Shown here: positions 1 through 64,000 of the stretch, piece by piece
How the letters are laid out: every line of letters begins with the position of its first letter
How positions within the stretch are numbered: position 1 is the stretch's first letter
Program-made: the position numbers and the translations under genes
Assembly: GCA_049852185.1 (NCBI GenBank)
Contig: CP187540.1
Length of the DNA: 64,000 nt
Source: Methanocaldococcus sp. 28A
GTDB taxonomy: Archaea > AGJL01 > Methanococci > Methanococcales > Methanocaldococcaceae
Strand: one strand, 5' to 3'
Notes under the pieces: model-generated
The model's database searches: none
Seen by the model: the letters and a program-made list of their open reading frames with translations, nothing else
Told to the model about the DNA's origin: nothing

Positions 1-6
1 TTATTT

Positions 7-1074
7 TTATTTTATAATTTCTTTAATGGCAAACCATTCAATTATAGAAGTAGGCTTAATAATGCCATTAATAACATCATAAAATAAAATTTCATTTTCA
101 ACTAAGAATTTAAACTCTTTTATATATTCTTTTTTAATAATTTCATAATCTTTAACCATAATGTTATTTTTAAACATACTTAAAATTTTATTTATTTTAT
201 TTTCATCTGTTTCATCAGGAATGTTTGCTATTAAATACATTAAACTATCCGATTCAATATTTATCCATTGTTTTATAGTTTCCTCAACAGTTAATCCTAA
301 TTTTTTATTGTTTATTAATTGAGAGATTTCATAAGGAAGAGATAAATAATTAATTGCATAGTTTATTTCCTCTTCATTAAAGTTTTCTTCTTTTAAAATA
401 TTTTTTATAGTTTCTTTATTTAACCAATCTATTAAATAATATTCTGAGGCATTTTTTAATGTTGAATTTCTATAAATTTCTTCAATAAATAAAGTATCAG
501 AGGTTAAGCAGATAACATGACATAAATGCCTTACCTTTGTTAAATGAACAAATAAATTAAATAGCTCATTTAATAAGGATTTACCTCCATCTCCGAAGCG
601 AAGCGAAGGAGACGCTGAAAATCTTTGATTTTCAGTGTTAAAATAAATATTTTTTAATTTTTGAAGTTCATCAATTACCAAAACAGGTTTTTTTCCATCT
701 TTAATAACAGTTTCAATACTTTCATAGATTTTGTCGAAAACATCATTTAATGATAAATTATTAAAGTCAAAATTCTCCTCTATACCAAATCTAAAGATTT
801 TTAAATTTATTTCAAATCTATTTAATAAGTATTTTTTATTTCCTTTTTCAAAAAATATTTTTAAAAACTCTTCTTTTGTAGGTGTTGCATATCTCCTTAA
901 ATCATAATAAAAAAATATTATATCATCTCTTTTATTTAACTCCTCTATAACTTTAAGCATTACAGTAGTTTTTCCTGAAGATTTTGGTCCATAAACAAAT
1001 AATATAGAATTCGGCTCCAACAGACAATAATTTTTTAAATATTTTACTTCCTTCCCTCTATCGTAGAATTTCAT
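7..1074 (-). CDS. Archaeal P-loop ATPase (Methanocaldococcus expanded ATP-binding protein family)
   Basis: MKFYDR start after a GGTGA RBS; Walker A GPKSSGKT; Walker B LVIDELQ; carries an apparent 16-aa insertion encoded by a palindrome. Confidence 0.88.
   Translation of the reverse strand: MKFYDRGKEVKYLKNYCLLEPNSILFVYGPKSSGKTTVMLKVIEELNKRDDIIFFYYDLRRYATPTKEEFLKIFFEKGNKKYLLNRFEINLKIFRFGIEENFDFNNLSLNDVFDKIYESIETVIKDGKKPVLVIDELQKLKNIYFNTENQRFSASPSLRFGDGGKSLLNELFNLFVHLTKVRHLCHVICLTSDTLFIEEIYRNSTLKNASEYYLIDWLNKETIKNILKEENFNEEEINYAINYLSLPYEISQLINNKKLGLTVEETIKQWINIESDSLMYLIANIPDETDENKINKILSMFKNNIMVKDYEIIKKEYIKEFKFLVENEILFYDVINGIIKPTSIIEWFAIKEIIK
590..638. repeat. Intragenic double-hairpin palindromic element, in frame
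   Basis: tctcc...ggaga (590-612) and ctgaaaatc-ttt-gattttcag (615-635); GC-richer than the host gene; encodes TENQRFSASPSLRFGD. Confidence 0.7.
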
Positions 1075-1113
1075 AATACTCACCTTATATAAACAAAAAG
1101 ATATTTAAAATTA

Positions 1114-1854
1114 TTAAGACTTAGAGTGTAATTTCCTCATCTCTTTAATTTTTTTTACTAATAACTCATTATTGCCTTCATCTTCAACTTTATTAATTCT
1201 TTTTATTCTATCTTCCTCTTCCCATTTTTTTCCAGTGTATCTCTTTGCTATAACATAAACTTCAGCACTTTCTTTTCTTGAAGCTTGAGGCTTTGTAATA
1301 TAAACCTTTTCAAAGTATTTTTTAACTAAATTTTTATAATCATCTACCATATCTCCATAAAATACCTTAGCTACAAAATTCCCTCTTTCTTTTAGTATCT
1401 CAGTAGCTATTTGTAAGGCAGTAGTTACCAAGTCAATTGAACGAGCGTGGTCTATATCCCAATAACCACTTATATTTGGAGAAGCATCACTTATAACAAC
1501 ATCTACTTTTTTTTCTTCATTTGGGATGAGTTCTCTAATTTTATTTAGGTTCTCTTCTAAGGTGAAATCTCCTTTTATTGCAACCACATTATCATATTCA
1601 AATGGCTTAACCGCTTGTAAGTCAATACCAATAACAAATCCCTTATCTCCTACTATTTCTCTCGCTACCTGCATCCATCCGCCTGGAGCACAACCTAAAT
1701 CCAAAACTATTTTTCCTGGTTTTATTACATTAAATTTTTCATTTAATTGCATTAATTTAAAAGAAGCTCTTGAACGATATTTAAGTTTTTTAGCTAATTT
1801 ATAGTAAAAATCTCTTTTTCTTTGTAAAACCCACCTTTTATCTTTTCTTCCCAT
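1114..1854 (-). CDS. rlmE: 23S rRNA 2'-O-methyltransferase RlmE/FtsJ
   Basis: [31 protein letters not shown] and [10 protein letters not shown] motifs. Confidence 0.95.
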
Positions 1855-1915
1855 AAGTTTCACCACAAATTTTAAAAATATTAAAAACAATTTTATGTAG
1901 TTAAAATAGGATAAG

Positions 1916-3181
1916 ATGATTTTTATGAGTTTAGGTAAAGATAGTATTTACATATTAATCTCAAATATTTATTCAAAAGGTATGGCATATCTATTTTATT
2001 TTATAACTGCATTTTTGTTAGGAACAGAGGCATTTGGGATTTTAAAAGGTTTAATGCCAATAGTTGATACTCTAACAATTTTATTCTCTTCTGGCATTCC
2101 TCCTGCTATAGCAAAATTTTTATCTGAGGAGAAAGAGGTAAATATTAATAAATACATTCAAATATTATATTTAATGATTTTGTTTTCAATTTTTGGATTT
2201 GTTTTAACTCCCTATGTAAAATATATATTGGGAGGGTATTATTTATCTTTGGACAACTCATTATACTTAGCAGTTGGTTTTTGTATAGTAGCTTCAACAT
2301 TAATAGCCTTTTCAAGAGGAATACTACAAGGATTGTTAAAGATTAAATATCTCTCATTTACATGGATTGTTGAATATACAGTAAAGGTTATTTTAGTTTT
2401 TATTTTAACCCTATATTTAGGAATTTTTGGTTCTTTATTATCAATATCACTATCCTATTTAATAGCAGGGATTTTTGGAATGTATTTAATTTATAAAGCA
2501 TTAAAAGGAAAATTAGACTTTAAAAAATTAGTAAATATAAAAAATATAACAAAAAATATCTTTTCAGATTTCAATTTAAAGGTTTTAAAATACTCAATTC
2601 CTATTGCTTTAACATCATCATCTTATAGATTGTTTGGAGATATTGATAATGTTGTGATAATGTCTATTATGGGAGGATTTTGGAGTGGAATTTATGGATA
2701 CTCTTCTTTAATATCAAGAGGAATATTTATGTTTGCTTCAGCTGTTAGCATCCCTCTCCTTCCAAGAATATCTAAGACAAAGGATTTAAGTTTATTAAAA
2801 GAAGGAATTATCCAAAATACTATATTTTCATCAATTTTTGTTATTGGTTGTTTATTTTTTCCAGAAATTCCATTAATAGCATTTTTTAAAATAGCTAATC
2901 CAGAAGGAATTTTATGCCTAAGAATTTTAGCAATCTCTTCTTTATTTATGAGTTATTATACTCTCATTTCTTCTGCACTTCAAGGTTTGGGATATGCAAA
3001 AATCTCATTTTATATAATTTTATTTGGAATACTTTTAAATGTTGTTTTAAATTTAATTTTGGTAAATGCCTATGGAATTGTCGGAGGTAGTTTAGCTACA
3101 CTAATAACATCAATAGCGGTTTTTTTACTTGGAGTTTTTGCTATTTTAAGAATAAAAAAGCATAATTATTTAATTAACTGA
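1916..3181 (+). CDS. Oligosaccharide flippase (MOP/PST family)
   Basis: Polytopic membrane protein; [18 protein letters not shown] and [11 protein letters not shown] patterns typical of Wzx/RfbX-like flippases. Confidence 0.85.
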
Positions 3182-3966
3182 TACTTATAGTTCCCATTTA
3201 AAAGCTCAACTTTCAATCCTAATTTTGCTGGAATAACTTCTATTCCAGTATTTTGGGAAATATATTCTGCCTCTATTTGAGGATTTGTCATCTTAACTCC
3301 CATGTGGTTCATTATCAATAACTCTGGCTTTTTACTCATTGAGTTTATTAAATCTATAGCATCATTTGAACATAAATGTCCTCTAATCCTTTCATTTTTC
3401 TTTCTAACAATATTTGCTATTAAAATTCTGACTCCATCAAAGTCTTCAATCAATTGAGGTATTAGCTCAGTGTCTGATGTATAGCCAATATCTCCATAAA
3501 TTGTTTTCAACCTAAAACCAATACCAAATGGGTCTCCATGTTTTGTATGTGTTGCCTTTATTGTTGTATCATACAATTCTACTTCATCTCCAGGATATAA
3601 AACCTGAACTTTTTCAAGCTTAGATTGATGATATTTTGATATAACATATTCATACTCTCCAAAACCTTTAACTACTGAGAGATTTCCTAAAAAAACCCCT
3701 CTTTTTTTTGTCATCCCTTGAGTTATAGCTTCAACAATAATTTCTCCATCAGTGTAGTGGTCTGGATGGCAATGAGAGATAAATAAAGCGTTAGTTCTCC
3801 ATGGAGATATTTTTAGCTCGTTTAATCTTACTATTGCTCCCGGCCCCGGGTCTACATGCATTCTAAGTTCATTTGTATGGATTCTAAACCCTCCTGTTGC
3901 CTTTTTTTGTGTTATTGTTGCCCATCTTCCACCACCACATCCTAAAAAAATAACTTCCACCCTCAA
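3166..3966 (-). CDS. Metallo-beta-lactamase-fold hydrolase
   Basis: SHCHPDH metal motif; FLGCGGGR N-terminus; YTSDT. Confidence 0.9.
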   Translation of the reverse strand: MRVEVIFLGCGGGRWATITQKKATGGFRIHTNELRMHVDPGPGAIVRLNELKISPWRTNALFISHCHPDHYTDGEIIVEAITQGMTKKRGVFLGNLSVVKGFGEYEYVISKYHQSKLEKVQVLYPGDEVELYDTTIKATHTKHGDPFGIGFRLKTIYGDIGYTSDTELIPQLIEDFDGVRILIANIVRKKNERIRGHLCSNDAIDLINSMSKKPELLIMNHMGVKMTNPQIEAEYISQNTGIEVIPAKLGLKVELLNGNYKYQLIK

Positions 3967-4021
3967 AATACCACATCTCCACTTTTGTGTTTTAAACTGT
4001 AAAATTATTATATTTAGCCTA

Positions 4022-4534
4022 TTAATCTTTTATCTCTTTACATTCTACTTCATATGTTCCATTTACTGATATTTTTATATAAGGGTAGGTTATAACCATT
4101 GCTGCAAATTCCTTTGGTGGAACAACTTTATAATAAACTACAATTCTGTTATTAGTTTCTGTTATATTTATTATCTTTATTTTATATCCTGCAGTAGGCA
4201 TCTCTCCTAAGTTTATCACTATTATAGTTTTGTTGTCTTCATAATAGTAATAATATCCACTACTTTTTTCTCCAAAAGCTCCATAAGCAATTATTTCATA
4301 ATTTAATGTTTTTGGAAGATTGGTTTTATTATCTATATTATCTATTGTATTGTTGGTAGTGTTTTGAATACTTTGATTTTTAGAGATATTTGAATTACTA
4401 TATATGTTATTTTTTATATTATAATATTTTATTTTATTTTTTTCAGAGATATTTTTTTCAAAAGAGATACAGCCACACAAAGTTACAGAACAAAGAATAA
4501 CAGTAAATAATAATATAATTATGTCCTTTTTCAT
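4022..4534 (-). CDS. Lipoprotein with PrcB C-terminal-like domain
   Basis: Lipobox-like TLCGC; Asn-rich linker; LGEMPTAGYKIKI and VITYPY motifs. Confidence 0.75.
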   Translation of the reverse strand: MKKDIIILLFTVILCSVTLCGCISFEKNISEKNKIKYYNIKNNIYSNSNISKNQSIQNTTNNTIDNIDNKTNLPKTLNYEIIAYGAFGEKSSGYYYYYEDNKTIIVINLGEMPTAGYKIKIINITETNNRIVVYYKVVPPKEFAAMVITYPYIKISVNGTYEVECKEIKD

Positions 4535-5376
4535 TTTCCAAACCTCCTATGTCTCCTTTGATATTCTCTAATAGCTCTTAAAAAATCCACTCTCCTAAAT
4601 AACGGCCAATATATGTCACAAAAATACAACTCTGAATAAGAACTCTGCCAAATTAAAAAATTACTAATCCTTTCCTCCCCAGAAGTTCTAATAATCAAAT
4701 CAGGATTTGGAAATGGTAAATCAGCAGTGTATAAATGCTTATCTATCAGCTCTTTATCAATATCTTCTGGCTCTATCTCTCCCCTCTTAACCTTCTCAGC
4801 TATCTTTTTTACAGCATCTATTATTTCTTGTTGTCCTCCATAAGCTATTGCAATATTTACAAAAAATTTATTGTAATTTTTTGTTTTATCTTCAGCATAT
4901 TTTATTGCCTTTTGAACATTTTTTGGTAATAAATTAATCCTTCCAATAGCCTTAATCTTAACTTCATATTTATGAACTTCTTCATCTTCTGCAATTTCAT
5001 AAAACTTTTTTTCAAAAAGTTCCATAAGTTTATCAACTTCTTCTTTTGGGCGGTTAAAATTTTCTGTTGAAAATGCATATAAGGTAACAACCTTTATCCC
5101 CAAATCCCTTGCCCATCTTAAAACTTCTCTTACTTTTTCAGCCCCCAAGTAATGCCCGTAATATCTATCCTTTCCATAAATCTCTGCCGCTCTTCTATTT
5201 CCATCCATAATTATAGCCACATGTTTTGGTAGCTTGTTTTTATCAATTGATTCTTCTAAAATCTTTTCGTAAATTTTTAAAACTCCAGAATTTTCTAAAA
5301 ATCTATAAAAATCAATGGCAAATCTTTTTCCAATACTCTTTAATTTGTTTTTTATATTATTATCCAAAACACCCAC
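4531..5376 (-). CDS. uppS: cis-Polyprenyl (undecaprenyl) diphosphate synthase
   Basis: HVAIIMDGNRR, YAFSTENF and IRTSGEERISNFL motifs. Confidence 0.96.
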   Translation of the reverse strand: MGVLDNNIKNKLKSIGKRFAIDFYRFLENSGVLKIYEKILEESIDKNKLPKHVAIIMDGNRRAAEIYGKDRYYGHYLGAEKVREVLRWARDLGIKVVTLYAFSTENFNRPKEEVDKLMELFEKKFYEIAEDEEVHKYEVKIKAIGRINLLPKNVQKAIKYAEDKTKNYNKFFVNIAIAYGGQQEIIDAVKKIAEKVKRGEIEPEDIDKELIDKHLYTADLPFPNPDLIIRTSGEERISNFLIWQSSYSELYFCDIYWPLFRRVDFLRAIREYQRRHRRFGK

Positions 5377-6088
5377 CTGTTAAAAATTTAACAGCATTAT
5401 AATACCTCTTCCAATCAGCATTTCTACTTGTATCAATAAAATTAACATTTTTATCTGACAAAATAACAGCTCCATAACCCTCAATTTTACAAATTAATCC
5501 TAAACATCTAAAAATTATATTTCCAGTAATTCCATCAATGGCAATAATAATATTATATCCCTCTTTTAAATATTCTTCTATTAATATACCATTATGTATT
5601 ATATCAAGCTCTCCTCTAAAGTAATTCACAATTTTTTCAGCTTCATATATTGTTTCATCCACTACTTTATTTCTTCCTAAATCACTCAACCTTCCTCCAG
5701 AGAGCACAGCAACTTTTGGTTCAATATTATGGTTCTTTAAAAACTTAGAGGCATATTTTATAATTTTAATTTTATCCTCTAACCTTTCATTTTTATCCTC
5801 GGATATGTCATCAATCCCTACAGGGGACAGTAAAAAAATTTCATTAGTAAATGGATTTTTTAAAATAGATGCTCTATAAAATTTTCCTATTTTTTTTCTT
5901 AAATATGGAATAACTTTTGATGAAGATAGAGAGCCCCTAATAGCTCCTTTTAATTCTTTTGATAATAGTTTATCTATTAACAGTTTATGATTATTAATTA
6001 ACTCTACTTCAATTCCTTCTTCTTTTAATTTTTCATAAGCTTTTAAAATTTCTTTTCTATTTTCTTCTCCTAAACCTATCGCATACAT
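5360..6088 (-). CDS. mtxX: Methanogenesis marker protein Mmp4/MtxX
   Basis: AIRGSLSSS, LSPVGIDD, VLSGGRLSDLGR and DGITGNIIFR motifs. Confidence 0.85.
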   Translation of the reverse strand: MYAIGLGEENRKEILKAYEKLKEEGIEVELINNHKLLIDKLLSKELKGAIRGSLSSSKVIPYLRKKIGKFYRASILKNPFTNEIFLLSPVGIDDISEDKNERLEDKIKIIKYASKFLKNHNIEPKVAVLSGGRLSDLGRNKVVDETIYEAEKIVNYFRGELDIIHNGILIEEYLKEGYNIIIAIDGITGNIIFRCLGLICKIEGYGAVILSDKNVNFIDTSRNADWKRYYNAVKFLTGGCFG

Positions 6089-6097
6089 AGTTATCAC

Positions 6098-7081
6098 TTA
6101 AAACTCGACCTCTATCCCTAAAATATTTCTTTTACCTTTTAAAATATCTTCAGCTATCAAAGCTCCTCCAATAGCTCCACTCTCTCCATATAATGCAAAT
6201 ACTTTTGCCTCAACAAACTCTTTAATTCTCTTTGGAATATCTATTGGATTTCTCAAAGTTCCTATAGAGCCAGCTAAAATAACTCTTCTTTTATTTTTAT
6301 CTAATAGGGGCAATAAGCTATTAATCTCCATAGAGACACTTAAAATTAAACTATCAACAGCTAACTTACAATTTTCATCATTAAAATAGTTATTAATTAT
6401 CTCTTCTTTTGTGTTTTCAACACCTTTGTAAAGCTTAGCTATTTTAACTGCCCCTGCTTTAGAAAATGCTTCATTAGCAGTAATTTTTTTAGCATCTATT
6501 TCTCTAATCATCTCTAAATCTATTGGTCCGTGTAAGATACCAATAGCTCCAATGCAAGCGTCAAATCCTCCAAAGATTTTAGCATCTTTTATTAGTAAAG
6601 TTACAGTGTTTGAGGAAATATCGGATAAAACAAAATCATTAAATCCAAATAACTTGTAAGCATAATAAGCAATCGAAACTTTTTCTGGTGAGGCTATATG
6701 AGAATATAAAGCTCTAAACCTCTCATCTAAGCATTTAACATTTCTATGCAGCCCAGGGATAACAACTGCTGGTAAGCAATATTCTTTAATCTCATCATAA
6801 ACCTTTGTTCCTCCTCCAACCTTCTCTCCAGCCCCTTCGATACTCAAAACTCCTCTATTTTTAACTTTCTCTATGGGAAGGATTTTGCTTATTCCATCCC
6901 CCATAGAGTAAGTTAAAGCAATCAAATCAATATCTTCCAATGGAATGTGCTTCTTTAATTCTTCCAAATAAGATTTCTCTTTAAGCTCTGACCTTTTTAG
7001 TTTAAATATTATCTTTTTATCATTATTTTTTATGCATGTGGTTATTCCAGAAGTACCATGGTCTATCCCAACGGTTATCAT
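6098..7081 (-). CDS. Methanogenesis marker 12 protein (ASKHA/actin-like ATPase fold)
   Basis: VGIDHGTSG, YSMGDG, GAGEKVGGGT and SHIASPEKVSIAY; start moved to MITVG because the ORF-track extension runs into the IS end. Confidence 0.85.
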   Translation of the reverse strand: MITVGIDHGTSGITTCIKNNDKKIIFKLKRSELKEKSYLEELKKHIPLEDIDLIALTYSMGDGISKILPIEKVKNRGVLSIEGAGEKVGGGTKVYDEIKEYCLPAVVIPGLHRNVKCLDERFRALYSHIASPEKVSIAYYAYKLFGFNDFVLSDISSNTVTLLIKDAKIFGGFDACIGAIGILHGPIDLEMIREIDAKKITANEAFSKAGAVKIAKLYKGVENTKEEIINNYFNDENCKLAVDSLILSVSMEINSLLPLLDKNKRRVILAGSIGTLRNPIDIPKRIKEFVEAKVFALYGESGAIGGALIAEDILKGKRNILGIEVEF

Positions 7082-7133
7082 AATAACCACCAAATTGTTG
7101 TTGATACTAAGTTTATCATTTTGTTTTTTATAA

Positions 7134-8268
7134 TAGGACTTTCGCATCCACATTTAAATACTTAGATTAACGATAAACCAATTTCTTCACACAAAGAGAT
7201 TATGGCATTACCAACAGCTATTCGATTTAGTTTTCTTCTAAGTTCGTACCAACTGATATTTTTATCGATTCTAATTTTCTCTAAGAGGTAGAAGGCTCTC
7301 ATAGAAAGGGAGATATGACCTAAAATTGGAAATTTTTTTCTAACGAAGAAATTGCCTGTATTACAGCACTGTTTAACACCCCTATGGAATTCCTCGATTC
7401 TCCAAGAGGCGTTTTTGACCTCTTGGAATTCTTCGAAACTCATAAATAGGTTATTAGTTATATAATATTTTGCCTTTCCGTTTTTGGAAAGGCAGAAGAG
7501 TCTGACATAGCCAACTTTTCGTAGATAAACGATTAATCCATTCTTAGGAATTTCCTTAATGTCTTCGATTGATACCCACTCTCTGTTTTTGGAGAGTTTT
7601 ACCTTTCTATTCCTTTTAATTCTGCAGAGGTAGAATAAACCTAAACTATCGATAAGTTTTAAGTTATCTTTACTTGAATACCAACTATCGAAACAGATAT
7701 ATCTAATATTTAATCCTTTATCCACTAAAGACTTTATTATCTCCCTACATAAATTATTTTTCGTCTTTCCATCTCTTGGTCTGTCATATACTCTAAAATC
7801 GATTGGAATAATATGTTTTCCATTTGTAATTATGCAATCAACGATATGTATGCCTTTAATTACTCGTTTATGTAGATTACTCCAACAATAATAAGCAAAT
7901 TCAGTCGATTTAGAGTAAATTTTATCTATAACAAAGTCATCTATAACGACAATATTATAATCAGGAGTGATAAAATCTTTAACGAAATTAAAAAGCTTTT
8001 CTTGTGGGAAGATTCCTTCTTCCCAAAGTATTCTATTTATTGTATCGTGAGATATGTCGATTCCGAAAATACGCAACGTTTTCGATAACTCTACACACGA
8101 ATTAATCTCTGAAAGTAATATAAAAAGCATATAAAAGATAGTCCTCGACATTTTTAGCATATTTTCCCCAAAATAAACTTTTTGTTTCGAAAAATTATAA
8201 TATCTAATAAAAATAGATTATCATGAAATGTTATAATAAAATATTTAAATATGCTTGCAAAAGTCCTA
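7134..8268 (-). mobile_element. IS701-family insertion sequence, apparently intact
   Basis: Imperfect terminal inverted repeats taggactttcgcatccacatttaaata (7134-7160) and tatttaaatatgcttgcaaaagtccta (8242-8268); TTATAA on both flanks (7128-7133, 8269-8274); single DDE transposase. Confidence 0.88.
7162..8160 (-). CDS. DDE transposase (IS701 family)
   Basis: ISHDTINR, VIDDFVIDK, PIDFRVY, FDSWYSS and WRIEEFHRGVKQ motifs. Confidence 0.9.
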   Translation of the reverse strand: MLKMSRTIFYMLFILLSEINSCVELSKTLRIFGIDISHDTINRILWEEGIFPQEKLFNFVKDFITPDYNIVVIDDFVIDKIYSKSTEFAYYCWSNLHKRVIKGIHIVDCIITNGKHIIPIDFRVYDRPRDGKTKNNLCREIIKSLVDKGLNIRYICFDSWYSSKDNLKLIDSLGLFYLCRIKRNRKVKLSKNREWVSIEDIKEIPKNGLIVYLRKVGYVRLFCLSKNGKAKYYITNNLFMSFEEFQEVKNASWRIEEFHRGVKQCCNTGNFFVRKKFPILGHISLSMRAFYLLEKIRIDKNISWYELRRKLNRIAVGNAIISLCEEIGLSLI

Positions 8269-8283
8269 TTATAAAATACATTT

Positions 8284-8548
8284 TTTACAATCTATTTGCT
8301 AATTTTATGGATATAGTCATTAAAATAATTTCTTCATAGCTAACTTTGATAATCACTTGCAAATTGTGATTTAACTCTCGCTATCTCCTTAGCAAACCAT
8401 CATAATTTAGACTACAAATTTTTCCATCATATTAGTGGCTGTTTTTCTCCGAACTTGAAATCGATACCTTGCTTTTCTTTGAGATTTAGCCATGTGATTT
8501 TTAATTTCTGTAAAACTGCTTGTGCTGATTGCGAAGAGGTTTATAAAA
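8284..8548 (-). pseudogene. tnpB: Heavily decayed, internally deleted tnpB (IS605/IS607/IS1341-type) remnant
   Basis: Minus-strand fragments in different frames, in TnpB order: SQSAQAVLQKLKITW, WFAKEIARVKS, RNYFNDYIHKISK*IV. Confidence 0.7.
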
Positions 8549-8748
8549 AGATATAAAGATAAAAAATATAATAAATAATATATAAAAAAATATAATTAGG
8601 GTTTAAAACAGTTTCCTGGTTTTTGTAGCATATTGTGTAATATAAATAATTAAGAGGTAAATATTAATTTATTGGCTGATGAGAGGGCATTGCCTTCGAG
8701 GCTAACATACTATGATAAGCTATTGAAATGGAAAATGGTGATTAAACA

Positions 8749-9984
8749 ATGACTATACATAAAGATGTAATAAAAGTGGGAGTAGGACAATCTGAAAATC
8801 CTAAAGAGGCTGTAAAAGAGGCTATAAAAATGTCTGGAGAACCTAACTTAACAATAGTATTTTCTTCATCTAATTTAAATCCTGAAGAAATTTACAATGC
8901 TATAAAAGAAGAAGTTGGTAATTCTGCAATAATTGGAGGCACAACTGCTGGGGAATTTTCAAGTGCTATAGATAAACCAAAAACCAATACTGTTGCTGTT
9001 ATGACTATAAAAAGTCCATATTTAAAAGTTGGTATAGGTGTGGGAAAGAATATATCCGAAAAACCATTTGAAAGTGGAAAAGAGGCTATTAAAGAGGCAT
9101 TTTCTTCATTAAAAAGTAATCCTACGGCTTCGGCAATATTATCAATATCATTCATGAAAAAAGATAGTTTAGATATTTTAAGAATGAAACCGTTTGTAAA
9201 TATTGTAATACCTGATGGGTTATCAGGTCATGAAGAAGAGTTTTTAAGGGGAATAGTTTCAGAGATAGGTTGTAATGTGCCAATTATTGGAGGTTCTACA
9301 GGAGATGATTTAAAATTTGAAAGGACTTATCAATTTGCAAATGGAGTTTATACAAATGTAGGAGTTGTTACTACGTTAAGTAGTGCTTTAAAAATTGGAA
9401 CCGGTTATGGACATCCATACATTCCGACAAAAAAGGGAGCTGTTGTTACAAAGGCTAAGGGTAGAGTTGTTTATGAACTAAACCATAGACCAGCAGTAGA
9501 AGTTATGAAAGAATTACTAAATGTTGATGAATTAACTCCAGAAATTTTTGCTCAGAATCCTTTAGGTGTTAAATCTTCAGATGTTTTTGGAGAATATACA
9601 ATAAAAAGTGGAATGTGTGCTAATGATGATGGAAGTATAACCTTCTATGCTGAAGTTCAGGAAGGGGCTTATTTGACATTAATGGAAACTAATAGGGAAT
9701 ATGCAATACATTCTTTTAAAAATGCATTAAAAAATGCTATAATTAATGCAGGTAATCCTAAAAAAATAGGGGCAGTTATAATTTTCAATTGTATATTAAG
9801 GCATTTACTTAATGAACGATTAAATATTAACGATATGGAAATAATAAGGGAAATGCTTGGAGAAGTCCCAGTAATTGGATTTAATACTTATGGAGAGCAA
9901 GGAACTACTAAGGGTGGCTCTATAGGGCATTACAATCAAACAGCGACAATATTGGTAATAGGCAATGAAGCAATATCTGAATAA
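8749..9984 (+). CDS. Stand-alone FIST N/C domain sensory protein
   Basis: IIGGTTAGEF, PDGLSG, PIIGGSTGDD, FNCILR and GFNTYGEQ motifs. Confidence 0.9.
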   Translation: MTIHKDVIKVGVGQSENPKEAVKEAIKMSGEPNLTIVFSSSNLNPEEIYNAIKEEVGNSAIIGGTTAGEFSSAIDKPKTNTVAVMTIKSPYLKVGIGVGKNISEKPFESGKEAIKEAFSSLKSNPTASAILSISFMKKDSLDILRMKPFVNIVIPDGLSGHEEEFLRGIVSEIGCNVPIIGGSTGDDLKFERTYQFANGVYTNVGVVTTLSSALKIGTGYGHPYIPTKKGAVVTKAKGRVVYELNHRPAVEVMKELLNVDELTPEIFAQNPLGVKSSDVFGEYTIKSGMCANDDGSITFYAEVQEGAYLTLMETNREYAIHSFKNALKNAIINAGNPKKIGAVIIFNCILRHLLNERLNINDMEIIREMLGEVPVIGFNTYGEQGTTKGGSIGHYNQTATILVIGNEAISE

Positions 9985-10022
9985 TAAAAATATTAATACT
10001 TTATCTTTACTTATTATTTTTA

Positions 10023-10108
10023 ATAGGTCTTTAAATATATTGTATTGAATATAGACACCTAAAGGTGTCAGAGTTCTAAATTTGATATATAAAGTGCGAA
10101 AGTCCTAT
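10023..10108. mobile_element. Short palindromic MITE with IS701-like ends
   Basis: Left end ataggtcttt; right end tgcgaaagtcctat matches the IS terminal repeat; internal hairpin gacacc-taaa-ggtgtc (10054-10069). Confidence 0.72.
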
Positions 10109-10312
10109 ACTCATTTTATAAGGTTTATTGAGTTATTAAAAAATTTTTGATATTTTTATATGTAAATTTATTGAAAGAAAAGGATGTTTCGAACATCGTT
10201 TTTTAGATTAAAATACTGTTAATAACAAAAGGTGATATTAATTATTAATTGCGAAATAATTTTAGGATAAAACACCAAACTTATATTTTAGTAAAAAATA
10301 AAAAGTAATATT

Positions 10313-11452
10313 TTAGTTGCTAATTATTTCTTTATATGTTTGTAAGTCAAATATTATGTTCTTAGCCTCTTCTGATGAAACATTTTTCAACTTACCATTT
10401 ATTAACCCTTGAAGTCTCATAGCATCAACGAATTTTATAACTTTTGGAATTACTGGTTCTAATCTATAATCATATTTTATATGTTTTACTGAAGCTTCTT
10501 CTATAGTTATATTAGTTCCAAGCCATTTAGCTGATGATTTAATAGCCAACTCTTTGTTTTTGTTAATTTCGTCAGTTGCGTCTTTTAAGAGTTTAGCAAA
10601 AGTAATTACAGCATCTCTTTTATTATTTAAAGCATTTTCAGAAGCTACTAAACAGCAACATGGATGGTTTGCCCATGTCCCCCCTGTAGAGCTTGGTAAT
10701 TCTTCACTGTAAGCAATAACTTTTCCGATTCCTCTACTTTTTATAATTTCAGGCATAGGCTCCCATGCTATAACTGCATCTAATTCCTTTTGAGCTAACA
10801 TTTGAGGCATTGTTTTTTGACCTTTACAGTTAATTAATAAAACCATTGCACTTTTGTTATTAGGGTTTTCAGTGTATGTAATTCCTTCAGCTTTTAAAGC
10901 ATCTTTAATCATGACATATTGGATTGATGTAGGAAGAGGATGCCCTATTTTTACTTGATATCCTTTTTTATGTTCCTCTTTTATCCAATTTATAAATTCT
11001 TCCCAATTATTTGCAGGAATATCATTTCTAACGACTACTGCTGAACCTTCTGTATGCAAATTCATTATAACCTTAGCTTTTGTACCCTTGTCAATGTAGA
11101 AGATTACAGGAGGATATCCTAATAAAGCAACATCAACCTGTCCCTGAGTCATTAAGTTCATGATACTTGCTCCACCCTCAGTAACTTCAACAAGTCTTAT
11201 ATTTGCAATCTTTTTATCTCCTTTGTATAATTCATACTCTTCTTTATCTTTAACTGCTTTTAAGTAAATTCCATATTTATTTTTAAACAAATCTGGGTAG
11301 TCACAGGCTACAAATAACGCTGCATGGTGGTCTGTTGGTAAATAAGCTACTGTTAATGTAGGAACTTCTGATGTTTGCTGGTTTTGGACACATCCCGCAA
11401 ATAGAACTATAGATGAAATTAATAAAGCCATCACTGCATATATCTTTTTCAT
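10313..11452 (-). CDS. ABC transporter substrate-binding lipoprotein (NitT/TauT/SsuA-like)
   Basis: Lipobox LFAGC; [17 protein letters not shown] and NHPCCCL motifs. Confidence 0.88.
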
Positions 11453-11622
11453 AATATCACCTTAAATTAATGTAGTAATTTTTATTTTTATGATTGATTA
11501 TATGAACATAAGAAAATTTTGAATGAGTAGTATATAAAATTTTTTATTTTTTTGTAGATAATTTATCCTATAAGAAAACAATGATAGGATTAGAAATTAA
11601 TTATAAAAGATTAAAAGAGGCA

Positions 11623-12078
11623 TTAGAGTTTAATCTCTTTATTGCAAAATCTCCTAATTATTTCCTTCACAATATCAAAAGAGCTGTGAAATGGACACTT
11701 TTTATATCCTTCAAATCTAACAATCTCTGGATATAAATTATATTTAGCAAGTTCTTTTTTTAGTGTTTCTTCATCAAAAGTTGTTTGGTCAGGGCCAAGA
11801 ACAATAACATCTGGTTTTAATTTCAATATTGGTTCTAATTTATTTTTTAAACTCCCCAATACTGCTTTATCAACAGGTTTTAATGCTTCAACCATTTCTC
11901 TTCTCTGTTCTTCTGGAATTATTGGTTTTCTACCTTTTATTTTTTTAACTGTTTCATCCCTTGCAACAATAACTATAAGTTCATCTCCTAAACTCTTAGC
12001 AAATTTTAAGGTCTCATAATGTCCGGGATGCAATATATCAAATGTTCCTGCAGTGACTACTCTTTTTTTCTTTTCCAT
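11623..12078 (-). CDS. ribL: Archaeal FAD synthase
   Basis: [11 protein letters not shown] cytidylyltransferase-like motif; LGPDQ; C-terminal cysteines. Confidence 0.9.
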
Positions 12079-12089
12079 ACTCTACCTCT

Positions 12090-13091
12090 TTAAATCTTTC
12101 CATCTCTATATTTTGCCAAATAAAAAGCATTTAATGCTCCAACAACTAATGGACCTATAGCAAACCCACTAAATCCTAATGAGAGTGGAGCCATTAAGAA
12201 TGCAATAATTACAAAAACTGGATGAATATCCACATCTTTTTTAACTAAATAAGGTCTTATTACGAAATCTGGAGCTATGGATAAAAAAATTTCTCCATAA
12301 ATAAACATAAAAATTGCTTTTGTATAATCATGAGTTAAGAAATAATATATAGCTATTGAAATATATACCATCCATCCCCCTAATATAGGCAATAGGGCAA
12401 ATATTCCTGTTATGAGTGCAAATAACTCCGCATATGGTACTCCAACAATAAGATACCCAATATAAGATAAAATTGCTATAATTACAGAAAGTGAAACACA
12501 GCTGATAAATAAATTTTTATATGACTCGTGAAGATATTCTAAATAAATTCTCATCCTTTCTTTATCCTCATTAGAAGATAATGATATTATTAAATTTTTA
12601 ACTTTATCACCATCTTTTAAAAAGTAAAATGTTATGAATAATATCATAACAACTTTAATTATTAGATATCCCACATCAATAATCTTCCCAGAAAATTGAT
12701 TAATTAAATATTTTACGAATTCATCAATATATTTTGTAAGGATTTGCTCATTAATTATTCCCTCCAAGATAGAGGTTTTATATAGCGCAAAAATTACTTC
12801 TGTATATTGCTCTATGGATTTAGTATTAAATGAGAATATGATTTCCATAAGTGCGATTAAAGCATAAGTGGTTATTATTATAATTGGAATTAAATATATG
12901 CTAATTGCCAATCCAGCTGAAATGGTTTTATTAAATTTTTTTCTTAATAGGTTATATATTGGTAAAGCCATATATGCAAATGCTACAGAATATGCTAAAA
13001 CATCAATAAATGGCCAAATTATATATAACAACATTATCAACAATCCAATAATAATTCCTTTCCTAAATAATTTAAACTCATTAAATCTCAT
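12090..13091 (-). CDS. AI-2E family transporter
   Basis: FYFLKDG, ALLPILGG, DFVIRPYL and GFAIGPLV motifs. Confidence 0.88.
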   Translation of the reverse strand: MRFNEFKLFRKGIIIGLLIMLLYIIWPFIDVLAYSVAFAYMALPIYNLLRKKFNKTISAGLAISIYLIPIIIITTYALIALMEIIFSFNTKSIEQYTEVIFALYKTSILEGIINEQILTKYIDEFVKYLINQFSGKIIDVGYLIIKVVMILFITFYFLKDGDKVKNLIISLSSNEDKERMRIYLEYLHESYKNLFISCVSLSVIIAILSYIGYLIVGVPYAELFALITGIFALLPILGGWMVYISIAIYYFLTHDYTKAIFMFIYGEIFLSIAPDFVIRPYLVKKDVDIHPVFVIIAFLMAPLSLGFSGFAIGPLVVGALNAFYLAKYRDGKI

Positions 13092-13108
13092 ACTACCACG
13101 TGATAACA

Positions 13109-14164
13109 ATGAAAGTTTTAATGCCAACTATATACTATCCTCATGTTGGAGGAATTACAATACATGTAGAAAATTTAGTTAGACATTTAAAAGATATTGA
13201 GTTTCATATACTAACTTATGATAGTTATGAAGAAAACGGATATAAAAATGTAATTATTCATGATGTCCCCTATTTAAAAAAATTTAGAGGGATTAGTTAT
13301 CTAATAAATGCCTACAAAATAGGGAAAGATATTATTAAAAAAGAAGATATTGATTTAATCCATTCCCATTATGCCTTTCCACAAGGATGTGTTGGAGCTT
13401 TATTAAAAAATAAATTTCATATTTCACATATTCTAACTTTGCATGGTAGTGATGCTTTAATACTTAAAAATTCTTTAAAAGGAAAATATTTTTTCAAATA
13501 CGCAGTAAAAAACTCTGATAAATTAATTTGTGTAAGTAAATATATAAAGAATCAACTATATGAAAATTTGAAAAATAAAGCAGTTGTTATATACAATGGA
13601 ATAGATAGAGAGCTATTGTATGATGAAGGAGATTACAACTTTGGATTGTTTGTTGGAGCTTTTGTTCCACAAAAAGGAGTTGATATATTAATAGAAGCTA
13701 TAAAAGATATTGATTTTAATTTTAAGCTCATAGGGGATGGAATGCTATATAAAAAGATAGAAAACTTTGTTATAAAAAATAACCTAAATCATATTGAACT
13801 CTTAGGAAAAAAGAGCTTTAATGAAACAGCCTCATTTATGAGAAAATGTAGCTTTTTAGTAGTTCCTTCAAGAAGTGAGGGCTTTGGAATGGTAGCTGTT
13901 GAAGCTATGGCTTGCTCTAAACCTGTAATTGCTACAAAAGTTGGGGGATTAAAAGAAATTGTTATTAATGAATACAATGGATTATTAGTTGAAAAAAATA
14001 ATCCAAAATCATTAAAAGAAAAAATTTTAGAGCTAATAAATAATGAAGATTTAAGAAAAACCTTGGGAAAAAATGGGAAAGAATTTTCAAAAAAGTTTTC
14101 TTGGAAAAAATGTGCTGAGAATGTTAGAGAAATATATGAATACATAACCAAACATAAGATTTAA
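13109..14164 (+). CDS. GT4 family glycosyltransferase
   Basis: YYPHVGG, HSHYAFPQG and PSRSEGFGMVAVEAMAC motifs. Confidence 0.92.
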   Translation: MKVLMPTIYYPHVGGITIHVENLVRHLKDIEFHILTYDSYEENGYKNVIIHDVPYLKKFRGISYLINAYKIGKDIIKKEDIDLIHSHYAFPQGCVGALLKNKFHISHILTLHGSDALILKNSLKGKYFFKYAVKNSDKLICVSKYIKNQLYENLKNKAVVIYNGIDRELLYDEGDYNFGLFVGAFVPQKGVDILIEAIKDIDFNFKLIGDGMLYKKIENFVIKNNLNHIELLGKKSFNETASFMRKCSFLVVPSRSEGFGMVAVEAMACSKPVIATKVGGLKEIVINEYNGLLVEKNNPKSLKEKILELINNEDLRKTLGKNGKEFSKKFSWKKCAENVREIYEYITKHKI

Positions 14165-14278
14165 ATATAAGAATTTTTATTATAATTCCATATGGTATAT
14201 AAATGATAATTCATAATAAATAAAATGAAATGATTATAATAATTCATTCACTTAACTTAAATTTACTCGGTGATAATT

Positions 14279-15571
14279 ATGGTTTTTGAAGAATTTATTT
14301 CATCTGAATTAAAAAAAGAAAAGAAGTCATTTACTGAAGAATTTAAAGAAGAAAAAGTTACTAATAAAGATAATTTGAATAATAGTGATTTACTTAGAGA
14401 AGAACTTCAAGAAAAAGCAAGAATTGCGGAATTAGAGAGTAGAATTTTAAAATTAGAATTGGAGAAAAAAGAGCTTGAAAGAGAGAATTTACAGTTAATG
14501 AAAGAAAATGAAATTTTAAGAAGAGAATTAGATAGAATGAGAATTCCGCCATTAATAGTTGGAACTGTAGTTGATAAAGTAGGAGAGAGAAAAGTTGTCG
14601 TTAAAAGCTCAACAGGTCCAAGTTTCTTAGTTAATGTCTCTCACTTTGTAAATCCAGAAGATTTAGCTCCTGGAAAGAGAGTCTGTTTAAATCAGCAAAC
14701 ATTGACAGTAGTTGATGTATTGCCAGAAAATAAAGATTACAGAGCTAAGGCTATGGAAGTTGATGAGAGACCAAATGTTAGATATAGTGATATTGGTGGA
14801 TTAGATAAGCAGATACAAGAGATTAGAGAAGTCGTTGAGCTTCCATTGAAACATCCAGAATTATTTGAAAAAGTAGGAATTGAACCTCCAAAGGGAATAT
14901 TGCTTTATGGTCCTCCAGGAACTGGTAAAACTTTGTTAGCTAAAGCAGTTGCTACAGAAACTAATGCAACATTCATAAGAGTTGTTGGTTCTGAATTAGT
15001 TAAGAAGTTTATTGGGGAAGGAGCTTCATTAGTTAAAGATATATTCAAATTAGCTAAAGAAAAAGCACCATCAATTATATTTATAGATGAGATTGATGCA
15101 ATTGCAGCAAAGAGAACAGAGGCTTTAACTGGTGGAGATAGAGAAGTTCAGAGAACATTAATGCAATTATTAGCTGAAATGGATGGATTTGATGCAAGAG
15201 GTGATGTTAAAGTTATTGGAGCTACAAATAGGCCTGATATATTAGACCCTGCAATATTAAGACCTGGAAGATTTGACAGAATTATTGAAGTCCCAGCTCC
15301 AGATGAAAAAGGTAGATTGGAGATATTAAAGATTCATACAAGAAAGATGAACTTAGCAGAGGACGTTAATTTAGAGGAAATAGCTAAGATGACAGAAGGA
15401 TGTGTAGGGGCTGAATTAAAGGCAATCTGCACAGAGGCAGGGATGAATGCAATTAGAGAGCTTAGAGATTATGTAACAATGGAAGATTTCAAAAAAGCTG
15501 TTGAGAAGATTATGGAGAAAAAGAGAGTTAAAGTTGAAGAACCAGCTCATTTAGAAGTTCTTTATAGATAA
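14279..15571 (+). CDS. pan: Proteasome-activating nucleotidase
   Basis: N-terminal coiled coil; GPPGTGKT; DEID; C-terminal HbYX motif LYR. Confidence 0.97.
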
Positions 15572-15637
15572 ACTTTTTTTATTTTATAGCTATTTTATTT
15601 TTATTTTTTAAATAATTAAAAATTTTTGGTGACATTA

Positions 15638-16762
15638 ATGAACACCTATGGGGATATGTTCAGAGTTACAGTTTTTGGAGAAAGTCATGGAAAAGCTGTT
15701 GGGGCAGTTATTGATGGTTGTCCAGCAAATCTACCTTTATCTGAAGAGGATATTCAAAAAGAGCTTGATAGAAGAAGACCCGGGCAGAGTATATTTTCAA
15801 CACCAAGAAAAGAAGAAGATAAAGTAGAAATCTTATCAGGAATTTTTGAAGGAAAAACTACTGGAGCTCCTATTTGCTCTATAGTGTATAACAAAAATAT
15901 GAGGTCTAAAGATTATTCAGCAATAAAAGATACCCCAAGACCAGGACATGCAGATTTAACCTATAGATTGAAATATAAAAATTATGATTATAGAGGAGGA
16001 GGAAGAGCAAGTGGAAGAGTAACTATAGGACATGTTATTGGAGGGGCTGTTGCTAAAAAACTTCTATCATACACTTACAACATAAAAATTGTTGGCTACA
16101 CTATAAAAATTGGAAAGATTGTAGGAGATTTTAACTATTACAAAAATCCAAACATTTTTGAGAATGGAATATCTTTAGAGAGATTAATGGAGCTTATTGA
16201 AAGTAATCCACTAAGATGCCCTTCTATGAATGAAAAAGATATGGAAGAGTATGTTTTAAAAGCTATGAATGAGAAAGATAGCGTTGGAGGAGTTGTTGAA
16301 ATAGTAGCTTTAAATGTTCCTGTTGGAGTTGGGAATCCAATATTTAATAAGTTAAATGGTGAATTGGCAAGAGCTTTGATGAGTATAAATGCTGTTAAAG
16401 GCGTTGAAATTGGTAGGGGTTTTGAATCTGCAGAGATGTATGGAAGTGAGATGAACGATGAGATATATTTTGACGATGAGAAAAATATAAGATTTAAGAC
16501 AAATAATTGTGGAGGTATATTAGGAGGAATTAGTTGTGGAACTCCAATAGTTTTAAGAATTGCTGTAAAACCAACTCCTTCAATTGGTAAAAAGCAAAAA
16601 ACTATAAATTTAAAAACATTAGAGAATACAGAAATTGAGATTTCTGGAAGGCATGACCCAATTATAGTTCCAAGAATTATTCCAGTAGCTGAGGCATTGG
16701 TTGCTATAACATTAGCTGATTTAATGATTAAAGGAGGGTTTATTCATCCATGTAGTTTATAA
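15638..16762 (+). CDS. aroC: Chorismate synthase
   Basis: FGESHG, PRPGHAD, GGGRASGR, KPTPSI and GRHDP motifs. Confidence 0.97.
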   Translation: MNTYGDMFRVTVFGESHGKAVGAVIDGCPANLPLSEEDIQKELDRRRPGQSIFSTPRKEEDKVEILSGIFEGKTTGAPICSIVYNKNMRSKDYSAIKDTPRPGHADLTYRLKYKNYDYRGGGRASGRVTIGHVIGGAVAKKLLSYTYNIKIVGYTIKIGKIVGDFNYYKNPNIFENGISLERLMELIESNPLRCPSMNEKDMEEYVLKAMNEKDSVGGVVEIVALNVPVGVGNPIFNKLNGELARALMSINAVKGVEIGRGFESAEMYGSEMNDEIYFDDEKNIRFKTNNCGGILGGISCGTPIVLRIAVKPTPSIGKKQKTINLKTLENTEIEISGRHDPIIVPRIIPVAEALVAITLADLMIKGGFIHPCSL

Positions 16763-16831
16763 AGCATTAAATAATGCATTAATGAATATCTTCCTTTTTA
16801 ATGTTATATTTTATTTTGCACATAACTATAA

Positions 16832-18451
<1,620 letters not shown>

Positions 18452-18530
18452 TTATGAATAAAATTATAAATATTGAATATAAATTCTCTTTTTTAATTTA
18501 TTTTGATATAATAAGAGAAAAATTTTATAT

Positions 18531-19352
18531 TTAAATTAAATCTTGGTTGCTATCAACTGATATATATAATTGTCCTTTTGGTTTATTATAAACATAATCT
18601 CCTGAGAATTTATAGAATGTTCCTTCTATTGGAAATCCTTCATCTTTTTTACTTAATTTTATAACTGGATTTTCAACAATTCCTTCGAACTTAAATGATG
18701 GTAAAATTTCTTCAACCTTTCCATAAACTACTATAGCTCCTGCCTTCATTTCTCCTCCAACTCTTACATCAACATCTCCATCAATAATGATTATTCCTCC
18801 GTTTTGGTGAATTCCAGCCAACATTCCAACGTTTCCTTTTATATGTATGAGACCTTTACGCATAAACTCTCCAATCTCGTTTCCAGCGTTTCCTTCAACA
18901 ATGATTGTTCCTCCACTCATACCTCTCCAATCTCCTCTATAAGCAGAACCTACATAATCTCTTGCATCTCCTTTAATTAACAACTCTCCTCCTTTCATAT
19001 TCTGCCCAGCCCAGCTGTCAGCATTTCCATTAACAATTATCTTTCCTCCTTTCATTTCAGCTCCAACATACATTCCTATATCTCCTTCAACAATAATTTC
19101 TCCTTTTGTCATCTTTGAACCAACATATTTTAATTTTGGACATGAGTTTTTAATTACAATTCTTGGCTCTCCTTCGATATCGTTTAATTCAACATCAAAA
19201 ATGTCTCCAACTTTAATTCTCTTTCTTCCTTGAACCAACTCAATGTTTTTTATTTCCTCTAAGCTCATCTTCTCAATAACTTCTGGCAAAACTTTATCCA
19301 TCTCTACTGGAACTATTATCTCTTTTTGTAATGTTAATATCAACTCTTTCAT
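18531..19352 (-). CDS. fwdC: Tungsten formylmethanofuran dehydrogenase subunit C
   Basis: GXGXG beta-helix repeats; GSAYRGDWRGMSGG; operon context. Confidence 0.95.
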   Translation of the reverse strand: MKELILTLQKEIIVPVEMDKVLPEVIEKMSLEEIKNIELVQGRKRIKVGDIFDVELNDIEGEPRIVIKNSCPKLKYVGSKMTKGEIIVEGDIGMYVGAEMKGGKIIVNGNADSWAGQNMKGGELLIKGDARDYVGSAYRGDWRGMSGGTIIVEGNAGNEIGEFMRKGLIHIKGNVGMLAGIHQNGGIIIIDGDVDVRVGGEMKAGAIVVYGKVEEILPSFKFEGIVENPVIKLSKKDEGFPIEGTFYKFSGDYVYNKPKGQLYISVDSNQDLI

Positions 19353-19368
19353 ACCATCACCGGCTTTA

Positions 19369-19638
19369 TTATTTTTTATCATTAATTTTCTTAACTATAA
19401 CAGCTGTTCCATAAGCATAGTAAGTTAATTCTGGAACTACATAATTTTCATCAGATATAATTTCAGTAGTTAATTCATTAGAAATCCTTATACCAATAAC
19501 TGCATTAGCTCCCATATCTTCAGCTACATCTATTAAATCTTCTAAGGCATCGTCTGGGTCGTCTCCATAACCAATTACAACGCCTAAATACTTGATGATT
19601 TTAAAACCCTCTAAGTTGTCAGTTGTAGAAGTTATCAT
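19369..19638 (-). CDS. YbjQ-like putative heavy-metal-binding small protein
   Basis: STTDNLEGFKI, AEDMGANAVIGI and AYGTAV motifs. Confidence 0.85.
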   Translation of the reverse strand: MITSTTDNLEGFKIIKYLGVVIGYGDDPDDALEDLIDVAEDMGANAVIGIRISNELTTEIISDENYVVPELTYYAYGTAVIVKKINDKK

Positions 19639-19690
19639 CAAAATCACGTATAAAAAATTAAATTTAAAGTAAAAAACTTAACTAATATCA

Positions 19691-21394
19691 TTAACTAATA
19701 TCAGTTGCATCTATCTTTATAACTTTCCAACTGTTTGCATATTCCTCTGAAACTGGATAGTTTTCTAAGTTAATTGAGTAGTATCTTGTGAATTTCTCCC
19801 TCAAGTCTTTCATAATTTCTTGTTCTAATGACTCATCTACCTTAACATCAACATAGATTGTGTCTCCAAAGATTTCTTTGACAACATTTCCATCTTTAAC
19901 AACTAATTCTCCCTTCTTCAATACATACTTGGCATATCTAAATGCCTTCTCTATCTTCTTACCATCTTTTTCTTCTGGGTTTATTTCATAAATTGCTATA
20001 TCAGCATCAGCTCCAACTCCTAAATGACCTTTCTCTTTACTTAATCCTAAAACCTTAGCTTGGTTAGCTCTTGTTATTTTTGCTATCTCATAAAGGTCGT
20101 ATTCTTTATCGCTATCAGCTACCTGGCTTCTCTGCTGAGCCCACTTATGAACCTTGTTGTATAACCATTCATCTCTGTATTTTTTGCTCATTAACCATGC
20201 AATAACTCTTGGGTATCTTGTAAATGGTCCTGCGTTTGGATGGTCTGTTGTTAATAATACTTTATCTGTATTTGTGTATAGGAAGAGTTCTAAACCAATA
20301 GCCCATTGGACAGCATAAACAGGACCTTTTGGTGAGTAGATGAATGGAACTACTCCTGAACCTGTTTCAAGCTCAACATCACAGTTTGCCCATTTCAATC
20401 CATTTGTCATGTGTAAGTCATACTCCATTGGACCATCAGCAGTCATGGTTGTTGTTTCATCTAATGTAATTTGCCCAACATCAATCACTACATGGTCGTT
20501 TTTATTTACATATTCTGCAATTTCAACTCCTTTACTTTCAAAGTTTTTCCATGAGGTACCTCCATAAGAGTGGAATTGTACATGGGTGTTGTAATAGATA
20601 TGTTCTCTTTCTCCATATCTTGGTTTTGCTTTTATACCTTTAACACATTCCATTGTTGCAAGTGTAGTTTCCCAGTTTCCAGGGTGCCCTAAGTTGTTTG
20701 GGTGAACGTGGATTGAGTGGGGAAGTCCAAGCATTTCATTAACTTCACAAAGCCCTCTAACGATTTCTCTTGGAGTTATGTCAAAGTATGGAACAGGGTC
20801 ATCTATACTATGGACGTTTTTACCCCAACCCCAAGCTTCTGTTCCTCCTGGGTTAACTATCTTTATAGCAAAACCTTTCGTAGCTCTTAAAAGCCATGCT
20901 ACATAAGCAGCACATTTTTTAATATCTCCTTCTTTTAAATACTCAAGAACAAACCAGTTGTTACCCATTAAGGTTAAAACTGCTTTATCTAATTGAGGTG
21001 TAGTCATAAACTCTTCATGTGTGTGTCTTGCTAATAATGGGGGCATTGCCGCTTCAAAAACTGTTGTGTATCCCATCTCTGAGTATTGATAACCAGCTTT
21101 GTATGTTGATGGAACTGAGAAACCTGTACCACTTCTTAATCCTTTCTTAGCAAAGATTTCTTTTTTACTATCTTCTGGTCTAAATATTCTACCAAGGTTA
21201 ACTTTACCTCCAGCAACGTGGGTGTGGGAATCAATACCTCCAGGCATAACTACGCATCCAGAGGCATCAATAACTTTAGCATCATCAGAGACGCTTTCAA
21301 CTATCTTACCATCTTTAACACAAATATCCATTTTTTCTCCGTTAATCCCATTTAATGGGTCATAGACAATTCCATTTTTTATTATATATTCCAT
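19691..21394 (-). CDS. fwdA: Formylmethanofuran dehydrogenase subunit A
   Basis: Amidohydrolase motifs DSHTH, KIVNPGG and TTDHPNAGPF. Confidence 0.97.
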   Translation of the reverse strand: MEYIIKNGIVYDPLNGINGEKMDICVKDGKIVESVSDDAKVIDASGCVVMPGGIDSHTHVAGGKVNLGRIFRPEDSKKEIFAKKGLRSGTGFSVPSTYKAGYQYSEMGYTTVFEAAMPPLLARHTHEEFMTTPQLDKAVLTLMGNNWFVLEYLKEGDIKKCAAYVAWLLRATKGFAIKIVNPGGTEAWGWGKNVHSIDDPVPYFDITPREIVRGLCEVNEMLGLPHSIHVHPNNLGHPGNWETTLATMECVKGIKAKPRYGEREHIYYNTHVQFHSYGGTSWKNFESKGVEIAEYVNKNDHVVIDVGQITLDETTTMTADGPMEYDLHMTNGLKWANCDVELETGSGVVPFIYSPKGPVYAVQWAIGLELFLYTNTDKVLLTTDHPNAGPFTRYPRVIAWLMSKKYRDEWLYNKVHKWAQQRSQVADSDKEYDLYEIAKITRANQAKVLGLSKEKGHLGVGADADIAIYEINPEEKDGKKIEKAFRYAKYVLKKGELVVKDGNVVKEIFGDTIYVDVKVDESLEQEIMKDLREKFTRYYSINLENYPVSEEYANSWKVIKIDATDIS

Positions 21395-21420
21395 TTTATC
21401 ACCATTCATTTATATTTGAT

Positions 21421-21822
21421 TTATTCTACTGATTCTATGTATTTTTTCCTCATTAAAGTCCTCATGTCTAAGACATCTTCATCAGTTTTCTCAATTTCTA
21501 CATAAAATCCAGGATATCCTTTAAAACATGGCATTCCTGTGCTATGTGTATTTGGCTTAACTACACAGTTCGCCCATGGACCCATTGGTATGAAAACCAT
21601 ACCTTCTGGCATCCTTTGAGTAGCTTTTTTTACCTTAACTACAACTTCACCATACTCTGACTTAACTTTAACATTATCTCCTTCCTTAACTCCTAATTTT
21701 TCCATATCCTCCTCATTAATATATACAACTCCAGCAGCCTTAACATACAAATCAAGGTTTTTTCCTGCTTCTATAGCTTCCCCTTGCCAGATAGTTCTTC
21801 CAGTGTTTAACACAAATCTCAT
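21421..21822 (-). CDS. fwdD: Formylmethanofuran dehydrogenase subunit D
   Basis: LNTGRTIWQG and FIPMGPWAN molybdopterin-dinucleotide-binding domain. Confidence 0.95.
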   Translation of the reverse strand: MRFVLNTGRTIWQGEAIEAGKNLDLYVKAAGVVYINEEDMEKLGVKEGDNVKVKSEYGEVVVKVKKATQRMPEGMVFIPMGPWANCVVKPNTHSTGMPCFKGYPGFYVEIEKTDEDVLDMRTLMRKKYIESVE

Positions 21823-21834
21823 TATCTCACCAAA

Positions 21835-22083
21835 TTATTTTCTTTTAAAAACTAACTCTATGGCATTTACAGGACATGCTTCTATACAAGCTCCACATCC
21901 ACCACATAAATCTTGATTTACTATATTAACAACTCCATTCTCTACTCTAATAACTACTTCATCACTGTAAGGACCTTTTCCTCCCCATGTCTCTGGATGT
22001 TTTGCATTTACTGGGCAAGAAACAACACAGTTTCCACAACCATGACATCTTTCCGGATATACAACCAACTCATAAGCTTTCAT
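21835..22083 (-). CDS. fwdG: Formylmethanofuran dehydrogenase subunit G (ferredoxin)
   Basis: Two CxxCxxCxxxCP motifs; operon position. Confidence 0.92.
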   Translation of the reverse strand: MKAYELVVYPERCHGCGNCVVSCPVNAKHPETWGGKGPYSDEVVIRVENGVVNIVNQDLCGGCGACIEACPVNAIELVFKRK

Positions 22084-22119
22084 TTCCTCACCTTTCAATG
22101 ATTTTTAATTATTTTTTAT

Positions 22120-23187
22120 TTATCCCATTAACTTTTCAAATGCTTTCTTCCAAGCTATTGCTTTTGGTTCTCTTTCAAAGTTAATTTCTGTTCTTTTAAC
22201 TTTTATAGCGTTAACTGGACATGCCTTAGCACAAGCTCCACATAAAACACATAAGTTTTGATTAACAATTAATCTTGGAACTTTTTCAGCTTTATCTCTT
22301 GGTTTAGGGAATTCTAAAGCACTACATGGACATATAGCAACACAAGCTCCACAAGCGTTACATGCATCAACATCAATTATAACCTCTCCTTTGAATGGTT
22401 TCTCAACTTCAATAGCTTCTGCAGGACAAATGAAAGCACACCATCCACAGGTTACACAGGCATCTTTATCAACGACTGTTTTTCCATTTATATCTTCATA
22501 TAATTTTGCTTGTGGAATTCTCTTCATCATTGGACACTTGTAACAAATAACTTCAATAGCATCATGTGGGCAGACAAACTCACAAACTTTACAGTAAACA
22601 CACTTGTCTCTATCAACTTCAATGTCAGTTATTGGTTTTGGATTTGTTGGTGATGGATAGTTGTATTTTAAATCAATAGCCTCTGCTGGACAGTATTCAG
22701 CACAAACTCCACATAAAACACACTTCTCTTTGTTTATATTTATCTCACCAATAACAAACTTCTCTCTCTCAGCTAATGTTCTTTCAACTTCTATTGCTGA
22801 TTGAGGACAAACTATTTCACACTGCTTACATAAAACACACTTATCTTGGTAGATTTTAATATCCCTCTTAATTTTTGGATATCTCTCATCCTCTTTTATT
22901 GATTTTCCATTGATTTTTAAATCTATAGCATCAAAAGGACATGCTGATGCACATAACCCACATAAAGCGCAGACATCTTTATCAATATCCAATTTTGGTG
23001 CTATTATATTCCCCTTAGCTATAGCCCCTAACGGACCCATAGCTATAGCACTTACTGGACAGATATCAGCACAGATTCCACAACCTACACAGAAGTCATC
23101 ATTCCAAAACAGCTCTCTTTTTTCTACTGCTCCCTCTCTATATATAATAAATCCATTTTCATAAACTTCTTTTACTTGCTCAATCAT
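22120..23187 (-). CDS. fwdF: Formylmethanofuran dehydrogenase subunit F (polyferredoxin)
   Basis: Eight CxxCxxCxxxCP motifs; operon position. Confidence 0.95.
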   Translation of the reverse strand: MIEQVKEVYENGFIIYREGAVEKRELFWNDDFCVGCGICADICPVSAIAMGPLGAIAKGNIIAPKLDIDKDVCALCGLCASACPFDAIDLKINGKSIKEDERYPKIKRDIKIYQDKCVLCKQCEIVCPQSAIEVERTLAEREKFVIGEININKEKCVLCGVCAEYCPAEAIDLKYNYPSPTNPKPITDIEVDRDKCVYCKVCEFVCPHDAIEVICYKCPMMKRIPQAKLYEDINGKTVVDKDACVTCGWCAFICPAEAIEVEKPFKGEVIIDVDACNACGACVAICPCSALEFPKPRDKAEKVPRLIVNQNLCVLCGACAKACPVNAIKVKRTEINFEREPKAIAWKKAFEKLMG

Positions 23188-23626
23188 AACTCTCCCTCAC
23201 AAATTTTAGTGAATTAGTAGGACATCTAAATATGCAAGATGCACATAGACAGCAAGAATTTTCATCTATATTGATGGTGAAATCATCAAGTGTGAGTGCT
23301 ACACACACCAAGCAAGAACCACAAGCTATGCAGGAATTTTCATCCCATAAAAGCTTTACATTGTATAATTCTTTTATTAAGCTCTTTGCAAGTTCTTTAT
23401 CATCAGTTAAAGAATGAATTATTTTTGCCCCATATTTTGGAGGTAGTTCTTCAATAGTTTTCGCTATTTCTAAAATTTTCTTCTTTGGATATCTTCCAGA
23501 GAGATAATGAGAGACAATTGACCTATCACTCTTGATAATTTTTGCTATTTCTTTCTGTGTAAGTTTTTTTCTCCTTAATTTCATTACCACTATTGCCTTT
23601 ATTCCTGATAGAATATGCTCTGGCAT
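23180..23626 (-). CDS. fwdH: FwdH, HTH plus ferredoxin domain protein
   Basis: TQKEIAKIIKSDRSIVSHYLSG helix-turn-helix; C-terminal Cys clusters; first gene of the fwd operon. Confidence 0.85.
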   Translation of the reverse strand: MPEHILSGIKAIVVMKLRRKKLTQKEIAKIIKSDRSIVSHYLSGRYPKKKILEIAKTIEELPPKYGAKIIHSLTDDKELAKSLIKELYNVKLLWDENSCIACGSCLVCVALTLDDFTINIDENSCCLCASCIFRCPTNSLKFVRESYD

Positions 23627-23711
23627 TCTCCCACATGGACATACTTTTAGTTAGATAATTTCATTTATAAATACTATGTATGAAGTTTAAGTAGAAAATC
23701 TTTTATATTAC

Positions 23712-23728
23712 TGTGTGCTATGCTCACA
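23712..23728. promoter_or_regulatory. Candidate operator upstream of the fwd operon
   Basis: Imperfect palindrome TGTGTGC-TAT-GCTCACA in an AT-rich divergent promoter region. Confidence 0.4.
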
Positions 23729-23876
23729 TTGTTAATTAATAGTTCACCATAGATGAATATAACTTCTATTTTTGGTAGAAAAACTTTATATTAGTAAAGT
23801 TGATAATATAAAAAATACTAACCGCAAAAAATAAATATTATATGGATTTAAATTAGAAAGTTTTATGGTGATGATT

Positions 23877-24821
23877 ATGAGAGAAATTTTAATATCTGAA
23901 TGTATAGAATTATTAAGAGCTCACAAATTTACAGTTTCAAAACCCTTAGGTAGAAGTTGCTTTGATATGGTTGCAAGTAGGGAGGATGTTAGATTAATTT
24001 TAAAGATTTTAAAAAATATTGATAGTTTGAGTAGAGAGCAGTCAAGAGAGTTGAAAAAGATTAGTAAAATACTACATGGTACTCCCCTAATAATTGGAAT
24101 TAGAACAAGAAATGCCCCTATGGAGCCTGGGGTTGTTTATGATAGATACAATATAAAAGCAGTAACCTTTGAAACGTTTAGGGATTATTTAGAAGGAAGT
24201 CCTCCAGTAGTTTATGCAAATAGGGGGGGATTCTTTGTAAAGATAGATGGAAAGGTTTTAAAAGAAGTTAGAGAAGCTCTGGGAATATCTGTTGGAAAAT
24301 TGGCTGAAATAGCTGGAGTTTCAAGAAAGGCAATATATAAATATGAAACTCAAATGGCTAATCCTTCCGTAGATGTAGCTATAAAGATTGAGGAATACTT
24401 AGATGTGCCTTTGGTTAAAGGTATTGATTTATTTGAACCTGTTAATGATGAAGATATTGACAATAAATTAGAGAATTTAGAAGATTTTAAGAAAGAAGCT
24501 ATAAATTTTCTAAACGAGTTAGGATTTAAATCATTTGTTGTTGAAAAAGCTCCATTTGATGCTGTAGCTGAAAAAGATATGAATAACAATCTAAATATCC
24601 TATTAACAAATATTGAAGAAAAGAGTAATGAAGAAGTAAAAAGAAAAGCTTTATTTGTTAGAGAATTATCAAGGTTGTTAGATGGATATTCATTATTAAT
24701 ATTAGAAGAGAAAGAGAAAGAATATAAAAACCTACCGGTTGTTAGTATTGAAGAGCTAAAAAAGATGGATGATGCTCTTGAGTTAATTGAACACATAAAA
24801 TCAATGTTAAAAAATATATAA
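23877..24821 (+). CDS. Archaeal Cro/C1-type HTH transcriptional regulator
   Basis: SCFDMVA, KILKNIDSLS, GVVYDRY and LAEIAGVSRKAIYKYE motifs. Confidence 0.88.
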   Translation: MREILISECIELLRAHKFTVSKPLGRSCFDMVASREDVRLILKILKNIDSLSREQSRELKKISKILHGTPLIIGIRTRNAPMEPGVVYDRYNIKAVTFETFRDYLEGSPPVVYANRGGFFVKIDGKVLKEVREALGISVGKLAEIAGVSRKAIYKYETQMANPSVDVAIKIEEYLDVPLVKGIDLFEPVNDEDIDNKLENLEDFKKEAINFLNELGFKSFVVEKAPFDAVAEKDMNNNLNILLTNIEEKSNEEVKRKALFVRELSRLLDGYSLLILEEKEKEYKNLPVVSIEELKKMDDALELIEHIKSMLKNI

Positions 24822-24839
24822 ATAATAAAAGCTTTTTTA

Positions 24840-24953
24840 TATAGTTGTGTGCAAAATAAAATAAACTTTTATAAGGACAATTTGAATGCCTTCTTTAAGG
24901 AAGGCATTCACTAATTCCTTATTTTATTTAAGATAGTTTTGCACACAACTATA
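24840..24953. mobile_element. 114-bp MITE-like palindromic element (full-length copy)
   Basis: Perfect 17-bp inverted ends tatagttgtgtgcaaaa / ttttgcacacaactata; internal hairpin tgaatgccttc...gaaggcattca (24883-24910); related copies at 39491, 43271, 44296, 57453. Confidence 0.9.
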
Positions 24954-25602
24954 AATCTATTGGCTCACCAATCTTTGGAACTACTACCTCAACACCCAAA
25001 GCCTCTGCTTTTTTTACAAACTCATATACATCAACTTCAATCAATGGAAATGTGTTATAGTGCATTGGAATAACTATTTCTGGATATATTAGCTCAATAG
25101 CCACTAACGCCTCATCAATTCCCATTGTGTATCTTCCACCAATTGGTAATAAAGCTATCTGTGGAGCATATATTTCTCCAATCAACTCCATATCTCCAAA
25201 TAAACCAGTATCTCCTGCATGATAAACTCTATCATTTATAATAAATCCCGCAGCCACACCTCCGCTTATAGTTGGAGATATGTCTGATGAATGCTCAGCT
25301 TTAACCATTGTTAATTTTGCTCCATTTATCTCTATAGTCCCTCCAATATTCATTCCTTCTGCATTAACTCCTCTCTCTGATAAATAAACACTAATCTCAT
25401 GATTTGTAACCACTGGAACATTGTAGGTTTTAGATAACCCTTCAGCATTACCTAAATGGTCTGCATGTCCATGAGTTACTGCTATTACATCAACACCTTC
25501 CATTATCTCATCAAAAGGCAAATTACACAAAGGATTAGGAACAAATGGATCAATCAATACATTATCTACTTTAAAGCATGCATGACCATACCATGTTATC
25601 AT
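24949..25602 (-). CDS. Metal-dependent hydrolase (UPF0173, MBL fold)
   Basis: WYGHACF, THGHADH, YHAGDTG and PMHYNTF motifs. Confidence 0.92.
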   Translation of the reverse strand: MITWYGHACFKVDNVLIDPFVPNPLCNLPFDEIMEGVDVIAVTHGHADHLGNAEGLSKTYNVPVVTNHEISVYLSERGVNAEGMNIGGTIEINGAKLTMVKAEHSSDISPTISGGVAAGFIINDRVYHAGDTGLFGDMELIGEIYAPQIALLPIGGRYTMGIDEALVAIELIYPEIVIPMHYNTFPLIEVDVYEFVKKAEALGVEVVVPKIGEPIDL

Positions 25603-25683
25603 CCTATCACCTCCACATAATAATTTTAATGTTAAGCTATTAAAATTTTATTGTGTCTTATATAATATAAATTGGTGAAAATT

Positions 25684-26328
25684 ATGAAAATTGTAGGGAT
25701 TACAGATTTGCATGGAAAACTTCCAGCAGTAGTTAAAAAGTTTAAGGATTTTGCAGATATTTTAGTTGTTTGTGGGGATATAACACACTTTGGTAAAGGA
25801 ATTGAAGTTATAGAAAAGTTGGCTGAATTATCAGATTATATGGAAGTTCTTTGCGTTCCAGGAAATTGTGATACTAAAGAGGTTGTAGATGAGTTAAATA
25901 GCTTTAATTTAAACATAGATGGAAAAGTGAAAAAAATAGACAATATAAATTTTGTTGGAATAGGGGGGAGTAATAAAACCCCTTTTAACACTCCTAATGA
26001 ATATACAGAAGAAGAGATATATAATAAGCTTATAAATGTGGTTAAAAATTTAAAAAATATATTTTTAGTTAGCCATGCTCCTCCATATAATACAATGGCG
26101 GATATTGTTGATTTAGACAATGATATTCATGTTGGATGCAAATCTATAAGAAAGATAATTGAAGATTTTAATGAAAATATAATATTCTGTGCCTGTGGGC
26201 ATATACATGAAAGTAGATGTATAGACAAAATTAGAAAAACAATAGTTGTAAATCCTTCTCCAAAGAGTTATTTTGTTTATGATACAAAAAAGAATGTTGT
26301 AGTTTTAGAGGATTTTAAGGGGATTTAA
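25684..26328 (+). CDS. Calcineurin-like metallophosphoesterase
   Basis: DLHG, GD, PGNCD, SHAPP and GHIHE motifs. Confidence 0.92.
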   Translation: MKIVGITDLHGKLPAVVKKFKDFADILVVCGDITHFGKGIEVIEKLAELSDYMEVLCVPGNCDTKEVVDELNSFNLNIDGKVKKIDNINFVGIGGSNKTPFNTPNEYTEEEIYNKLINVVKNLKNIFLVSHAPPYNTMADIVDLDNDIHVGCKSIRKIIEDFNENIIFCACGHIHESRCIDKIRKTIVVNPSPKSYFVYDTKKNVVVLEDFKGI

Positions 26329-26337
26329 TTAATTAAG

Positions 26338-26763
26338 TTAAATTTTTGGTTTTTTAGATAGAATATATGTAAAGAAAGCTATTATTAGTAAATAAACATT
26401 TAATGGAATTGGGGCTTTTGTAGTATTTTTGTTAAAATTGTATTCTATTGGATATATATAAACTCCAATATTGTTAATAGTAACTATATTAGTATTCCTA
26501 GGACTTTGATGAAATATCCAATTATATCCTGAAGTACTCACTGAATTCCCACTATAATTTGGGTCAATTGTTATGTTGATGGTATATTTTCCAATATAAA
26601 TTATCTTTTGGAAATATTCATTATTTGGAATTATTTTCTGATAAATAATTTCCCCACTACTCACATTTTTTATAGTTATATTTATAGCATTAATTTCTGC
26701 AAAACAATTCTGTAAAAACAATAAAGACGTTAAAATTAATAAAATAATTTTAATATCTTTCAT
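26338..26763 (-). CDS. Small secreted surface protein with PIP-CTERM-like sorting signal
   Basis: Signal peptide; several N-x-S/T sequons; C-terminus TTKAPIP + hydrophobic helix + KKPK. Confidence 0.7.
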   Translation of the reverse strand: MKDIKIILLILTSLLFLQNCFAEINAINITIKNVSSGEIIYQKIIPNNEYFQKIIYIGKYTINITIDPNYSGNSVSTSGYNWIFHQSPRNTNIVTINNIGVYIYPIEYNFNKNTTKAPIPLNVYLLIIAFFTYILSKKPKI

Positions 26764-26872
26764 ATTCTTACCTCCTAAAAATTATTTAATAGATAGATAT
26801 GTTATATAAAAAAAATTTATGTTTAATTCATAGTTATGACAGTGTGATTACAATAGTCTTTTCTTTATTTAC

Positions 26873-26959
26873 ACTACTACACTTTTTAATTACTTCATAA
26901 AATGATATGTTGTATTTATTGCTTAAATATTTATATTTTACTACTACACTTTTTAATTA
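26873..26959. repeat. Two exact 20-bp direct repeats (actactacactttttaatta)
   Basis: Copies at 26873-26892 and 26940-26959 in a divergent intergenic region. Confidence 0.8.
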
Positions 26960-27072
26960 ATTGTGAATAATCGCTACAAATTTAATAAAACCGATATTAC
27001 ATTTGAGGTTAGATAATTACTTTCACATTGAATCAACTATCGCAACGATTTATGGTAAAATTAGGTGAAAAT

Positions 27073-27504
27073 ATGGAAAAGAAGAAAGAACTTTTAAAGA
27101 AAATCAGAGAATTTATGATTTTGAATTTAGAGATTAAAAAACTATCAAAAGAATTAGGAATTAATGAAATATATGATATTTATGAAGAGGTTACAAAACT
27201 TGTTAGAGAACCAAATAAAAGATTATATAAAATGCTTTATGATGTAGCAATGGAAATAGAATATGAAGAATTTGGTGGAAAGAAAAGGAAAGAAATTCCA
27301 TGGTTTCCAAAGATTGATTATGAAAAATGCAAAAATTGTAAGAAATGTGTAGAATTTTGTCCTAAAGGTGTTTATGATATAGAAAACGGTAGAGTTATTG
27401 TTAAATACCCATATAATTGCATAATTAACTGCAACGCTTGCTCATATATGTGCTGTGAGAACAACGCCATAATTTTTCCAGAGAATAAAATAGAAAAATT
27501 ATAA
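27073..27504 (+). CDS. 2[4Fe-4S] ferredoxin-domain protein with helical N-terminus
   Basis: IPWFPKIDYEKC..C..C..FCP.GVY and CIINCNACSYMC motifs; GGTGA RBS before MEKKK. Confidence 0.82.
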   Translation: MEKKKELLKKIREFMILNLEIKKLSKELGINEIYDIYEEVTKLVREPNKRLYKMLYDVAMEIEYEEFGGKKRKEIPWFPKIDYEKCKNCKKCVEFCPKGVYDIENGRVIVKYPYNCIINCNACSYMCCENNAIIFPENKIEKL

Positions 27505-27514
27505 GTGATAGATT

Positions 27515-28195
27515 ATGAAAATTGGTTATTTGAGTATTAGTGATAAAACAACAGTTATGTGTTACGGATGTAATTTTAAATGCAAAAATTGTTTTGTTAA
27601 GATGGAGAGTTTCAAAGATATACCCCCAAAAAAATTATGCAAAATAATTGATGATTTATGCACTAAAAAGAAAATAAATAATATCTTAATAGCCGGTGGT
27701 GAGCCTACTCTCCAGAAAGATTTGCCTGAATTTACAAGATTGTTAAAGAGTAAAAATAGAGAAGTGATTTTAACAACAAACGGTTATTATTTAAAAAATA
27801 TTGTTGATGATTTATTTGTTGATGAAATACATGTTGATTTAAAAGCTTATGATGATGAAAAACATAAATATCTAACTGGAAAATCAAATAAAAATGTCCT
27901 AAAATGTATAGAATATTTAGCAAAGAAAAAATTTAATTTTGAGGTAGATACTGTTCTAATTCCAAATATTGTTGATATAGATGAGATTGAGAAGATTGCA
28001 AAATTTTTAAGTAAATGGGACGCTAAATATAGAATTATTGGATATACTCCATTTAACAATAATTTAAATGCACGAAAACCTACAAAGGAAGAACTTTTAA
28101 AGGCAAAAGAAATTGCAAAAAAATATTTAAGTAATGTAACTACCTCATTAGATTTTAGAAGGCATAAAAAAGTTAAAGAGATTATAAAATTTTGA
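27515..28195 (+). CDS. Radical SAM protein (glycyl-radical-activase-like)
   Basis: GCNFKCKNC (CxxxCxxC), GGEPTLQ, TNG and VDLKA motifs. Confidence 0.88.
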   Translation: MKIGYLSISDKTTVMCYGCNFKCKNCFVKMESFKDIPPKKLCKIIDDLCTKKKINNILIAGGEPTLQKDLPEFTRLLKSKNREVILTTNGYYLKNIVDDLFVDEIHVDLKAYDDEKHKYLTGKSNKNVLKCIEYLAKKKFNFEVDTVLIPNIVDIDEIEKIAKFLSKWDAKYRIIGYTPFNNNLNARKPTKEELLKAKEIAKKYLSNVTTSLDFRRHKKVKEIIKF

Positions 28196-28207
28196 TGAAT
28201 AAAGTTT

Positions 28208-29353
28208 TTAATTTTTAGATAAATTTTGATAGTATTTTAATAGTTGAGCCTCTAAATCTTTAATGCTTCCATTGAATTTGATAACTTTTTTTCCATTCTC
28301 TAAAAGTTTTAAGTTTAGTCTATTCATCTCACCAACTGGAAAGTTTGTATCTATAACTACATCACACATTTTTAAGTATTTTAGTGCCTTATTAAAACTA
28401 TCTTCTGAAATTGGTTGATAAGCTTTCTCTTCAATAATCTCAACTTCCATAGTTTTAGCTATTACATAATCAATATCATTCTCATGTAAGACCCCACAAT
28501 AAACCTTATATCCATTTTTAACCAAATATCTCAAAACATTGGCCCCACTTCCTCCTCCACAAACAACAAAAACTTTTTTATCACTTGTATTTTCATTTTT
28601 TAATTCAAAATAACCAATTTCTTTACTAAAATTTGCATTTTTTAAATCATAGAGGTTATTTACTGTTTCTTTGTCCATAACATCTTCTGGATGTCCATAA
28701 GCTATTATCCTACCATTTTTGATTAGTGCTATTTTGTCGGCAATCCTTAAGGCGAGTTCTATATCATGAATAGTCACAATTATAGCGAGATTTTTTTCTG
28801 TTGCCAATTTTCTCAACAACAAAGTAAGCTCTATCTTGTGCCTTGCATCTAAAAAGGATGTGGGTTCATCTAAAATTAAAACCTTTGGTTCTTGTGCTAA
28901 TGCCCTTGCTATCATTATCTTCTGTCTTTCTCCATCACTCATTTCAAGGAAGTTTTTTTCTAATAAGTGAAGAGCATTAACAGCTTTCGCAGAATTTATA
29001 ATAATTTCCTTATCCTTCTCAGATAATCTTCCAAATAAATCTGTATAGGGATGCCTTCCTATTGCAATTATATCAAATCCTGTTAAATTTCCTGGATTTA
29101 CTCTTTCTGTTAAAACTACAGCCATTTTTTTAGCAAGTTGAGAAGGTTTTAGTTTATGTATTATATTTGAATCTAAATAAACTACTCCTTTTATAGGTTC
29201 TAAGTATGTCGCTATACACTTCAATAGTGTTGATTTTCCAACACCATTTGGTCCTATTATTGCCAAAATTTCTCCTTCTTTAACTTCTAAATTTACATTA
29301 TCGACGACAACCCTCTTATGATAACCAACGGCAAGGTTCTCAGTTTTTAACAT
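28208..29353 (-). CDS. ABC ATPase, iron-complex/cobalamin (FecE/BtuD) type, with C-terminal extension
   Basis: GPNGVGKST, GRHPY, MSDGERQK, LDEPTSFLD; extra domain starting VFVVCGGGSG. Confidence 0.92.
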   Translation of the reverse strand: MLKTENLAVGYHKRVVVDNVNLEVKEGEILAIIGPNGVGKSTLLKCIATYLEPIKGVVYLDSNIIHKLKPSQLAKKMAVVLTERVNPGNLTGFDIIAIGRHPYTDLFGRLSEKDKEIIINSAKAVNALHLLEKNFLEMSDGERQKIMIARALAQEPKVLILDEPTSFLDARHKIELTLLLRKLATEKNLAIIVTIHDIELALRIADKIALIKNGRIIAYGHPEDVMDKETVNNLYDLKNANFSKEIGYFELKNENTSDKKVFVVCGGGSGANVLRYLVKNGYKVYCGVLHENDIDYVIAKTMEVEIIEEKAYQPISEDSFNKALKYLKMCDVVIDTNFPVGEMNRLNLKLLENGKKVIKFNGSIKDLEAQLLKYYQNLSKN

Positions 29354-29387
29354 TTAATCACCTTAAGAATATTAAAAATTAAAACCA

Positions 29388-31421
29388 TTAAAATCTTCTA
29401 TTATATATTTTAATTAAAAATAGCCCTATTAAAAATCCAATTAAAGTAATTCCCGTATTAAAGCTATTGTTTGTATCTTCCTCGATTTCTACTCTTTTTG
29501 TGATTGTGTAATTTTTTACAATTTTATTAATCTTTATAATAACTTTTGATTGATTAATTGTTAAATTGTAGTAATAATCTTTGAATTTCATCTCTTTTGG
29601 CTTTATGATTTCAACAGACTCTTTAAAATTCCATATATAATCTTTTAATCTTTTATAAGGCATATAATATATAACATAACCTTTTATTTCTGTGCTTTGT
29701 GAAATATTTATTGGAATTGAAAATATTTTTGTTTCATTTGGCGGTAATTCAAATGAAATACTTGTTTTATTTGGTTTGTAGTTATCATAATCTACAAAGT
29801 AAATATATCCTCTAATCTTCTTATTGAATGGATTTTTAACTGTAATATTGCAATATATTGTTACATTTGTCTCATTAGTTCCATTAAGATATATTGTTTT
29901 ATTACTAAGAGAAACATTGATAAGATTTAACTTTTTTATTTCTATTACACATTCATCAGATGTTGTATGACCAAAAGTATCATTAACTTTTAATTTTACA
30001 AGATAAACACCTTCTTTTTTATATTTATGAACAGGGTCTGGAGTTGTTGATGTTGAATTATCACCAAAATTCCAATAGTAGTAAAGTTCAGTACTACCCT
30101 GACATAAAGAATAGAAATGTACTTCGTAATTATCAACAATCTCAAAAGCAAAGTATGCTTTTGGTAATGATATATTTTCCTCTGATATCGGAATTATATG
30201 AACAATCATTGTGTCTTTCAATGGAACTTCTACAATTTTTCCATTTTCATCAAACAGGTAAATATAAGAAATTTTTATCTCTGTCGTTAGATTTTCATTC
30301 TTTAGTGGTTCTATCCAGAAAGACAAAATATTAAAGTTACCACTTTTTGTTCCATTTATTCTAATATCAAAATCTAATGTTCCATTTTCAACAGACCAAT
30401 TTTTTTCAATAGTATTTAAACTTGTAGATATATCACTAATTTTTAGTATAGAAGAATTATATGTTATTTTTCCTTTAATTTCAGATATATTTGCATCAAT
30501 ATTTTTTGCTTCAATGTAACAAAGTTTAATATCTCCATAGGTAATATTTTCTTCAGTAGTATAAAAACCAACATACTTTTCTGTAGTAATGGTCTCATTC
30601 CCTATGGTAAAATTTGCGGGTTTTACAATAGTTTCATTACCATTTATTTTTATAGATGCATTAATTATATAATTTCCAGTTTTATTGGTAAAAAATGTTA
30701 ATTTCATCAAATCAAAATCTTCTTTTGAGGTATTTAAATTTATAAAAAAAGATAAACTGTTATCATTATAATTCAAATTTACATTTGAAATGTTATCTTC
30801 TAAATAATAAAAGTTTAAATTTACTAAAGTTAAATTAGGGTAATATATTGTTCCTGTTATATTGGTTATATTTCCTTTTGCATTTTTTATTGAAACAATT
30901 GTATCAAAATTCTCATTTAACTTTGGATTTATAGGGGTTATTTCTACAATTGTTAAATTTAATCCAATAATAGTTATATTTACAGAATTATAGGTTACAT
31001 TTTTTAATACATCCCCATTTTCATCAGAAAGTACAGGCTTTTGAAAAATTGTATATGTCCCATTATTTAATGTCCTAAATTTCAAAGTAGCGATTGTAAT
31101 GTTCCCAGATGGATAATTACTAAACCATGCTAATTGTATATTTATTATGCCATTCTCAACAGAAATTTTCTTTAAATTTGCATTATTACTTATATCACTT
31201 AAAATTATATCATCTGGAGTTATATTTAGAGAGGTTGGGTAATATATAGTATCTTGAAATCCACCCAATTTTTCAGATGTATTAACGGTTAGGGTTAATG
31301 TAAAGGAGTCATATTCCTTGATAGTAATATTCTCTGGAATTAGTTTAACCTCATCACCGAAACTTGTATGAAAATATAATATAAATGGAATTAAAACTAA
31401 TATTAAAAATTTCTGTCTCAT
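29388..31421 (-). CDS. Membrane-anchored surface protein: about 3 cohesin-like modules + PKD + Ig-like domain + C-terminal TM
   Basis: Signal peptide; LGGFQDTIYYP...IATLKF...LSDENG cohesin pattern; EIKGKITYNSSILKI; PKD motif YYWNFGD...PVHKY...GVYLVKLKV; TM helix + RRF. Confidence 0.8.
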   Translation of the reverse strand: MRQKFLILVLIPFILYFHTSFGDEVKLIPENITIKEYDSFTLTLTVNTSEKLGGFQDTIYYPTSLNITPDDIILSDISNNANLKKISVENGIINIQLAWFSNYPSGNITIATLKFRTLNNGTYTIFQKPVLSDENGDVLKNVTYNSVNITIIGLNLTIVEITPINPKLNENFDTIVSIKNAKGNITNITGTIYYPNLTLVNLNFYYLEDNISNVNLNYNDNSLSFFINLNTSKEDFDLMKLTFFTNKTGNYIINASIKINGNETIVKPANFTIGNETITTEKYVGFYTTEENITYGDIKLCYIEAKNIDANISEIKGKITYNSSILKISDISTSLNTIEKNWSVENGTLDFDIRINGTKSGNFNILSFWIEPLKNENLTTEIKISYIYLFDENGKIVEVPLKDTMIVHIIPISEENISLPKAYFAFEIVDNYEVHFYSLCQGSTELYYYWNFGDNSTSTTPDPVHKYKKEGVYLVKLKVNDTFGHTTSDECVIEIKKLNLINVSLSNKTIYLNGTNETNVTIYCNITVKNPFNKKIRGYIYFVDYDNYKPNKTSISFELPPNETKIFSIPINISQSTEIKGYVIYYMPYKRLKDYIWNFKESVEIIKPKEMKFKDYYYNLTINQSKVIIKINKIVKNYTITKRVEIEEDTNNSFNTGITLIGFLIGLFLIKIYNRRF

Positions 31422-31438
31422 TGTTATCCCCCATATTA

Positions 31439-32272
31439 TTATTTAAATCTTGTTAATATAAATCCAAAAATAACTCCTACTATCACTCCAAATACTAAAT
31501 AAAGAATATCCGTTTCTATATTATTAGAATTGACCTTTTTTTCAACAATTATCTTAACAACAGGCTGATATTCAGTTACATTAATCTCTTTAACAATAAC
31601 TTCTGGCCCATTAACATTTGGGGTTATATATATTCTGTTTACTATGGTAGAAGGTGAGGTAGTTCCCAAAGATACATCTTCTTCTTTTAAATTTTGGATA
31701 GATATGTTTGTTAAACTTCCTATTCCTTTAATAATAACCTTTGCTCCAAAAAATTCAGTACTAGGATACTTTTTCCATTGAAGAGTTTGATACTCTTCAT
31801 ATGAATTTATGCCATTGTATGCATATCCTAATGCTGAACTAATAGACCCTGAAATATTTAATTGAGTTTCTCCTTCCTTAATTGGAACAAACATTATTTC
31901 TCCAATACTAAAATCTTCTTCAATAGGGTTTTTAAAAACGATTTTTAGTGAGAACGTCCCATTTTTGAAATCATAAGATTTTAGCATACCCTCTTTATTA
32001 CATAAACTACTCCAATTGAACCCATATGGTTTTAGATAGTCAGGAGAATAGTTTATATTTATTTGAACACCTCTACATCCTCCATCTTCTTCCCCATCAC
32101 TATATTTAATATCACCAACTTTGGGTATATTTTCAACAGTAATATTAAACTTAATTATACTACCATTTGTAATGACTTCATTAGGAACTAATTTAACATA
32201 AATATTGTCTCCATAGGAGATATTTAAAAGAAAAATAAAAGCTAAAAGAGAAAACACCAAATATTTACTCAT
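31439..32272 (-). CDS. Membrane-anchored single-cohesin-like protein
   Basis: Signal peptide; FNITVENIP...GCRGVQININYSPDYL...IGEIMFVPIKEG; C-terminal TM + RFK. Confidence 0.72.
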   Translation of the reverse strand: MSKYLVFSLLAFIFLLNISYGDNIYVKLVPNEVITNGSIIKFNITVENIPKVGDIKYSDGEEDGGCRGVQININYSPDYLKPYGFNWSSLCNKEGMLKSYDFKNGTFSLKIVFKNPIEEDFSIGEIMFVPIKEGETQLNISGSISSALGYAYNGINSYEEYQTLQWKKYPSTEFFGAKVIIKGIGSLTNISIQNLKEEDVSLGTTSPSTIVNRIYITPNVNGPEVIVKEINVTEYQPVVKIIVEKKVNSNNIETDILYLVFGVIVGVIFGFILTRFK

Positions 32273-32278
32273 TATTAA

Positions 32279-32842
32279 TCACCTTTTTTTAACTATGTAT
32301 GCTATGGCTCCGATTAATACAATTATAATTATTAAAATAGCTAATAAAGTGGAATTAAACGAAAATGTATTGTTTTTTTCAAGATTTTGAGAAGTATTTG
32401 ATATATTTAACACATTTACTTCTAAAGTTTTGAGAGGAATTTTTATAGCATATCCCTCACTGTTCGACCCAACTGCCTTTACATCTATCCAAGCCTTTCC
32501 GGGCTTTATAGCTTTTATTATTACATCTCCTACTATAAAATCTCCATTTTTTGGATTATTTAAAAAAGCATACTCAATAAATGCACTATTGTTATTATTT
32601 TTTGTTAAGTTTAGATCTGCTCCTATATTATAGTTTATAACTTTTTCTATAACCAAATTATCTGAAACATAAATATTACACTGCAAACCACCACAATTTG
32701 AAACATTCTTTGCATAAATTTCTACAGTAAATATCTCCCCTTTTTTTACTTCAGAAGGAGCTTTTACTAAGATATCTAATGCCATACAGGAGGGTAGTAT
32801 AAAAAAAATCAATAGTGCTATATATTTTCTCATCTTATTCAT
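32279..32842 (-). CDS. Membrane-anchored single-cohesin protein
   Basis: Signal peptide; GEIFTVEIYAKNVSNCGGLQCNI...IKAIKPG...SNSEG; C-terminal TM + KKR. Confidence 0.78.
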   Translation of the reverse strand: MNKMRKYIALLIFFILPSCMALDILVKAPSEVKKGEIFTVEIYAKNVSNCGGLQCNIYVSDNLVIEKVINYNIGADLNLTKNNNNSAFIEYAFLNNPKNGDFIVGDVIIKAIKPGKAWIDVKAVGSNSEGYAIKIPLKTLEVNVLNISNTSQNLEKNNTFSFNSTLLAILIIIIVLIGAIAYIVKKR

Positions 32843-33008
32843 GATATCACCGAACTATAGTTTATTTTACTTATATTAAAAAATACCGTAAAATATATAT
32901 AACTCTATATAGTAAACGACATTATGTTAACTTAAGATTTTTTTATACAATTTCACAATATCTTTAACATTACTAATAACAATACTAATATAAATATTAA
33001 ATGGTGGT

Positions 33009-34373
33009 ATGATGCCGAAAAATATTAATATTATTGGGTATATATTAATTACTGTTTTCTTACTATTAGTTCCAGCATATGGAGAAAGCGTAGATGACTA
33101 TAAATATAGATTAGGTGACATCAACAAGGATGGCTCAGTAAATATCGCAGATGTCGTATACTTGTTTAAGCATTTAAATGATGTTCCAGTATATGATGGT
33201 GACTTAAACGCAGATGATAGCGTAGATATTGCAGATGTTGTGTATCTATTTGTTCATTTACAACAGTTGAGTGCACCAATTCACTACGCTAAACTATTAA
33301 AAATAACCTACTATGATAAAAATGGGAATATCGTTAACCCATACAATGGAGAGCCATACGCATATAAAATCGTTGTAGATGCCACAGGACAAAGATTCTT
33401 ACTAAAAAATGAAAGTGAACCAATTCCAGCATGGGCTGAAGGAAAATACGATAAAGTAATCAATGTTCCATTAAAAAGAGTAGTAGTAATGAGTTCCACC
33501 CACATAGCATTAATGGAACCACTAAACAATGATGGTTCAGTAATTGCTTCAGTAAAGGGAATAATGTGGGGAGGAAAATACAAGTGGTACTTTAAAGATA
33601 TAGAAGAGGGCTTAAATAATGGCTCAATAATTGATGTTGGTTCAACATACAATCCTAATTGGAACTTAATTCTTAATCTTTCACCACAAGTTATATTTGT
33701 CTATCCAGGATACAGTGGAGATGCAATAATTGAAAAATGTAAGGAATTAAACTTAACATATGTTGCAGATGCTGAATACTTAGAAGATTCCTACCTTGCA
33801 AGATGTGAATGGGTAAAGATGTTTGCAGCATTCTATAATAAAGAAGATGTAGCAAAAGAATACTTCACAAGAATCGAAAAGAACGCATTAAATGTTAAAA
33901 GAATTGTAAGTAAAAGTGATACAAGACCATTAGTAGCATGGGGTAAGAATTATCCTTCATTCGGAGGAACCTACGTCCCTAAAGGACAATCATACGTTGC
34001 TAAGGGAATCGAGTACTGTGGAGGAGACTATATATTCAAGGATATCCCAGGAACTGGCAGTGCATGCATAGATTATGAGACATTTGCAGAGAGGGCTAAA
34101 GATGCAGATGTGTGGGTAATACCATCAAGCACAACATGGTTAACAACATTTAAAGAAGATGATCCAGGGTATGAATACTTCAAAGCAGTTAAAAATGGGC
34201 GAGTATTCTGTATAAGTGATGATTACTGGCAACTTGGATTAATGAACACTGATCAAGTATTAGAAGATTTAGCAACAATAATTCATCCGGAACTATTCAA
34301 GGGAAGAACTACTCACTTCTTCCTAAAGTACTATCCGGATAATAATACAGCAGTGCCATATACTGCTAGTTAA
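33009..34373 (+). CDS. Dockerin-bearing ABC substrate-binding protein (TroA-like helical backbone, Fe-complex/cobalamin class)
   Basis: Cleavable signal peptide (AYG/E, no lipobox Cys); duplicated Ca-binding repeat GDINKDGSVNIADVVYL...GDLNADDSVDIADVVYL; VPLKRVVVMSST, EWVKMF, AVKNGRVF, LEDLATIIHPE. Confidence 0.88.
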   Translation: MMPKNINIIGYILITVFLLLVPAYGESVDDYKYRLGDINKDGSVNIADVVYLFKHLNDVPVYDGDLNADDSVDIADVVYLFVHLQQLSAPIHYAKLLKITYYDKNGNIVNPYNGEPYAYKIVVDATGQRFLLKNESEPIPAWAEGKYDKVINVPLKRVVVMSSTHIALMEPLNNDGSVIASVKGIMWGGKYKWYFKDIEEGLNNGSIIDVGSTYNPNWNLILNLSPQVIFVYPGYSGDAIIEKCKELNLTYVADAEYLEDSYLARCEWVKMFAAFYNKEDVAKEYFTRIEKNALNVKRIVSKSDTRPLVAWGKNYPSFGGTYVPKGQSYVAKGIEYCGGDYIFKDIPGTGSACIDYETFAERAKDADVWVIPSSTTWLTTFKEDDPGYEYFKAVKNGRVFCISDDYWQLGLMNTDQVLEDLATIIHPELFKGRTTHFFLKYYPDNNTAVPYTAS

Positions 34374-34431
34374 GTGAAATTCCTTTTCCTTCTTTTTAAA
34401 CTTTTAAAAATAAAGTTTTTGAAGGTGACGA

Positions 34432-37400
34432 TTGATGAAATGGAAGATAATTATAATGTCAATAATGTCAATTTTAATGGCATTACTAATTGGTGTTAAT
34501 GGAGAAAACGTAACTGTAGAATTAATTCCTAGTGATGTAAATGTATATGTTGGGGATACCTTTAACTTAGATTTAATTGTCGAAAATATCCCAAATGGAA
34601 CAATATCTGATGGTTTTTATAACTACTCTGGATACTGTGGAGGATTCCAAACAGATATTTATTATGATCCATCTGTATTAAATATAAGCCAAAATGATGT
34701 GATTTTAAGTAATGTAAGTAATAGCGCGTCAATTAAAAATGTGGATGTCGAAAATGGAAAAATAAATATACAATTAGCATGGTTTAGTAATTATCCTTCT
34801 GGAAACTTTACAATCGCTACTTTGAAATTTAAAGCATTAAAGCCATCAAATGTTGTAGTTTCATTGAGTAATACTGTAATATCAAATAAAGATGGAAATT
34901 ACACATGGAAAGTTAGTAATAACAATTTAATTTTAAAAGATTCAAATGTAACGATATTATTTAAACCAATTGCCGATTTAATAGTGCCTAAACTATTAAA
35001 TGCTGAATATGGAGAGAACATAACTGTTCCAGTAACTATAGCTCCTAAAGAAAATGAAACTTTAAAATTAATCGAAGGGTATTTATCATACGATAAAAAT
35101 ATGTTAAAACCTGTAAATGTATCTTCAAATGTAGGGACAGTTTTCTTCAACAGTTCAAGTGGTTTCTTTAAAATAGATAATATAAATCAATCTAACAATT
35201 TCACAATTAACATTACCTACAATGTAATAAATGTTGGTAATACAACAGTAAAATTAGACAATGTCTATATGGAAGACACAAATGGAAGTTTTGTAAGTAA
35301 TATTTCGTCTAATGCTACTGAAATAGTAATTCCTGGACCAGATTTAGTTTGTGAAATAGTTCCAGAGCTTTTAAAAGCTTATGAAAACAATACTATTTCA
35401 GTAGTTGTAAAGAATATAGGAGAAAGAAATGTAACAAACAACTTCACTGTTACCTTGTACGCAGATACATTTGAAATAGGGTCATGTGTAGTTAACGGAT
35501 TAGATGTTGGTCAAACTAAGGAAGTAAACTTTACATTCATGCCTACCGAAGAGAAAAACTATACACTTGTTGCTGTAGTTGATACAAACAACAATGTAAA
35601 AGAGATTAATGAATATAATAATAAATATGTTTGTAATTTATATGCTGTAGAATTACCAATTAGTGTAAATTTAGAATCTTCAACAAATGTAACAAAAATA
35701 GAATATACCTTCGAAGTAAACCTTACATTAAACAATATAACTCCTGAAAGACCTGCAAAGGCTATACAAGGAGTTTTAACGTATAATCCAAATGTAGTAG
35801 AGTGTACAAACTTCACATTCTTGATAACGCCTTCTGAAGTAAATGGAACATTCTTAGAAAATATTACATACGAAAAAGGAAAGGTATTGTTCAAATTAAT
35901 GGATGGAAATATTAACCATTCAATAGTCATAGCTACTGCTAAATTCATAGGAATAGATGTAGGTAATTCAAATATTGAATTATCTGATCTTGTAGTTTCT
36001 GACATAAATGGATACAAGTTTAACAAATTATTGACTAATAACGTAAGTATCATTGTACAAGGGCCAAATCTTAAAATAGTTAATCTAAGTGTACCAAATC
36101 CTTCAAAATATAGAGTTCCAACAACAATAAATGTTACAATAACTAACAATGGACACCAAGATGTAAATAAATCATTTAATGTTGCATTGTATGCAGATAC
36201 AGAAGAAATTGGAGAAGTAACTGTTAATGGTCTAAATATTAGCCAAGTTAAAACAATAGTATTTAACTGGACTCCAGATGATACAAGGACATATACTATA
36301 GTAGCTGTTGTTGATCCAAATAATGTAATTAAAGAGGAAAATGAAAGTGATAACAAGGTTGTTAAAGAAGTAAAAGTTATTGAGATACCAGTATGGGTTT
36401 CAGTATATAACACAACCCCTGTAATAAATGGAACATTTAATGCTACAATAGAAGTTAAGGGTATTGAAGATAAAAGACCATGTGGTGGATATCAGGGAGT
36501 ATTGATTCTCAAAAACTTAAAAATTGAAAATATAGAACTTCTTGGGCCAAAATCCTGCACAAACTATACTATAAACAATAATGAGTTAATGTTTATGGGA
36601 TACAATTTCACAGAGACAGGTACATTTAAAATAGCAAATATAACCTTTAAAATTATTGATGAAAATAAAAACTATTCAGCAATATTAGAAAATATGGTAT
36701 TATCTGATGAAGATGGTTATAAATTTAAAATAGTATTTATTAATAACACAATATTGCCTGAATACTTACAGAATATCTTTAAAGGATTATGTATTGAATC
36801 AGGAGTTCTTGATAAGTTAGATATTGAAAATGCAAAATTAGAAACTGCGGGAAACATTACTTTAGTAATATTACCACTGAAAATAGGAAATGTTGGAGAT
36901 GAGTTAATAATTCCAAAAGTTAGTAATAATATAACAATTAATATTACAGATGACGTTATTACAAAAATAAATTCTACATTGACAGATGCAAAAATATTAG
37001 ATGAAATTACTAAATCGATAAATGATGAAGAAGAACTAAATAAAACATTAGATATGATATTAGAAAAAATAGAACCGATACTTTGCGAAGGATTTAACAT
37101 AACAAACAAAACTAAAGAAGAACCAAAGAAGATAAACAATAAATTAATAGCTACAATAAAGTTTAAGGCTGAAAACACATCAAACAAAGGATTTGCAATC
37201 GTTAGAATTCCAATTGGTGAATTAAAAGTTGAAAGTATTGTTGTAAATAACGGAACTACTAATATTACCCTAAAAGAAAATGATATTAACAGTAATGTAG
37301 GTTGGTATAGATATGTAGATACTGGAATTATTGAAATTACCTTAATAAATGACCCTGAAGTAAGTATAACTCTAGCTAAGACATTACCTGTAATTCAAAC

Positions 37401-37896
37401 TACTACAACTACAACTTATTACTATATTGGAGGGGGTGGAGGAGTATCTTCAATAGTAAAAATGTATCCAAATGTAGCACCAGACATAAAATCAGAAAAA
37501 ATAAGAGAATTTGTATATAGAGCAAAATTAATCGTCGGTTCAGAAATAGACTTAAACTTATCAGCAAAATGCCTTAAAAATGAATCAGAGTTAATAAAAC
37601 AACCAATAGATATAACCGAAGACTGCATTTTAATTGGAGGACCAGTAGCAAATCCATTAGTTAAAAAATACATGTGGGTATTCCCAGTAAAAGTAACTAA
37701 CGACTATCCAGGAAAACACAAAGGAGTTATAGAGAAACAAATAATAAACGGACACACAGTAATCTTATTAGCAGGTTCAGATAGATGGGGAACAAAAGCA
37801 GCTGTAGAATACTTCAAAACATTAGACGATATTCCATCAGAACCAATATTCGTAGAATGGATTAACGGAACTGCCATAAAGATTAATAAACCTTAA
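34432..37896 (+). CDS. Scaffoldin-like surface protein: about 4 cohesin-like modules, 2 CARDB domains, Thr/Gly linker, S-layer-type C-terminal domain
   Basis: Signal peptide; CGGFQTDIYYDPSVL, IEGYLSYDKNML, AIQGVLTYNPNVV, CGGYQGVL; CARDB motifs VVDTNNNVKEINEYNN and VVDPNNVIKEENESDN; IGGPVANP...LAGSDRWGTKAA. Confidence 0.83.
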   Translation: MMKWKIIIMSIMSILMALLIGVNGENVTVELIPSDVNVYVGDTFNLDLIVENIPNGTISDGFYNYSGYCGGFQTDIYYDPSVLNISQNDVILSNVSNSASIKNVDVENGKINIQLAWFSNYPSGNFTIATLKFKALKPSNVVVSLSNTVISNKDGNYTWKVSNNNLILKDSNVTILFKPIADLIVPKLLNAEYGENITVPVTIAPKENETLKLIEGYLSYDKNMLKPVNVSSNVGTVFFNSSSGFFKIDNINQSNNFTINITYNVINVGNTTVKLDNVYMEDTNGSFVSNISSNATEIVIPGPDLVCEIVPELLKAYENNTISVVVKNIGERNVTNNFTVTLYADTFEIGSCVVNGLDVGQTKEVNFTFMPTEEKNYTLVAVVDTNNNVKEINEYNNKYVCNLYAVELPISVNLESSTNVTKIEYTFEVNLTLNNITPERPAKAIQGVLTYNPNVVECTNFTFLITPSEVNGTFLENITYEKGKVLFKLMDGNINHSIVIATAKFIGIDVGNSNIELSDLVVSDINGYKFNKLLTNNVSIIVQGPNLKIVNLSVPNPSKYRVPTTINVTITNNGHQDVNKSFNVALYADTEEIGEVTVNGLNISQVKTIVFNWTPDDTRTYTIVAVVDPNNVIKEENESDNKVVKEVKVIEIPVWVSVYNTTPVINGTFNATIEVKGIEDKRPCGGYQGVLILKNLKIENIELLGPKSCTNYTINNNELMFMGYNFTETGTFKIANITFKIIDENKNYSAILENMVLSDEDGYKFKIVFINNTILPEYLQNIFKGLCIESGVLDKLDIENAKLETAGNITLVILPLKIGNVGDELIIPKVSNNITINITDDVITKINSTLTDAKILDEITKSINDEEELNKTLDMILEKIEPILCEGFNITNKTKEEPKKINNKLIATIKFKAENTSNKGFAIVRIPIGELKVESIVVNNGTTNITLKENDINSNVGWYRYVDTGIIEITLINDPEVSITLAKTLPVIQTTTTTTYYYIGGGGGVSSIVKMYPNVAPDIKSEKIREFVYRAKLIVGSEIDLNLSAKCLKNESELIKQPIDITEDCILIGGPVANPLVKKYMWVFPVKVTNDYPGKHKGVIEKQIINGHTVILLAGSDRWGTKAAVEYFKTLDDIPSEPIFVEWINGTAIKINKP

Positions 37897-38062
37897 ATAT
37901 CCCTTCCCATTTATTTTTTTATTTTATTTTGGTAATAATATTTTTAAATATTTTCATACTTTTAACAATATTTAATTAAAATTATCATAAATTATATATA
38001 TAAAATATGTTAAATTATTATCATATAACATTATTTGAAAAAAAATAATACGGATGGATATC

Positions 38063-39391
38063 ATGTTTAAGAAAATAGTATTATTAATAATGGCTATTTT
38101 ATTGACACCATTGGCATTTGGAGAAAACGTAGGAGATATAAATGGAGATGGGTCAATAAATATTGCAGATGTGGTATATCTATTTAAGCATCTTAATGAT
38201 ATCCCCTTAGATGTTGGAGATTTAAACTGTGATAACTCAGTTGATATTGCAGATGTTGTGTATCTATTTAACAACATTCAACATTGGAGTCAACCTGTAG
38301 TATTTGCTAAGAACTTTGAAATAGAATACTATGATGCTAATGGAATTCCTGTAAGTTATAATGATAATTGGTCATATGCAATTTTAACTACAAAATATGG
38401 AGATACTATTTATAATAAATACTGTATTGTAAAAGAGGGTGAAAAGCCTCCTAGTAATTTACCTTCAGATATAAAAGTTATATATGCGCCTGTAAAAAAA
38501 GTAGCAACATTAAGTGATTTCCAAGTAGCTATGCTTGAAGCGTTAGATGATGATAAAGTAAGAGAATCTATAAAGGGAGTATCCAAATACACATACATCA
38601 GAATAAAAGATTATGGGGTATTTTCTGATTTAAAACCATATGTTGATAGTGGAGATATTGTTCCAATAGGGTCTCCTTGGGGTACAATTGATAAAGAGGC
38701 ATTATTAAATATAAGTCCAGATATTGTGTTTATCCCATGGTCACATGGCTATTTAGTCCAAGATATTAATACAGTAAAAGATTTAGGACTTAATTATCTT
38801 GTAACGGTCGAATCAAATGAACCAACATTCCTTGGAAAGGCTGAATGGATAAAAGTGTATGCTACGTTATATAATTTATGCAGTAAAGGAAATGATTTCT
38901 TCCAAAAAGTTTGGAAAAAGAGAAATGAACTTTTGAGAAAAACATATGATGTTGACTATAGACCAAAAGTAGGTATACTTTATTGGTCACCATATTCAGG
39001 ACCTTGGGTATATTGTGGCCAAAACTGTTATGCAAAATTAGTTTCAGATTTTAGAGGAGATTATGCATTTAAAGATATTCCTGGAACTTCATATGCAAAT
39101 CTTGATGAAGAAACAACCTTAGAACACTTACAAGGATGTGACGTGCTTATATATATGAACTGGAATTCATTAAACGAGCCAATAAATACACTTGAAGATT
39201 TAAAAAAAGATGTACCACAATTAGATCCAATAATAGACCATGCAAAGAGAGTGTATGTATCTAAATATAACTATGGATATGATGGATATGTACATATGGA
39301 TTTATTAATGGAAGACTTCGCAAGAATGATTCATCCAGAATGCTTTGATGGTGGAGATAGTGAATTACATTACTTCAAAAAACTGAAATAA
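38063..39391 (+). CDS. Second dockerin-bearing ABC substrate-binding protein
   Basis: Cleavable signal peptide (AFG/E); GDINGDGSINIADVVYL...GDLNCDNSVDIADVVYL; APVKKVATLS, KAEWIKVY, EDFARMIHPE. Confidence 0.88.
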   Translation: MFKKIVLLIMAILLTPLAFGENVGDINGDGSINIADVVYLFKHLNDIPLDVGDLNCDNSVDIADVVYLFNNIQHWSQPVVFAKNFEIEYYDANGIPVSYNDNWSYAILTTKYGDTIYNKYCIVKEGEKPPSNLPSDIKVIYAPVKKVATLSDFQVAMLEALDDDKVRESIKGVSKYTYIRIKDYGVFSDLKPYVDSGDIVPIGSPWGTIDKEALLNISPDIVFIPWSHGYLVQDINTVKDLGLNYLVTVESNEPTFLGKAEWIKVYATLYNLCSKGNDFFQKVWKKRNELLRKTYDVDYRPKVGILYWSPYSGPWVYCGQNCYAKLVSDFRGDYAFKDIPGTSYANLDEETTLEHLQGCDVLIYMNWNSLNEPINTLEDLKKDVPQLDPIIDHAKRVYVSKYNYGYDGYVHMDLLMEDFARMIHPECFDGGDSELHYFKKLK

Positions 39392-39490
39392 TCACACTAT
39401 TTTAATTTTGTCCTATTTTTATCTTCTAAATATTTAAATTTAAAGTTTATTAAAATATTTTTATATCTTATAAAGATAACTATAAATGAT

Positions 39491-39554
39491 TTATAGTTGT
39501 GTTCAAAATAAAATAAACTTTTATAAGGACAGATAGTTTTGCACACAACTATAA
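39491..39554. mobile_element. 64-bp internally deleted copy of the 24840 MITE
   Basis: Same ends and subterminal sequence; central hairpin missing. Confidence 0.88.
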
Positions 39555-39567
39555 ACTCTCATAGAAG

Positions 39568-40620
39568 GTGGTTATTTTGAACATTAGGATTAAAGCTCTA
39601 ACAGTATTTTTATTGTTAATGATATTTTCTTTGTCAATATTGAGTATAACTACTGGAACCATAAAAATAGAGCCAAAAAAATTTTATAACTATTTAATGG
39701 AAGGCACTACAGGTAATCCTATATATGACAAAATTATTGAAAAGTGCAGACTTCCAAGAACTGTTGGAGCAATATTTGCAGGAATGGGTTTAGCAGTAGC
39801 AGGCTTGTTGATGCAAAGTTTGTTTAGAAACCCTTTAGCTGACCCTTATCTAATAGGAGTCTCGAGTGGAGCTTCTTTAGGAGTAGCTCTTTATGTTTTT
39901 ACATCATTACTATTTAAGTTTGGTATACCTCAATCTATATGGGGATTTATAATATCTGCATACTTAGGTTCACTATTATCTATGTTCATTATTTTAGCCC
40001 TTGCAAAGAAGGTTAAACAAATTACCACACTTTTAATTGTTGGACTTATGATTGGCTATATCTCATCTGGGTTAATCACAATAGTTATTACATTTAGTGA
40101 TTTTCTTGGAGTTAATAACGATGTCTTGGCAAGTTTTATTATGTGGGGATATGGCTCTTTAAGTCAATTAACTATGAAGGAGTCAATAATTATGAGTATT
40201 TTTGTAGTTATATGTTGCTTTATAACTTACTTTTTGTCAAAATACCTTGATTCTTACTTACTTGGAGAAATGTATGCTAAGAGTGTTGGAGTTAATATAA
40301 AAAATTTGAGAATAGTTATAATTTTAATATCTTGTATGATTACAGCTAGTATTGTAGCATTTGCTGGACCAATAGGATTCGTTGGAATGGTTTGTCCAAT
40401 TGTTACAAGGTTGTTATGTGGAACATCAAAACATCTCTATGTAATTCCTAATGCTATGTTAATAGGTGCAATTTTTTTAATGATAGCGGATATTCTTGTA
40501 AGACCTGGAGTAATAATTCCAACAACAAGCACAGAACTACCTTTAATGTGTCCTTTATCAATTATTGGAGCTCCAATAGCCATAATGATATATATCAAAA
40601 GAAAAAAGATGGGGATATAA
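39568..40620 (+). CDS. FecCD/BtuC-family ABC permease
   Basis: [41 protein letters not shown] and GPIGFVG motifs. Confidence 0.93.
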
Positions 40621-41636
40621 TGAGAAAAATATCCATAATTTTGCTAATGGTTTTGTTAATATTTTCTCTATTTGTTTTTGGAATATTTAAAGGAGGTAAT
40701 GCAAAGTCAATAACTATGGATGATGTAAAAAATTTTTTAATTTATGGGACTACTGGAGATGAGTTTAAAGATACTATTATATGGGATGTTAGAATTCCTC
40801 CGTTAATAACTGCTTTAATTGTTGGAGCAGTTCTATCAGTTTCTGGATTAAAGCTACAGACACTTTTTAGAAATATTTTAGCTTCTCCATACACAACTGG
40901 AATATCCACTGGAGTTATATTGGGAGTAGCGATTACTATATTCTTAGGTTTTTCATTTTCAAATTTTTTAGAGATTCCTGATTATGTTATAGGAGGGTGG
41001 ATAGGAGCAGCTATAGCTTTAATAATATTATTGGCTCTTGCTTCAAAAATTAAGGATGTTACTGGAGTTTTAATTTGTAGTATATTGTTTGGATACTTCT
41101 ACTATGGAATTGAGAGCTATTTAATAAGTTTTGCTAACAATATCCAGATTCAAGAATTTTGGATGTTTTTACAGGGAAGTTTTTCAGGAGTAAGCTGGGA
41201 TGATTTAAAATTACTTAGTATCTGCTCAATAATCTTTTTGATATCATCCTATATGCTTTCAAAGCATTTAAATGCCCTACTTTTTGGAGAAAAATATGCA
41301 AAAAGCTTTGGTTTAAGTATAAAATATGTGAGGTTATTAATTTTATTACTCTCGGGGTTTATTGTCGGGGTTGTAATTCCTTATGTAGGTTTAATCCCAT
41401 TTATTGGTTTGGCAGCGCCATATATTGCAAGAATTCTAATGAAAACTTCAGACCACAGATGGACTATTCCTGCATCTATGTTAATTGGGATGAATATTGC
41501 TTTGATTTGTTATTTAATATCAATAAAATTATTTGCTCCAAGGGTAGTTCCTGTAAAATCAATTTTAGATTTATTAGGTGGAGCATTAGTAGTATATTTA
41601 ATATACACATCTGAAAAAAAGGTTAAATTTGAATAA
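40620..41636 (+). CDS. FecCD/BtuC-family ABC permease (second subunit)
   Basis: LQTLFRNILASPY, LLFGEKYAKSFGL and GLIPFIGL motifs; start overlaps the upstream stop (TAATG). Confidence 0.92.
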   Translation: MRKISIILLMVLLIFSLFVFGIFKGGNAKSITMDDVKNFLIYGTTGDEFKDTIIWDVRIPPLITALIVGAVLSVSGLKLQTLFRNILASPYTTGISTGVILGVAITIFLGFSFSNFLEIPDYVIGGWIGAAIALIILLALASKIKDVTGVLICSILFGYFYYGIESYLISFANNIQIQEFWMFLQGSFSGVSWDDLKLLSICSIIFLISSYMLSKHLNALLFGEKYAKSFGLSIKYVRLLILLLSGFIVGVVIPYVGLIPFIGLAAPYIARILMKTSDHRWTIPASMLIGMNIALICYLISIKLFAPRVVPVKSILDLLGGALVVYLIYTSEKKVKFE

Positions 41637-41644
41637 TAAATCTC

Positions 41645-43072
<1,428 letters not shown>

Positions 43073-43118
43073 TTACACCAAAAATGTTTTAGATTTTAAT
43101 ATTTTTAAAATTATATCT

Positions 43119-43178
43119 AATGGGACTTTTGCAAATCATTTTTTCATTGACACATATATAAAGTGCGGAAGTTCTATT
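43119..43178. mobile_element. Degenerate short MITE with IS701-like ends
   Basis: tgggacttttgca...atatataaagtgcggaagttcta; right part matches 10085-10107. Confidence 0.6.
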
Positions 43179-43270
43179 ATAATTACACAAGAAATTTTAA
43201 AACAAATATTTAAAATTTTCCTTTAAAATTTAAATTCCAATAATATCCTCATTTTTTTGTTATCTATCTT

Positions 43271-43334
43271 TTATAGTTATGTGCAAAACTATCTGTCCTT
43301 ATAAAAGTTTATTTTATTTTGAACACAACTATAA
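43271..43334. mobile_element. 64-bp MITE, reverse complement of the 39491-39554 copy
   Basis: 63/64 identical by direct comparison. Confidence 0.88.
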
Positions 43335-43411
43335 TTTATATTAAAATAGAACAATTTTAGCAAAAAAGAATTTAATATGTATAAAAAATCCATAATTAAA
43401 CTTTCTTATAT

Positions 43412-43907
43412 TTTTCTATACTGAAGGTCTAATTTTAATAAAGAAAAAGAAATTTTATGCTATTTTATACAAATGTTTCCACACGAATCGGTCTTATTTT
43501 AATTTTAATTGGTATATTGAATATATTAAATAAAAGTGATGTAAATAAAGTTTCCATACCGAATCGGTCTTATTTTAATTATTCTTTTTATAGTTGCTTA
43601 TTATGACAGTTCCATCGTTTCCATACCGAATCGGTCTTATTTTAATACTCAACTGAAACACTTGCTAATCACACTTATAATGTTTCCATACCGAATCGGT
43701 CTTATTTTAATTATTAATAAATGTAATACTTTTTTTAAAATTTTTTGGTTTCCATACCGAATCGGTCTTATTTTAATAAATAATTAAACTTATTGAAAAT
43801 GGAATCAACGAAGTTTCCATACCGAATCGGTCTTATTTTAATTATATGTGAAAAACCTTTTATTTGTAATCCAATAAGTTTCCATACCGAATCGGTCTTA
43901 TTTTAAT
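43412..43907 (-). CRISPR. CRISPR array, 30-bp repeat ATTAAAATAAGACCGATTCGGTATGGAAAC; 6 exact + 2 degenerate repeats, 7 spacers
   Basis: Plus-strand repeat gtttccataccgaatcggtcttattttaat at 43550, 43617, 43682, 43748, 43813, 43878; degenerate copies at 43475 and ~43412; spacers 35-37 bp, one of 46 bp; decay at the left end puts the leader on the right. Confidence 0.96.
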
Positions 43908-44290
43908 AGGAGGCATTTTTTGAATTAAACGAAATTAAGCATTTTTAAATCTTTATTTTATAGGGGTTATATTACGACCCCCCAATTACCTGATTTCTTT
44001 ATATACCCTAACTCATATAAATACTTTACGGTATTGTATTAATTAGAACAATAAAAACCCCTTAACTAAAAAATCAAATTATCTATCGGGGAAATCTAAA
44101 TATAAAAATAATTATCTAAAATCTCCTAAAAATCTTATTAATTTAATACATCTAAATAAGTAAAATATTAAAAATAAGCTACCCTTAGAAATTATCTAAA
44201 AATCTTTAAAATCAAAAAATAACCATTTAAAAAGATTTAAATTAAAAATAAAAAACTTTCAGCGTGATAAATATAAACCCATTGACAAAC
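43908..44290 (-). promoter_or_regulatory. CRISPR leader
   Basis: AT-rich non-coding stretch next to the most conserved repeat; far boundary approximate. Confidence 0.72.
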
Positions 44291-44295
44291 TTAAA

Positions 44296-44422
44296 TTATA
44301 GTTGTGTGCGAATGAAAACAAAACTATCTTAAAATAAAATAAGGTATTAACGAATGCCTTCCTTATGGAAGGTGTTCAATATTTCCTTTTTAAAGTTTAT
44401 TTCATTTTGCACACAACTATAA
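44296..44422. mobile_element. Full-length diverged MITE copy (reverse orientation relative to 24840)
   Basis: Ends ttatagttgtgtgc / gcacacaactataa; internal hairpin gaatgccttcc-ttat-ggaaggtgttc. Confidence 0.85.
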
Positions 44423-44492
44423 AATATAGAATGGTTACATTAAAATAACCCATCTTATTTTATTTATTACAAAAAATAGTGCTGGTGATAAA

Positions 44493-46139
44493 ATGCCAAC
44501 AATTAATGTAAAAAAAGCTGATTTGGAGAGATTGGTAAATATGCCCTTAGAAGATGAGTTTATTGAGGAAAAATTTCCAATGATTGGTGTTGAAGTTGAA
44601 GGAATCTTTGAAGAAGATGGAGAAAAGGTTATTCAATTCTCAATAAACCCAAATAGACCAGATTATTTAAGTGCTGAAGGTTTGGCAAGAGGATTTAGAG
44701 GATTTATAGGGATAGAAACAGGATTAAAAAAATATGATATTGAGAGTTCAGATGTAAAGCTATATGTTGAAAATGTTGAAACAAGGCCCTATATAGCAAT
44801 GGCTTTAGTTAAAGGGGTTATTATTGATGATTATGTTTTAGAGAGTATAATTAATCTTCAAGAGAAATTACACTGGGTTATGGGAAGAGATAGGAAAAAA
44901 GTGGCAATAGGAATTCACGATGCGGATAAAGTTAAGCCTCCATTCTACTATAGGGAAGTTGGTAAAGAGGATATTAAATTTGTCCCATTGAACGCTGAAG
45001 AAGAAATGACTCCAAGAGAGATTTTAGAAAAACATGAAAAAGGAATAAAATATGCCCATTTGATTAAAGATGATAAGTTTCCAATAATATTGGATAGTGA
45101 AGATAATGTTTTATCTATGCCACCAATAATCAATGGAGAATTAACAAGAGTTACAACATCTACAAGAAATCTATTGATTGATGTTACTGGAACTGATAGG
45201 TATGCTGTTGAGAAGACATTAAATATTATTGTCACAGCATTGGCAGAGAGAAAATATGCCAAAATACATGCTGTTGAAGTAATTAAAAATAATGAAAAAA
45301 CTGTATATCCAGATTTAAAAGAAGATGTTTTAGAAACAACTCCAGATTATATAAACAAAGTTTTAGGAACTAATTTAACTCCTGGAGCTATAATAAATTA
45401 CTTAAGAAGATGTAGATTAGATGCTCAATTTGTAGATAATAAAATAAAGGTTTTCATTCCAGCTTATAGAGTTGATATATTTGGAGAGATTGATATTACT
45501 GAAGAAGTAGCTATCGCTTACGGTTATAATAAATTCTCTGGAGAATATCCAATTATTGGAACTATTGGTGAGCTTGATAAATTAGAAAAGAAGTGTGATT
45601 TTATAAGAGAAATTATGATAGGATTTGGGTTTTATGAGGTTATAAACTTAATGCTATCAAATGATGAGATTTTATTTAAAAAGATGAGGATTGAAGATAA
45701 CAACTATATAGAAGTTTTAAAACCAGCATCAATTGAACATAGAATAGTTAGAAAAAGCATTCTACCATTATTAATGGAAACTTTGAGGATAAATAAGCAT
45801 AAAGAGTTACCTCAAAAAATATTTGAGATTGGAGATTGTGTAGTTATTGATGAAAATGCTGAAACAAAATCAAGAGTCGTCAAAAAAATAGCTGGAGTTA
45901 TTGTAGATAATGAAACAAACTTTAATGAGATAAAGAGCTATGTTGAAGGATTGCTAAGAGAGCTAAAAATTGAGTATGAGCTTGATAATTTTGAACATCC
46001 TTCATTTATTAAAGGTAGATGTGCTAAAATTTTAAAAGATGGAAAAATTATTGGCTACTTTGGAGAAATTCATCCAGAAGTTATTACAAACTTTGAATTA
46101 GAGTTTCCAGTTGTAGGATTTGAGTTAGAAATTAAATAA
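44493..46139 (+). CDS. pheT: Phenylalanyl-tRNA synthetase beta subunit
   Basis: [36 protein letters not shown] and GEIHP motifs. Confidence 0.97.
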
Positions 46140-46205
46140 AACTTTTGTAATATTATAATATAAATTAAGTTGCTTGTACTTACAAAAAATTTTTTAAGTG
46201 AAAAT

Positions 46206-46760
46206 ATGCTTAAAAAACTCCTATATAAAATTGAAAAATTAAGGAACAATGAATTAGAAGGATTTGAAATTTTAAAAGAGCATATACAAAGCTTAGATGA
46301 GTTTCAATATCAACAGATAGTTGAAAGATTAAAGCTTCAAATTGAGATTGTTGAAAAATATAACCCAAAGGTTAGGCCTGCAATAGACCCAGTAGTTTCT
46401 ACAGAACTTGGAATTTATAGAAGGTTGGATGATTTTGAGATAGGAAAACTTTTAGATTACCCAGAATGTTGTATAAAATCTTTTGTTGAGGATGTTAGAA
46501 TATCAATAGACAGAGAACATTTAAAAGAAGTTGAAGAAATGAAAGATGAGTTAAAAAATGAAGGAATTTATGCTATTGTCTTACCTTCTGGTTTTATTCC
46601 TTGCAGTTTGAAATGTGAAGAAGCAATAAAAAGAGGATATATTGGATATTTAAATAAAGAAGAGTTTAATAAAATATTGGAGCTTGAGAAAGAACTTAAA
46701 GAAAAAATTAAGCATTGGCACTTTGGATATGACGAATATTATGAAAAAATAATTTTATAA
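46206..46760 (+). CDS. Conserved archaeal hypothetical protein (DUF483-like)
   Basis: VRPAIDP, GKLLDYPECCIKSF and FIPCSLKC motifs. Confidence 0.75.
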   Translation: MLKKLLYKIEKLRNNELEGFEILKEHIQSLDEFQYQQIVERLKLQIEIVEKYNPKVRPAIDPVVSTELGIYRRLDDFEIGKLLDYPECCIKSFVEDVRISIDREHLKEVEEMKDELKNEGIYAIVLPSGFIPCSLKCEEAIKRGYIGYLNKEEFNKILELEKELKEKIKHWHFGYDEYYEKIIL

Positions 46761-46778
46761 TTTTTTTTGGTGTTAGTT

Positions 46779-47435
46779 ATGTACATCATAATAGCAGGGA
46801 TAGGTAGAGTAGGATATACTTTAGCTAAATCTCTATCTGATAAAGGATATGATGTTGTTTTAATTGATATAGATAAAGAAGTATGTAAAAAAGCTTCTAC
46901 AGAGATTGATGCTTTAGTGATAAATGGAGATTGCACAAAAACAAAAACTTTAGAAGAGGCAGGGATAGAAGATGCGGATATATATATAGCGGTTACTGGA
47001 AAGGAAGAAGTTAATTTAATGAGTTCATTATTGGCAAAGAGTTATGGAGTTGATAAAACTATTGCAAGAATTTCTGAAATAGAGTATAAAGACGTTTTTG
47101 AAAGGTTGGGTATAGATGTAGTTATCTCTCCAGAGCTAATAGCTGCTAACTATCTTGAAAAATTAATAGAAAGACCTGGAATCTTAGATTTAACTATTGT
47201 TGGTAGAGGAGAGGCTGAGATTTTAGAATTCATAATTCCAGAAAAATCTAAGGTGGTCAATAAAAAAATAAAAGAACTTGGAAGACCAAAGGATTATTTA
47301 ATAATTGCCATTTATGATGGAGATGAGATAAAAATCCCAAGTGGAGATACTGAATTAAAAGCAGGAGATAGAGTTTTAGTTTTAGTTAAGAAAGATGCTG
47401 CTGATGCTATAAGAAAGATGTTTTTAGAAGAATAA
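46779..47435 (+). CDS. trkA: TrkA/KtrA potassium uptake NAD-binding subunit
   Basis: IAGIGRVG Rossmann motif; RCK-N and RCK-C domains. Confidence 0.92.
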   Translation: MYIIIAGIGRVGYTLAKSLSDKGYDVVLIDIDKEVCKKASTEIDALVINGDCTKTKTLEEAGIEDADIYIAVTGKEEVNLMSSLLAKSYGVDKTIARISEIEYKDVFERLGIDVVISPELIAANYLEKLIERPGILDLTIVGRGEAEILEFIIPEKSKVVNKKIKELGRPKDYLIIAIYDGDEIKIPSGDTELKAGDRVLVLVKKDAADAIRKMFLEE

Positions 47436-48341
<906 letters not shown>

Positions 48342-48793
48342 ATAAAAAATTAATTGAGTTTAGAGTAATATCGATATTTTATTTAATTATTTAAGGTATT
48401 TTATATACCTTAATATATATACATATACATAATAAGAAAAAAATATACAGGTTATTATTATATGGGAATGAGTAAAATTATGTACAGTTAATGTTATAAG
48501 GGCTGTTTCCTTAAAACATACGAAACAAATTTATACTTTTGTTTTTATAAAACACTATTCAAAAATCAAAAATTTTAAATTAATATTTTAATAATACTCC
48601 ATAATATAGTAGTCTCGATATGTGGGGAAACTAAGCCTGAATGGGACTGCTATTAAGTCGAAGATGTGTGGATTTCCCTTACCCTTCAATTGCTAGTCGA
48701 TGAAAATGGGAGGCTGGAAGGTTCTCCGCTACGATTCGTTCGGTATGTTCCATTTGTAGCAGAAACGGGTATTATAAGAAAATGTGAGTATAT

Positions 48794-49912
48794 ATGGCTG
48801 CCATTACATATAAAATAAAAAATAAAGAAATTTTTATAGATTCTGGGATACTTTATGTATTTACACTTTTTACAAATTTATTTGTTTTAAATTTTTTGTT
48901 TAATAATATAAATATTGAGTTATTTAATTTAATAATTATATTAATTATAATTAATTCCTTCTTTAATTCAATTTTTATAAAATTTTATTTTGATGCTATA
49001 TTTACAAAATCAAAAAATTTAATATTATTTTCGATTTTATTCTTTTTTATTAGCATATTTGTATCTCCTTTATTGATATTGTTTTTACATCCAATTAATG
49101 ATGTTAAGGAAATAATATTTTTATTTATAATATCGATATTTATAAATATTATATCTCCATTTTGGACTGTTAGAAAATGTATTCTAATATTTCTTATAAG
49201 TCTTTTAGTTTTATTTTTAATATTTCTTTTTAAATTAGCCTCACTAATATATATTTCATTTTTTATAATATGTTTTTTTGTTTTGTTTATAAAAGAAATA
49301 CTCCAATTTAAATTTGAAAATAAATTTAACTTTTGTCTTTTTTATTTATTTGAAACTTTGGTAGTAGCAATTAATAATTTTATAATTAGTTTTTTAATAT
49401 TTAATCCTTTGATAAGCTATAATACCAATATTTATTACTTATTGATTATGCAGGTTTCTTTTGTTTATTTATTTAAATTATATGTTGATATAGAGGAATA
49501 TACAGTAAATATCCTTGAAGGTAAGTACGAAACAATTAAAAATAATGTTAAAATGATACTAAAGATATTCAAAAAATATTTACGTTATAACTTAATTACA
49601 CTATTTGTAGTTGGGATTATTTTTTCAATTTTAAATCAAAATGATATTTTTTGGATAATCTACTTTTCAAGTATGGCATTGTTTGTATATATTATAAAGA
49701 TTAATGAATGTTTTAATAAAATAGAAAATATAAAATTTTTAAAAATATTACTATTTTTTTATTTACTAAATTTATTAAGTTTAGTAGTAATTGCTACATT
49801 AATTTTTTCAATCTTAATCTATTATAAATATAAAAAGACTACATATGATGAGTTAATACGAAATCTATTTTATTATTATCTTGAGTACCTTTTTAGAAGG
49901 GGGTTAAAGTGA
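48794..49912 (+). CDS. Polytopic membrane protein, possible PelG-like exporter
   Basis: About 10 hydrophobic segments; extremely AT-rich; stop overlaps the start of the pelF-like gene (GTGA); PelG call rests mainly on context. Confidence 0.55.
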   Translation: MAAITYKIKNKEIFIDSGILYVFTLFTNLFVLNFLFNNINIELFNLIIILIIINSFFNSIFIKFYFDAIFTKSKNLILFSILFFFISIFVSPLLILFLHPINDVKEIIFLFIISIFINIISPFWTVRKCILIFLISLLVLFLIFLFKLASLIYISFFIICFFVLFIKEILQFKFENKFNFCLFYLFETLVVAINNFIISFLIFNPLISYNTNIYYLLIMQVSFVYLFKLYVDIEEYTVNILEGKYETIKNNVKMILKIFKKYLRYNLITLFVVGIIFSILNQNDIFWIIYFSSMALFVYIIKINECFNKIENIKFLKILLFFYLLNLLSLVVIATLIFSILIYYKYKKTTYDELIRNLFYYYLEYLFRRGLK

Positions 49913-51255
49913 AAAAAGTAACAATTATAGCTGAGGGTTCCTATCCTCAAAAATTAGGTGGTGTGTCGATATGGACACATAATTTGGTTTCAAATTTATT
50001 AGATTTCGAATTTAACTGCATCAGTTTGACAAATGGGGAAAAAATTATTAGATACAAATCAAAAAATTTAAAAGAAATATTTTGGATAGATATTGGTAAA
50101 CCAGAAAAAAATATTGATTTTGTAGATCATGAGATAACAAAAATCCTAACCTATAAAATGCTTAATGGAGAAGAATTAAATATAAAAGATTTAAAAAATT
50201 TAAATAGATTTTGTATATCTTCTCCAGAATATTTCAATGTTTTATTAGATATTTATATAAAAGATAAATTAGATATAGCTTTTAGTCATTATTTTTGGTC
50301 TATTTCAAATTATTTTATTATTGTTTCACAAATTGCAAGAAATATAAATAAAATGCTAAATAAACTATTTAATAATACAGACATATTATTTTCTTTGAAT
50401 GTAGGTTTTTGTGGAATATTGGGTTGTTCTTTAAAATATAAGTTAGATAAGCCTTTGATAGTTAGTGAACATGGAATAATATTAGAAGAAATTAAAAATC
50501 TATTAAATAATAGCAAAATTAAAAAAGAAGTTCATAAATATATAATAAATATTTATAAATCTATGATGCTTACTACATATAAACATTGTGATCTTGTAAC
50601 GTCTATTTCTGATTTTCATAAAGAACACTCCATTAGAAATGGATGTAATCCAAACAAAATAAAAGTAATATATACTGGAATTGATACAAAAAAATTTGTA
50701 CCGCCAGATAAAAAAGATTATTCAAAGATTATTGTTGGAAATGTTTCTAGAATAGATTCAATAAAAGGAACGAAAGAATACGTTGAGATTGCAAATTATA
50801 TTGTTAAAAGATTAAAAAACATAGAATTTTGGCATATTGGGCCAATAGAAGATATAAAATATGCTAAAGAAGTTTTTAATTTAAATAAAAAATATGGCTA
50901 TCCTGTTAAATTTTTAGGACCTACAAATGATCCTTTGAAATTCTATCAAAGAATTCATTTATATTTAAATACTAGTCTATCTGAAGGATTACCATTATCT
51001 GTCCTTGAAGCACAGTCGTGTGGGGTTCCAGCAATCTGTTCTAATGTAGGAGCATGTAAGTATATCTGCTATATTTATTATAATATGAAACAAGATAAAG
51101 AAAAATATCTTGAAGATTTATTAAATATATTTAAAGGATTTACACCTGAAAAAATTAAAAAAGCTTCTAAAGACGTTAGAAAGATGGTTGTTGAAAAGTA
51201 TGATATAAGAAAAATGGTAGAAGAATATAGAAAAGTGTTTAAAGAATTTTCTTAA
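49909..51255 (+). CDS. pelF: PelF-like GT4 glycosyltransferase (DUF3492 N-terminus)
   Basis: IAEGSYP...GGVSIWTHNLV, GFCGILG, IVSEHGI, RIDSIKG and SLSEGLPLSVLEAQSCGVP. Confidence 0.82.
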   Translation: MKKVTIIAEGSYPQKLGGVSIWTHNLVSNLLDFEFNCISLTNGEKIIRYKSKNLKEIFWIDIGKPEKNIDFVDHEITKILTYKMLNGEELNIKDLKNLNRFCISSPEYFNVLLDIYIKDKLDIAFSHYFWSISNYFIIVSQIARNINKMLNKLFNNTDILFSLNVGFCGILGCSLKYKLDKPLIVSEHGIILEEIKNLLNNSKIKKEVHKYIINIYKSMMLTTYKHCDLVTSISDFHKEHSIRNGCNPNKIKVIYTGIDTKKFVPPDKKDYSKIIVGNVSRIDSIKGTKEYVEIANYIVKRLKNIEFWHIGPIEDIKYAKEVFNLNKKYGYPVKFLGPTNDPLKFYQRIHLYLNTSLSEGLPLSVLEAQSCGVPAICSNVGACKYICYIYYNMKQDKEKYLEDLLNIFKGFTPEKIKKASKDVRKMVVEKYDIRKMVEEYRKVFKEFS

Positions 51256-51520
51256 GAGTATTATGGTTTTAGAATGACTTGTCATTGGGATATATCCGTA
51301 TTTTTTAACATATTCAATACACTTTTTAGCCATTAATTACTATAATCCAATGTTAGAACAAATAGTTCATATTTTTCCTTTAAATTCTCTATTTTGGAGT
51401 ATTATCATATTCGAATTTTCTTTTCTAATTCATTAGGATAAACTGGTTTAAATCCATTGGCTCCTAATATTATTTTATTAGTCTCAGGATTTAAGAATGA
51501 CCTATATAGTTTTATGCAAA
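51253..51520 (-). pseudogene. Probable decayed C-terminus of a PelA/GH114-like alpha-1,4-galactosaminidase
   Basis: Frameshifted fragments LKEKYELFVLTLDYSN* then AKKCIEYVKKYGYIPM, resembling the conserved end of that TIM barrel; boundaries approximate. Confidence 0.5.
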
Positions 51521-51828
51521 ATATAAATGATTTAAAGCTTTATAAGAAAAATTTGAATGTCTTCTAAAAGTTAGATATTCATTAATACCTATATATCATA
51601 TATTTTATACAAAACTATAAAACTAACCTATCACCCAGTCCAAGTTATTAATGGTAGGGTTCAGGTCAAAATCATAGATTTCGCTACCCAAAGCTTTCTC
51701 TTAAGTATCGAAAATCCTACAGCTGGAGACATCAAAAGAGTTTAGAGCATAGTTCTCTAATCCCAAATGGGATGAATAGTAACCTTTATGGAACTAGAAA
51801 AACTGCCATATATTAAAATATTTTTCTT

Positions 51829-52299
51829 TTATTTCCCTTTGTAAATGCCGTTATAAACGCCACAAACATCTTTACATTCAAAAAATACTATTTGTGCAAT
51901 TCTCGCATATTTGTAAATTGTTATTGAGTTAAAAACCTGCAGTAAATATTCTGGTTTTCCTTCATATCCCGGGTCGTGAACTGCAGAGTATAAAGTTGCG
52001 CCCATTCTCAATAAAGAGCTTCTTGGATATGCAAAGCCAGCTACGTTATCTGGAATTTTTATATATTCTGCTACTTTTACAATGTAAATTCCCTTATCTA
52101 ATCTTATAAATTCATCTTTTTCAGAGTTAAATATCTCAATATAATTTGGCAACTTTCTTTTTTCATTTGAAAAGTCAATTACTCCATCTCCATCTATTTT
52201 AAATATTTTCCAAACTTTTAAATCAATCCCACACTGTTGAATTTGCTCTTTCTTTAAATCTTTAAAAAAATTTTTTGATGTATTAGGACCAACAATCAT
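51829..52299 (-). CDS. dut: dUTPase (trimeric dUTPase/dCTP deaminase family)
   Basis: QQCGIDL, YPRSSLLRMG, DPGYEG and RIAQIVF motifs. Confidence 0.9.
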   Translation of the reverse strand: MIVGPNTSKNFFKDLKKEQIQQCGIDLKVWKIFKIDGDGVIDFSNEKRKLPNYIEIFNSEKDEFIRLDKGIYIVKVAEYIKIPDNVAGFAYPRSSLLRMGATLYSAVHDPGYEGKPEYLLQVFNSITIYKYARIAQIVFFECKDVCGVYNGIYKGK

Positions 52300-52320
52300 T
52301 AATTCCACCAATTTAATTTT

Positions 52321-53553
52321 TTAATTTTCTTTTAATTTTTTAAAAATTAACTCATCCTTTTTATACACAAATGTATTGCTCTCAATGTCTCTGTCTATTA
52401 AGCAGCTTGCTCCTATCCAGCAATTGCTACCAACCTTAACTCCCGGCATAAAAGAGACTTGAATACCAGTTTTAACGTTATCTCCCATTATAACTCCAAG
52501 TTTTCTAACACTTTTAACCCTTTTACCTTTTATATTAACTTTAACAGGTTTATTATCAAATCTTAAGTTGGCCGTTATTGTATTACAACCAAAATTGCAA
52601 TTCTCCCCTATAATACTATCTCCAACATAAGATAGATGAGGAATTTTTGTATTTTTCATTATTATGCTTGCCTTAACTTCAGATGAGTTTCCAACGAAAG
52701 TATTTTCCATTAAAACTGTGTATGGTCTTATATATGCTAACGGTCCAACTATAGAACCTTTTTTAATAATTGCTGGACCTTCAATAACTGAATTTGCTTT
52801 AATAACTGCTCCTTCTTCAATTACTACATTACCTTTAATAACTACATTTTCTTCAATTTTTCCTTTAACTTCTGTATTTATTTTATTTAGAATATGCTTA
52901 TTTGCTTCTAAAACATCCCATGGCCTCCCAATATCGTTCCAATATCCATTTAATTTAATACCTTTAACATTTTCTTCTTTAATAATCTGTTTTATAGCAT
53001 CTGTAATTTCTCTCTCTTCTCTTTCAGAGATTTCTGTTTTTTCAATTAAATCAAAAATCTTTTTATCAAATTTGTATATTCCAGCATTTATTAAATTTGA
53101 TTTTGGATTTTTTGGTTTTTCTTGAAGTTCTATAATGTTATTTTCATCATCTAAAACTACTACACCAAAATTTTCAGGATTTTTTGTTTCTTTAACAGCA
53201 ATGGCATATTTATATTTTAAAAATCTCCTTAAATCATCTTCAAAGATAATATCTCCATTTATAACTAAAAACTCATCACTCACAAAATCCTTAGCAGTTA
53301 AAACTGCCTCTCCAGTTCCATCTATTTCTCCCTGCTCTAAAAATTTAATGTTTGGATTATCTTTAAAGTAATCAATAATTTTTTCTTTTTTATACTTAAC
53401 AACTATGTAAATGTTATCTACTAAATCTTCAACTTTCTCAATAATATGTTGTAAAATTGGCTTTCCAGCAATGGGAATCATTGGTTTTGGCCTATTTTCA
53501 GTTAATGGCCTCAATCTTTCCCCTTTTCCCGCACATAATATTATAGCATCCAT
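52321..53553 (-). CDS. glmU: Bifunctional GlcN-1-P acetyltransferase/uridylyltransferase
   Basis: AGKGERLRPLT...PKPM; hexapeptide repeats; HLSYVGDS; adjacent to glmM. Confidence 0.93.
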   Translation of the reverse strand: MDAIILCAGKGERLRPLTENRPKPMIPIAGKPILQHIIEKVEDLVDNIYIVVKYKKEKIIDYFKDNPNIKFLEQGEIDGTGEAVLTAKDFVSDEFLVINGDIIFEDDLRRFLKYKYAIAVKETKNPENFGVVVLDDENNIIELQEKPKNPKSNLINAGIYKFDKKIFDLIEKTEISEREEREITDAIKQIIKEENVKGIKLNGYWNDIGRPWDVLEANKHILNKINTEVKGKIEENVVIKGNVVIEEGAVIKANSVIEGPAIIKKGSIVGPLAYIRPYTVLMENTFVGNSSEVKASIIMKNTKIPHLSYVGDSIIGENCNFGCNTITANLRFDNKPVKVNIKGKRVKSVRKLGVIMGDNVKTGIQVSFMPGVKVGSNCWIGASCLIDRDIESNTFVYKKDELIFKKLKEN

Positions 53554-53572
53554 TTATATCACCAAAATTTTA

Positions 53573-54916
53573 TTAAGAAATTAAAGCGTCTTTAACTAAC
53601 TTTAATCCTTTTTCCAACAATTCTTTAGCTAAACTTTTATCTTTAGCTTCAACTCTAATCCTTATGTATGGTTCAGTCCCTGAAGGTCTTATTAAAATCC
53701 ACCCATTTTCTAAGTTAAACCTTGCTCCATCAACTGTTTCAGGAATTGTTTTAAATAAACTTTCCCCATTTTCAATAACATAATTCATTACTTTTTCTTT
53801 TTTGTCATTTTCACAGGGAATTTTCTCCCTCAAATTTATATAAGATGGAATTTCGTCTAATATCTCATATAATTTCTTATTGTAAAATTCTAACATCTCT
53901 AAAACTCTCAATCCACTTAAAATGCCATCTGGTGTTAAATGTATATCTGCATGAATCCAAGTACCTGACGGCTCCCCTCCAAAAACAGCAGAGTTTTTAA
54001 TTATTTCTTCAGCAACAGCCACATCTCCAACTTTTGTTTTTATTATTTCAACATCTAAATCTTTTAAATATTCATCAATAATCATTGAAGCATCAACTGT
54101 TGTAACTATCTTTTTGTTGTTAGTTTTTTCAACAATATATCTTGAGAAAGCTGCTAACAACTTATCAAAATCAGCTAATCTTCCTTTTTCATCTATTGCT
54201 ACCATCCTATCTGCATCACCATCATGTGCTATGCCAATATAACTCATTTCATTTGAATTTAATCCCTTAATCATATCCATTGTCTTTCTTAGGTTTTTTT
54301 CATCTGGTTCTGGCAATCTACCCACAAATCTCCCATCTATGTGGCTATTGACTGATATAACATGGCAGCCAATATCTGTAAATAAGTATGGAGAAACTAA
54401 GCAGGCAGAGGCGTTTGCACAATCAACAACAACATTAAATTTCTCATTTACTTCAACATTTTTAAGAATATATTCCATATAGTTTTTTATTGCTTTACAA
54501 TCTTTCCAAATATCTCCTACTTTGTCCCATTCTACTTCCACAAAATTTTCATTAAATATAATTTCTTCTATTTCCTCTTCTTCTTTTTTATTAAAAGCTA
54601 AACCATTTTTATTGAAGAGCTTTATCCCATTATACTCTGGAGGATTATGAGAGGCAGTAATCATAACTCCAACATCATAATTTCTTGAATTAAAACCTAA
54701 AACTGGTGTGGGAACAATATCTATAGTTGTAACATCTCCCCCTCCATTTAAAATTCCTGCAATTAATGCTGATTCAATAACTTTTCCAGTAGTTCTTGTA
54801 TCTCTTCCAACTACAACATTTTTATACTTTTTAGCTATAGCTAATCCTACTTTATAGGCAATTTTTGGGGATAAGTTTTTCATTCTTATTCCAGAAGTTC
54901 CAAATAATCTTCCCAT
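53573..54916 (-). CDS. glmM: Phosphoglucosamine mutase
   Basis: LFGTSGIR, TASHNP, DGDADR, GGEPSG and RPSGTEP motifs. Confidence 0.93.
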   Translation of the reverse strand: MGRLFGTSGIRMKNLSPKIAYKVGLAIAKKYKNVVVGRDTRTTGKVIESALIAGILNGGGDVTTIDIVPTPVLGFNSRNYDVGVMITASHNPPEYNGIKLFNKNGLAFNKKEEEEIEEIIFNENFVEVEWDKVGDIWKDCKAIKNYMEYILKNVEVNEKFNVVVDCANASACLVSPYLFTDIGCHVISVNSHIDGRFVGRLPEPDEKNLRKTMDMIKGLNSNEMSYIGIAHDGDADRMVAIDEKGRLADFDKLLAAFSRYIVEKTNNKKIVTTVDASMIIDEYLKDLDVEIIKTKVGDVAVAEEIIKNSAVFGGEPSGTWIHADIHLTPDGILSGLRVLEMLEFYNKKLYEILDEIPSYINLREKIPCENDKKEKVMNYVIENGESLFKTIPETVDGARFNLENGWILIRPSGTEPYIRIRVEAKDKSLAKELLEKGLKLVKDALIS

Positions 54917-55025
54917 AATATCACCATAAAAATGTTTTTATATTAAATATTGTTAGTAGTAAAAAGTATAAAACTATTAAAAGGCTACTGATTATAATTA
55001 ATATCAATATCATAGGTGTAACGTT

Positions 55026-55733
55026 ATGATACTATTGGTAAGTCCTATAGATGTTGAAGAAGCAAAAGAGGCTATAGCTGGAGGAGCAGATATCATAGAT
55101 GTAAAGAATCCAAAAGAGGGTTCTTTAGGAGCTAACTTTCCATGGATGATTAAGGCTATTAGAGAGGTTACTCCAAAAGATTTGTTAGTTAGTGCTACAG
55201 TTGGAGATGTTCCTTATAAGCCAGGGACAATTTCTTTAGCTGCAGTTGGAGCGGCTATAAGTGGAGCTGATTATATAAAAGTTGGATTGTATGGAGTTAA
55301 AAATTATTATCAGGCAGTTGAGTTAATGAAAAATGTTGTTAAAGCTGTTAAAGATATTGATGAAGATAAGATAGTTGTTGCTGCAGGATATGCTGATGCT
55401 TATAGAGTAGGTGCTGTTGAACCTCTTATTATTCCAAAAATTGCAAGAGATGCTGGATGCGATGTTGCTATGCTTGACACAGCAATAAAAGATGGAAAAA
55501 CATTGTTTGATTTCCAAAGTAAAGAAATTTTAGCAGAGTTTGTTGAAGAAGCTCATGATTATGGATTAAAGTGTGCTTTAGCAGGTTCAATAAAAAAAGA
55601 ACACATACCAATATTAAAAGAGATAGGAACTGATATAGTAGGTGTTAGAGGAGCGGCTTGTAAAGGAGGAGACAGAAATAATGGTAGAATAGACAGAGAG
55701 TTAGTTAGAGAATTGAAAGAACTTTGTAAATAA
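55026..55733 (+). CDS. mfnB: (5-formylfuran-3-yl)methyl phosphate synthase (methanofuran biosynthesis)
   Basis: [33 protein letters not shown] and GVRGAAC motifs. Confidence 0.93.
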
Positions 55734-55762
55734 ATATTTTTTTATTAATATTTTATTTTCTT

Positions 55763-55834
55763 GCCCCGGTGGGGTAGCGGATATCCTTTGACACTGCGGA
55801 TGTCAAGACCCGGGTTCGAATCCCGGCCGGGGCA
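55763..55834 (+). tRNA. tRNA-Arg(GCG), CCA not encoded
   Basis: Acceptor stem GCCCCGG/CCGGGGC; anticodon arm TGACA-CTGCGGA-TGTCA; T arm CCGGG-TTCGAAT-CCCGG. Confidence 0.93.
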
Positions 55835-55847
55835 TATTTTTTATTCC

Positions 55848-55954
55848 ATAGGGGGAAACCCCACGTCCAAGGGGCAATTAATGTCCATTATGAGGCATTG
55901 CTTCCTAAAGGAAGCAATGCATCCGTTTTGATGAAACTTTTTCTAAAAGTTTCA
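55848..55954. repeat. Cluster of palindromic repeat hairpins between the tRNA and lysA
   Basis: gggg-aaa-cccc; gcattgcttcc-taaa-ggaagcaatgc (55895-55920); tgaaactttt-tct-aaaagtttca (55932-55954). Confidence 0.75.
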
Positions 55955-55963
55955 GGTGAAAAT

Positions 55964-57271
55964 ATGTTTTTGGGCAATGATACAGTAGAGATAAAGGATG
56001 GAAGATTCTTTATAGATGGTTATGATGCTATAGAATTGGCTAAGAAGTTTGGAACTCCTTTATATGTAATGTCAGAGGAGCAAATAAAGATAAACTATAA
56101 CAAATATATTGAAGCTTTCAAAAGATGGAAAGAAGAGACAGGAAAGGAGTTTATTATTGCCTATGCATATAAAGCAAATGCAAACTTGGCAATTACAAGA
56201 TTGTTAGCTAAGCTTGGTTGTGGGGCAGATGTTGTTAGTGGAGGAGAGCTATATATAGCAAAGTTGTCAAATGTACCTTCAGAAAAAATTGTTTTCAATG
56301 GAAACTGTAAAACAAAAGAAGAGATTATAATGGGAATTGAAGCAAATATAAGGGCTTTTAATGTTGATAGCATTAGTGAGTTAATTTTAATTAATAAGAC
56401 AGCAAAAGAGCTTGGAGAAGTGGCAAATGTAGCTTTCAGAATAAACCCGAACGTTAATCCAAAAACACATCCAAAGATTTCAACAGGTTTAAAGAAGAAT
56501 AAGTTTGGTTTAGATGTTGAGAGTGGTTTGGCTTTGAAGGCAATAAAAATGGCTTTAGAGATGGAGAATGTAAATGTTGTAGGAGTTCATTGCCATATTG
56601 GTTCTCAATTAACAGATGTAAGTCCATTTGTTGAAGAAACAAGAAAAGTTATGGATTTTGTTGTTGAGTTGAAGAAAGAAGGTATTGAGATTGAGGATGT
56701 TAATTTAGGAGGAGGTTTAGGAATCCCTTATGAAAAAGATAAAGAAATCCCTACCCAAAAAGATTTGGCTGATGCAATAATAAACACTATGTTAGAATAT
56801 AAGGATAAAGTAGAGATGCCAAACCTCATCTTAGAACCTGGTAGAAGTTTGGTAGCTACTGCTGGTTATTTGTTGGGGAAGGTTCACCATGTAAAAGAAA
56901 CACCAATAACAAAATGGGTTATGATTGATGCAGGAATGAACGATATGATGAGACCTGCTATGTATGAAGCATATCATCACATAATAAACTGCAAAGTTAA
57001 GGATAAAAAAGAAAAGGTAAGTGTTGCAGGAGGACTTTGTGAGAGTAGTGATGTCTTTGGTAGAGATAGAGAACTTGACAAAGTAGAGGTTGGAGATATA
57101 TTGGCTATATTTGATGTTGGTGCATATGGAATAAGTATGGCTAACAATTACAACGCAAGAGGAAGGCCAAGAATGATTTTAACAAGTAAGAAGGGTGTGT
57201 TCTTAATTAGAGAAAAAGAGACATACGCTGATTTAATTGCTAAGGATATAATTCCTCCTCATTTGTTGTAA
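55964..57271 (+). CDS. lysA: Diaminopimelate decarboxylase
   Basis: YAYKAN, HCHIGSQ, NLGGG, LEPGR, LCESSD and GAYG motifs; GGTGA RBS before MFLG. Confidence 0.97.
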   Translation: MFLGNDTVEIKDGRFFIDGYDAIELAKKFGTPLYVMSEEQIKINYNKYIEAFKRWKEETGKEFIIAYAYKANANLAITRLLAKLGCGADVVSGGELYIAKLSNVPSEKIVFNGNCKTKEEIIMGIEANIRAFNVDSISELILINKTAKELGEVANVAFRINPNVNPKTHPKISTGLKKNKFGLDVESGLALKAIKMALEMENVNVVGVHCHIGSQLTDVSPFVEETRKVMDFVVELKKEGIEIEDVNLGGGLGIPYEKDKEIPTQKDLADAIINTMLEYKDKVEMPNLILEPGRSLVATAGYLLGKVHHVKETPITKWVMIDAGMNDMMRPAMYEAYHHIINCKVKDKKEKVSVAGGLCESSDVFGRDRELDKVEVGDILAIFDVGAYGISMANNYNARGRPRMILTSKKGVFLIREKETYADLIAKDIIPPHLL

Positions 57272-57452
57272 ATACATTCTTCAATTTTATTTTTATTTAT
57301 TCTTTTATTTTTTAAATTAAATATTTGTTGGTAGAAATAAAGATATTATAAAATATAAAAAGGATTGGAATACACATTGAATAATTGTTTTAAGCAACAA
57401 CTCTTATGTAGAATTATCAGCCAAAAATATGAGTATTGAAGAAATCATCAAG

Positions 57453-57480
57453 ATATAGTAGTGTGCAAAATAAAATAAAA
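57453..57480. repeat. Single end fragment of the 24840 MITE family
   Basis: atatagtagtgtgcaaaataaaataaa matches the left end with one mismatch. Confidence 0.65.
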
Positions 57481-57493
57481 TTTTGGTGAGAGA

Positions 57494-58519
57494 ATGAAAG
57501 AAGTGGCTATAATTGGAGCTACGGGATATACAGGGGCTGAGTTGTTAAGATTATTAGCAAATCATGAAAAAGTTAATGTAACATATATAACCTCAAGAAA
57601 AGAAGATGGAAATCATGTTTTTAAAGTTCATCCACATTTAAAAGGTATTGAAAAATATAAAGATTTGTATTTCACTGGAGATATTGATAAGGTTGAAGCA
57701 GATTTAATATTTACTGCAACACCACACGGAGCTTCAATGGACATAGTTCCAGATTTTATTGAGAAAGGAATGAAAGTTATAGATTTAAGTGGAGATTACA
57801 GATTTGAAGATTTAAGTTTGTATGAAAAATATTATAAAATAAAACATAAAGGATTGCCAGATGTAAAAATTGCTTATGGATTGCCAGAGTTGCATAGAGA
57901 GGATATAAAAAAAGCTCAACTTGTAGCAAATCCTGGATGTTTTCCTACTGGAGCTATTTTAGCAGTAGCACCATTAGTTAAAGATGGTATTATAGAGGAA
58001 AGAATTATATTTGACTCAAAAACTGGAGTTAGTGGAGCTGGAATAAATCCTACAGAAACTACTCACTTCCCAAATGTAAATGAGAACATAAATCCTTACA
58101 AAATAACTACTCACAGACACACTCCAGAGATTGAAAAAGAATTAAAAAAACTTGGAAAGGCTAAGGTTTCATTCACTCCACACTTAGCTCCAATAACAAG
58201 AGGAATTTTAACAACTGCACATACATTTTTAGCTAAGGATGTTGATAGGGAAGAGATAATTAAACTCTATGAAAAATATTATGATAATGAGATTTTTGTT
58301 AGAGTATTTTCAGATGAGATTCCAAAATTAACATGGGTTAGAGGAACAAACTTCTGTGATATTGGAGGGTTTGAGATAGATGAACATGGTAGATTGGTTG
58401 TTATCTCAGCAATAGATAATTTGGTTAAAGGGGCGAGTGGGCAGGCAATACAAAACATGAATATAATGTTTGGATTTGATGAAAAAGAAGGGTTATTTGG
58501 AATTGGATTATATCCATGA
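57494..58519 (+). CDS. argC: N-acetyl-gamma-glutamyl-phosphate reductase
   Basis: [21 protein letters not shown] and [11 protein letters not shown] motifs. Confidence 0.97.
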
Positions 58520-58552
58520 GTTTATCTTTTTATTTTTTATAGAGGTGATTGT

Positions 58553-59224
58553 ATGAAAGTTGCTGTTTTGTATTCTGGAGGAAAAGATTCAAACTATGCT
58601 TTATATTGGGCATTAAAAGAAGGTTTTGATGTAAAATATCTTGTGAATGTTGAGAGTGAAAATAAAGAAAGTTATATGTTCCATATCCCAAATGTGCATT
58701 TAACTGAGTTGAGTGCCGAAGCTGTAGGCATTCCTTTAATAAAACTATATACAAAAGGAGAAAAAGAAAAAGAAGTAGAAGATTTAAAAAAAGGACTTAA
58801 AAAATTAGATGTTGAGGGTGTTGTTACTGGAGCAATAGCAAGTGTTTATCAAAAATCAAGAATTGATAGAGTTTGTGAGGAACTTGGGTTAAAATCTTTT
58901 TCTCCATTATGGCACAAAGACCCTGAATGGATTTTAAGAACTGTGAGTGAGCTTTTTGATGTTAGAATTGTTGGAGTTTATGCTTATGGGTTAGGTAAAG
59001 AATGGTTAGGAAAGAGAATAACAAAAGAAAATATTGATAGATTATTAAATATTTGCGAAAAGTATGGAATACATAAGGCATTTGAAGGAGGAGAAGCTGA
59101 GACTTTTGTTTTTGATTCTCCTGTTTTTAAAAAAAGAATTGAGGTTTTAGAAGCAGAGATAGAATGGCATGAAACTTGGGGAATCTACCATATTAAGAAA
59201 GCAAAATTAGTTGATAAGGAATAA
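58553..59224 (+). CDS. PP-loop ATPase, diphthine-ammonia ligase (Dph6)-like
   Basis: YSGGKDS, SYMFH, SPLW and EGGEAET motifs. Confidence 0.88.
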
Positions 59225-59233
59225 AGGGATATA

Positions 59234-60112
59234 ATGATTAGGATAGGAACAAGAGGTAGTAAGTTAGCATTATATCAAGCAAATAAGGTTGCTGAAAAAT
59301 TAAAGAATTTAGGGTATGAGGTAGAGATAAAGATAATTAAAACAACTGGAGATAAAATTTTGAATAAAAAACTTTCTGATATTGGTATTGGTGTCTTTAC
59401 AAAAGAATTGGATTTGGCTATGTTAAATAATGAGATAGATATAGCTGTTCATAGCTTAAAGGATATTCCAACTATCTGGAATGAAAACTTAATGGTTGGG
59501 GCAGTTTTGGAAAGAGATAGTTATTATGATTTGTTAATTTGGAATAAAGATATTGATTTTGATGAAAATAGCGAGATAGTTATAGGAACTTCAAGTTTAA
59601 GAAGAAGAGCTTTTTTAAAGTTTATTTATAAAAATGCAAAATTTGAACTGTTGAGGGGAAACGTAGATACAAGATTAAGAAAGCTTAAAGATGGGCTTTA
59701 TGATGCTATTGTTTTATCTGAAGCTGGAATAATTAGATTAGGGATTAATTTAGATGATTTTAACTATAAGAGGCTAAATATTCTTCCAGCTCCTGCTCAA
59801 GGGATTATAGCTGTTGCATGTAAAAGAGATGATAAAGAGATGAGAAATATTTTAAAAGAAATTAACCATGAAAAAACGTATTTAGAATCAACTTGTGAAA
59901 GAACGGCATTAAATGAATTTGGGGGAGGTTGTAGTGTTCCATTTGGAGCTTTAGCAATTTATGATGAAAAAAATAAAACATTAAAATTAAATGCAGGAGT
60001 TGTTATAAATGATGAGCTAAAAAAAGCTTTTGGAGAAATAAAATGTAAAATTGATGATGTTGATAAAGCCATAGAGCTTGGAAAAAAGATTGGAATTAAG
60101 TTGAAAAATTAA
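59234..60112 (+). CDS. hemC: Hydroxymethylbilane synthase
   Basis: IGTRGSKLA, AVHSLKD, GTSSLRR, RGNVDTRL and GGCSVP motifs. Confidence 0.97.
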   Translation: MIRIGTRGSKLALYQANKVAEKLKNLGYEVEIKIIKTTGDKILNKKLSDIGIGVFTKELDLAMLNNEIDIAVHSLKDIPTIWNENLMVGAVLERDSYYDLLIWNKDIDFDENSEIVIGTSSLRRRAFLKFIYKNAKFELLRGNVDTRLRKLKDGLYDAIVLSEAGIIRLGINLDDFNYKRLNILPAPAQGIIAVACKRDDKEMRNILKEINHEKTYLESTCERTALNEFGGGCSVPFGALAIYDEKNKTLKLNAGVVINDELKKAFGEIKCKIDDVDKAIELGKKIGIKLKN

Positions 60113-60122
60113 TTTTAAATTT

Positions 60123-60500
60123 TTAATTTTTATTTTTATATTTTTCTATAAAAATTTTTAATCTCTCCAAAACTTCATCAGACATTGCATGCTCTAGCTT
60201 ACACGCCTCTTCAGATGCAGTTTTTTCATCTAAACCTAAAAACTCTACTAAAAATATTTTAATAGTTTTATGTTTATCTAATATTTTTTTAGCTTTTTCT
60301 ATACCTTTTTCTGTTAAAGATAGTCCAATATATGGCTCATAGTTTATATATCCTAATTTATGCAACTTTTTTGCCATGTTTGTAACTGCTGATGGTTTTA
60401 TATTTAATAATTTAGCTAATTCAGTTGTTTTTATTGGTCTATTGTTTTCTTTTGTAAATAGATAAATCCTCTCTAAGTAATCTTCAATACTTTGTGACAT
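60123..60500 (-). CDS. DtxR/MntR-family metal-dependent repressor
   Basis: EDYLERIY, HTH, LTEKG and EEACKLEH motifs; divergent from feoAB. Confidence 0.93.
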   Translation of the reverse strand: MSQSIEDYLERIYLFTKENNRPIKTTELAKLLNIKPSAVTNMAKKLHKLGYINYEPYIGLSLTEKGIEKAKKILDKHKTIKIFLVEFLGLDEKTASEEACKLEHAMSDEVLERLKIFIEKYKNKN

Positions 60501-60533
60501 GATGCCACCGAAAGGTTTTTATACTCTGCATGT

Positions 60534-60578
60534 AATTATTTAACTACAGTTAAAAGTTTTAATTATAGTTAAATAATT
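60534..60578. promoter_or_regulatory. 45-bp palindrome made of two tandem 16-bp palindromes; candidate operator for the DtxR-family repressor
   Basis: tttaactacagttaaa (60539-60554) and tttaattatagttaaa (60558-60573), between the divergent regulator and feoA. Confidence 0.65.
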
Positions 60579-60605
60579 TAATCATATATAAATATTGTGG
60601 TGGTT

Positions 60606-60827
60606 ATGTATCCATTGGCTTTTGCTAAAGAGGGAGAGGAAGTTATTATAAAGAGTATTAACGCTGGATGTGGAGCTATGCAGAGATTGGCAAGTATGGG
60701 GATAAATATAGGGAGTAGAATAAAAGTTATAAGAAATCAAAATGGACCTGTAATTGTGTCAGCAAGAGGATGTAATATTGCAATAGGAAAGGGATTAGCA
60801 ATGAGAATAATTGTTGAAAGGGCGTAA
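60606..60827 (+). CDS. feoA: Ferrous iron transport protein A
   Basis: RLASMGI...GPVIV...IAIGKGLA; upstream of feoB. Confidence 0.93.
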   Translation: MYPLAFAKEGEEVIIKSINAGCGAMQRLASMGINIGSRIKVIRNQNGPVIVSARGCNIAIGKGLAMRIIVERA

Positions 60828-60904
60828 AAGTTTTGAAAAATGTTTTACAAAAAATTATAAGACAACTATAATTAGTTTATTTAGTTTATAATGTTATTTA
60901 CCAA

Positions 60905-62944
60905 ATGGTGGAGAAAATGGATAATAAATATAAAATAGCATTGATTGGTAATCCAAATGTTGGTAAATCTACACTATTTAATGTCCTAACTGGGGAAAAC
61001 GTCTATATAGGAAATTGGCCGGGTGTTACAGTAGAAAAAAAAGAAGGGGAATTTGAATTTAATGGAGAGAAATTTAAAGTGGTTGATTTGCCTGGTGTTT
61101 ATAGTTTAACGGCTAATTCTATTGATGAAGTTGTTGCAAGGGATTACATAATAAATGAAAAACCTGACTTAGTTGTTAATATTGTTGATGCCACCGCCTT
61201 AGAGAGAAATTTATATTTAACTTTGCAATTAATGGAGATGGGGGCTAATTTATTATTAGCTTTAAATAAAATGGATTTAGCAAAGAGTTTGGGAATAGAG
61301 ATTGATGTGAATAAATTAGAAAAGATTTTAGGGGTTAAAGTAGTTCCATTGTCTGCAGTAAAAAAGAAGGGTATTGATGAATTAAAAAAGGCGATATTTG
61401 AAGCAGTTAATAATAAAAATAAAAAATCATCAGATATTATTAAATATCCACACTTTGAGTCATATATTAAGAAGATTGTATCAATTTTACAGAAAGATGA
61501 AAATTTAAAGAAATATAATTTAAGATACTTGGCTATAAAGTTACTTGAAAAAGATAATTATGTAGAAGAGATTGTAAAAAATAGCAAAGTTTGGAATGAA
61601 TTAAATCCAGTTTTAGATAATATATTAAAAGAATTATCCAAAAAATATGGGGAGGCAGAGTTAGGAATAGTTGAAGAGAGGTATAAAGTTATTGATAAAA
61701 TTGTTAAAGAAGTTGTTAAAAAGAAATCTGGTAAATTAACAACTACACAAATGCTTGATGATGTTTTAACTGATGAAAAAATAGGAACTTTATTGATGAT
61801 TCCATTTTTATGGATGTTATTTAAATTTACATTTGATGTTTCTGCTCCATTTTCAGCTATGATAGAGCATATCTTTGGATTTTTGGCAGAGGTCGTGAAA
61901 TCATCTATATCTAATAAATTAATAGCTTCATTATTAGCAGATGGTATTATATCAGGGGTTGGGGCGGTTTTAGTATTTTTTCCAATATTAGCATTTTTGT
62001 TCTTTGCTTTGTCTTTCTTAGAAGATAGTGGATATATGGCAAGAATTCCATTTATAGCAGATAGAGTTATGAATAAATTTGGTTTGCCAGGGAAAGCAGT
62101 AATTCCATTAGTTATGGGTTTTGGTTGTAATGTTCCAGCAATAATGGCTGCAAGAACTATAGAAGATGAGAAAGATAGAATTCTAACTATATTAATAAAT
62201 CCATTAATATCCTGCTCTGCAAGATTACCTATCTATGCATTATTTGCTGGAGCATTGTTTTCAAAATATCAGGGAATTGTGATTATAAGCATGTATGCTC
62301 TTGGGTTAGTTTTAGCTTTAATCACAGCAGTTATATTTAGAAATTTTGTATTTAAAACCTCTCCTTCATACTTAATTGTTGAACTACCTCCCTACCATAT
62401 CCCACATTTAAATATAGTCCTGAAAAATACTTGGGAGAGAGTTTATGACTTTTTAAGAAAGGCAGGAACTATAATAATCTTTGGAGTTATGTTAGTTTGG
62501 TTTCTCTCCATTTATGGACCTTCAGGATACTTAGGTGTGGAAGCTTTAGAGAATCCTCAAATAATAGCTAATTCATATGTTGCATTAATTGGAAAAACTT
62601 TAGCTCCAATATTTAGTCCAATGGGTTGGGATTGGAAAGCATGCTCTGCTTTGGTGTTTGGAATTATAGCTAAAGAGGTAGTAGTTGGAACTTTGGCTAT
62701 GTTATATGGGGCTGGAAAGGAAAATTTAACTCATATTATTGTAAATGCCTTCACACCAATTTCTGCCTTGTCATTTATGGCATTCTCTTCACTATACCTC
62801 CCATGTATAGCAACATTGGCTGTAATTAAACAGGAACTTGGTTGGAAATGGGCATTATTTACTGTTGTTTATGGAATATCATTGGCTTATATTGTAGCTT
62901 TAATAATCTCGGTCGTTGGGATGGGACTTTTGCAATTTATATAA
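60905..62944 (+). CDS. feoB: Ferrous iron transport protein B
   Basis: GNPNVGKS, GNWPGVTVE, DLPG, LEDSGYMAR, GFGCNVP and CSARLP motifs. Confidence 0.97.
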   Translation: MVEKMDNKYKIALIGNPNVGKSTLFNVLTGENVYIGNWPGVTVEKKEGEFEFNGEKFKVVDLPGVYSLTANSIDEVVARDYIINEKPDLVVNIVDATALERNLYLTLQLMEMGANLLLALNKMDLAKSLGIEIDVNKLEKILGVKVVPLSAVKKKGIDELKKAIFEAVNNKNKKSSDIIKYPHFESYIKKIVSILQKDENLKKYNLRYLAIKLLEKDNYVEEIVKNSKVWNELNPVLDNILKELSKKYGEAELGIVEERYKVIDKIVKEVVKKKSGKLTTTQMLDDVLTDEKIGTLLMIPFLWMLFKFTFDVSAPFSAMIEHIFGFLAEVVKSSISNKLIASLLADGIISGVGAVLVFFPILAFLFFALSFLEDSGYMARIPFIADRVMNKFGLPGKAVIPLVMGFGCNVPAIMAARTIEDEKDRILTILINPLISCSARLPIYALFAGALFSKYQGIVIISMYALGLVLALITAVIFRNFVFKTSPSYLIVELPPYHIPHLNIVLKNTWERVYDFLRKAGTIIIFGVMLVWFLSIYGPSGYLGVEALENPQIIANSYVALIGKTLAPIFSPMGWDWKACSALVFGIIAKEVVVGTLAMLYGAGKENLTHIIVNAFTPISALSFMAFSSLYLPCIATLAVIKQELGWKWALFTVVYGISLAYIVALIISVVGMGLLQFI

Positions 62945-63020
62945 AATTTATAATATAGGCGGATGCCTTTAAATTCATTCCTGCGAAAGACCTTTGGAAA
63001 TCTATTATAGGTGATTAGTT

Positions 63021-63452
63021 ATGGATATAAAAAACATAAAGAATATTATAAGTTCTATATCTTTAGTATATGGAATTTTATTTTCAGTTTCTGGAATTAT
63101 TGAGATAATAATTGGGACTTATTCAATATTAGGAGTTAAGATAAATTTACCTTTATTTGTAGGGGATGTATTTGGTGGTTTGGCATTATTGGCTGTAGGG
63201 ATAACATACTTTTTGGGCGTAAAAAAAGCGATAGGTGAAGATATAAAGGCAGTTTCTTATTTATTTACTGCTTCAATCATTGGTTTGGGTATAGGAATAA
63301 TTGCTTTTTTACTTTTAATATCTAATGCTATTGGATATTTGTTAGGTTTTGAGGATTGGGCAGATTGGAGTGTTTTTAATGATTTAACCATATATTTGAT
63401 TTTAGGGGCGCTTGCAGTAATTCCATATAAAATTGTTAAAACATTATTATAA
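63021..63452 (+). CDS. Hypothetical 4-TM membrane protein
   Basis: Four hydrophobic helices; GGTGA RBS. Confidence 0.7.
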   Translation: MDIKNIKNIISSISLVYGILFSVSGIIEIIIGTYSILGVKINLPLFVGDVFGGLALLAVGITYFLGVKKAIGEDIKAVSYLFTASIIGLGIGIIAFLLLISNAIGYLLGFEDWADWSVFNDLTIYLILGALAVIPYKIVKTLL

Positions 63453-63456
63453 TTAT

Positions 63457-63855
63457 TTATTCAATAATCTCAATAGCTTTAAATGGACATGCTTTCATAC
63501 AATTTTTACAACCAACACACTCTTCCTCTTTAAACACTACATTATATTCTTCATCATCCATATATATTGCATTTATTGGACATTGAGTGATACAGCAACC
63601 ACAATGTACACACTTCTCTAAATCTCTTTTTATGACCTTAGAGATTTCTTCAACTTCTCCAAACTTTGATAAATAATCTAAAGCTTTCTCTATTGTTTCT
63701 TTATTTCCAAATAACTCTAATATTAAAAATGCTTCCTGTGGCTCTACCTTTGCCTTTAAAATGTTTATCTTAACTCCAGTATTCAATATAGTATCAGAAA
63801 TAACTGGCTCATTTATATGCTCTGAGGCAGTCCAGTAGTATATTCTCTTCTTCAT
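63457..63855 (-). CDS. NIL domain + ferredoxin protein (Fe-S partner of L-aspartate semialdehyde sulfurtransferase)
   Basis: NEPVIS...VKINILKAKV NIL domain; two CxxCxxCxxxCP motifs; coupled to the upstream CBS-domain gene. Confidence 0.85.
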   Translation of the reverse strand: MKKRIYYWTASEHINEPVISDTILNTGVKINILKAKVEPQEAFLILELFGNKETIEKALDYLSKFGEVEEISKVIKRDLEKCVHCGCCITQCPINAIYMDDEEYNVVFKEEECVGCKNCMKACPFKAIEIIE

Positions 63856-64000
63856 TTTTTCCCTCCGAATAATCTTGAGATATCTTCAGATGTTACAATA
63901 CCTACAACTCTTCTATAGTCATCAACCACAGGAACTCCTGAAATGTTGTTTTTGCTCATCTTTCTTGCTACATGGTCAACTGGTTCATCTTCATGAGCTG
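63852..64000 (-). CDS. C-terminal CBS domain of a gene cut by the window edge (likely L-aspartate semialdehyde sulfurtransferase, homocysteine synthesis)
   Basis: Hand translation AHEDEPVDHVARKMSKNNISGVPVVDDYRRVVGIVTSEDISRLFGGKK*; ATGA overlap with the NIL-ferredoxin gene. Confidence 0.78.
   Translation of the reverse strand, partial: AHEDEPVDHVARKMSKNNISGVPVVDDYRRVVGIVTSEDISRLFGGKK

Follow-up and report, generated by a model that had tools for sequence, protein, structure and literature searches.

A cohesin-dockerin system encoded with the only type-II ABC importer of Methanocaldococcus sp. 28A: a putative envelope tether for substrate-binding proteins

A divergent gene set of Methanocaldococcus sp. 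28A (positions 28208-41636 of the window, the 64,000-nucleotide stretch of contig CP187540.1 analysed here) combines an ABC importer with cohesin- and dockerin-bearing proteins. Judging from sequence comparisons, cohesin-dockerin pairing probably provides a non-covalent envelope tether for the two substrate-binding proteins (SBPs) of this importer. The genome measures 1.56 Mb at 99.9% completeness, and genome-wide searches place all nine of its cohesin modules within the locus, its only dockerins on the two SBPs (SBP454 and SBP445), and no Peripla_BP_2 or FecCD gene elsewhere; no second type-II (FecCD/BtuCD-class) ABC importer is encoded in the organism. The earlier note had read from the letters a FecE/BtuD-type ATPase, two FecCD/BtuC permeases and two SBPs, each of the latter beginning with a duplicated Ca-binding dockerin repeat, together with four secreted proteins carrying about 3, 1, 1 and 4 cohesin-like modules, three of them closed by a membrane helix and the fourth by an S-layer-type domain. 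Pfam, the motif alignment of the dockerins and an iterated local cohesin profile bear out this content, and the coordinates agree. The glycoside hydrolase that it had declared absent is likewise not found by Pfam in 14 scanned proteins from 25672-43069.

The ATPase (28208..29353, minus strand; 381 aa; Pfam ABC_tran 7e-30) has a C-terminal extension of ~130 aa. Both FecCD-family permeases lie on the plus strand, permease 1 at 39568..40620 (350 aa; Pfam FecCD 4e-72) and permease 2 at 40620..41636 (338 aa; 1e-65). The mechanical open reading frame of the latter runs from 40548 (362 aa); its start is most likely the ATG at 40620, giving a one-base overlap with the TAA of permease 1, and its orthologues are 335-339 aa long and abut permease 1. 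FecCD proteins, an ABC ATPase and a Peripla_BP_2 receptor are encoded together, as in type-II importers of the FecCD/BtuCD class, and the same three components make up FecBCDE, FepBDGC, FhuBCD and BtuCDF. FecCD and FepDG also derive from two different permease genes, as in the present locus. Unlike these systems, two receptors here serve one translocator, the ATPase is extended, and no equivalog cut-off is reached. The best NCBIfam matches of the ATPase are PRK09536 (corrinoid ABC ATPase; 232.7 bits against a cut-off of 537) and FecE (215.5 against 375), both below threshold, and that of permease 1 is BtuC (187 bits, below the cut-off of 334); SBP454 scores at most 21 bits (IsdE) and SBP445 has no match. 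A BtuCDF (corrinoid) or FecBCDE (ferric-citrate) equivalog was rejected, since none of the components attains a curated NCBIfam cut-off. In profile comparisons the SBPs come closest to Fe-citrate and siderophore receptors. The earlier note had suggested Fe, Co, Ni or corrinoids as substrate; among the candidates a bulky metal chelate is the most likely, an Fe(III) chelate standing somewhat ahead of a corrinoid.

SBP454 (33009..34373, plus strand) consists of a signal peptide, a dockerin (about 33090-33296) and a Peripla_BP_2 core (Pfam 9e-23). The same order is found in SBP445 (38054..39391, plus strand), with the dockerin at about 38108-38314 and the core matched at 5.5e-12. Type I dockerins are built on a duplicated unit, consisting of a Ca-binding loop of 12 residues (D-x-N-x-D-G-x-x-x-x-x-D) and the helix behind it. 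In each SBP the tandem segment holds two loops 28 residues apart, with VVYLF after each, and the Ca-loop residues D10, N12, D14, G15, D21, D38, N40, D42 and D49 are invariant in an alignment of 25 homologues. Dockerin_1 (PF00404) scores 28.5 bits in SBP445, above the cut-off of 22.9; in SBP454 it scores 17.0 bits as one stretch, below that cut-off, and its two halves sum to 30.5. In PDB, each of the 9 best matches of the dockerin profile is a short chain with a dockerin (E 4e-7 to 9e-5). The cores of SBP454 and SBP445 are only 36% identical. The two dockerins of a genome average 86% identity, against 38% for the cores (n=15 pairs), and are 100% identical in two genomes; between genomes, SBP orthologues share 72% in the dockerin and 59% in the core. 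The dockerins of the two SBPs evolve in concert within genomes, a pattern to be anticipated if the two have to match a common set of partners.

The candidate partners are four proteins with signal peptides. Coh677 (29388..31421, minus strand) carries three cohesins (about aa 24-152, 156-276 and 282-409; local-profile iE 1e-29, 7e-16 and 5e-23), a PKD domain (aa 430-490; 1e-11, its sole Pfam match) and a C-terminal helix (hydrophobic 19-mer, aa 654-672). Coh277 (31439..32272, minus strand) has one cohesin (about aa 23-165; iE 4e-30), a stalk of ~90 aa and a C-terminal helix (aa 256-274) kept in 10 of 10 orthologues. Coh187 (32279..32842, minus strand) is shorter, with one cohesin (about aa 21-145; iE 9e-24), a stalk of ~20 aa and a C-terminal helix (aa 166-184); in 6 of the 12 genomes checked its orthologues have no membrane helix. 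Finally, the scaffoldin-like Sca1154 (34432..37896, plus strand; 1154 aa) contains four cohesins (about aa 27-171, 180-301, 411-543 and 653-778 by the local profile), two CARDB domains (Pfam 1e-34) and an S_layer_C domain (aa 1062-1127; Pfam 33.8 bits, 3e-8), and a hydrophobic 19-mer scan detects no C-terminal membrane helix.

Pfam itself recognises cohesins (PF00963) in three stretches of Sca1154 (37.2 bits, the cut-off being 24.1); it finds none in Coh677, Coh277 or Coh187, the last two having no Pfam match of any kind. The module count comes from a profile iterated from cohesin 1 of Sca1154. When 48 modules are pooled, every one of the 20 best PDB matches of the resulting profile is a cohesin or scaffoldin chain (lowest E 1.1e-11), and the Archaeoglobus fulgidus cohesin 2xdh is matched at 5e-7. 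The family of Sca1154 cohesin 1 alone matches five PDB chains at E<=0.01, all five being cohesins. The Coh187 family alone reaches cohesins only at E 0.02-0.3 (best 0.023), and the Coh277 family alone matches no cohesin in PDB. Compared by hhalign with the Sca1154 cohesin-1 family, these two families give a probability of 98.0 (E 1.6e-13) and 96.4 (E 1.3e-9), respectively, and the top ESM Atlas cluster of Coh277 is a "Cohesin domain-containing protein" (score 0.92, a feature similarity). On such profile evidence, every claimed module is homologous to bona fide cohesins. The nine modules are very divergent, sharing 13-27% identity with that of Coh187 (its own orthologues excepted), with orthologues specific to each module position. 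Set against two near-identical dockerins, this divergence of the nine cohesins suggests that some modules may have a different partner or none at all. An extracellular location of the cohesin proteins is suggested by their signal peptides and a density of N-X-S/T sequons of 3.2-6.1 per 100 aa (6.1 in Coh677), compared with 0.4-1.3 in the SBPs and the ATPase.

The earlier note had conceded that its proposal would fall if dockerin-SBP genes did not co-occur with cohesin genes in other genomes. Among 40 genomes of the order (E<=1e-5), 26 have both cohesins and this dockerin type and 12 have neither, a concordance of 38 in 40. The single cohesin-only genome (G030) is 64% complete, and Pfam recognises a dockerin there on a frame of 509 aa. 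The single dockerin-only genome (G017) is 99% complete, its dockerin-bearing SBP adjoins the ATPase, and no recognisable cohesin is found in it, even at E<=1. This last genome, as well as the failure of the Coh277 family alone to be recognised as cohesin against PDB, would suit an explanation in which the N-terminal dockerin-like segment of the SBP serves merely to bind Ca, to stabilise or to sort, and the neighbouring beta-sandwich proteins, unbound by it, play an unrelated role at the surface. We consider this very improbable in view of the concordance and of the way in which the two dockerins of a genome evolve in concert; moreover, cohesins and dockerins that have been solved and do interact are clear homologues of the two module types. 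Synteny of the cohesin and dockerin genes with the importer also extends across genera. The full gene set recurs in three genomes (G001, G014 and G039) and is rearranged in six others (G004, G015, G020, G025, G026 and G036). Taken together, the comparative data support a functional assignment of the cohesin and dockerin genes to the importer.

Congeneric complete genomes without cohesins provide additional clues. In G002, G003, G005, G007 and G016 the two permeases and the ATPase are kept, along with one or two SBPs each, and the four cohesin genes are absent. All SBPs of these genomes have a lipobox signal peptide (..AGC or ..SGC) and a linker at the dockerin position. A census of 47 distinct SBPs yields 36 with a dockerin, 9 with a lipobox (all from cohesin-negative genomes) and 2 of other types; on the maximum-likelihood SBP tree the lipobox state requires two changes, with a single clade for each paralogue (supported at 100/100 and 99/100). 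In eight distant SBP homologues scanned with Pfam, the same position is taken by a Cu_amine_oxidN1 stalk (4/8) or SLH (2/8), and N-terminal membrane helices or lipoboxes also stand there in distant homologues. In position, the dockerin here corresponds to the lipobox anchor of the congeners without cohesins.

This distribution also bears on a broader explanation, in which the cohesins form an all-purpose rack on the envelope, open to whatever secreted protein bears a dockerin, with the SBPs as merely its last clients here and with no special meaning of the importer linkage for transport. In relatives, an alkaline phosphatase (L034, L036) and a 1751-aa CARDB/PKD/TED protein (L039) have dockerins too, so that cohesins are not SBP-specific everywhere, and nine modules for two clients might seem a generous provision. 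Yet the cohesin genes lie within the importer locus in every genome examined, cohesins are missing exactly where the SBPs have lipoboxes, and dockerin-SBPs occur in 26 of 27 cohesin-positive genomes, making a general-purpose rack unlikely.

In the tether that we favour, Sec export and signal-peptide cleavage would leave each SBP without a lipid or membrane anchor, and its N-terminal, Ca-dependent dockerin would plug into cohesins on the four envelope proteins. Coh677, Coh277 and Coh187, with their different stalk lengths, would be held in the membrane by the C-terminal helix, and the four-cohesin Sca1154 in or at the S-layer through its S_layer_C domain. The SBPs, as many as nine for each set of cohesin proteins, would be retained in the space that separates the membrane from the S-layer, from where loaded SBPs could reach the heterodimeric permease, driven by the ATPase. 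We infer the binding of locus cohesins to locus dockerins, its stoichiometry and the choice of productive cohesins. Because of the synteny, the joint gain and loss, and the dockerin at the lipobox position, display of the solute receptors on the cell surface, as the earlier note had claimed, is the best reading of these data; its additional proposals, that the receptors are positioned for the permease and form a multivalent scavenging array, stand as what might follow from it. The dockerin-to-core spacing is only about 8-10 residues, and for an SBP locked onto the S-layer scaffoldin the permease is not obviously within reach.

An outward orientation was also considered. Here Sca1154 and the long Coh677 would show the SBPs at or beyond the S-layer, for scarce chelates or for adhesion to minerals or partner cells, and would act as a functional analogue of an outer-membrane receptor, with the ligand or the SBP handed over towards the membrane. 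The S_layer_C anchor on the four-cohesin protein, the graded stalks of the three membrane-anchored ones and the spacers (CARDB and PKD), of a type that surface proteins commonly have, are compatible with such an array. On the other hand, congeners manage with lipid-anchored SBPs alone, and a relay is disfavoured by cohesin-dockerin bonds, which in cellulosomes are usually long-lived; we regard this arrangement, relay included, as quite unlikely. The tether might alternatively extend to a "transportosome", a hierarchical cohesin scaffold from membrane to S-layer, made up of an S-layer scaffoldin and of three tiers that are anchored in the membrane and differ in height, gathering up to nine copies of two receptors around one translocator. 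This is a tentative elaboration whose chances we rate as rather low. If it holds, it would represent a third general supply route of SBPs, besides lipid or helix anchoring and permease fusion, as well as the first physiological role of archaeal cohesin-dockerin pairs, and the height or turnover of a receptor might depend on the type of cohesin that it meets.

The locus shares with clostridial and ruminococcal cellulosomes (also with the derived amylosomes and mucinolysomes) a type-I-like two-repeat dockerin, a multi-cohesin scaffoldin, separate cell-anchoring cohesin proteins and, presumably, a plug-and-socket assembly. In contrast to cellulosomes, the clients are two transporter SBPs, the dockerin is N-terminal, right behind the signal peptide, anchoring relies on C-terminal membrane helices and an archaeal S_layer_C domain in place of SLH or sortase, and the host is an archaeal methanogen. 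A cellulosome was rejected, since the two SBPs are the genome's only dockerin proteins and the proteins of the locus show neither a GH nor a CBM by Pfam. Compared with lipoprotein-, helix-, SLH- or stalk-anchored SBPs of monoderm bacteria and archaea, the SBP family, the N-terminal position of the anchor and the presumed purpose of keeping the receptor near the translocator are the same; the difference is that the anchor is here a separate protein, joined through a non-covalent module pair, allowing several receptors per anchor and several heights. Non-cellulosomal archaeal cohesin-dockerin pairs were reportedly described by Peer and colleagues in 2009 from Archaeoglobus fulgidus. The putative pairs of this locus are likewise archaeal and unrelated to cellulose, but have a defined client and operon, whereas those of A. 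fulgidus have no assigned role. According to a passage of PMC9012536, the 2009 survey turned up no archaeal scaffoldin with several cohesins, in contrast to the 3- and 4-cohesin proteins reported here.

The earlier note knew of no description of such a system, a statement that needs some qualification. Dockerin-bearing ABC-transporter SBPs, of the NikA/OppA and TroA families, are noted as common in ANME archaea, where proteins with as many as five cohesins also occur, in the relevant passages of Chadwick et al. (2022; PMC9012536), which assign them no role. The likeness extends to SBP-dockerin fusions in methane-metabolising archaea; unlike here, the same passages give no operon link to cohesins or permease and no comparison with lipid-anchored orthologues.

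The function of non-cellulosomal archaeal cohesin-dockerin modules is stated to be unknown in passages of PMC5244752 and PMC9012536. For such pairs the locus offers a specific, falsifiable job, and congeners with the same transporter and lipid-anchored receptors provide natural controls. A 2018 review of archaeal surface biogenesis (PMC6098224) names neither cohesin nor dockerin where it treats anchoring mechanisms, so that a tether of this kind would be a new mechanism there. It would also bear on how receptor number and proximity influence ABC import, and the nine divergent cohesins with matched dockerins, from a hyperthermophile-type lineage, may serve as heat-stable assembly parts. The system also occurs in genera identified through the sources of its homologues, and genetic systems are reported for some of them. 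Finally, the divergent intergenic region between Coh187 and SBP454 (32843..33008, no strand assigned) contains conserved A/T-rich blocks in an alignment of 10 orthologous spacers, including AAAGATT repeats and a motif that is TATA-like by sequence only (...ACCGTAAAATATATATA).

The locus at 28208-41636 comprises nine genes in two divergent blocks, and open reading frames and Pfam matches confirm the gene content first described for it. The minus-strand block encodes an ABC ATPase of 381 aa (28208-29353; Pfam ABC_tran) and three secreted proteins of 677, 277 and 187 aa, namely Coh677 (29388-31421), Coh277 (31439-32272) and Coh187 (32279-32842). On the plus strand lie the substrate-binding protein (SBP) gene SBP454 (33009-34373, 454 aa; Pfam Peripla_BP_2), the scaffoldin-like Sca1154 (34432-37896, 1154 aa; Pfam Cohesin, two CARDB and S_layer_C), a second SBP gene, SBP445 (38054-39391, 445 aa; Peripla_BP_2 and Dockerin_1), and two FecCD permeases. 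Permease 1 spans 39568-40620; for permease 2, with a mechanical ORF of 40548-41636, the probable start is the ATG at 40620, which overlaps the upstream TAA by one base. The flanking genes (a metallophosphoesterase, a 141-aa ORF without Pfam match, a ferredoxin-like protein, a radical SAM protein and an aspartate kinase) are housekeeping genes unrelated to the locus. A reading of the locus as a mobile island was set aside, its GC content being unremarkable. Between the divergent genes of Coh187 and SBP454, the spacer (32843-33008) contains blocks kept across ten genomes, including ACCGTAAAATATATATA and repeated AAAGATT motifs, which could represent promoters and a regulator site.

Pfam recognizes cohesins in Sca1154 (37.2 bits against a cut-off of 24.1) and finds no cohesin match in Coh677, Coh277 or Coh187. 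A local profile, seeded with the first cohesin of Sca1154 and iterated on the fetched loci, places three modules in Coh677, one each in Coh277 and Coh187 and four in Sca1154, exactly the counts proposed in the earlier note. When a profile of 48 such modules was run against all PDB sequences, the 20 best matches were cohesin or scaffoldin chains (best 1.1e-11); 2xdh, a cohesin of Archaeoglobus with a solved structure, was matched at 5.3e-7. Taken family by family, the first cohesin of Sca1154 retrieves five PDB chains at E<=0.01, all of them cohesins; the Coh187 family retrieves cohesins exclusively, at values below significance (four matches, E 0.023-0.29), and the Coh277 family finds no cohesin in the PDB. 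Profile-profile comparison links both to the Sca1154 cohesin-1 family, Coh187 with 98.0% (E 1.6e-13, 110 columns) and Coh277 with 96.4% (E 1.3e-9, 116 columns). As a lead only, the nearest ESM Atlas cluster of Coh277 is named "Cohesin domain-containing protein" (0.92, 186 shared features). The nine modules share 13-52% mutual identity, the first of Coh677 and the first of Sca1154 being the most similar pair, and each has its own orthologs.

The dockerins directly follow the signal peptide of both SBPs and consist of two loops of 12 residues each, with the pattern D-x-N-x-D-G-x-x-x-x-x-D, starts 28 residues apart and VVYLF after each. Dockerin_1 scores 28.5 bits in SBP445 (cut-off 22.9); in SBP454 it scores 17.0 bits as a single stretch, below the cut-off, and 30.5 bits as the sum of two halves. 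The loop residues are invariant in 25 homologs, and the nine best PDB matches of the 25-module profile, with E values from 4e-7 to 9e-5, are all short dockerin chains from cellulosomal proteins. Some dockerin-SBPs (P0019, 627 aa; P0041, 572 aa; locus L056) have a fused C-terminal extension of ~200 aa and a shortened core.

In the 1.56 Mb assembly (99.9% complete), SBP454 and SBP445 carry the sole dockerins, and all nine cohesin modules of the genome, of which Pfam alone detects three, fall inside the locus. Its Peripla_BP_2 and FecCD genes are likewise the only ones in the genome; the locus thus encodes the single type-II ABC importer of the organism, whose two SBPs are the only clients of the cohesin-dockerin system in this genome.

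Across the order Methanococcales, synteny of the gene set extends to several genomes, which represent at least four of its five genera. We searched 40 genomes of the order with our own cohesin and dockerin profiles (E<=1e-5) and found cohesin modules in 27 and this dockerin type in 27. Both modules occur in 26 genomes, neither in 12, and only one of the two in a single genome each way, so that the earlier expectation of co-occurrence between dockerin-SBP and cohesin genes holds in 38 of these 40 related, and thus not independent, genomes. Within the genus of the window the pattern is patchy, with nine genomes having both, eight neither, and zero mismatches. The cohesin-only genome, G030, is 64% complete; Pfam detects a dockerin in one of its frames (509 aa), which is about as long as the dockerin phosphatases of relatives (494-506 aa). 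The dockerin-only genome, G017, is 99% complete; its dockerin-bearing SBP adjoins an ATPase (L059:8715-11324) among otherwise unrelated genes, with no permease nearby and no cohesin genome-wide even at E<=1. Named SBP homologs all derive from Methanococcales genera, which places the window in an archaeon of this order. Furthermore, among the matches listed in a scan of genome contigs with the dockerin alignment (80 loci), three pair a dockerin with this SBP core, all in Methanococcales-type records, while the remaining 77 loci have generic dockerins, for the most part from bacteria and in a few cases from archaea. At locus L041 of G039, a genome labeled as another genus, the proteins are nearer to those of the window than are those of G004, a congener with the full locus, and in the gene tree the G039 SBPs nest inside the genus of the window. 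Both patterns point to lateral transfer of the entire locus as a possible explanation.

Homologous SBPs are found in all 17 genomes of the genus, including those with neither module. Five complete genomes of the latter kind (G002, G003, G005, G007 and G016) lack the four cohesin genes and have the same importer, with two permeases, an ATPase and one or two SBPs. At the position of the dockerin, every SBP of these five genomes has a signal peptide of the lipoprotein type with a lipobox (..AGC or ..SGC) and, after it, a linker rich in Thr, Gln and Ser. A census of 47 distinct SBPs from the fetched loci gave 36 with a dockerin, nine with a lipobox and two belonging to a distant short paralog, and all nine lipobox forms come from cohesin-negative genomes. 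In a maximum-likelihood tree of the SBP cores (46 rows, without the 627-aa fusion), two changes of the lipobox label are required (2-2 over bootstraps). The lipobox forms make up one clade in each paralog group, with support of 100/100 and 99/100, and both clades lie nested within dockerin forms. By parsimony, the dockerin would have been replaced by a lipobox in one lineage; as the tree has a midpoint root only, this direction is an inference and not a result. Among more distant homologs (the core family has 6879 representatives at E<=1e-3 in a library of 1.84 billion proteins), only four of the best 150 have alignments that begin in the dockerin. Longer homologs have other devices at this N-terminal position: of eight scanned with Pfam, four have a Cu_amine_oxidN1 "stalk", two SLH and two neither, and further ones have either a membrane helix at the N-terminus together with a Thr-rich linker, or a lipobox. 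This variety indicates that the SBP N-terminus is a slot for interchangeable envelope anchors, of which the dockerin is thus the Methanococcales version.

The two SBPs of a genome have dockerins far more alike than their cores (86% identity, range 58-100, against 38%; n=15 pairs), whereas SBP orthologs between genomes show 72% and 59%, respectively (n=306). In G015 and G026 the dockerins of both SBPs are 100% identical. Loop positions 10-11 are genome-specific and common to both repeats and both SBPs, reading IA here, VS in G021-G023 and II in G025. Such likeness would fit gene conversion, or selection matching both receptors to common partners.

The cohesin proteins appear to be fixed to the envelope in two ways. 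Coh677, Coh277 and Coh187 each begin with a segment resembling a signal peptide and have a single hydrophobic 19-mer at the C-terminal end, with basic residues after it; the stalks amount to ~20 aa in Coh187 and ~90 aa in Coh277, with two further cohesins and a PKD domain in Coh677. Sca1154 has an N-terminal hydrophobic segment only and ends in an S_layer_C domain, being one of three S_layer_C proteins of the genome. N-X-S/T sequons number 3.2-6.1 per 100 aa in the cohesin proteins, against 0.4-1.3 in the binding proteins and the ATPase. A membrane helix is missing from the Coh187 orthologs of 6 of the 12 genomes checked. At L035, L042, L061, L062 and L064 a short amphipathic tail (..FLKSILGG) takes its place, in other genera and one congener (G015), and these orthologs may be free or peripherally bound cohesins.

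Taken together, these sequence patterns make it reasonably probable, in our judgment, that the cohesin-dockerin pairing tethers the SBPs of the importer in substitution for a lipid anchor. The SBP dockerins would bind the cohesins of the locus in a Ca-dependent manner, and this bond would keep receptors that have no other anchor in the space between membrane and S-layer. Coh187, Coh277 and Coh677, anchored in the membrane, would present receptors to the permease, and the S-layer scaffoldin Sca1154 would hold further copies. The proposal in the earlier note that the pair displays solute receptors for uptake is partly supported, on the grounds of synteny, co-occurrence, anchor replacement and concerted dockerin evolution, and is sharpened to a tether that would substitute for the lipid anchor. 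Several observations speak against such a tether. The orphan dockerin of G017 is left unexplained by it, the cohesin modules are divergent, and Coh187 lacks its helix in half of the genomes checked. The linker is short, with only about 8-10 residues between the second dockerin helix and the start of the conserved SBP core, and receptors fixed to the S-layer are not obviously able to reach the permease.

Other dockerin clients in relatives also count against it. An alkaline phosphatase with a C-terminal dockerin-like module is encoded at L034:6878-8362 (G004), L036:6966-8486 (G025) and L040 (G037), with Pfam phosphatase matches of 8e-90 and 1e-77 and 16.9-18.4 bits for the dockerin-like module (hmmscan). 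This phosphatase represents a second type of dockerin client within the order; the genome of the window has no alkaline phosphatase. In G026, L039:10145-15400 encodes a secreted 1751-aa protein with six CARDB and two PKD domains, an alpha-macroglobulin TED and a C-terminal dockerin (33.2 bits), with a 3-CARDB protein and an S_layer_C protein downstream. The cohesins would thus be a more general rack in some genomes.

The assembly logic is that of a cellulosome, but here without carbohydrate-active clients and without CBM; the locus is not a cellulosome, and its modules are of the non-cellulosomal archaeal kind, for which passages of two papers (PMC5244752, PMC9012536) describe the role as unknown. 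Source names describe the SBP homologs as "periplasmic binding protein" or "iron complex transport system substrate-binding protein" and those of Sca1154 as "CARDB domain-containing" or "APHP domain" protein, none mentioning cohesin or dockerin. The earlier note knew of no description of such a system. For the Methanococcales locus our full-text literature searches likewise found none, although an earlier tabulation (e.g., Peer et al. 2009) is possible; dockerin-bearing SBPs as such had already been noted in ANME, where NikA/OppA and TroA types are common and multi-cohesin proteins are present (Chadwick et al. 2022, PMC9012536). The relevant passages of that work give no operon link, comparison or role for them, and a term search of a 2018 review of archaeal surface biogenesis (PMC6098224) met neither cohesin nor dockerin in the text covered. 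The locus turns this long-standing loose end, the role of archaeal cohesin-dockerin pairs, into a testable hypothesis with natural controls.

As to the substrate, no importer component reaches an NCBIfam equivalog threshold: the best model is a haloarchaeal corrinoid ATPase for the ATPase (232.7 bits against a cut-off of 537; FecE, 215.5 against 375) and BtuC for permease 1 (187 against 334). A corrinoid importer label was rejected, as it would rest on the sub-threshold best match of the ATPase alone. The SBP profile finds the Fe(III)-citrate-binding YfmC as best PDB match (2.6e-8), an iron-binding protein (1.8e-7) and then BauB, YclQ and HtsA, with no B12-binding name at E<=0.01. The two different permease genes resemble FecCD/FepDG-type heterodimers more than BtuC homodimers. 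Rfam detects no riboswitch in the window, and the flanking genes give no pointer. With low confidence, we favor iron or another metal chelate over a corrinoid. The ATPase has a C-terminal extension of ~130 aa (residues ~250-381, 28208-28600); its alignment to the haloarchaeal "corrinoid ABC transporter ATPase" model covers model positions 3-355, and there is a weak YjeF_N match. The extension occurs in the lipobox-type congeners as well, with ATPase lengths of mostly 377-380 aa.

A small CRISPR array lies directly downstream of the aspartate kinase gene (43446-43910), with six copies of a 30-nt repeat according to Rfam (CRISPR-DR13, 41.5 bits each) and seven, one of them degenerate, at a spacing of 65-76 nt according to a repeat search.

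Follow-up and report, generated by a model that had tools for sequence, protein, structure and literature searches.

How can a cell without an outer membrane retain two substrate-binding proteins that carry neither a lipid anchor nor a hydrophobic tail? This question is raised by a gene cluster of the heat-loving methanogen Methanocaldococcus sp. 28A, located at 28208-41636 of the analysed stretch of DNA (the window, 64,000 nucleotides). A preliminary description of this DNA proposed that a dockerin replaces the lipid anchor on both binding proteins, hereafter SBP1 and SBP2. Our analysis leads us to regard the cluster as encoding one iron-chelate-class ABC importer, both binding proteins of which are most likely held by cohesin-dockerin docking and not by lipid, a reading to which we give a probability of roughly 0.65. 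The features concerned are the following.

28208..29353, minus strand: ABC transporter ATPase of FecE/corrinoid type, 381 aa (Pfam ABC_tran, E 7.2e-30)
29388..31421, minus strand: coh677, candidate cohesin protein (own cohesin HMM, profile A1, Pfam PKD, hydrophobicity scan)
31439..32272, minus strand: coh277, candidate cohesin protein (own cohesin HMM and alignment, profile A1, hydrophobicity scan)
32279..32842, minus strand: coh187, candidate cohesin protein (AlphaFold2 model, Foldseek)
32843..33008, no strand: divergent intergenic region between coh187 and SBP1, 166 bases, AT-rich (read from the sequence)
33009..34373, plus strand: SBP1, 454 aa (Pfam Peripla_BP_2, E 9.2e-23, and Dockerin_1)
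33009..33083, plus strand: SBP1 signal peptide, residues 1-25, predicted signal peptidase I site AYG/E (-3/-1 rule)
33084..33284, plus strand: SBP1 dockerin, residues 26-92 (Pfam, profile, model)
33285..34373, plus strand: SBP1 receptor core, residues 93-454 (Pfam Peripla_BP_2, PDB profile match, Foldseek)
34432..37896, plus strand: coh1154, scaffoldin-like (Pfam Cohesin, CARDB and S_layer_C; own HMM; profile A1)
38054..39391, plus strand: SBP2, 445 aa (Pfam Peripla_BP_2, E 5.5e-12, and Dockerin_1)
38054..38122, plus strand: SBP2 signal peptide, residues 1-23, predicted signal peptidase I site AFG/E (-3/-1 rule)
38123..38317, plus strand: SBP2 dockerin, residues 24-88 (Pfam Dockerin_1, alignment A4)
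38318..39391, plus strand: SBP2 receptor core (Pfam Peripla_BP_2)
39568..40620, plus strand: FecCD-type permease 1 (Pfam FecCD, E 4e-72)
40548..41636, plus strand: FecCD-type permease 2 (Pfam FecCD, E 9.6e-66)
10313..11452, minus strand: comparator, NMT1_2-family binding protein with the lipobox LFAGC (Pfam, translation)

The minus-strand run begins with the three small cohesin genes and ends with the ATPase gene, which lies 34 bases downstream of coh677 and whose top NCBIfam matches are corrinoid and FecE ATPases, both under their equivalog cut-offs. On the plus strand, the ribosome-binding-like GGTGGT stands immediately upstream of the SBP1 ATG, and permease 2 likely starts at 40620, with an ATG that overlaps the permease 1 stop codon. 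The intergenic regions of the cluster are AT-rich, and inspection revealed no convincing operator or shared operator in them. Pfam detected no glycoside hydrolase, CAZyme or CBM domain in the cluster, and neither its translations nor Pfam revealed a pilin-like motif or assembly genes.

The binding proteins and their N-termini

In both SBP1 and SBP2, the signal peptide is directly followed by a two-repeat dockerin and then by the receptor core. The N-terminus of SBP1 reads MMPKNINIIGYILITVFLLLVPAYG, followed by the predicted cut and ES; that of SBP2 reads MDIMFKKIVLLIMAILLTPLAFG, followed by the predicted cut and EN, the database form of this protein (P0057) beginning at the second ATG, at 38063. 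Cleavage sites were read by the -3/-1 rule alone and the class I type was assigned by inspection. Cysteine is absent from residues 1-25 of SBP1 and 1-23 of SBP2, and with it the lipobox [LVIMF]-[ASTP]-[GA]-C. A Kyte-Doolittle scan with a 19-residue window gave no hydrophobic segment after residue 35 in either protein, and one in each of coh187, coh277 and coh677. The preliminary description, which had reported class I-type signal peptides, no lipobox cysteine and no C-terminal hydrophobic tail, was therefore right about both proteins, as it was about the normal lipobox of the comparator.

The dockerins were identified by several means. Dockerin_1 matches SBP2 with 28.5 bits, above the cut-off of 22.9, and SBP1 with 17.0 bits alone, below the cut-off, or 30.5 bits with neighbours in frame. 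Both tandem repeats of PF00404 (about 22 residues, with a 12-residue loop D-x-N-x-D-G-x-x-x-x-x-D and a helix) are found in SBP1 and SBP2; those of SBP1, each made of a Ca-loop and a helix, read DINKDGSVNIADVVYLF and DLNADDSVDIADVVYLF. The helix motif IADVVYLF is common to the two dockerins, in both repeats, and the dockerins are 66% identical when the whole proteins are 37% identical. Our dockerin profile A4 matches solved type I dockerins (best E 1.6e-6), the SBP1 dockerin is modelled with a pLDDT of 84-93 (91.0 for the entire SBP1 model), and the Ca-loop residues D37, N39, D41, D48, D65, N67, D69 and D76 (SBP1 numbering) are invariant in 43/43 dockerin binding proteins. As for the SBP1 core, it gives a PDB profile match to the Fe-citrate-binding YfmC (E 8.7e-9), and Foldseek pairs its model best with binding proteins for iron, siderophores, haem and B12 (E 1.9e-13 at best). 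In this model, the SBP1 core has the fold of iron-chelate, haem and B12 binding proteins. Its Peripla_BP_2 domain, its two-lobe fold and the nearby FecCD permeases and FecE-type ATPase are those of a class III, or cluster A, binding protein of type II ABC importers (PF01497).

One could assume that the signal peptides are not cleaved at all and serve as N-terminal membrane anchors, the dockerin only gathering these anchored receptors on cohesin scaffolds close to the permease. Their uncharged stretch counts 15-22 residues in all 43 sequences, which is long enough to make an uncleaved anchor conceivable; moreover, the homologue P0053 appears to be held by an N-terminal helix, and one genome (G017, see below) retains a dockerin binding protein without a cohesin. 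We nevertheless consider this explanation improbable. Read by eye, each of the 43 N-termini has a charged n-region; position -3 is small or aliphatic throughout, position -1 is A or G, and a c-region proline is found in most. In none of them does a linker separate the hydrophobic stretch and its predicted cleavage site from the dockerin; in the homologues anchored by a helix or a lipobox, one of 20-50 residues is present. Furthermore, if a helix already anchored these receptors, the appearance of a lipobox in place of the dockerin upon loss of the cohesins, described below, would be needless.

The cohesin proteins as candidate sockets

In coh187, the smallest of the four candidate sockets, a signal peptide precedes a single cohesin module (residues 22-155). 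A linker of about 10-13 residues, modelled with low confidence, joins this module to a C-terminal transmembrane helix (164-186). The protein is, as modelled, a minimal membrane socket. Its AlphaFold2 model has a mean pLDDT of 84.7, with 123 residues above 90 and 11 strands in residues 22-145. The top Foldseek matches in the PDB are cohesins (E 1.3e-8, prob 1.00; TM 0.57 by query and 0.72 by target); all the matches listed are cohesins or cohesin-like modules except 9ifr (CLIPPER domain), and the Archaeoglobus fulgidus cohesin 2xdh is match 7 (E 4.8e-8). The cohesin fold, a flattened beta-sandwich (jelly-roll) of about 140 residues, is thus found in the model of coh187, the one protein of the four on which this assignment of fold rests.

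The other three are longer. coh277 carries its single cohesin module (21-165) behind a signal peptide, and a stalk of about 85 residues links this module to a C-terminal hydrophobic helix. coh677 has a signal peptide, cohesin modules at residues 23-156 and 291-385 with a weak third at about 175-260 (own HMM), a PKD domain at 430-490 (E 1.3e-11) and again a C-terminal hydrophobic helix; profile A1 matches it at window positions 30954-31352 and 30234-30554. In coh1154, the signal peptide is followed by cohesin modules at 24-168, 419-547 and 667-773 and a weak one at about 191-299, two CARDB domains (E 1.1e-34) and a C-terminal S-layer-like domain (S_layer_C, E 3.4e-8); the Kyte-Doolittle scan gave no hydrophobic segment after residue 35, and thus no transmembrane helix. 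Three of the proteins therefore end in a hydrophobic helix and coh1154 in an S-layer-like domain. In coh187 orthologues of a second family the C-terminal helix is amphipathic, not hydrophobic, so that membrane attachment of the socket is not uniform. Pfam recognizes a cohesin in coh1154 (PF00963, 37.2 bits for a cut-off of 24.1) and none in coh187, coh277 and coh677, the first two of which have no Pfam match of any kind; these three proteins were tied to the first cohesin module of coh1154 by our own HMM and alignment.

We then looked at how exclusive these modules are in the genome (G000; 1,555,991 bases, 99.94% complete). Both Pfam and profile A4 find two dockerins in it, in the SBP1 and SBP2 genes only, and profile A1 finds seven cohesin matches at E<=1e-3, all at window positions 30234-36774 in the four neighbouring genes. 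The only dockerins and confident cohesins of the genome, the ATPase and the two permeases thus share one divergent cluster. Three other binding proteins of the genome, of the NMT1_2, PBP_like_2 and SBP_bac_11 families, carry lipoboxes. The underlying screens were heuristic and not exhaustive: a strict lipobox regex gave 5 candidates and missed sites of the LCGC type, and a looser signal-peptide screen gave 91 candidates, 20 of which were run against Pfam.

We also predicted the complex of one cohesin with one dockerin, namely coh187 residues 22-155 with SBP1 residues 26-96 and 2 Ca. The median score was 0.37 (runs at 0.37, 0.20 and 0.39), compared with 0.01 for the best of three controls. Among solved complexes, 116 of 157 reach the mark for such a prediction, as do 2 of 215 mismatched pairs; only 18 of those 157 pass with a score of 0.60 or below, and so do both of the mismatches that pass. 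Contact agreement between runs was at least 4% and partner pLDDT at least 75. This prediction lends weak support to docking between coh187 and the SBP1 dockerin; because cohesin-dockerin complexes have already been solved, the pass may reflect likeness only, or the memory of the model.

Another hypothesis would be that docking is real but does not mainly serve to replace an anchor. An S-layer-associated capture array, or matrix, would concentrate receptors far from the membrane, transport being carried out by undocked or transiently released receptors kept in the quasi-periplasm by the S-layer. The excess of sockets (7-9 for two cargo proteins), the S-layer-like and CARDB domains of coh1154 together with its want of a membrane helix, and the PKD domain of coh677 would all suit such an array. 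On the other hand, one genome (G006) has a coh187 orthologue, membrane-anchored and with a single socket, as its sole cohesin protein together with two dockerin binding proteins, and the lipobox swap in cohesin-free genomes points to membrane retention as the common need. We thus hold the capture array to be an unlikely primary function, and prefer docking in place of the lipid anchor.

Anchor type across Methanococcales

If the dockerin stands in for a lipid anchor, what do relatives without it carry? The six closest dockerin-less orthologues (G002, G005, G007, G008, G013 and G016) are 63-70% identical over the core, with matches starting at query residue 84-92. All six have a lipobox (LPGC, IAGC, LSGC twice and MSGC twice), each with a 20-50 residue linker, and the six genomes have no cohesin match. 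The check on such homologues suggested in the preliminary description was thus positive in 6/6 cases, all in cohesin-free genomes. In G007, both binding proteins of the same transporter (ATPase 74% identical, permeases 60% and 49%) have lipoboxes, IAGC and FAGC; more distant homologues also carry lipoboxes. From these orthologues, the claim that the dockerin replaces the lipid anchor is borne out in part, in that the dockerin stands at the usual position of the lipid anchor. The accompanying premise, that archaea without an outer membrane normally tether binding proteins by lipid or transmembrane helix, proved incomplete: class III signal peptides, in the bindosome, and possibly archaeosortase anchors also hold binding proteins of archaea (PMC3387779). 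The signal peptides of SBP1 and SBP2 are by inspection tripartite and of class I type, not of this class III type.

The comparison was extended to 40 Methanococcales genomes, G000 included (the 'phylum' setting for A4 gave an identical 40). Cohesins are present in 27/40 and binding-protein-type dockerins in 27/40; 26 genomes have both, 12 have neither and 2 are discordant. In 27/27 cohesin-positive genomes, a dockerin binding-protein gene lies, by coordinates, within 2 kb of a cohesin module. One of the discordant genomes, G030, has cohesin only; its completeness is 64%, and a contig end truncates the orthologue at residue 153. In a tree of the receptor core (74 rows), anchor type needs 4 changes, compared with a shuffled mean of 20.1, and as few were obtained in 0/200 shuffles; one lipobox form is nested within the SBP2 dockerin clade (SH-aLRT 98). 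Read from the sequences, this comparison shows that, within the order, dockerin forms accompany cohesin genes and lipobox forms occur where these are absent. Since the lipobox forms of SBP1 fall together in a single basal group whose branching is unresolved, and since related genomes do not count as independent, this co-occurrence may rest on few independent events.

The other discordant genome, G017 (99% complete, one contig), deserves closer attention. Its dockerin binding protein adjoins the ATPase. A search of this genome for cohesins found none, whether with profile A1 at E<=10, Pfam PF00963 at E<=10 or the genus-level A5 at E<=1, so a recognisable cohesin is not always needed for a dockerin binding protein to persist. 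Yet within five related cluster representatives the dockerins are 92-100% identical, as against 50-81% for the receptor core, and this conservation implies that the dockerin must have some partner there that is not a recognisable cohesin. One would then wonder whether the module is independent of the cohesins in general, either as a Ca-dependent stabilising or regulatory element or by binding the S-layer, a glycan or another envelope component, the cohesin proteins having some other ligand. The failure of Pfam to recognize a cohesin in three of the four proteins goes in the same direction. Against it stand the distribution over the 40 genomes and the adjacency in every cohesin-positive one, the lack of any other dockerin in the genome as ligand for seven cohesin modules, and the cohesin fold of coh187. 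We therefore give little credit to a cohesin-independent role.

Pfam Dockerin_1 had been tried as the order-wide profile; it covered only 20/40 genomes, missed dockerins that were plain by eye and was replaced by A4. It also caught a second, C-terminal type of dockerin, and in 516-aa frames of relatives the Pfam dockerin is C-terminal, seen in the last 194 residues.

A model for receptor holding and its relation to known systems

Although the cluster would work like a cellulosome anchor, it is not a cellulosome. As in bacterial cellulosome anchoring, where scaffoldins are attached by S-layer-homology modules or sortase, we find a two-repeat Ca-binding dockerin, sockets of cohesin fold and multi-cohesin scaffold proteins, one of which has an envelope-attachment domain. 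In contrast, the cargo consists of two ABC-transporter binding proteins and not of glycoside hydrolases, the dockerin lies at the N-terminus, where it follows the signal peptide directly, the sockets sit on C-terminal membrane helices or on a Methanococcales S-layer-like domain, and the system is closed, with 2 dockerins in the whole genome. Relative to the lipobox binding proteins of euryarchaea and Gram-positive bacteria, receptor core and transporter are the same, the 63-70% identical orthologues using lipid, and a folded 65-residue dockerin takes the place of lipobox and linker. With the bindosome, the present system would share a lipid-free attachment of archaeal binding proteins to a surface structure made of protein. 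The signal peptides of SBP1 and SBP2 differ in being of class I type, with a charged n-region ahead of the hydrophobic stretch and A or G at the -1 position.

Archaeal cohesin and dockerin modules have been known since 1999, the title of the first report calling them an 'enigmatic vestige' (Bayer 1999, via PMC9012536). The non-cellulosomal cohesin and dockerin of A. fulgidus (Bayer 1999 and Haimovitz 2008, via PMC9012536; PDB 2xdh) share with ours an archaeal cohesin fold outside cellulose degradation; here, the modules lie inside a transporter gene cluster with identifiable cargo. In ANME archaea, dockerin-tagged substrate-binding proteins and scaffoldin-like proteins with up to 5 cohesins have been described (Chadwick et al. 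2022, PLoS Biol, PMC9012536), and the available text of that study leaves their meaning unclear. The lineage and the binding-protein family, here Peripla_BP_2, differ, and the same part of PMC9012536 reports no linkage of cohesins to a transporter, no lipobox-for-dockerin swap and no co-occurrence analysis. Our literature searches returned no paper on such a system in Methanococcales; the survey of non-cellulosomal modules by Peer et al. 2009 (FEMS Microbiol Lett) may list these genes. Dockerin-tagged binding proteins are already known from ANME. The present cluster suggests a concrete job for the long-puzzling archaeal cohesin-dockerin modules. The system is closed, comprising one transporter, two cargo proteins and four candidate socket proteins. 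The proposed role is specific and testable, and the socket-free relatives with a lipid anchor at the same position offer a natural control. Confirmation would establish non-covalent, Ca-dependent holding of receptors on archaeal cells, account for the frequency of dockerins on binding proteins elsewhere in the archaea, and supply protein scaffolding with thermostable cohesin-dockerin pairs whose partners are known.

We propose the following sequence of events for the docking of SBP1 and SBP2. Sec would export the precursors and signal peptidase I would cleave them, SBP1 after AYG and SBP2 after AFG; the new N-terminus of each would fold with two Ca2+ ions into a dockerin. This would plug into any of 7-9 cohesin modules at graded heights: about 10 residues above the membrane on coh187, on a stalk of about 85 residues on coh277, into 2-3 sockets on coh677 and into 3-4 on coh1154, itself attached to the S-layer. 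Receptors docked near the membrane would pass their ligand to the FecCD heterodimer, and those docked higher would raise the local receptor number. Being nearly alike, the two dockerins would be in competition for these sockets. The binding between a cohesin and its dockerin is usually very tight, which argues against the easy receptor exchange put forward in the preliminary description.

A broader idea, which we offer tentatively and regard as possible rather than probable, is that of a cellulosome-like 'transportosome' in Methanococcales. A ladder of sockets, from the 10-residue membrane stalk of coh187 to the S-layer-integrated scaffoldin coh1154, would array many receptor copies across the quasi-periplasm, the dockerin being a constant adaptor and the receptor free to diversify or to be swapped. 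If true, this would give archaeal cohesin-dockerin pairs their first physiological role, and binding proteins a fourth mode of holding, after lipid, helix and bindosome, on cells without an outer membrane. The constant adaptor fits with two observations, namely the identity of the dockerin (92-100%) relative to that of the core (50-81%) in one species group, and the closer resemblance of SBP1 and SBP2 in their dockerins (66%) than over the whole proteins (37%).

Dockerin, cohesin and receptor modules of the cluster

Our sequence comparisons give good support to the core of the interpretation that, in Methanocaldococcus sp. 28A, a dockerin would take the place of the lipid anchor on two substrate-binding proteins, SBP1 and SBP2. 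These are encoded together with four cohesin ("socket") proteins, named by their length in residues, and with the genes of a transporter.

Genes of the cluster (positions in the window)
28208-29353, minus strand, ABC ATPase of the FecE/corrinoid type
29388-31421, minus strand, coh677
31439-32272, minus strand, coh277
32279-32842, minus strand, coh187, upstream of SBP1
33009-34373, plus strand, SBP1, 454 aa (Pfam Peripla_BP_2 and N-terminal Dockerin_1)
34432-37896, plus strand, coh1154, 1154 aa (Pfam Cohesin, two CARDB, C-terminal S_layer_C)
38054-39391, plus strand, SBP2, 445 aa (Pfam Peripla_BP_2 and N-terminal Dockerin_1)
39568-40620, first FecCD permease (Pfam), downstream of SBP2
40548-41636, second FecCD permease (Pfam), downstream of the first

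The genes of coh187, coh277, coh677 and the ATPase are closely packed on the opposite strand, 6, 17 and 34 bases apart, and are read in the direction leading away from SBP1. For the second permease, the ATG at 40620 is the likely start; it overlaps the first permease's stop codon. The gap that separates SBP2 from the first permease gene contains a 19-base inverted repeat (39490-39555, 95% complementary, 28-base spacer), possibly a hairpin or an operator.

Both dockerins consist of two repeats, and in each repeat the helix IADVVYLF comes after a Ca-loop. When 43 dockerin-SBPs are aligned, little or no variation is seen at the eight Ca-coordinating positions and over much of the two helices. A profile built on five dockerins matches type I dockerins of known structure, with a best E of 1.6e-6. 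Among the four cohesin proteins, only coh1154 has a Pfam cohesin match. An HMM built on their N-terminal modules places cohesins at residues 22-155 of coh187, 21-165 of coh277, 23-156 and 291-385 of coh677, and 24-168, 419-547 and 667-773 of coh1154, with weak extra modules at ~191-299 of coh1154 and ~175-260 of coh677. The AlphaFold2 model of coh187 (17 orthologues, mean pLDDT 84.7) displays a beta-sandwich (22-145), a low-confidence linker (150-162) and a helix (164-186), and cohesins are its top matches in the PDB (E 1.3e-8, probability 1.00), including 2xdh from Archaeoglobus fulgidus. The model of SBP1 reaches a pLDDT of 91.0; according to model and profile searches, its core belongs among the binding proteins for iron chelates, siderophores, haem and B12.

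The system is closed within the genome. Pfam and our own dockerin profile detect exactly two dockerins genome-wide, those of SBP1 and SBP2, and all 7 cohesin modules found genome-wide with our own profile at E<=1e-3 lie within the four cluster genes. Together with the two weak extra modules, the sockets available to the two cargo proteins number 7-9, and all are encoded with the ATPase and permeases of the transporter.

The window is AT-rich (GC 0.22-0.37), and the closest named relatives by comparison of its proteins are Methanocaldococcus species. The genome (1,555,991 bases, 99.94% complete) comprises two contigs, the small one (10,393 bases) being possibly a plasmid. A 332-aa ORF starting with MLKMSRTI (7162-8160, minus strand) recurs in at least eight full-length copies and one 190-aa partial copy, and looks like an insertion sequence.

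Signal peptides and membrane anchors

The signal peptides of SBP1 and SBP2 are of class I type, with a charged start and a hydrophobic stretch containing a proline, and both are devoid of cysteine. The hydrophobicity scan detected no further hydrophobic segment in SBP1, SBP2 and coh1154, and a single, C-terminal one in each of coh187, coh277 and coh677. The preliminary description, which had reported class I-type signal peptides without lipobox cysteine or C-terminal hydrophobic tail, is thus borne out, as is the LFAGC lipobox it had noted on the NMT1_2 binding protein encoded at 10313-11452 (minus strand). Two more lipobox binding proteins, PBP_like_2 (..SLCGC) and SBP_bac_11 (..ALCGC), were found in the genome by a heuristic screen in which Pfam was run on 20 of the 91 candidates. 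The predicted cleavage sites, placed after the hydrophobic stretch, are AYG/E in SBP1 and AFG/E in SBP2. Less probably, the SBP signal peptides stay uncleaved and act themselves as anchors; the uncharged stretch of 15-22 residues in dockerin-SBP signal peptides is compatible with this and counts against the docking model.

The signal peptide of coh187 reads ..FFILPSC/MA, and its cysteine is present in 8 of 9 orthologues of the same genus and missing from the other family. This cysteine could belong to a lipobox, providing a second anchor for the socket, or to the c-region of a signal peptidase I site (CMA/L). In the coh187 orthologues of the second family (loci L016-L023), the hydrophobic transmembrane helix is replaced by a C-terminal amphipathic helix of the ..IFSWIIEIISSLLRRIFGG type. 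The attachment of the minimal socket therefore differs between the two families, and these amphipathic ends count against the model of docking to an anchored socket.

Co-occurrence and exchange of anchors in Methanococcales

We compared 40 Methanococcales genomes, that of strain 28A included. Cohesins (our profile A1, E<=1e-3) were found in 27 of the 40 and SBP-type dockerins (our profile A4) also in 27 of the 40; 26 genomes contain both and 12 neither. The Methanococcus genomes G021-G023, from a genetically tractable group, are among those with the system. One genome, G017, has the dockerin only and another, G030, the cohesin only. The latter is 64% complete, and its SBP1 orthologue ends at residue 153 at a contig edge, with a cohesin on the same contig. 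According to coordinates, no more than 2 kb separates a dockerin-SBP gene from a cohesin module in all 27 cohesin-positive genomes. At least 13 of these 27, from both families, have all four classes of socket protein, divergently arranged as in strain 28A, as judged by frame sizes. A socket of the coh187 type alone accompanies two dockerin-SBPs in G006, which suggests that the system is built around the single socket anchored in the membrane.

The alignment of the SBP1 orthologue starts only at query residue 84-92 in G002, G005, G007, G008, G013 and G016 (99, 99, 99, 86, 86 and 99% complete, respectively), and none of these six genomes has a cohesin match. The preliminary description had asked whether the closest dockerin-less homologues carry a lipobox: all six do, in these cohesin-free genomes (..LPGC, ..IAGC, ..LSGC twice and ..MSGC twice), followed by a low-complexity linker that reaches to a conserved YAK motif, the beginning of the receptor core. 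G007 has the same transporter (ATPase 74% identical, permeases 60% and 49%), with lipoboxes on both of its binding proteins. Lipoboxes are also carried by distant homologues, from Archaeoglobus according to source names and from metagenomic sequences. Other members of the receptor family (P0053, P0051 and P0056, the last two being 762 aa long with an extension) carry a hydrophobic helix at the N-terminus together with a long linker rich in Thr/Val or Pro/Gln. One receptor family thus bears three types of tether: lipobox, helix and dockerin.

A tree of the receptor core only was built with 74 rows, after exclusion of 24 of the 96 homologue matches (P0022, P0023, P0037, P0042, P0049, P0051, P0056, P0059, P0078 and P0080, as fragments, fused or atypically long, and every match from P0082 on). 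Anchor type changes 4 times on this tree versus a shuffled mean of 20.1 (0 of 200 shuffles as low), the related genomes being non-independent and the separate anchor-change events few. The dockerin forms of SBP1 make up one clade (SH-aLRT 96), the lipobox forms of SBP1 an unresolved basal group, and a single lipobox form is nested inside the SBP2 dockerin clade (SH-aLRT 98), in a quick search with a long-branch warning that leaves the direction of anchor change unsettled.

Proposed docking into the sockets

What we observe directly is limited to the architecture, the exclusivity, the synteny and the swap between dockerin and lipobox plus linker. We propose as the most likely mechanism that the SBP precursors would be exported by Sec and cleaved by signal peptidase I, and that the N-terminal dockerin would then fold in a Ca-dependent manner and dock into the cohesin modules. 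Docked receptors would be held from ~10 residues above the membrane (coh187) up to the S-layer (coh1154). As the preliminary description went on to suggest, the two proteins may be lost without docking, and docking may allow receptor exchange.

Complex prediction with coh187 (residues 22-155), the dockerin of SBP1 (residues 26-96) and two Ca gave a median of 0.37 (runs 0.37, 0.20 and 0.39) versus 0.01 for the best control, with at least 4% of contacts shared between runs and a partner pLDDT of at least 75. Of 157 solved complexes, 116 reach the mark, and so do 2 of 215 mismatches. Just 18 of the 157 do so at values <=0.60, as do both passing mismatches. This prediction weakly favours docking of the SBP1 dockerin to coh187, and the pass may reflect mere likeness, because cohesin-dockerin complexes have already been solved.

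A dockerin-SBP without detectable cohesin counts against docking. Such is the case of G017 (99% complete, one contig), where the gene (locus L007, 9553-10824) adjoins a FecE-type ATPase and three profiles found no cohesin. In five related cluster representatives, which are M. maripaludis by source names or group with those on the receptor-core tree, the dockerin is 92-100% identical and the receptor core just 50-81%. The dockerin is thus constrained there, and some undetected partner must exist. In three of these five, a cysteine stands two residues ahead of the predicted cleavage site (PSVC/AQ, PSAC/AQ), which may be a weak lipobox.

A parallel can be drawn with the cellulosome, since the cluster works like its anchoring part. 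It is not itself a cellulosome, and carbohydrate-active cargo and CBM are missing from it. ABC-transporter binding proteins are described as common dockerin carriers in ANME archaea, their function being left open in the relevant part of that work (Chadwick et al. 2022, PMC9012536). The modes of archaeal binding-protein anchoring listed in the corresponding part of a review are C-terminal helix, lipid and class III/bindosome, docking not being among them (Szabo and Pohlschroder 2012, PMC3387779). Our literature search, outside which Peer et al. 2009 lies, retrieved no paper on a cohesin-dockerin binding-protein system in Methanococcales. The cluster points to a plausible first role in physiology for the cohesin-dockerin pairs of archaea.

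A second, classical cohesin-dockerin type occurs in some relatives and is absent from the genome of strain 28A. In G026 (locus L070, G026:C1:485800-491800), the gene directly 5' of that for a 501-aa cohesin-CARDB protein encodes a CARDB-repeat protein whose dockerin (GDVTGDGIVDAGDAIKILRY, twice) is C-terminal. The dockerin is C-terminal also in frames of ~516 aa found elsewhere, and frames of this second type were found in G025, G033, G037, G030 and G004.
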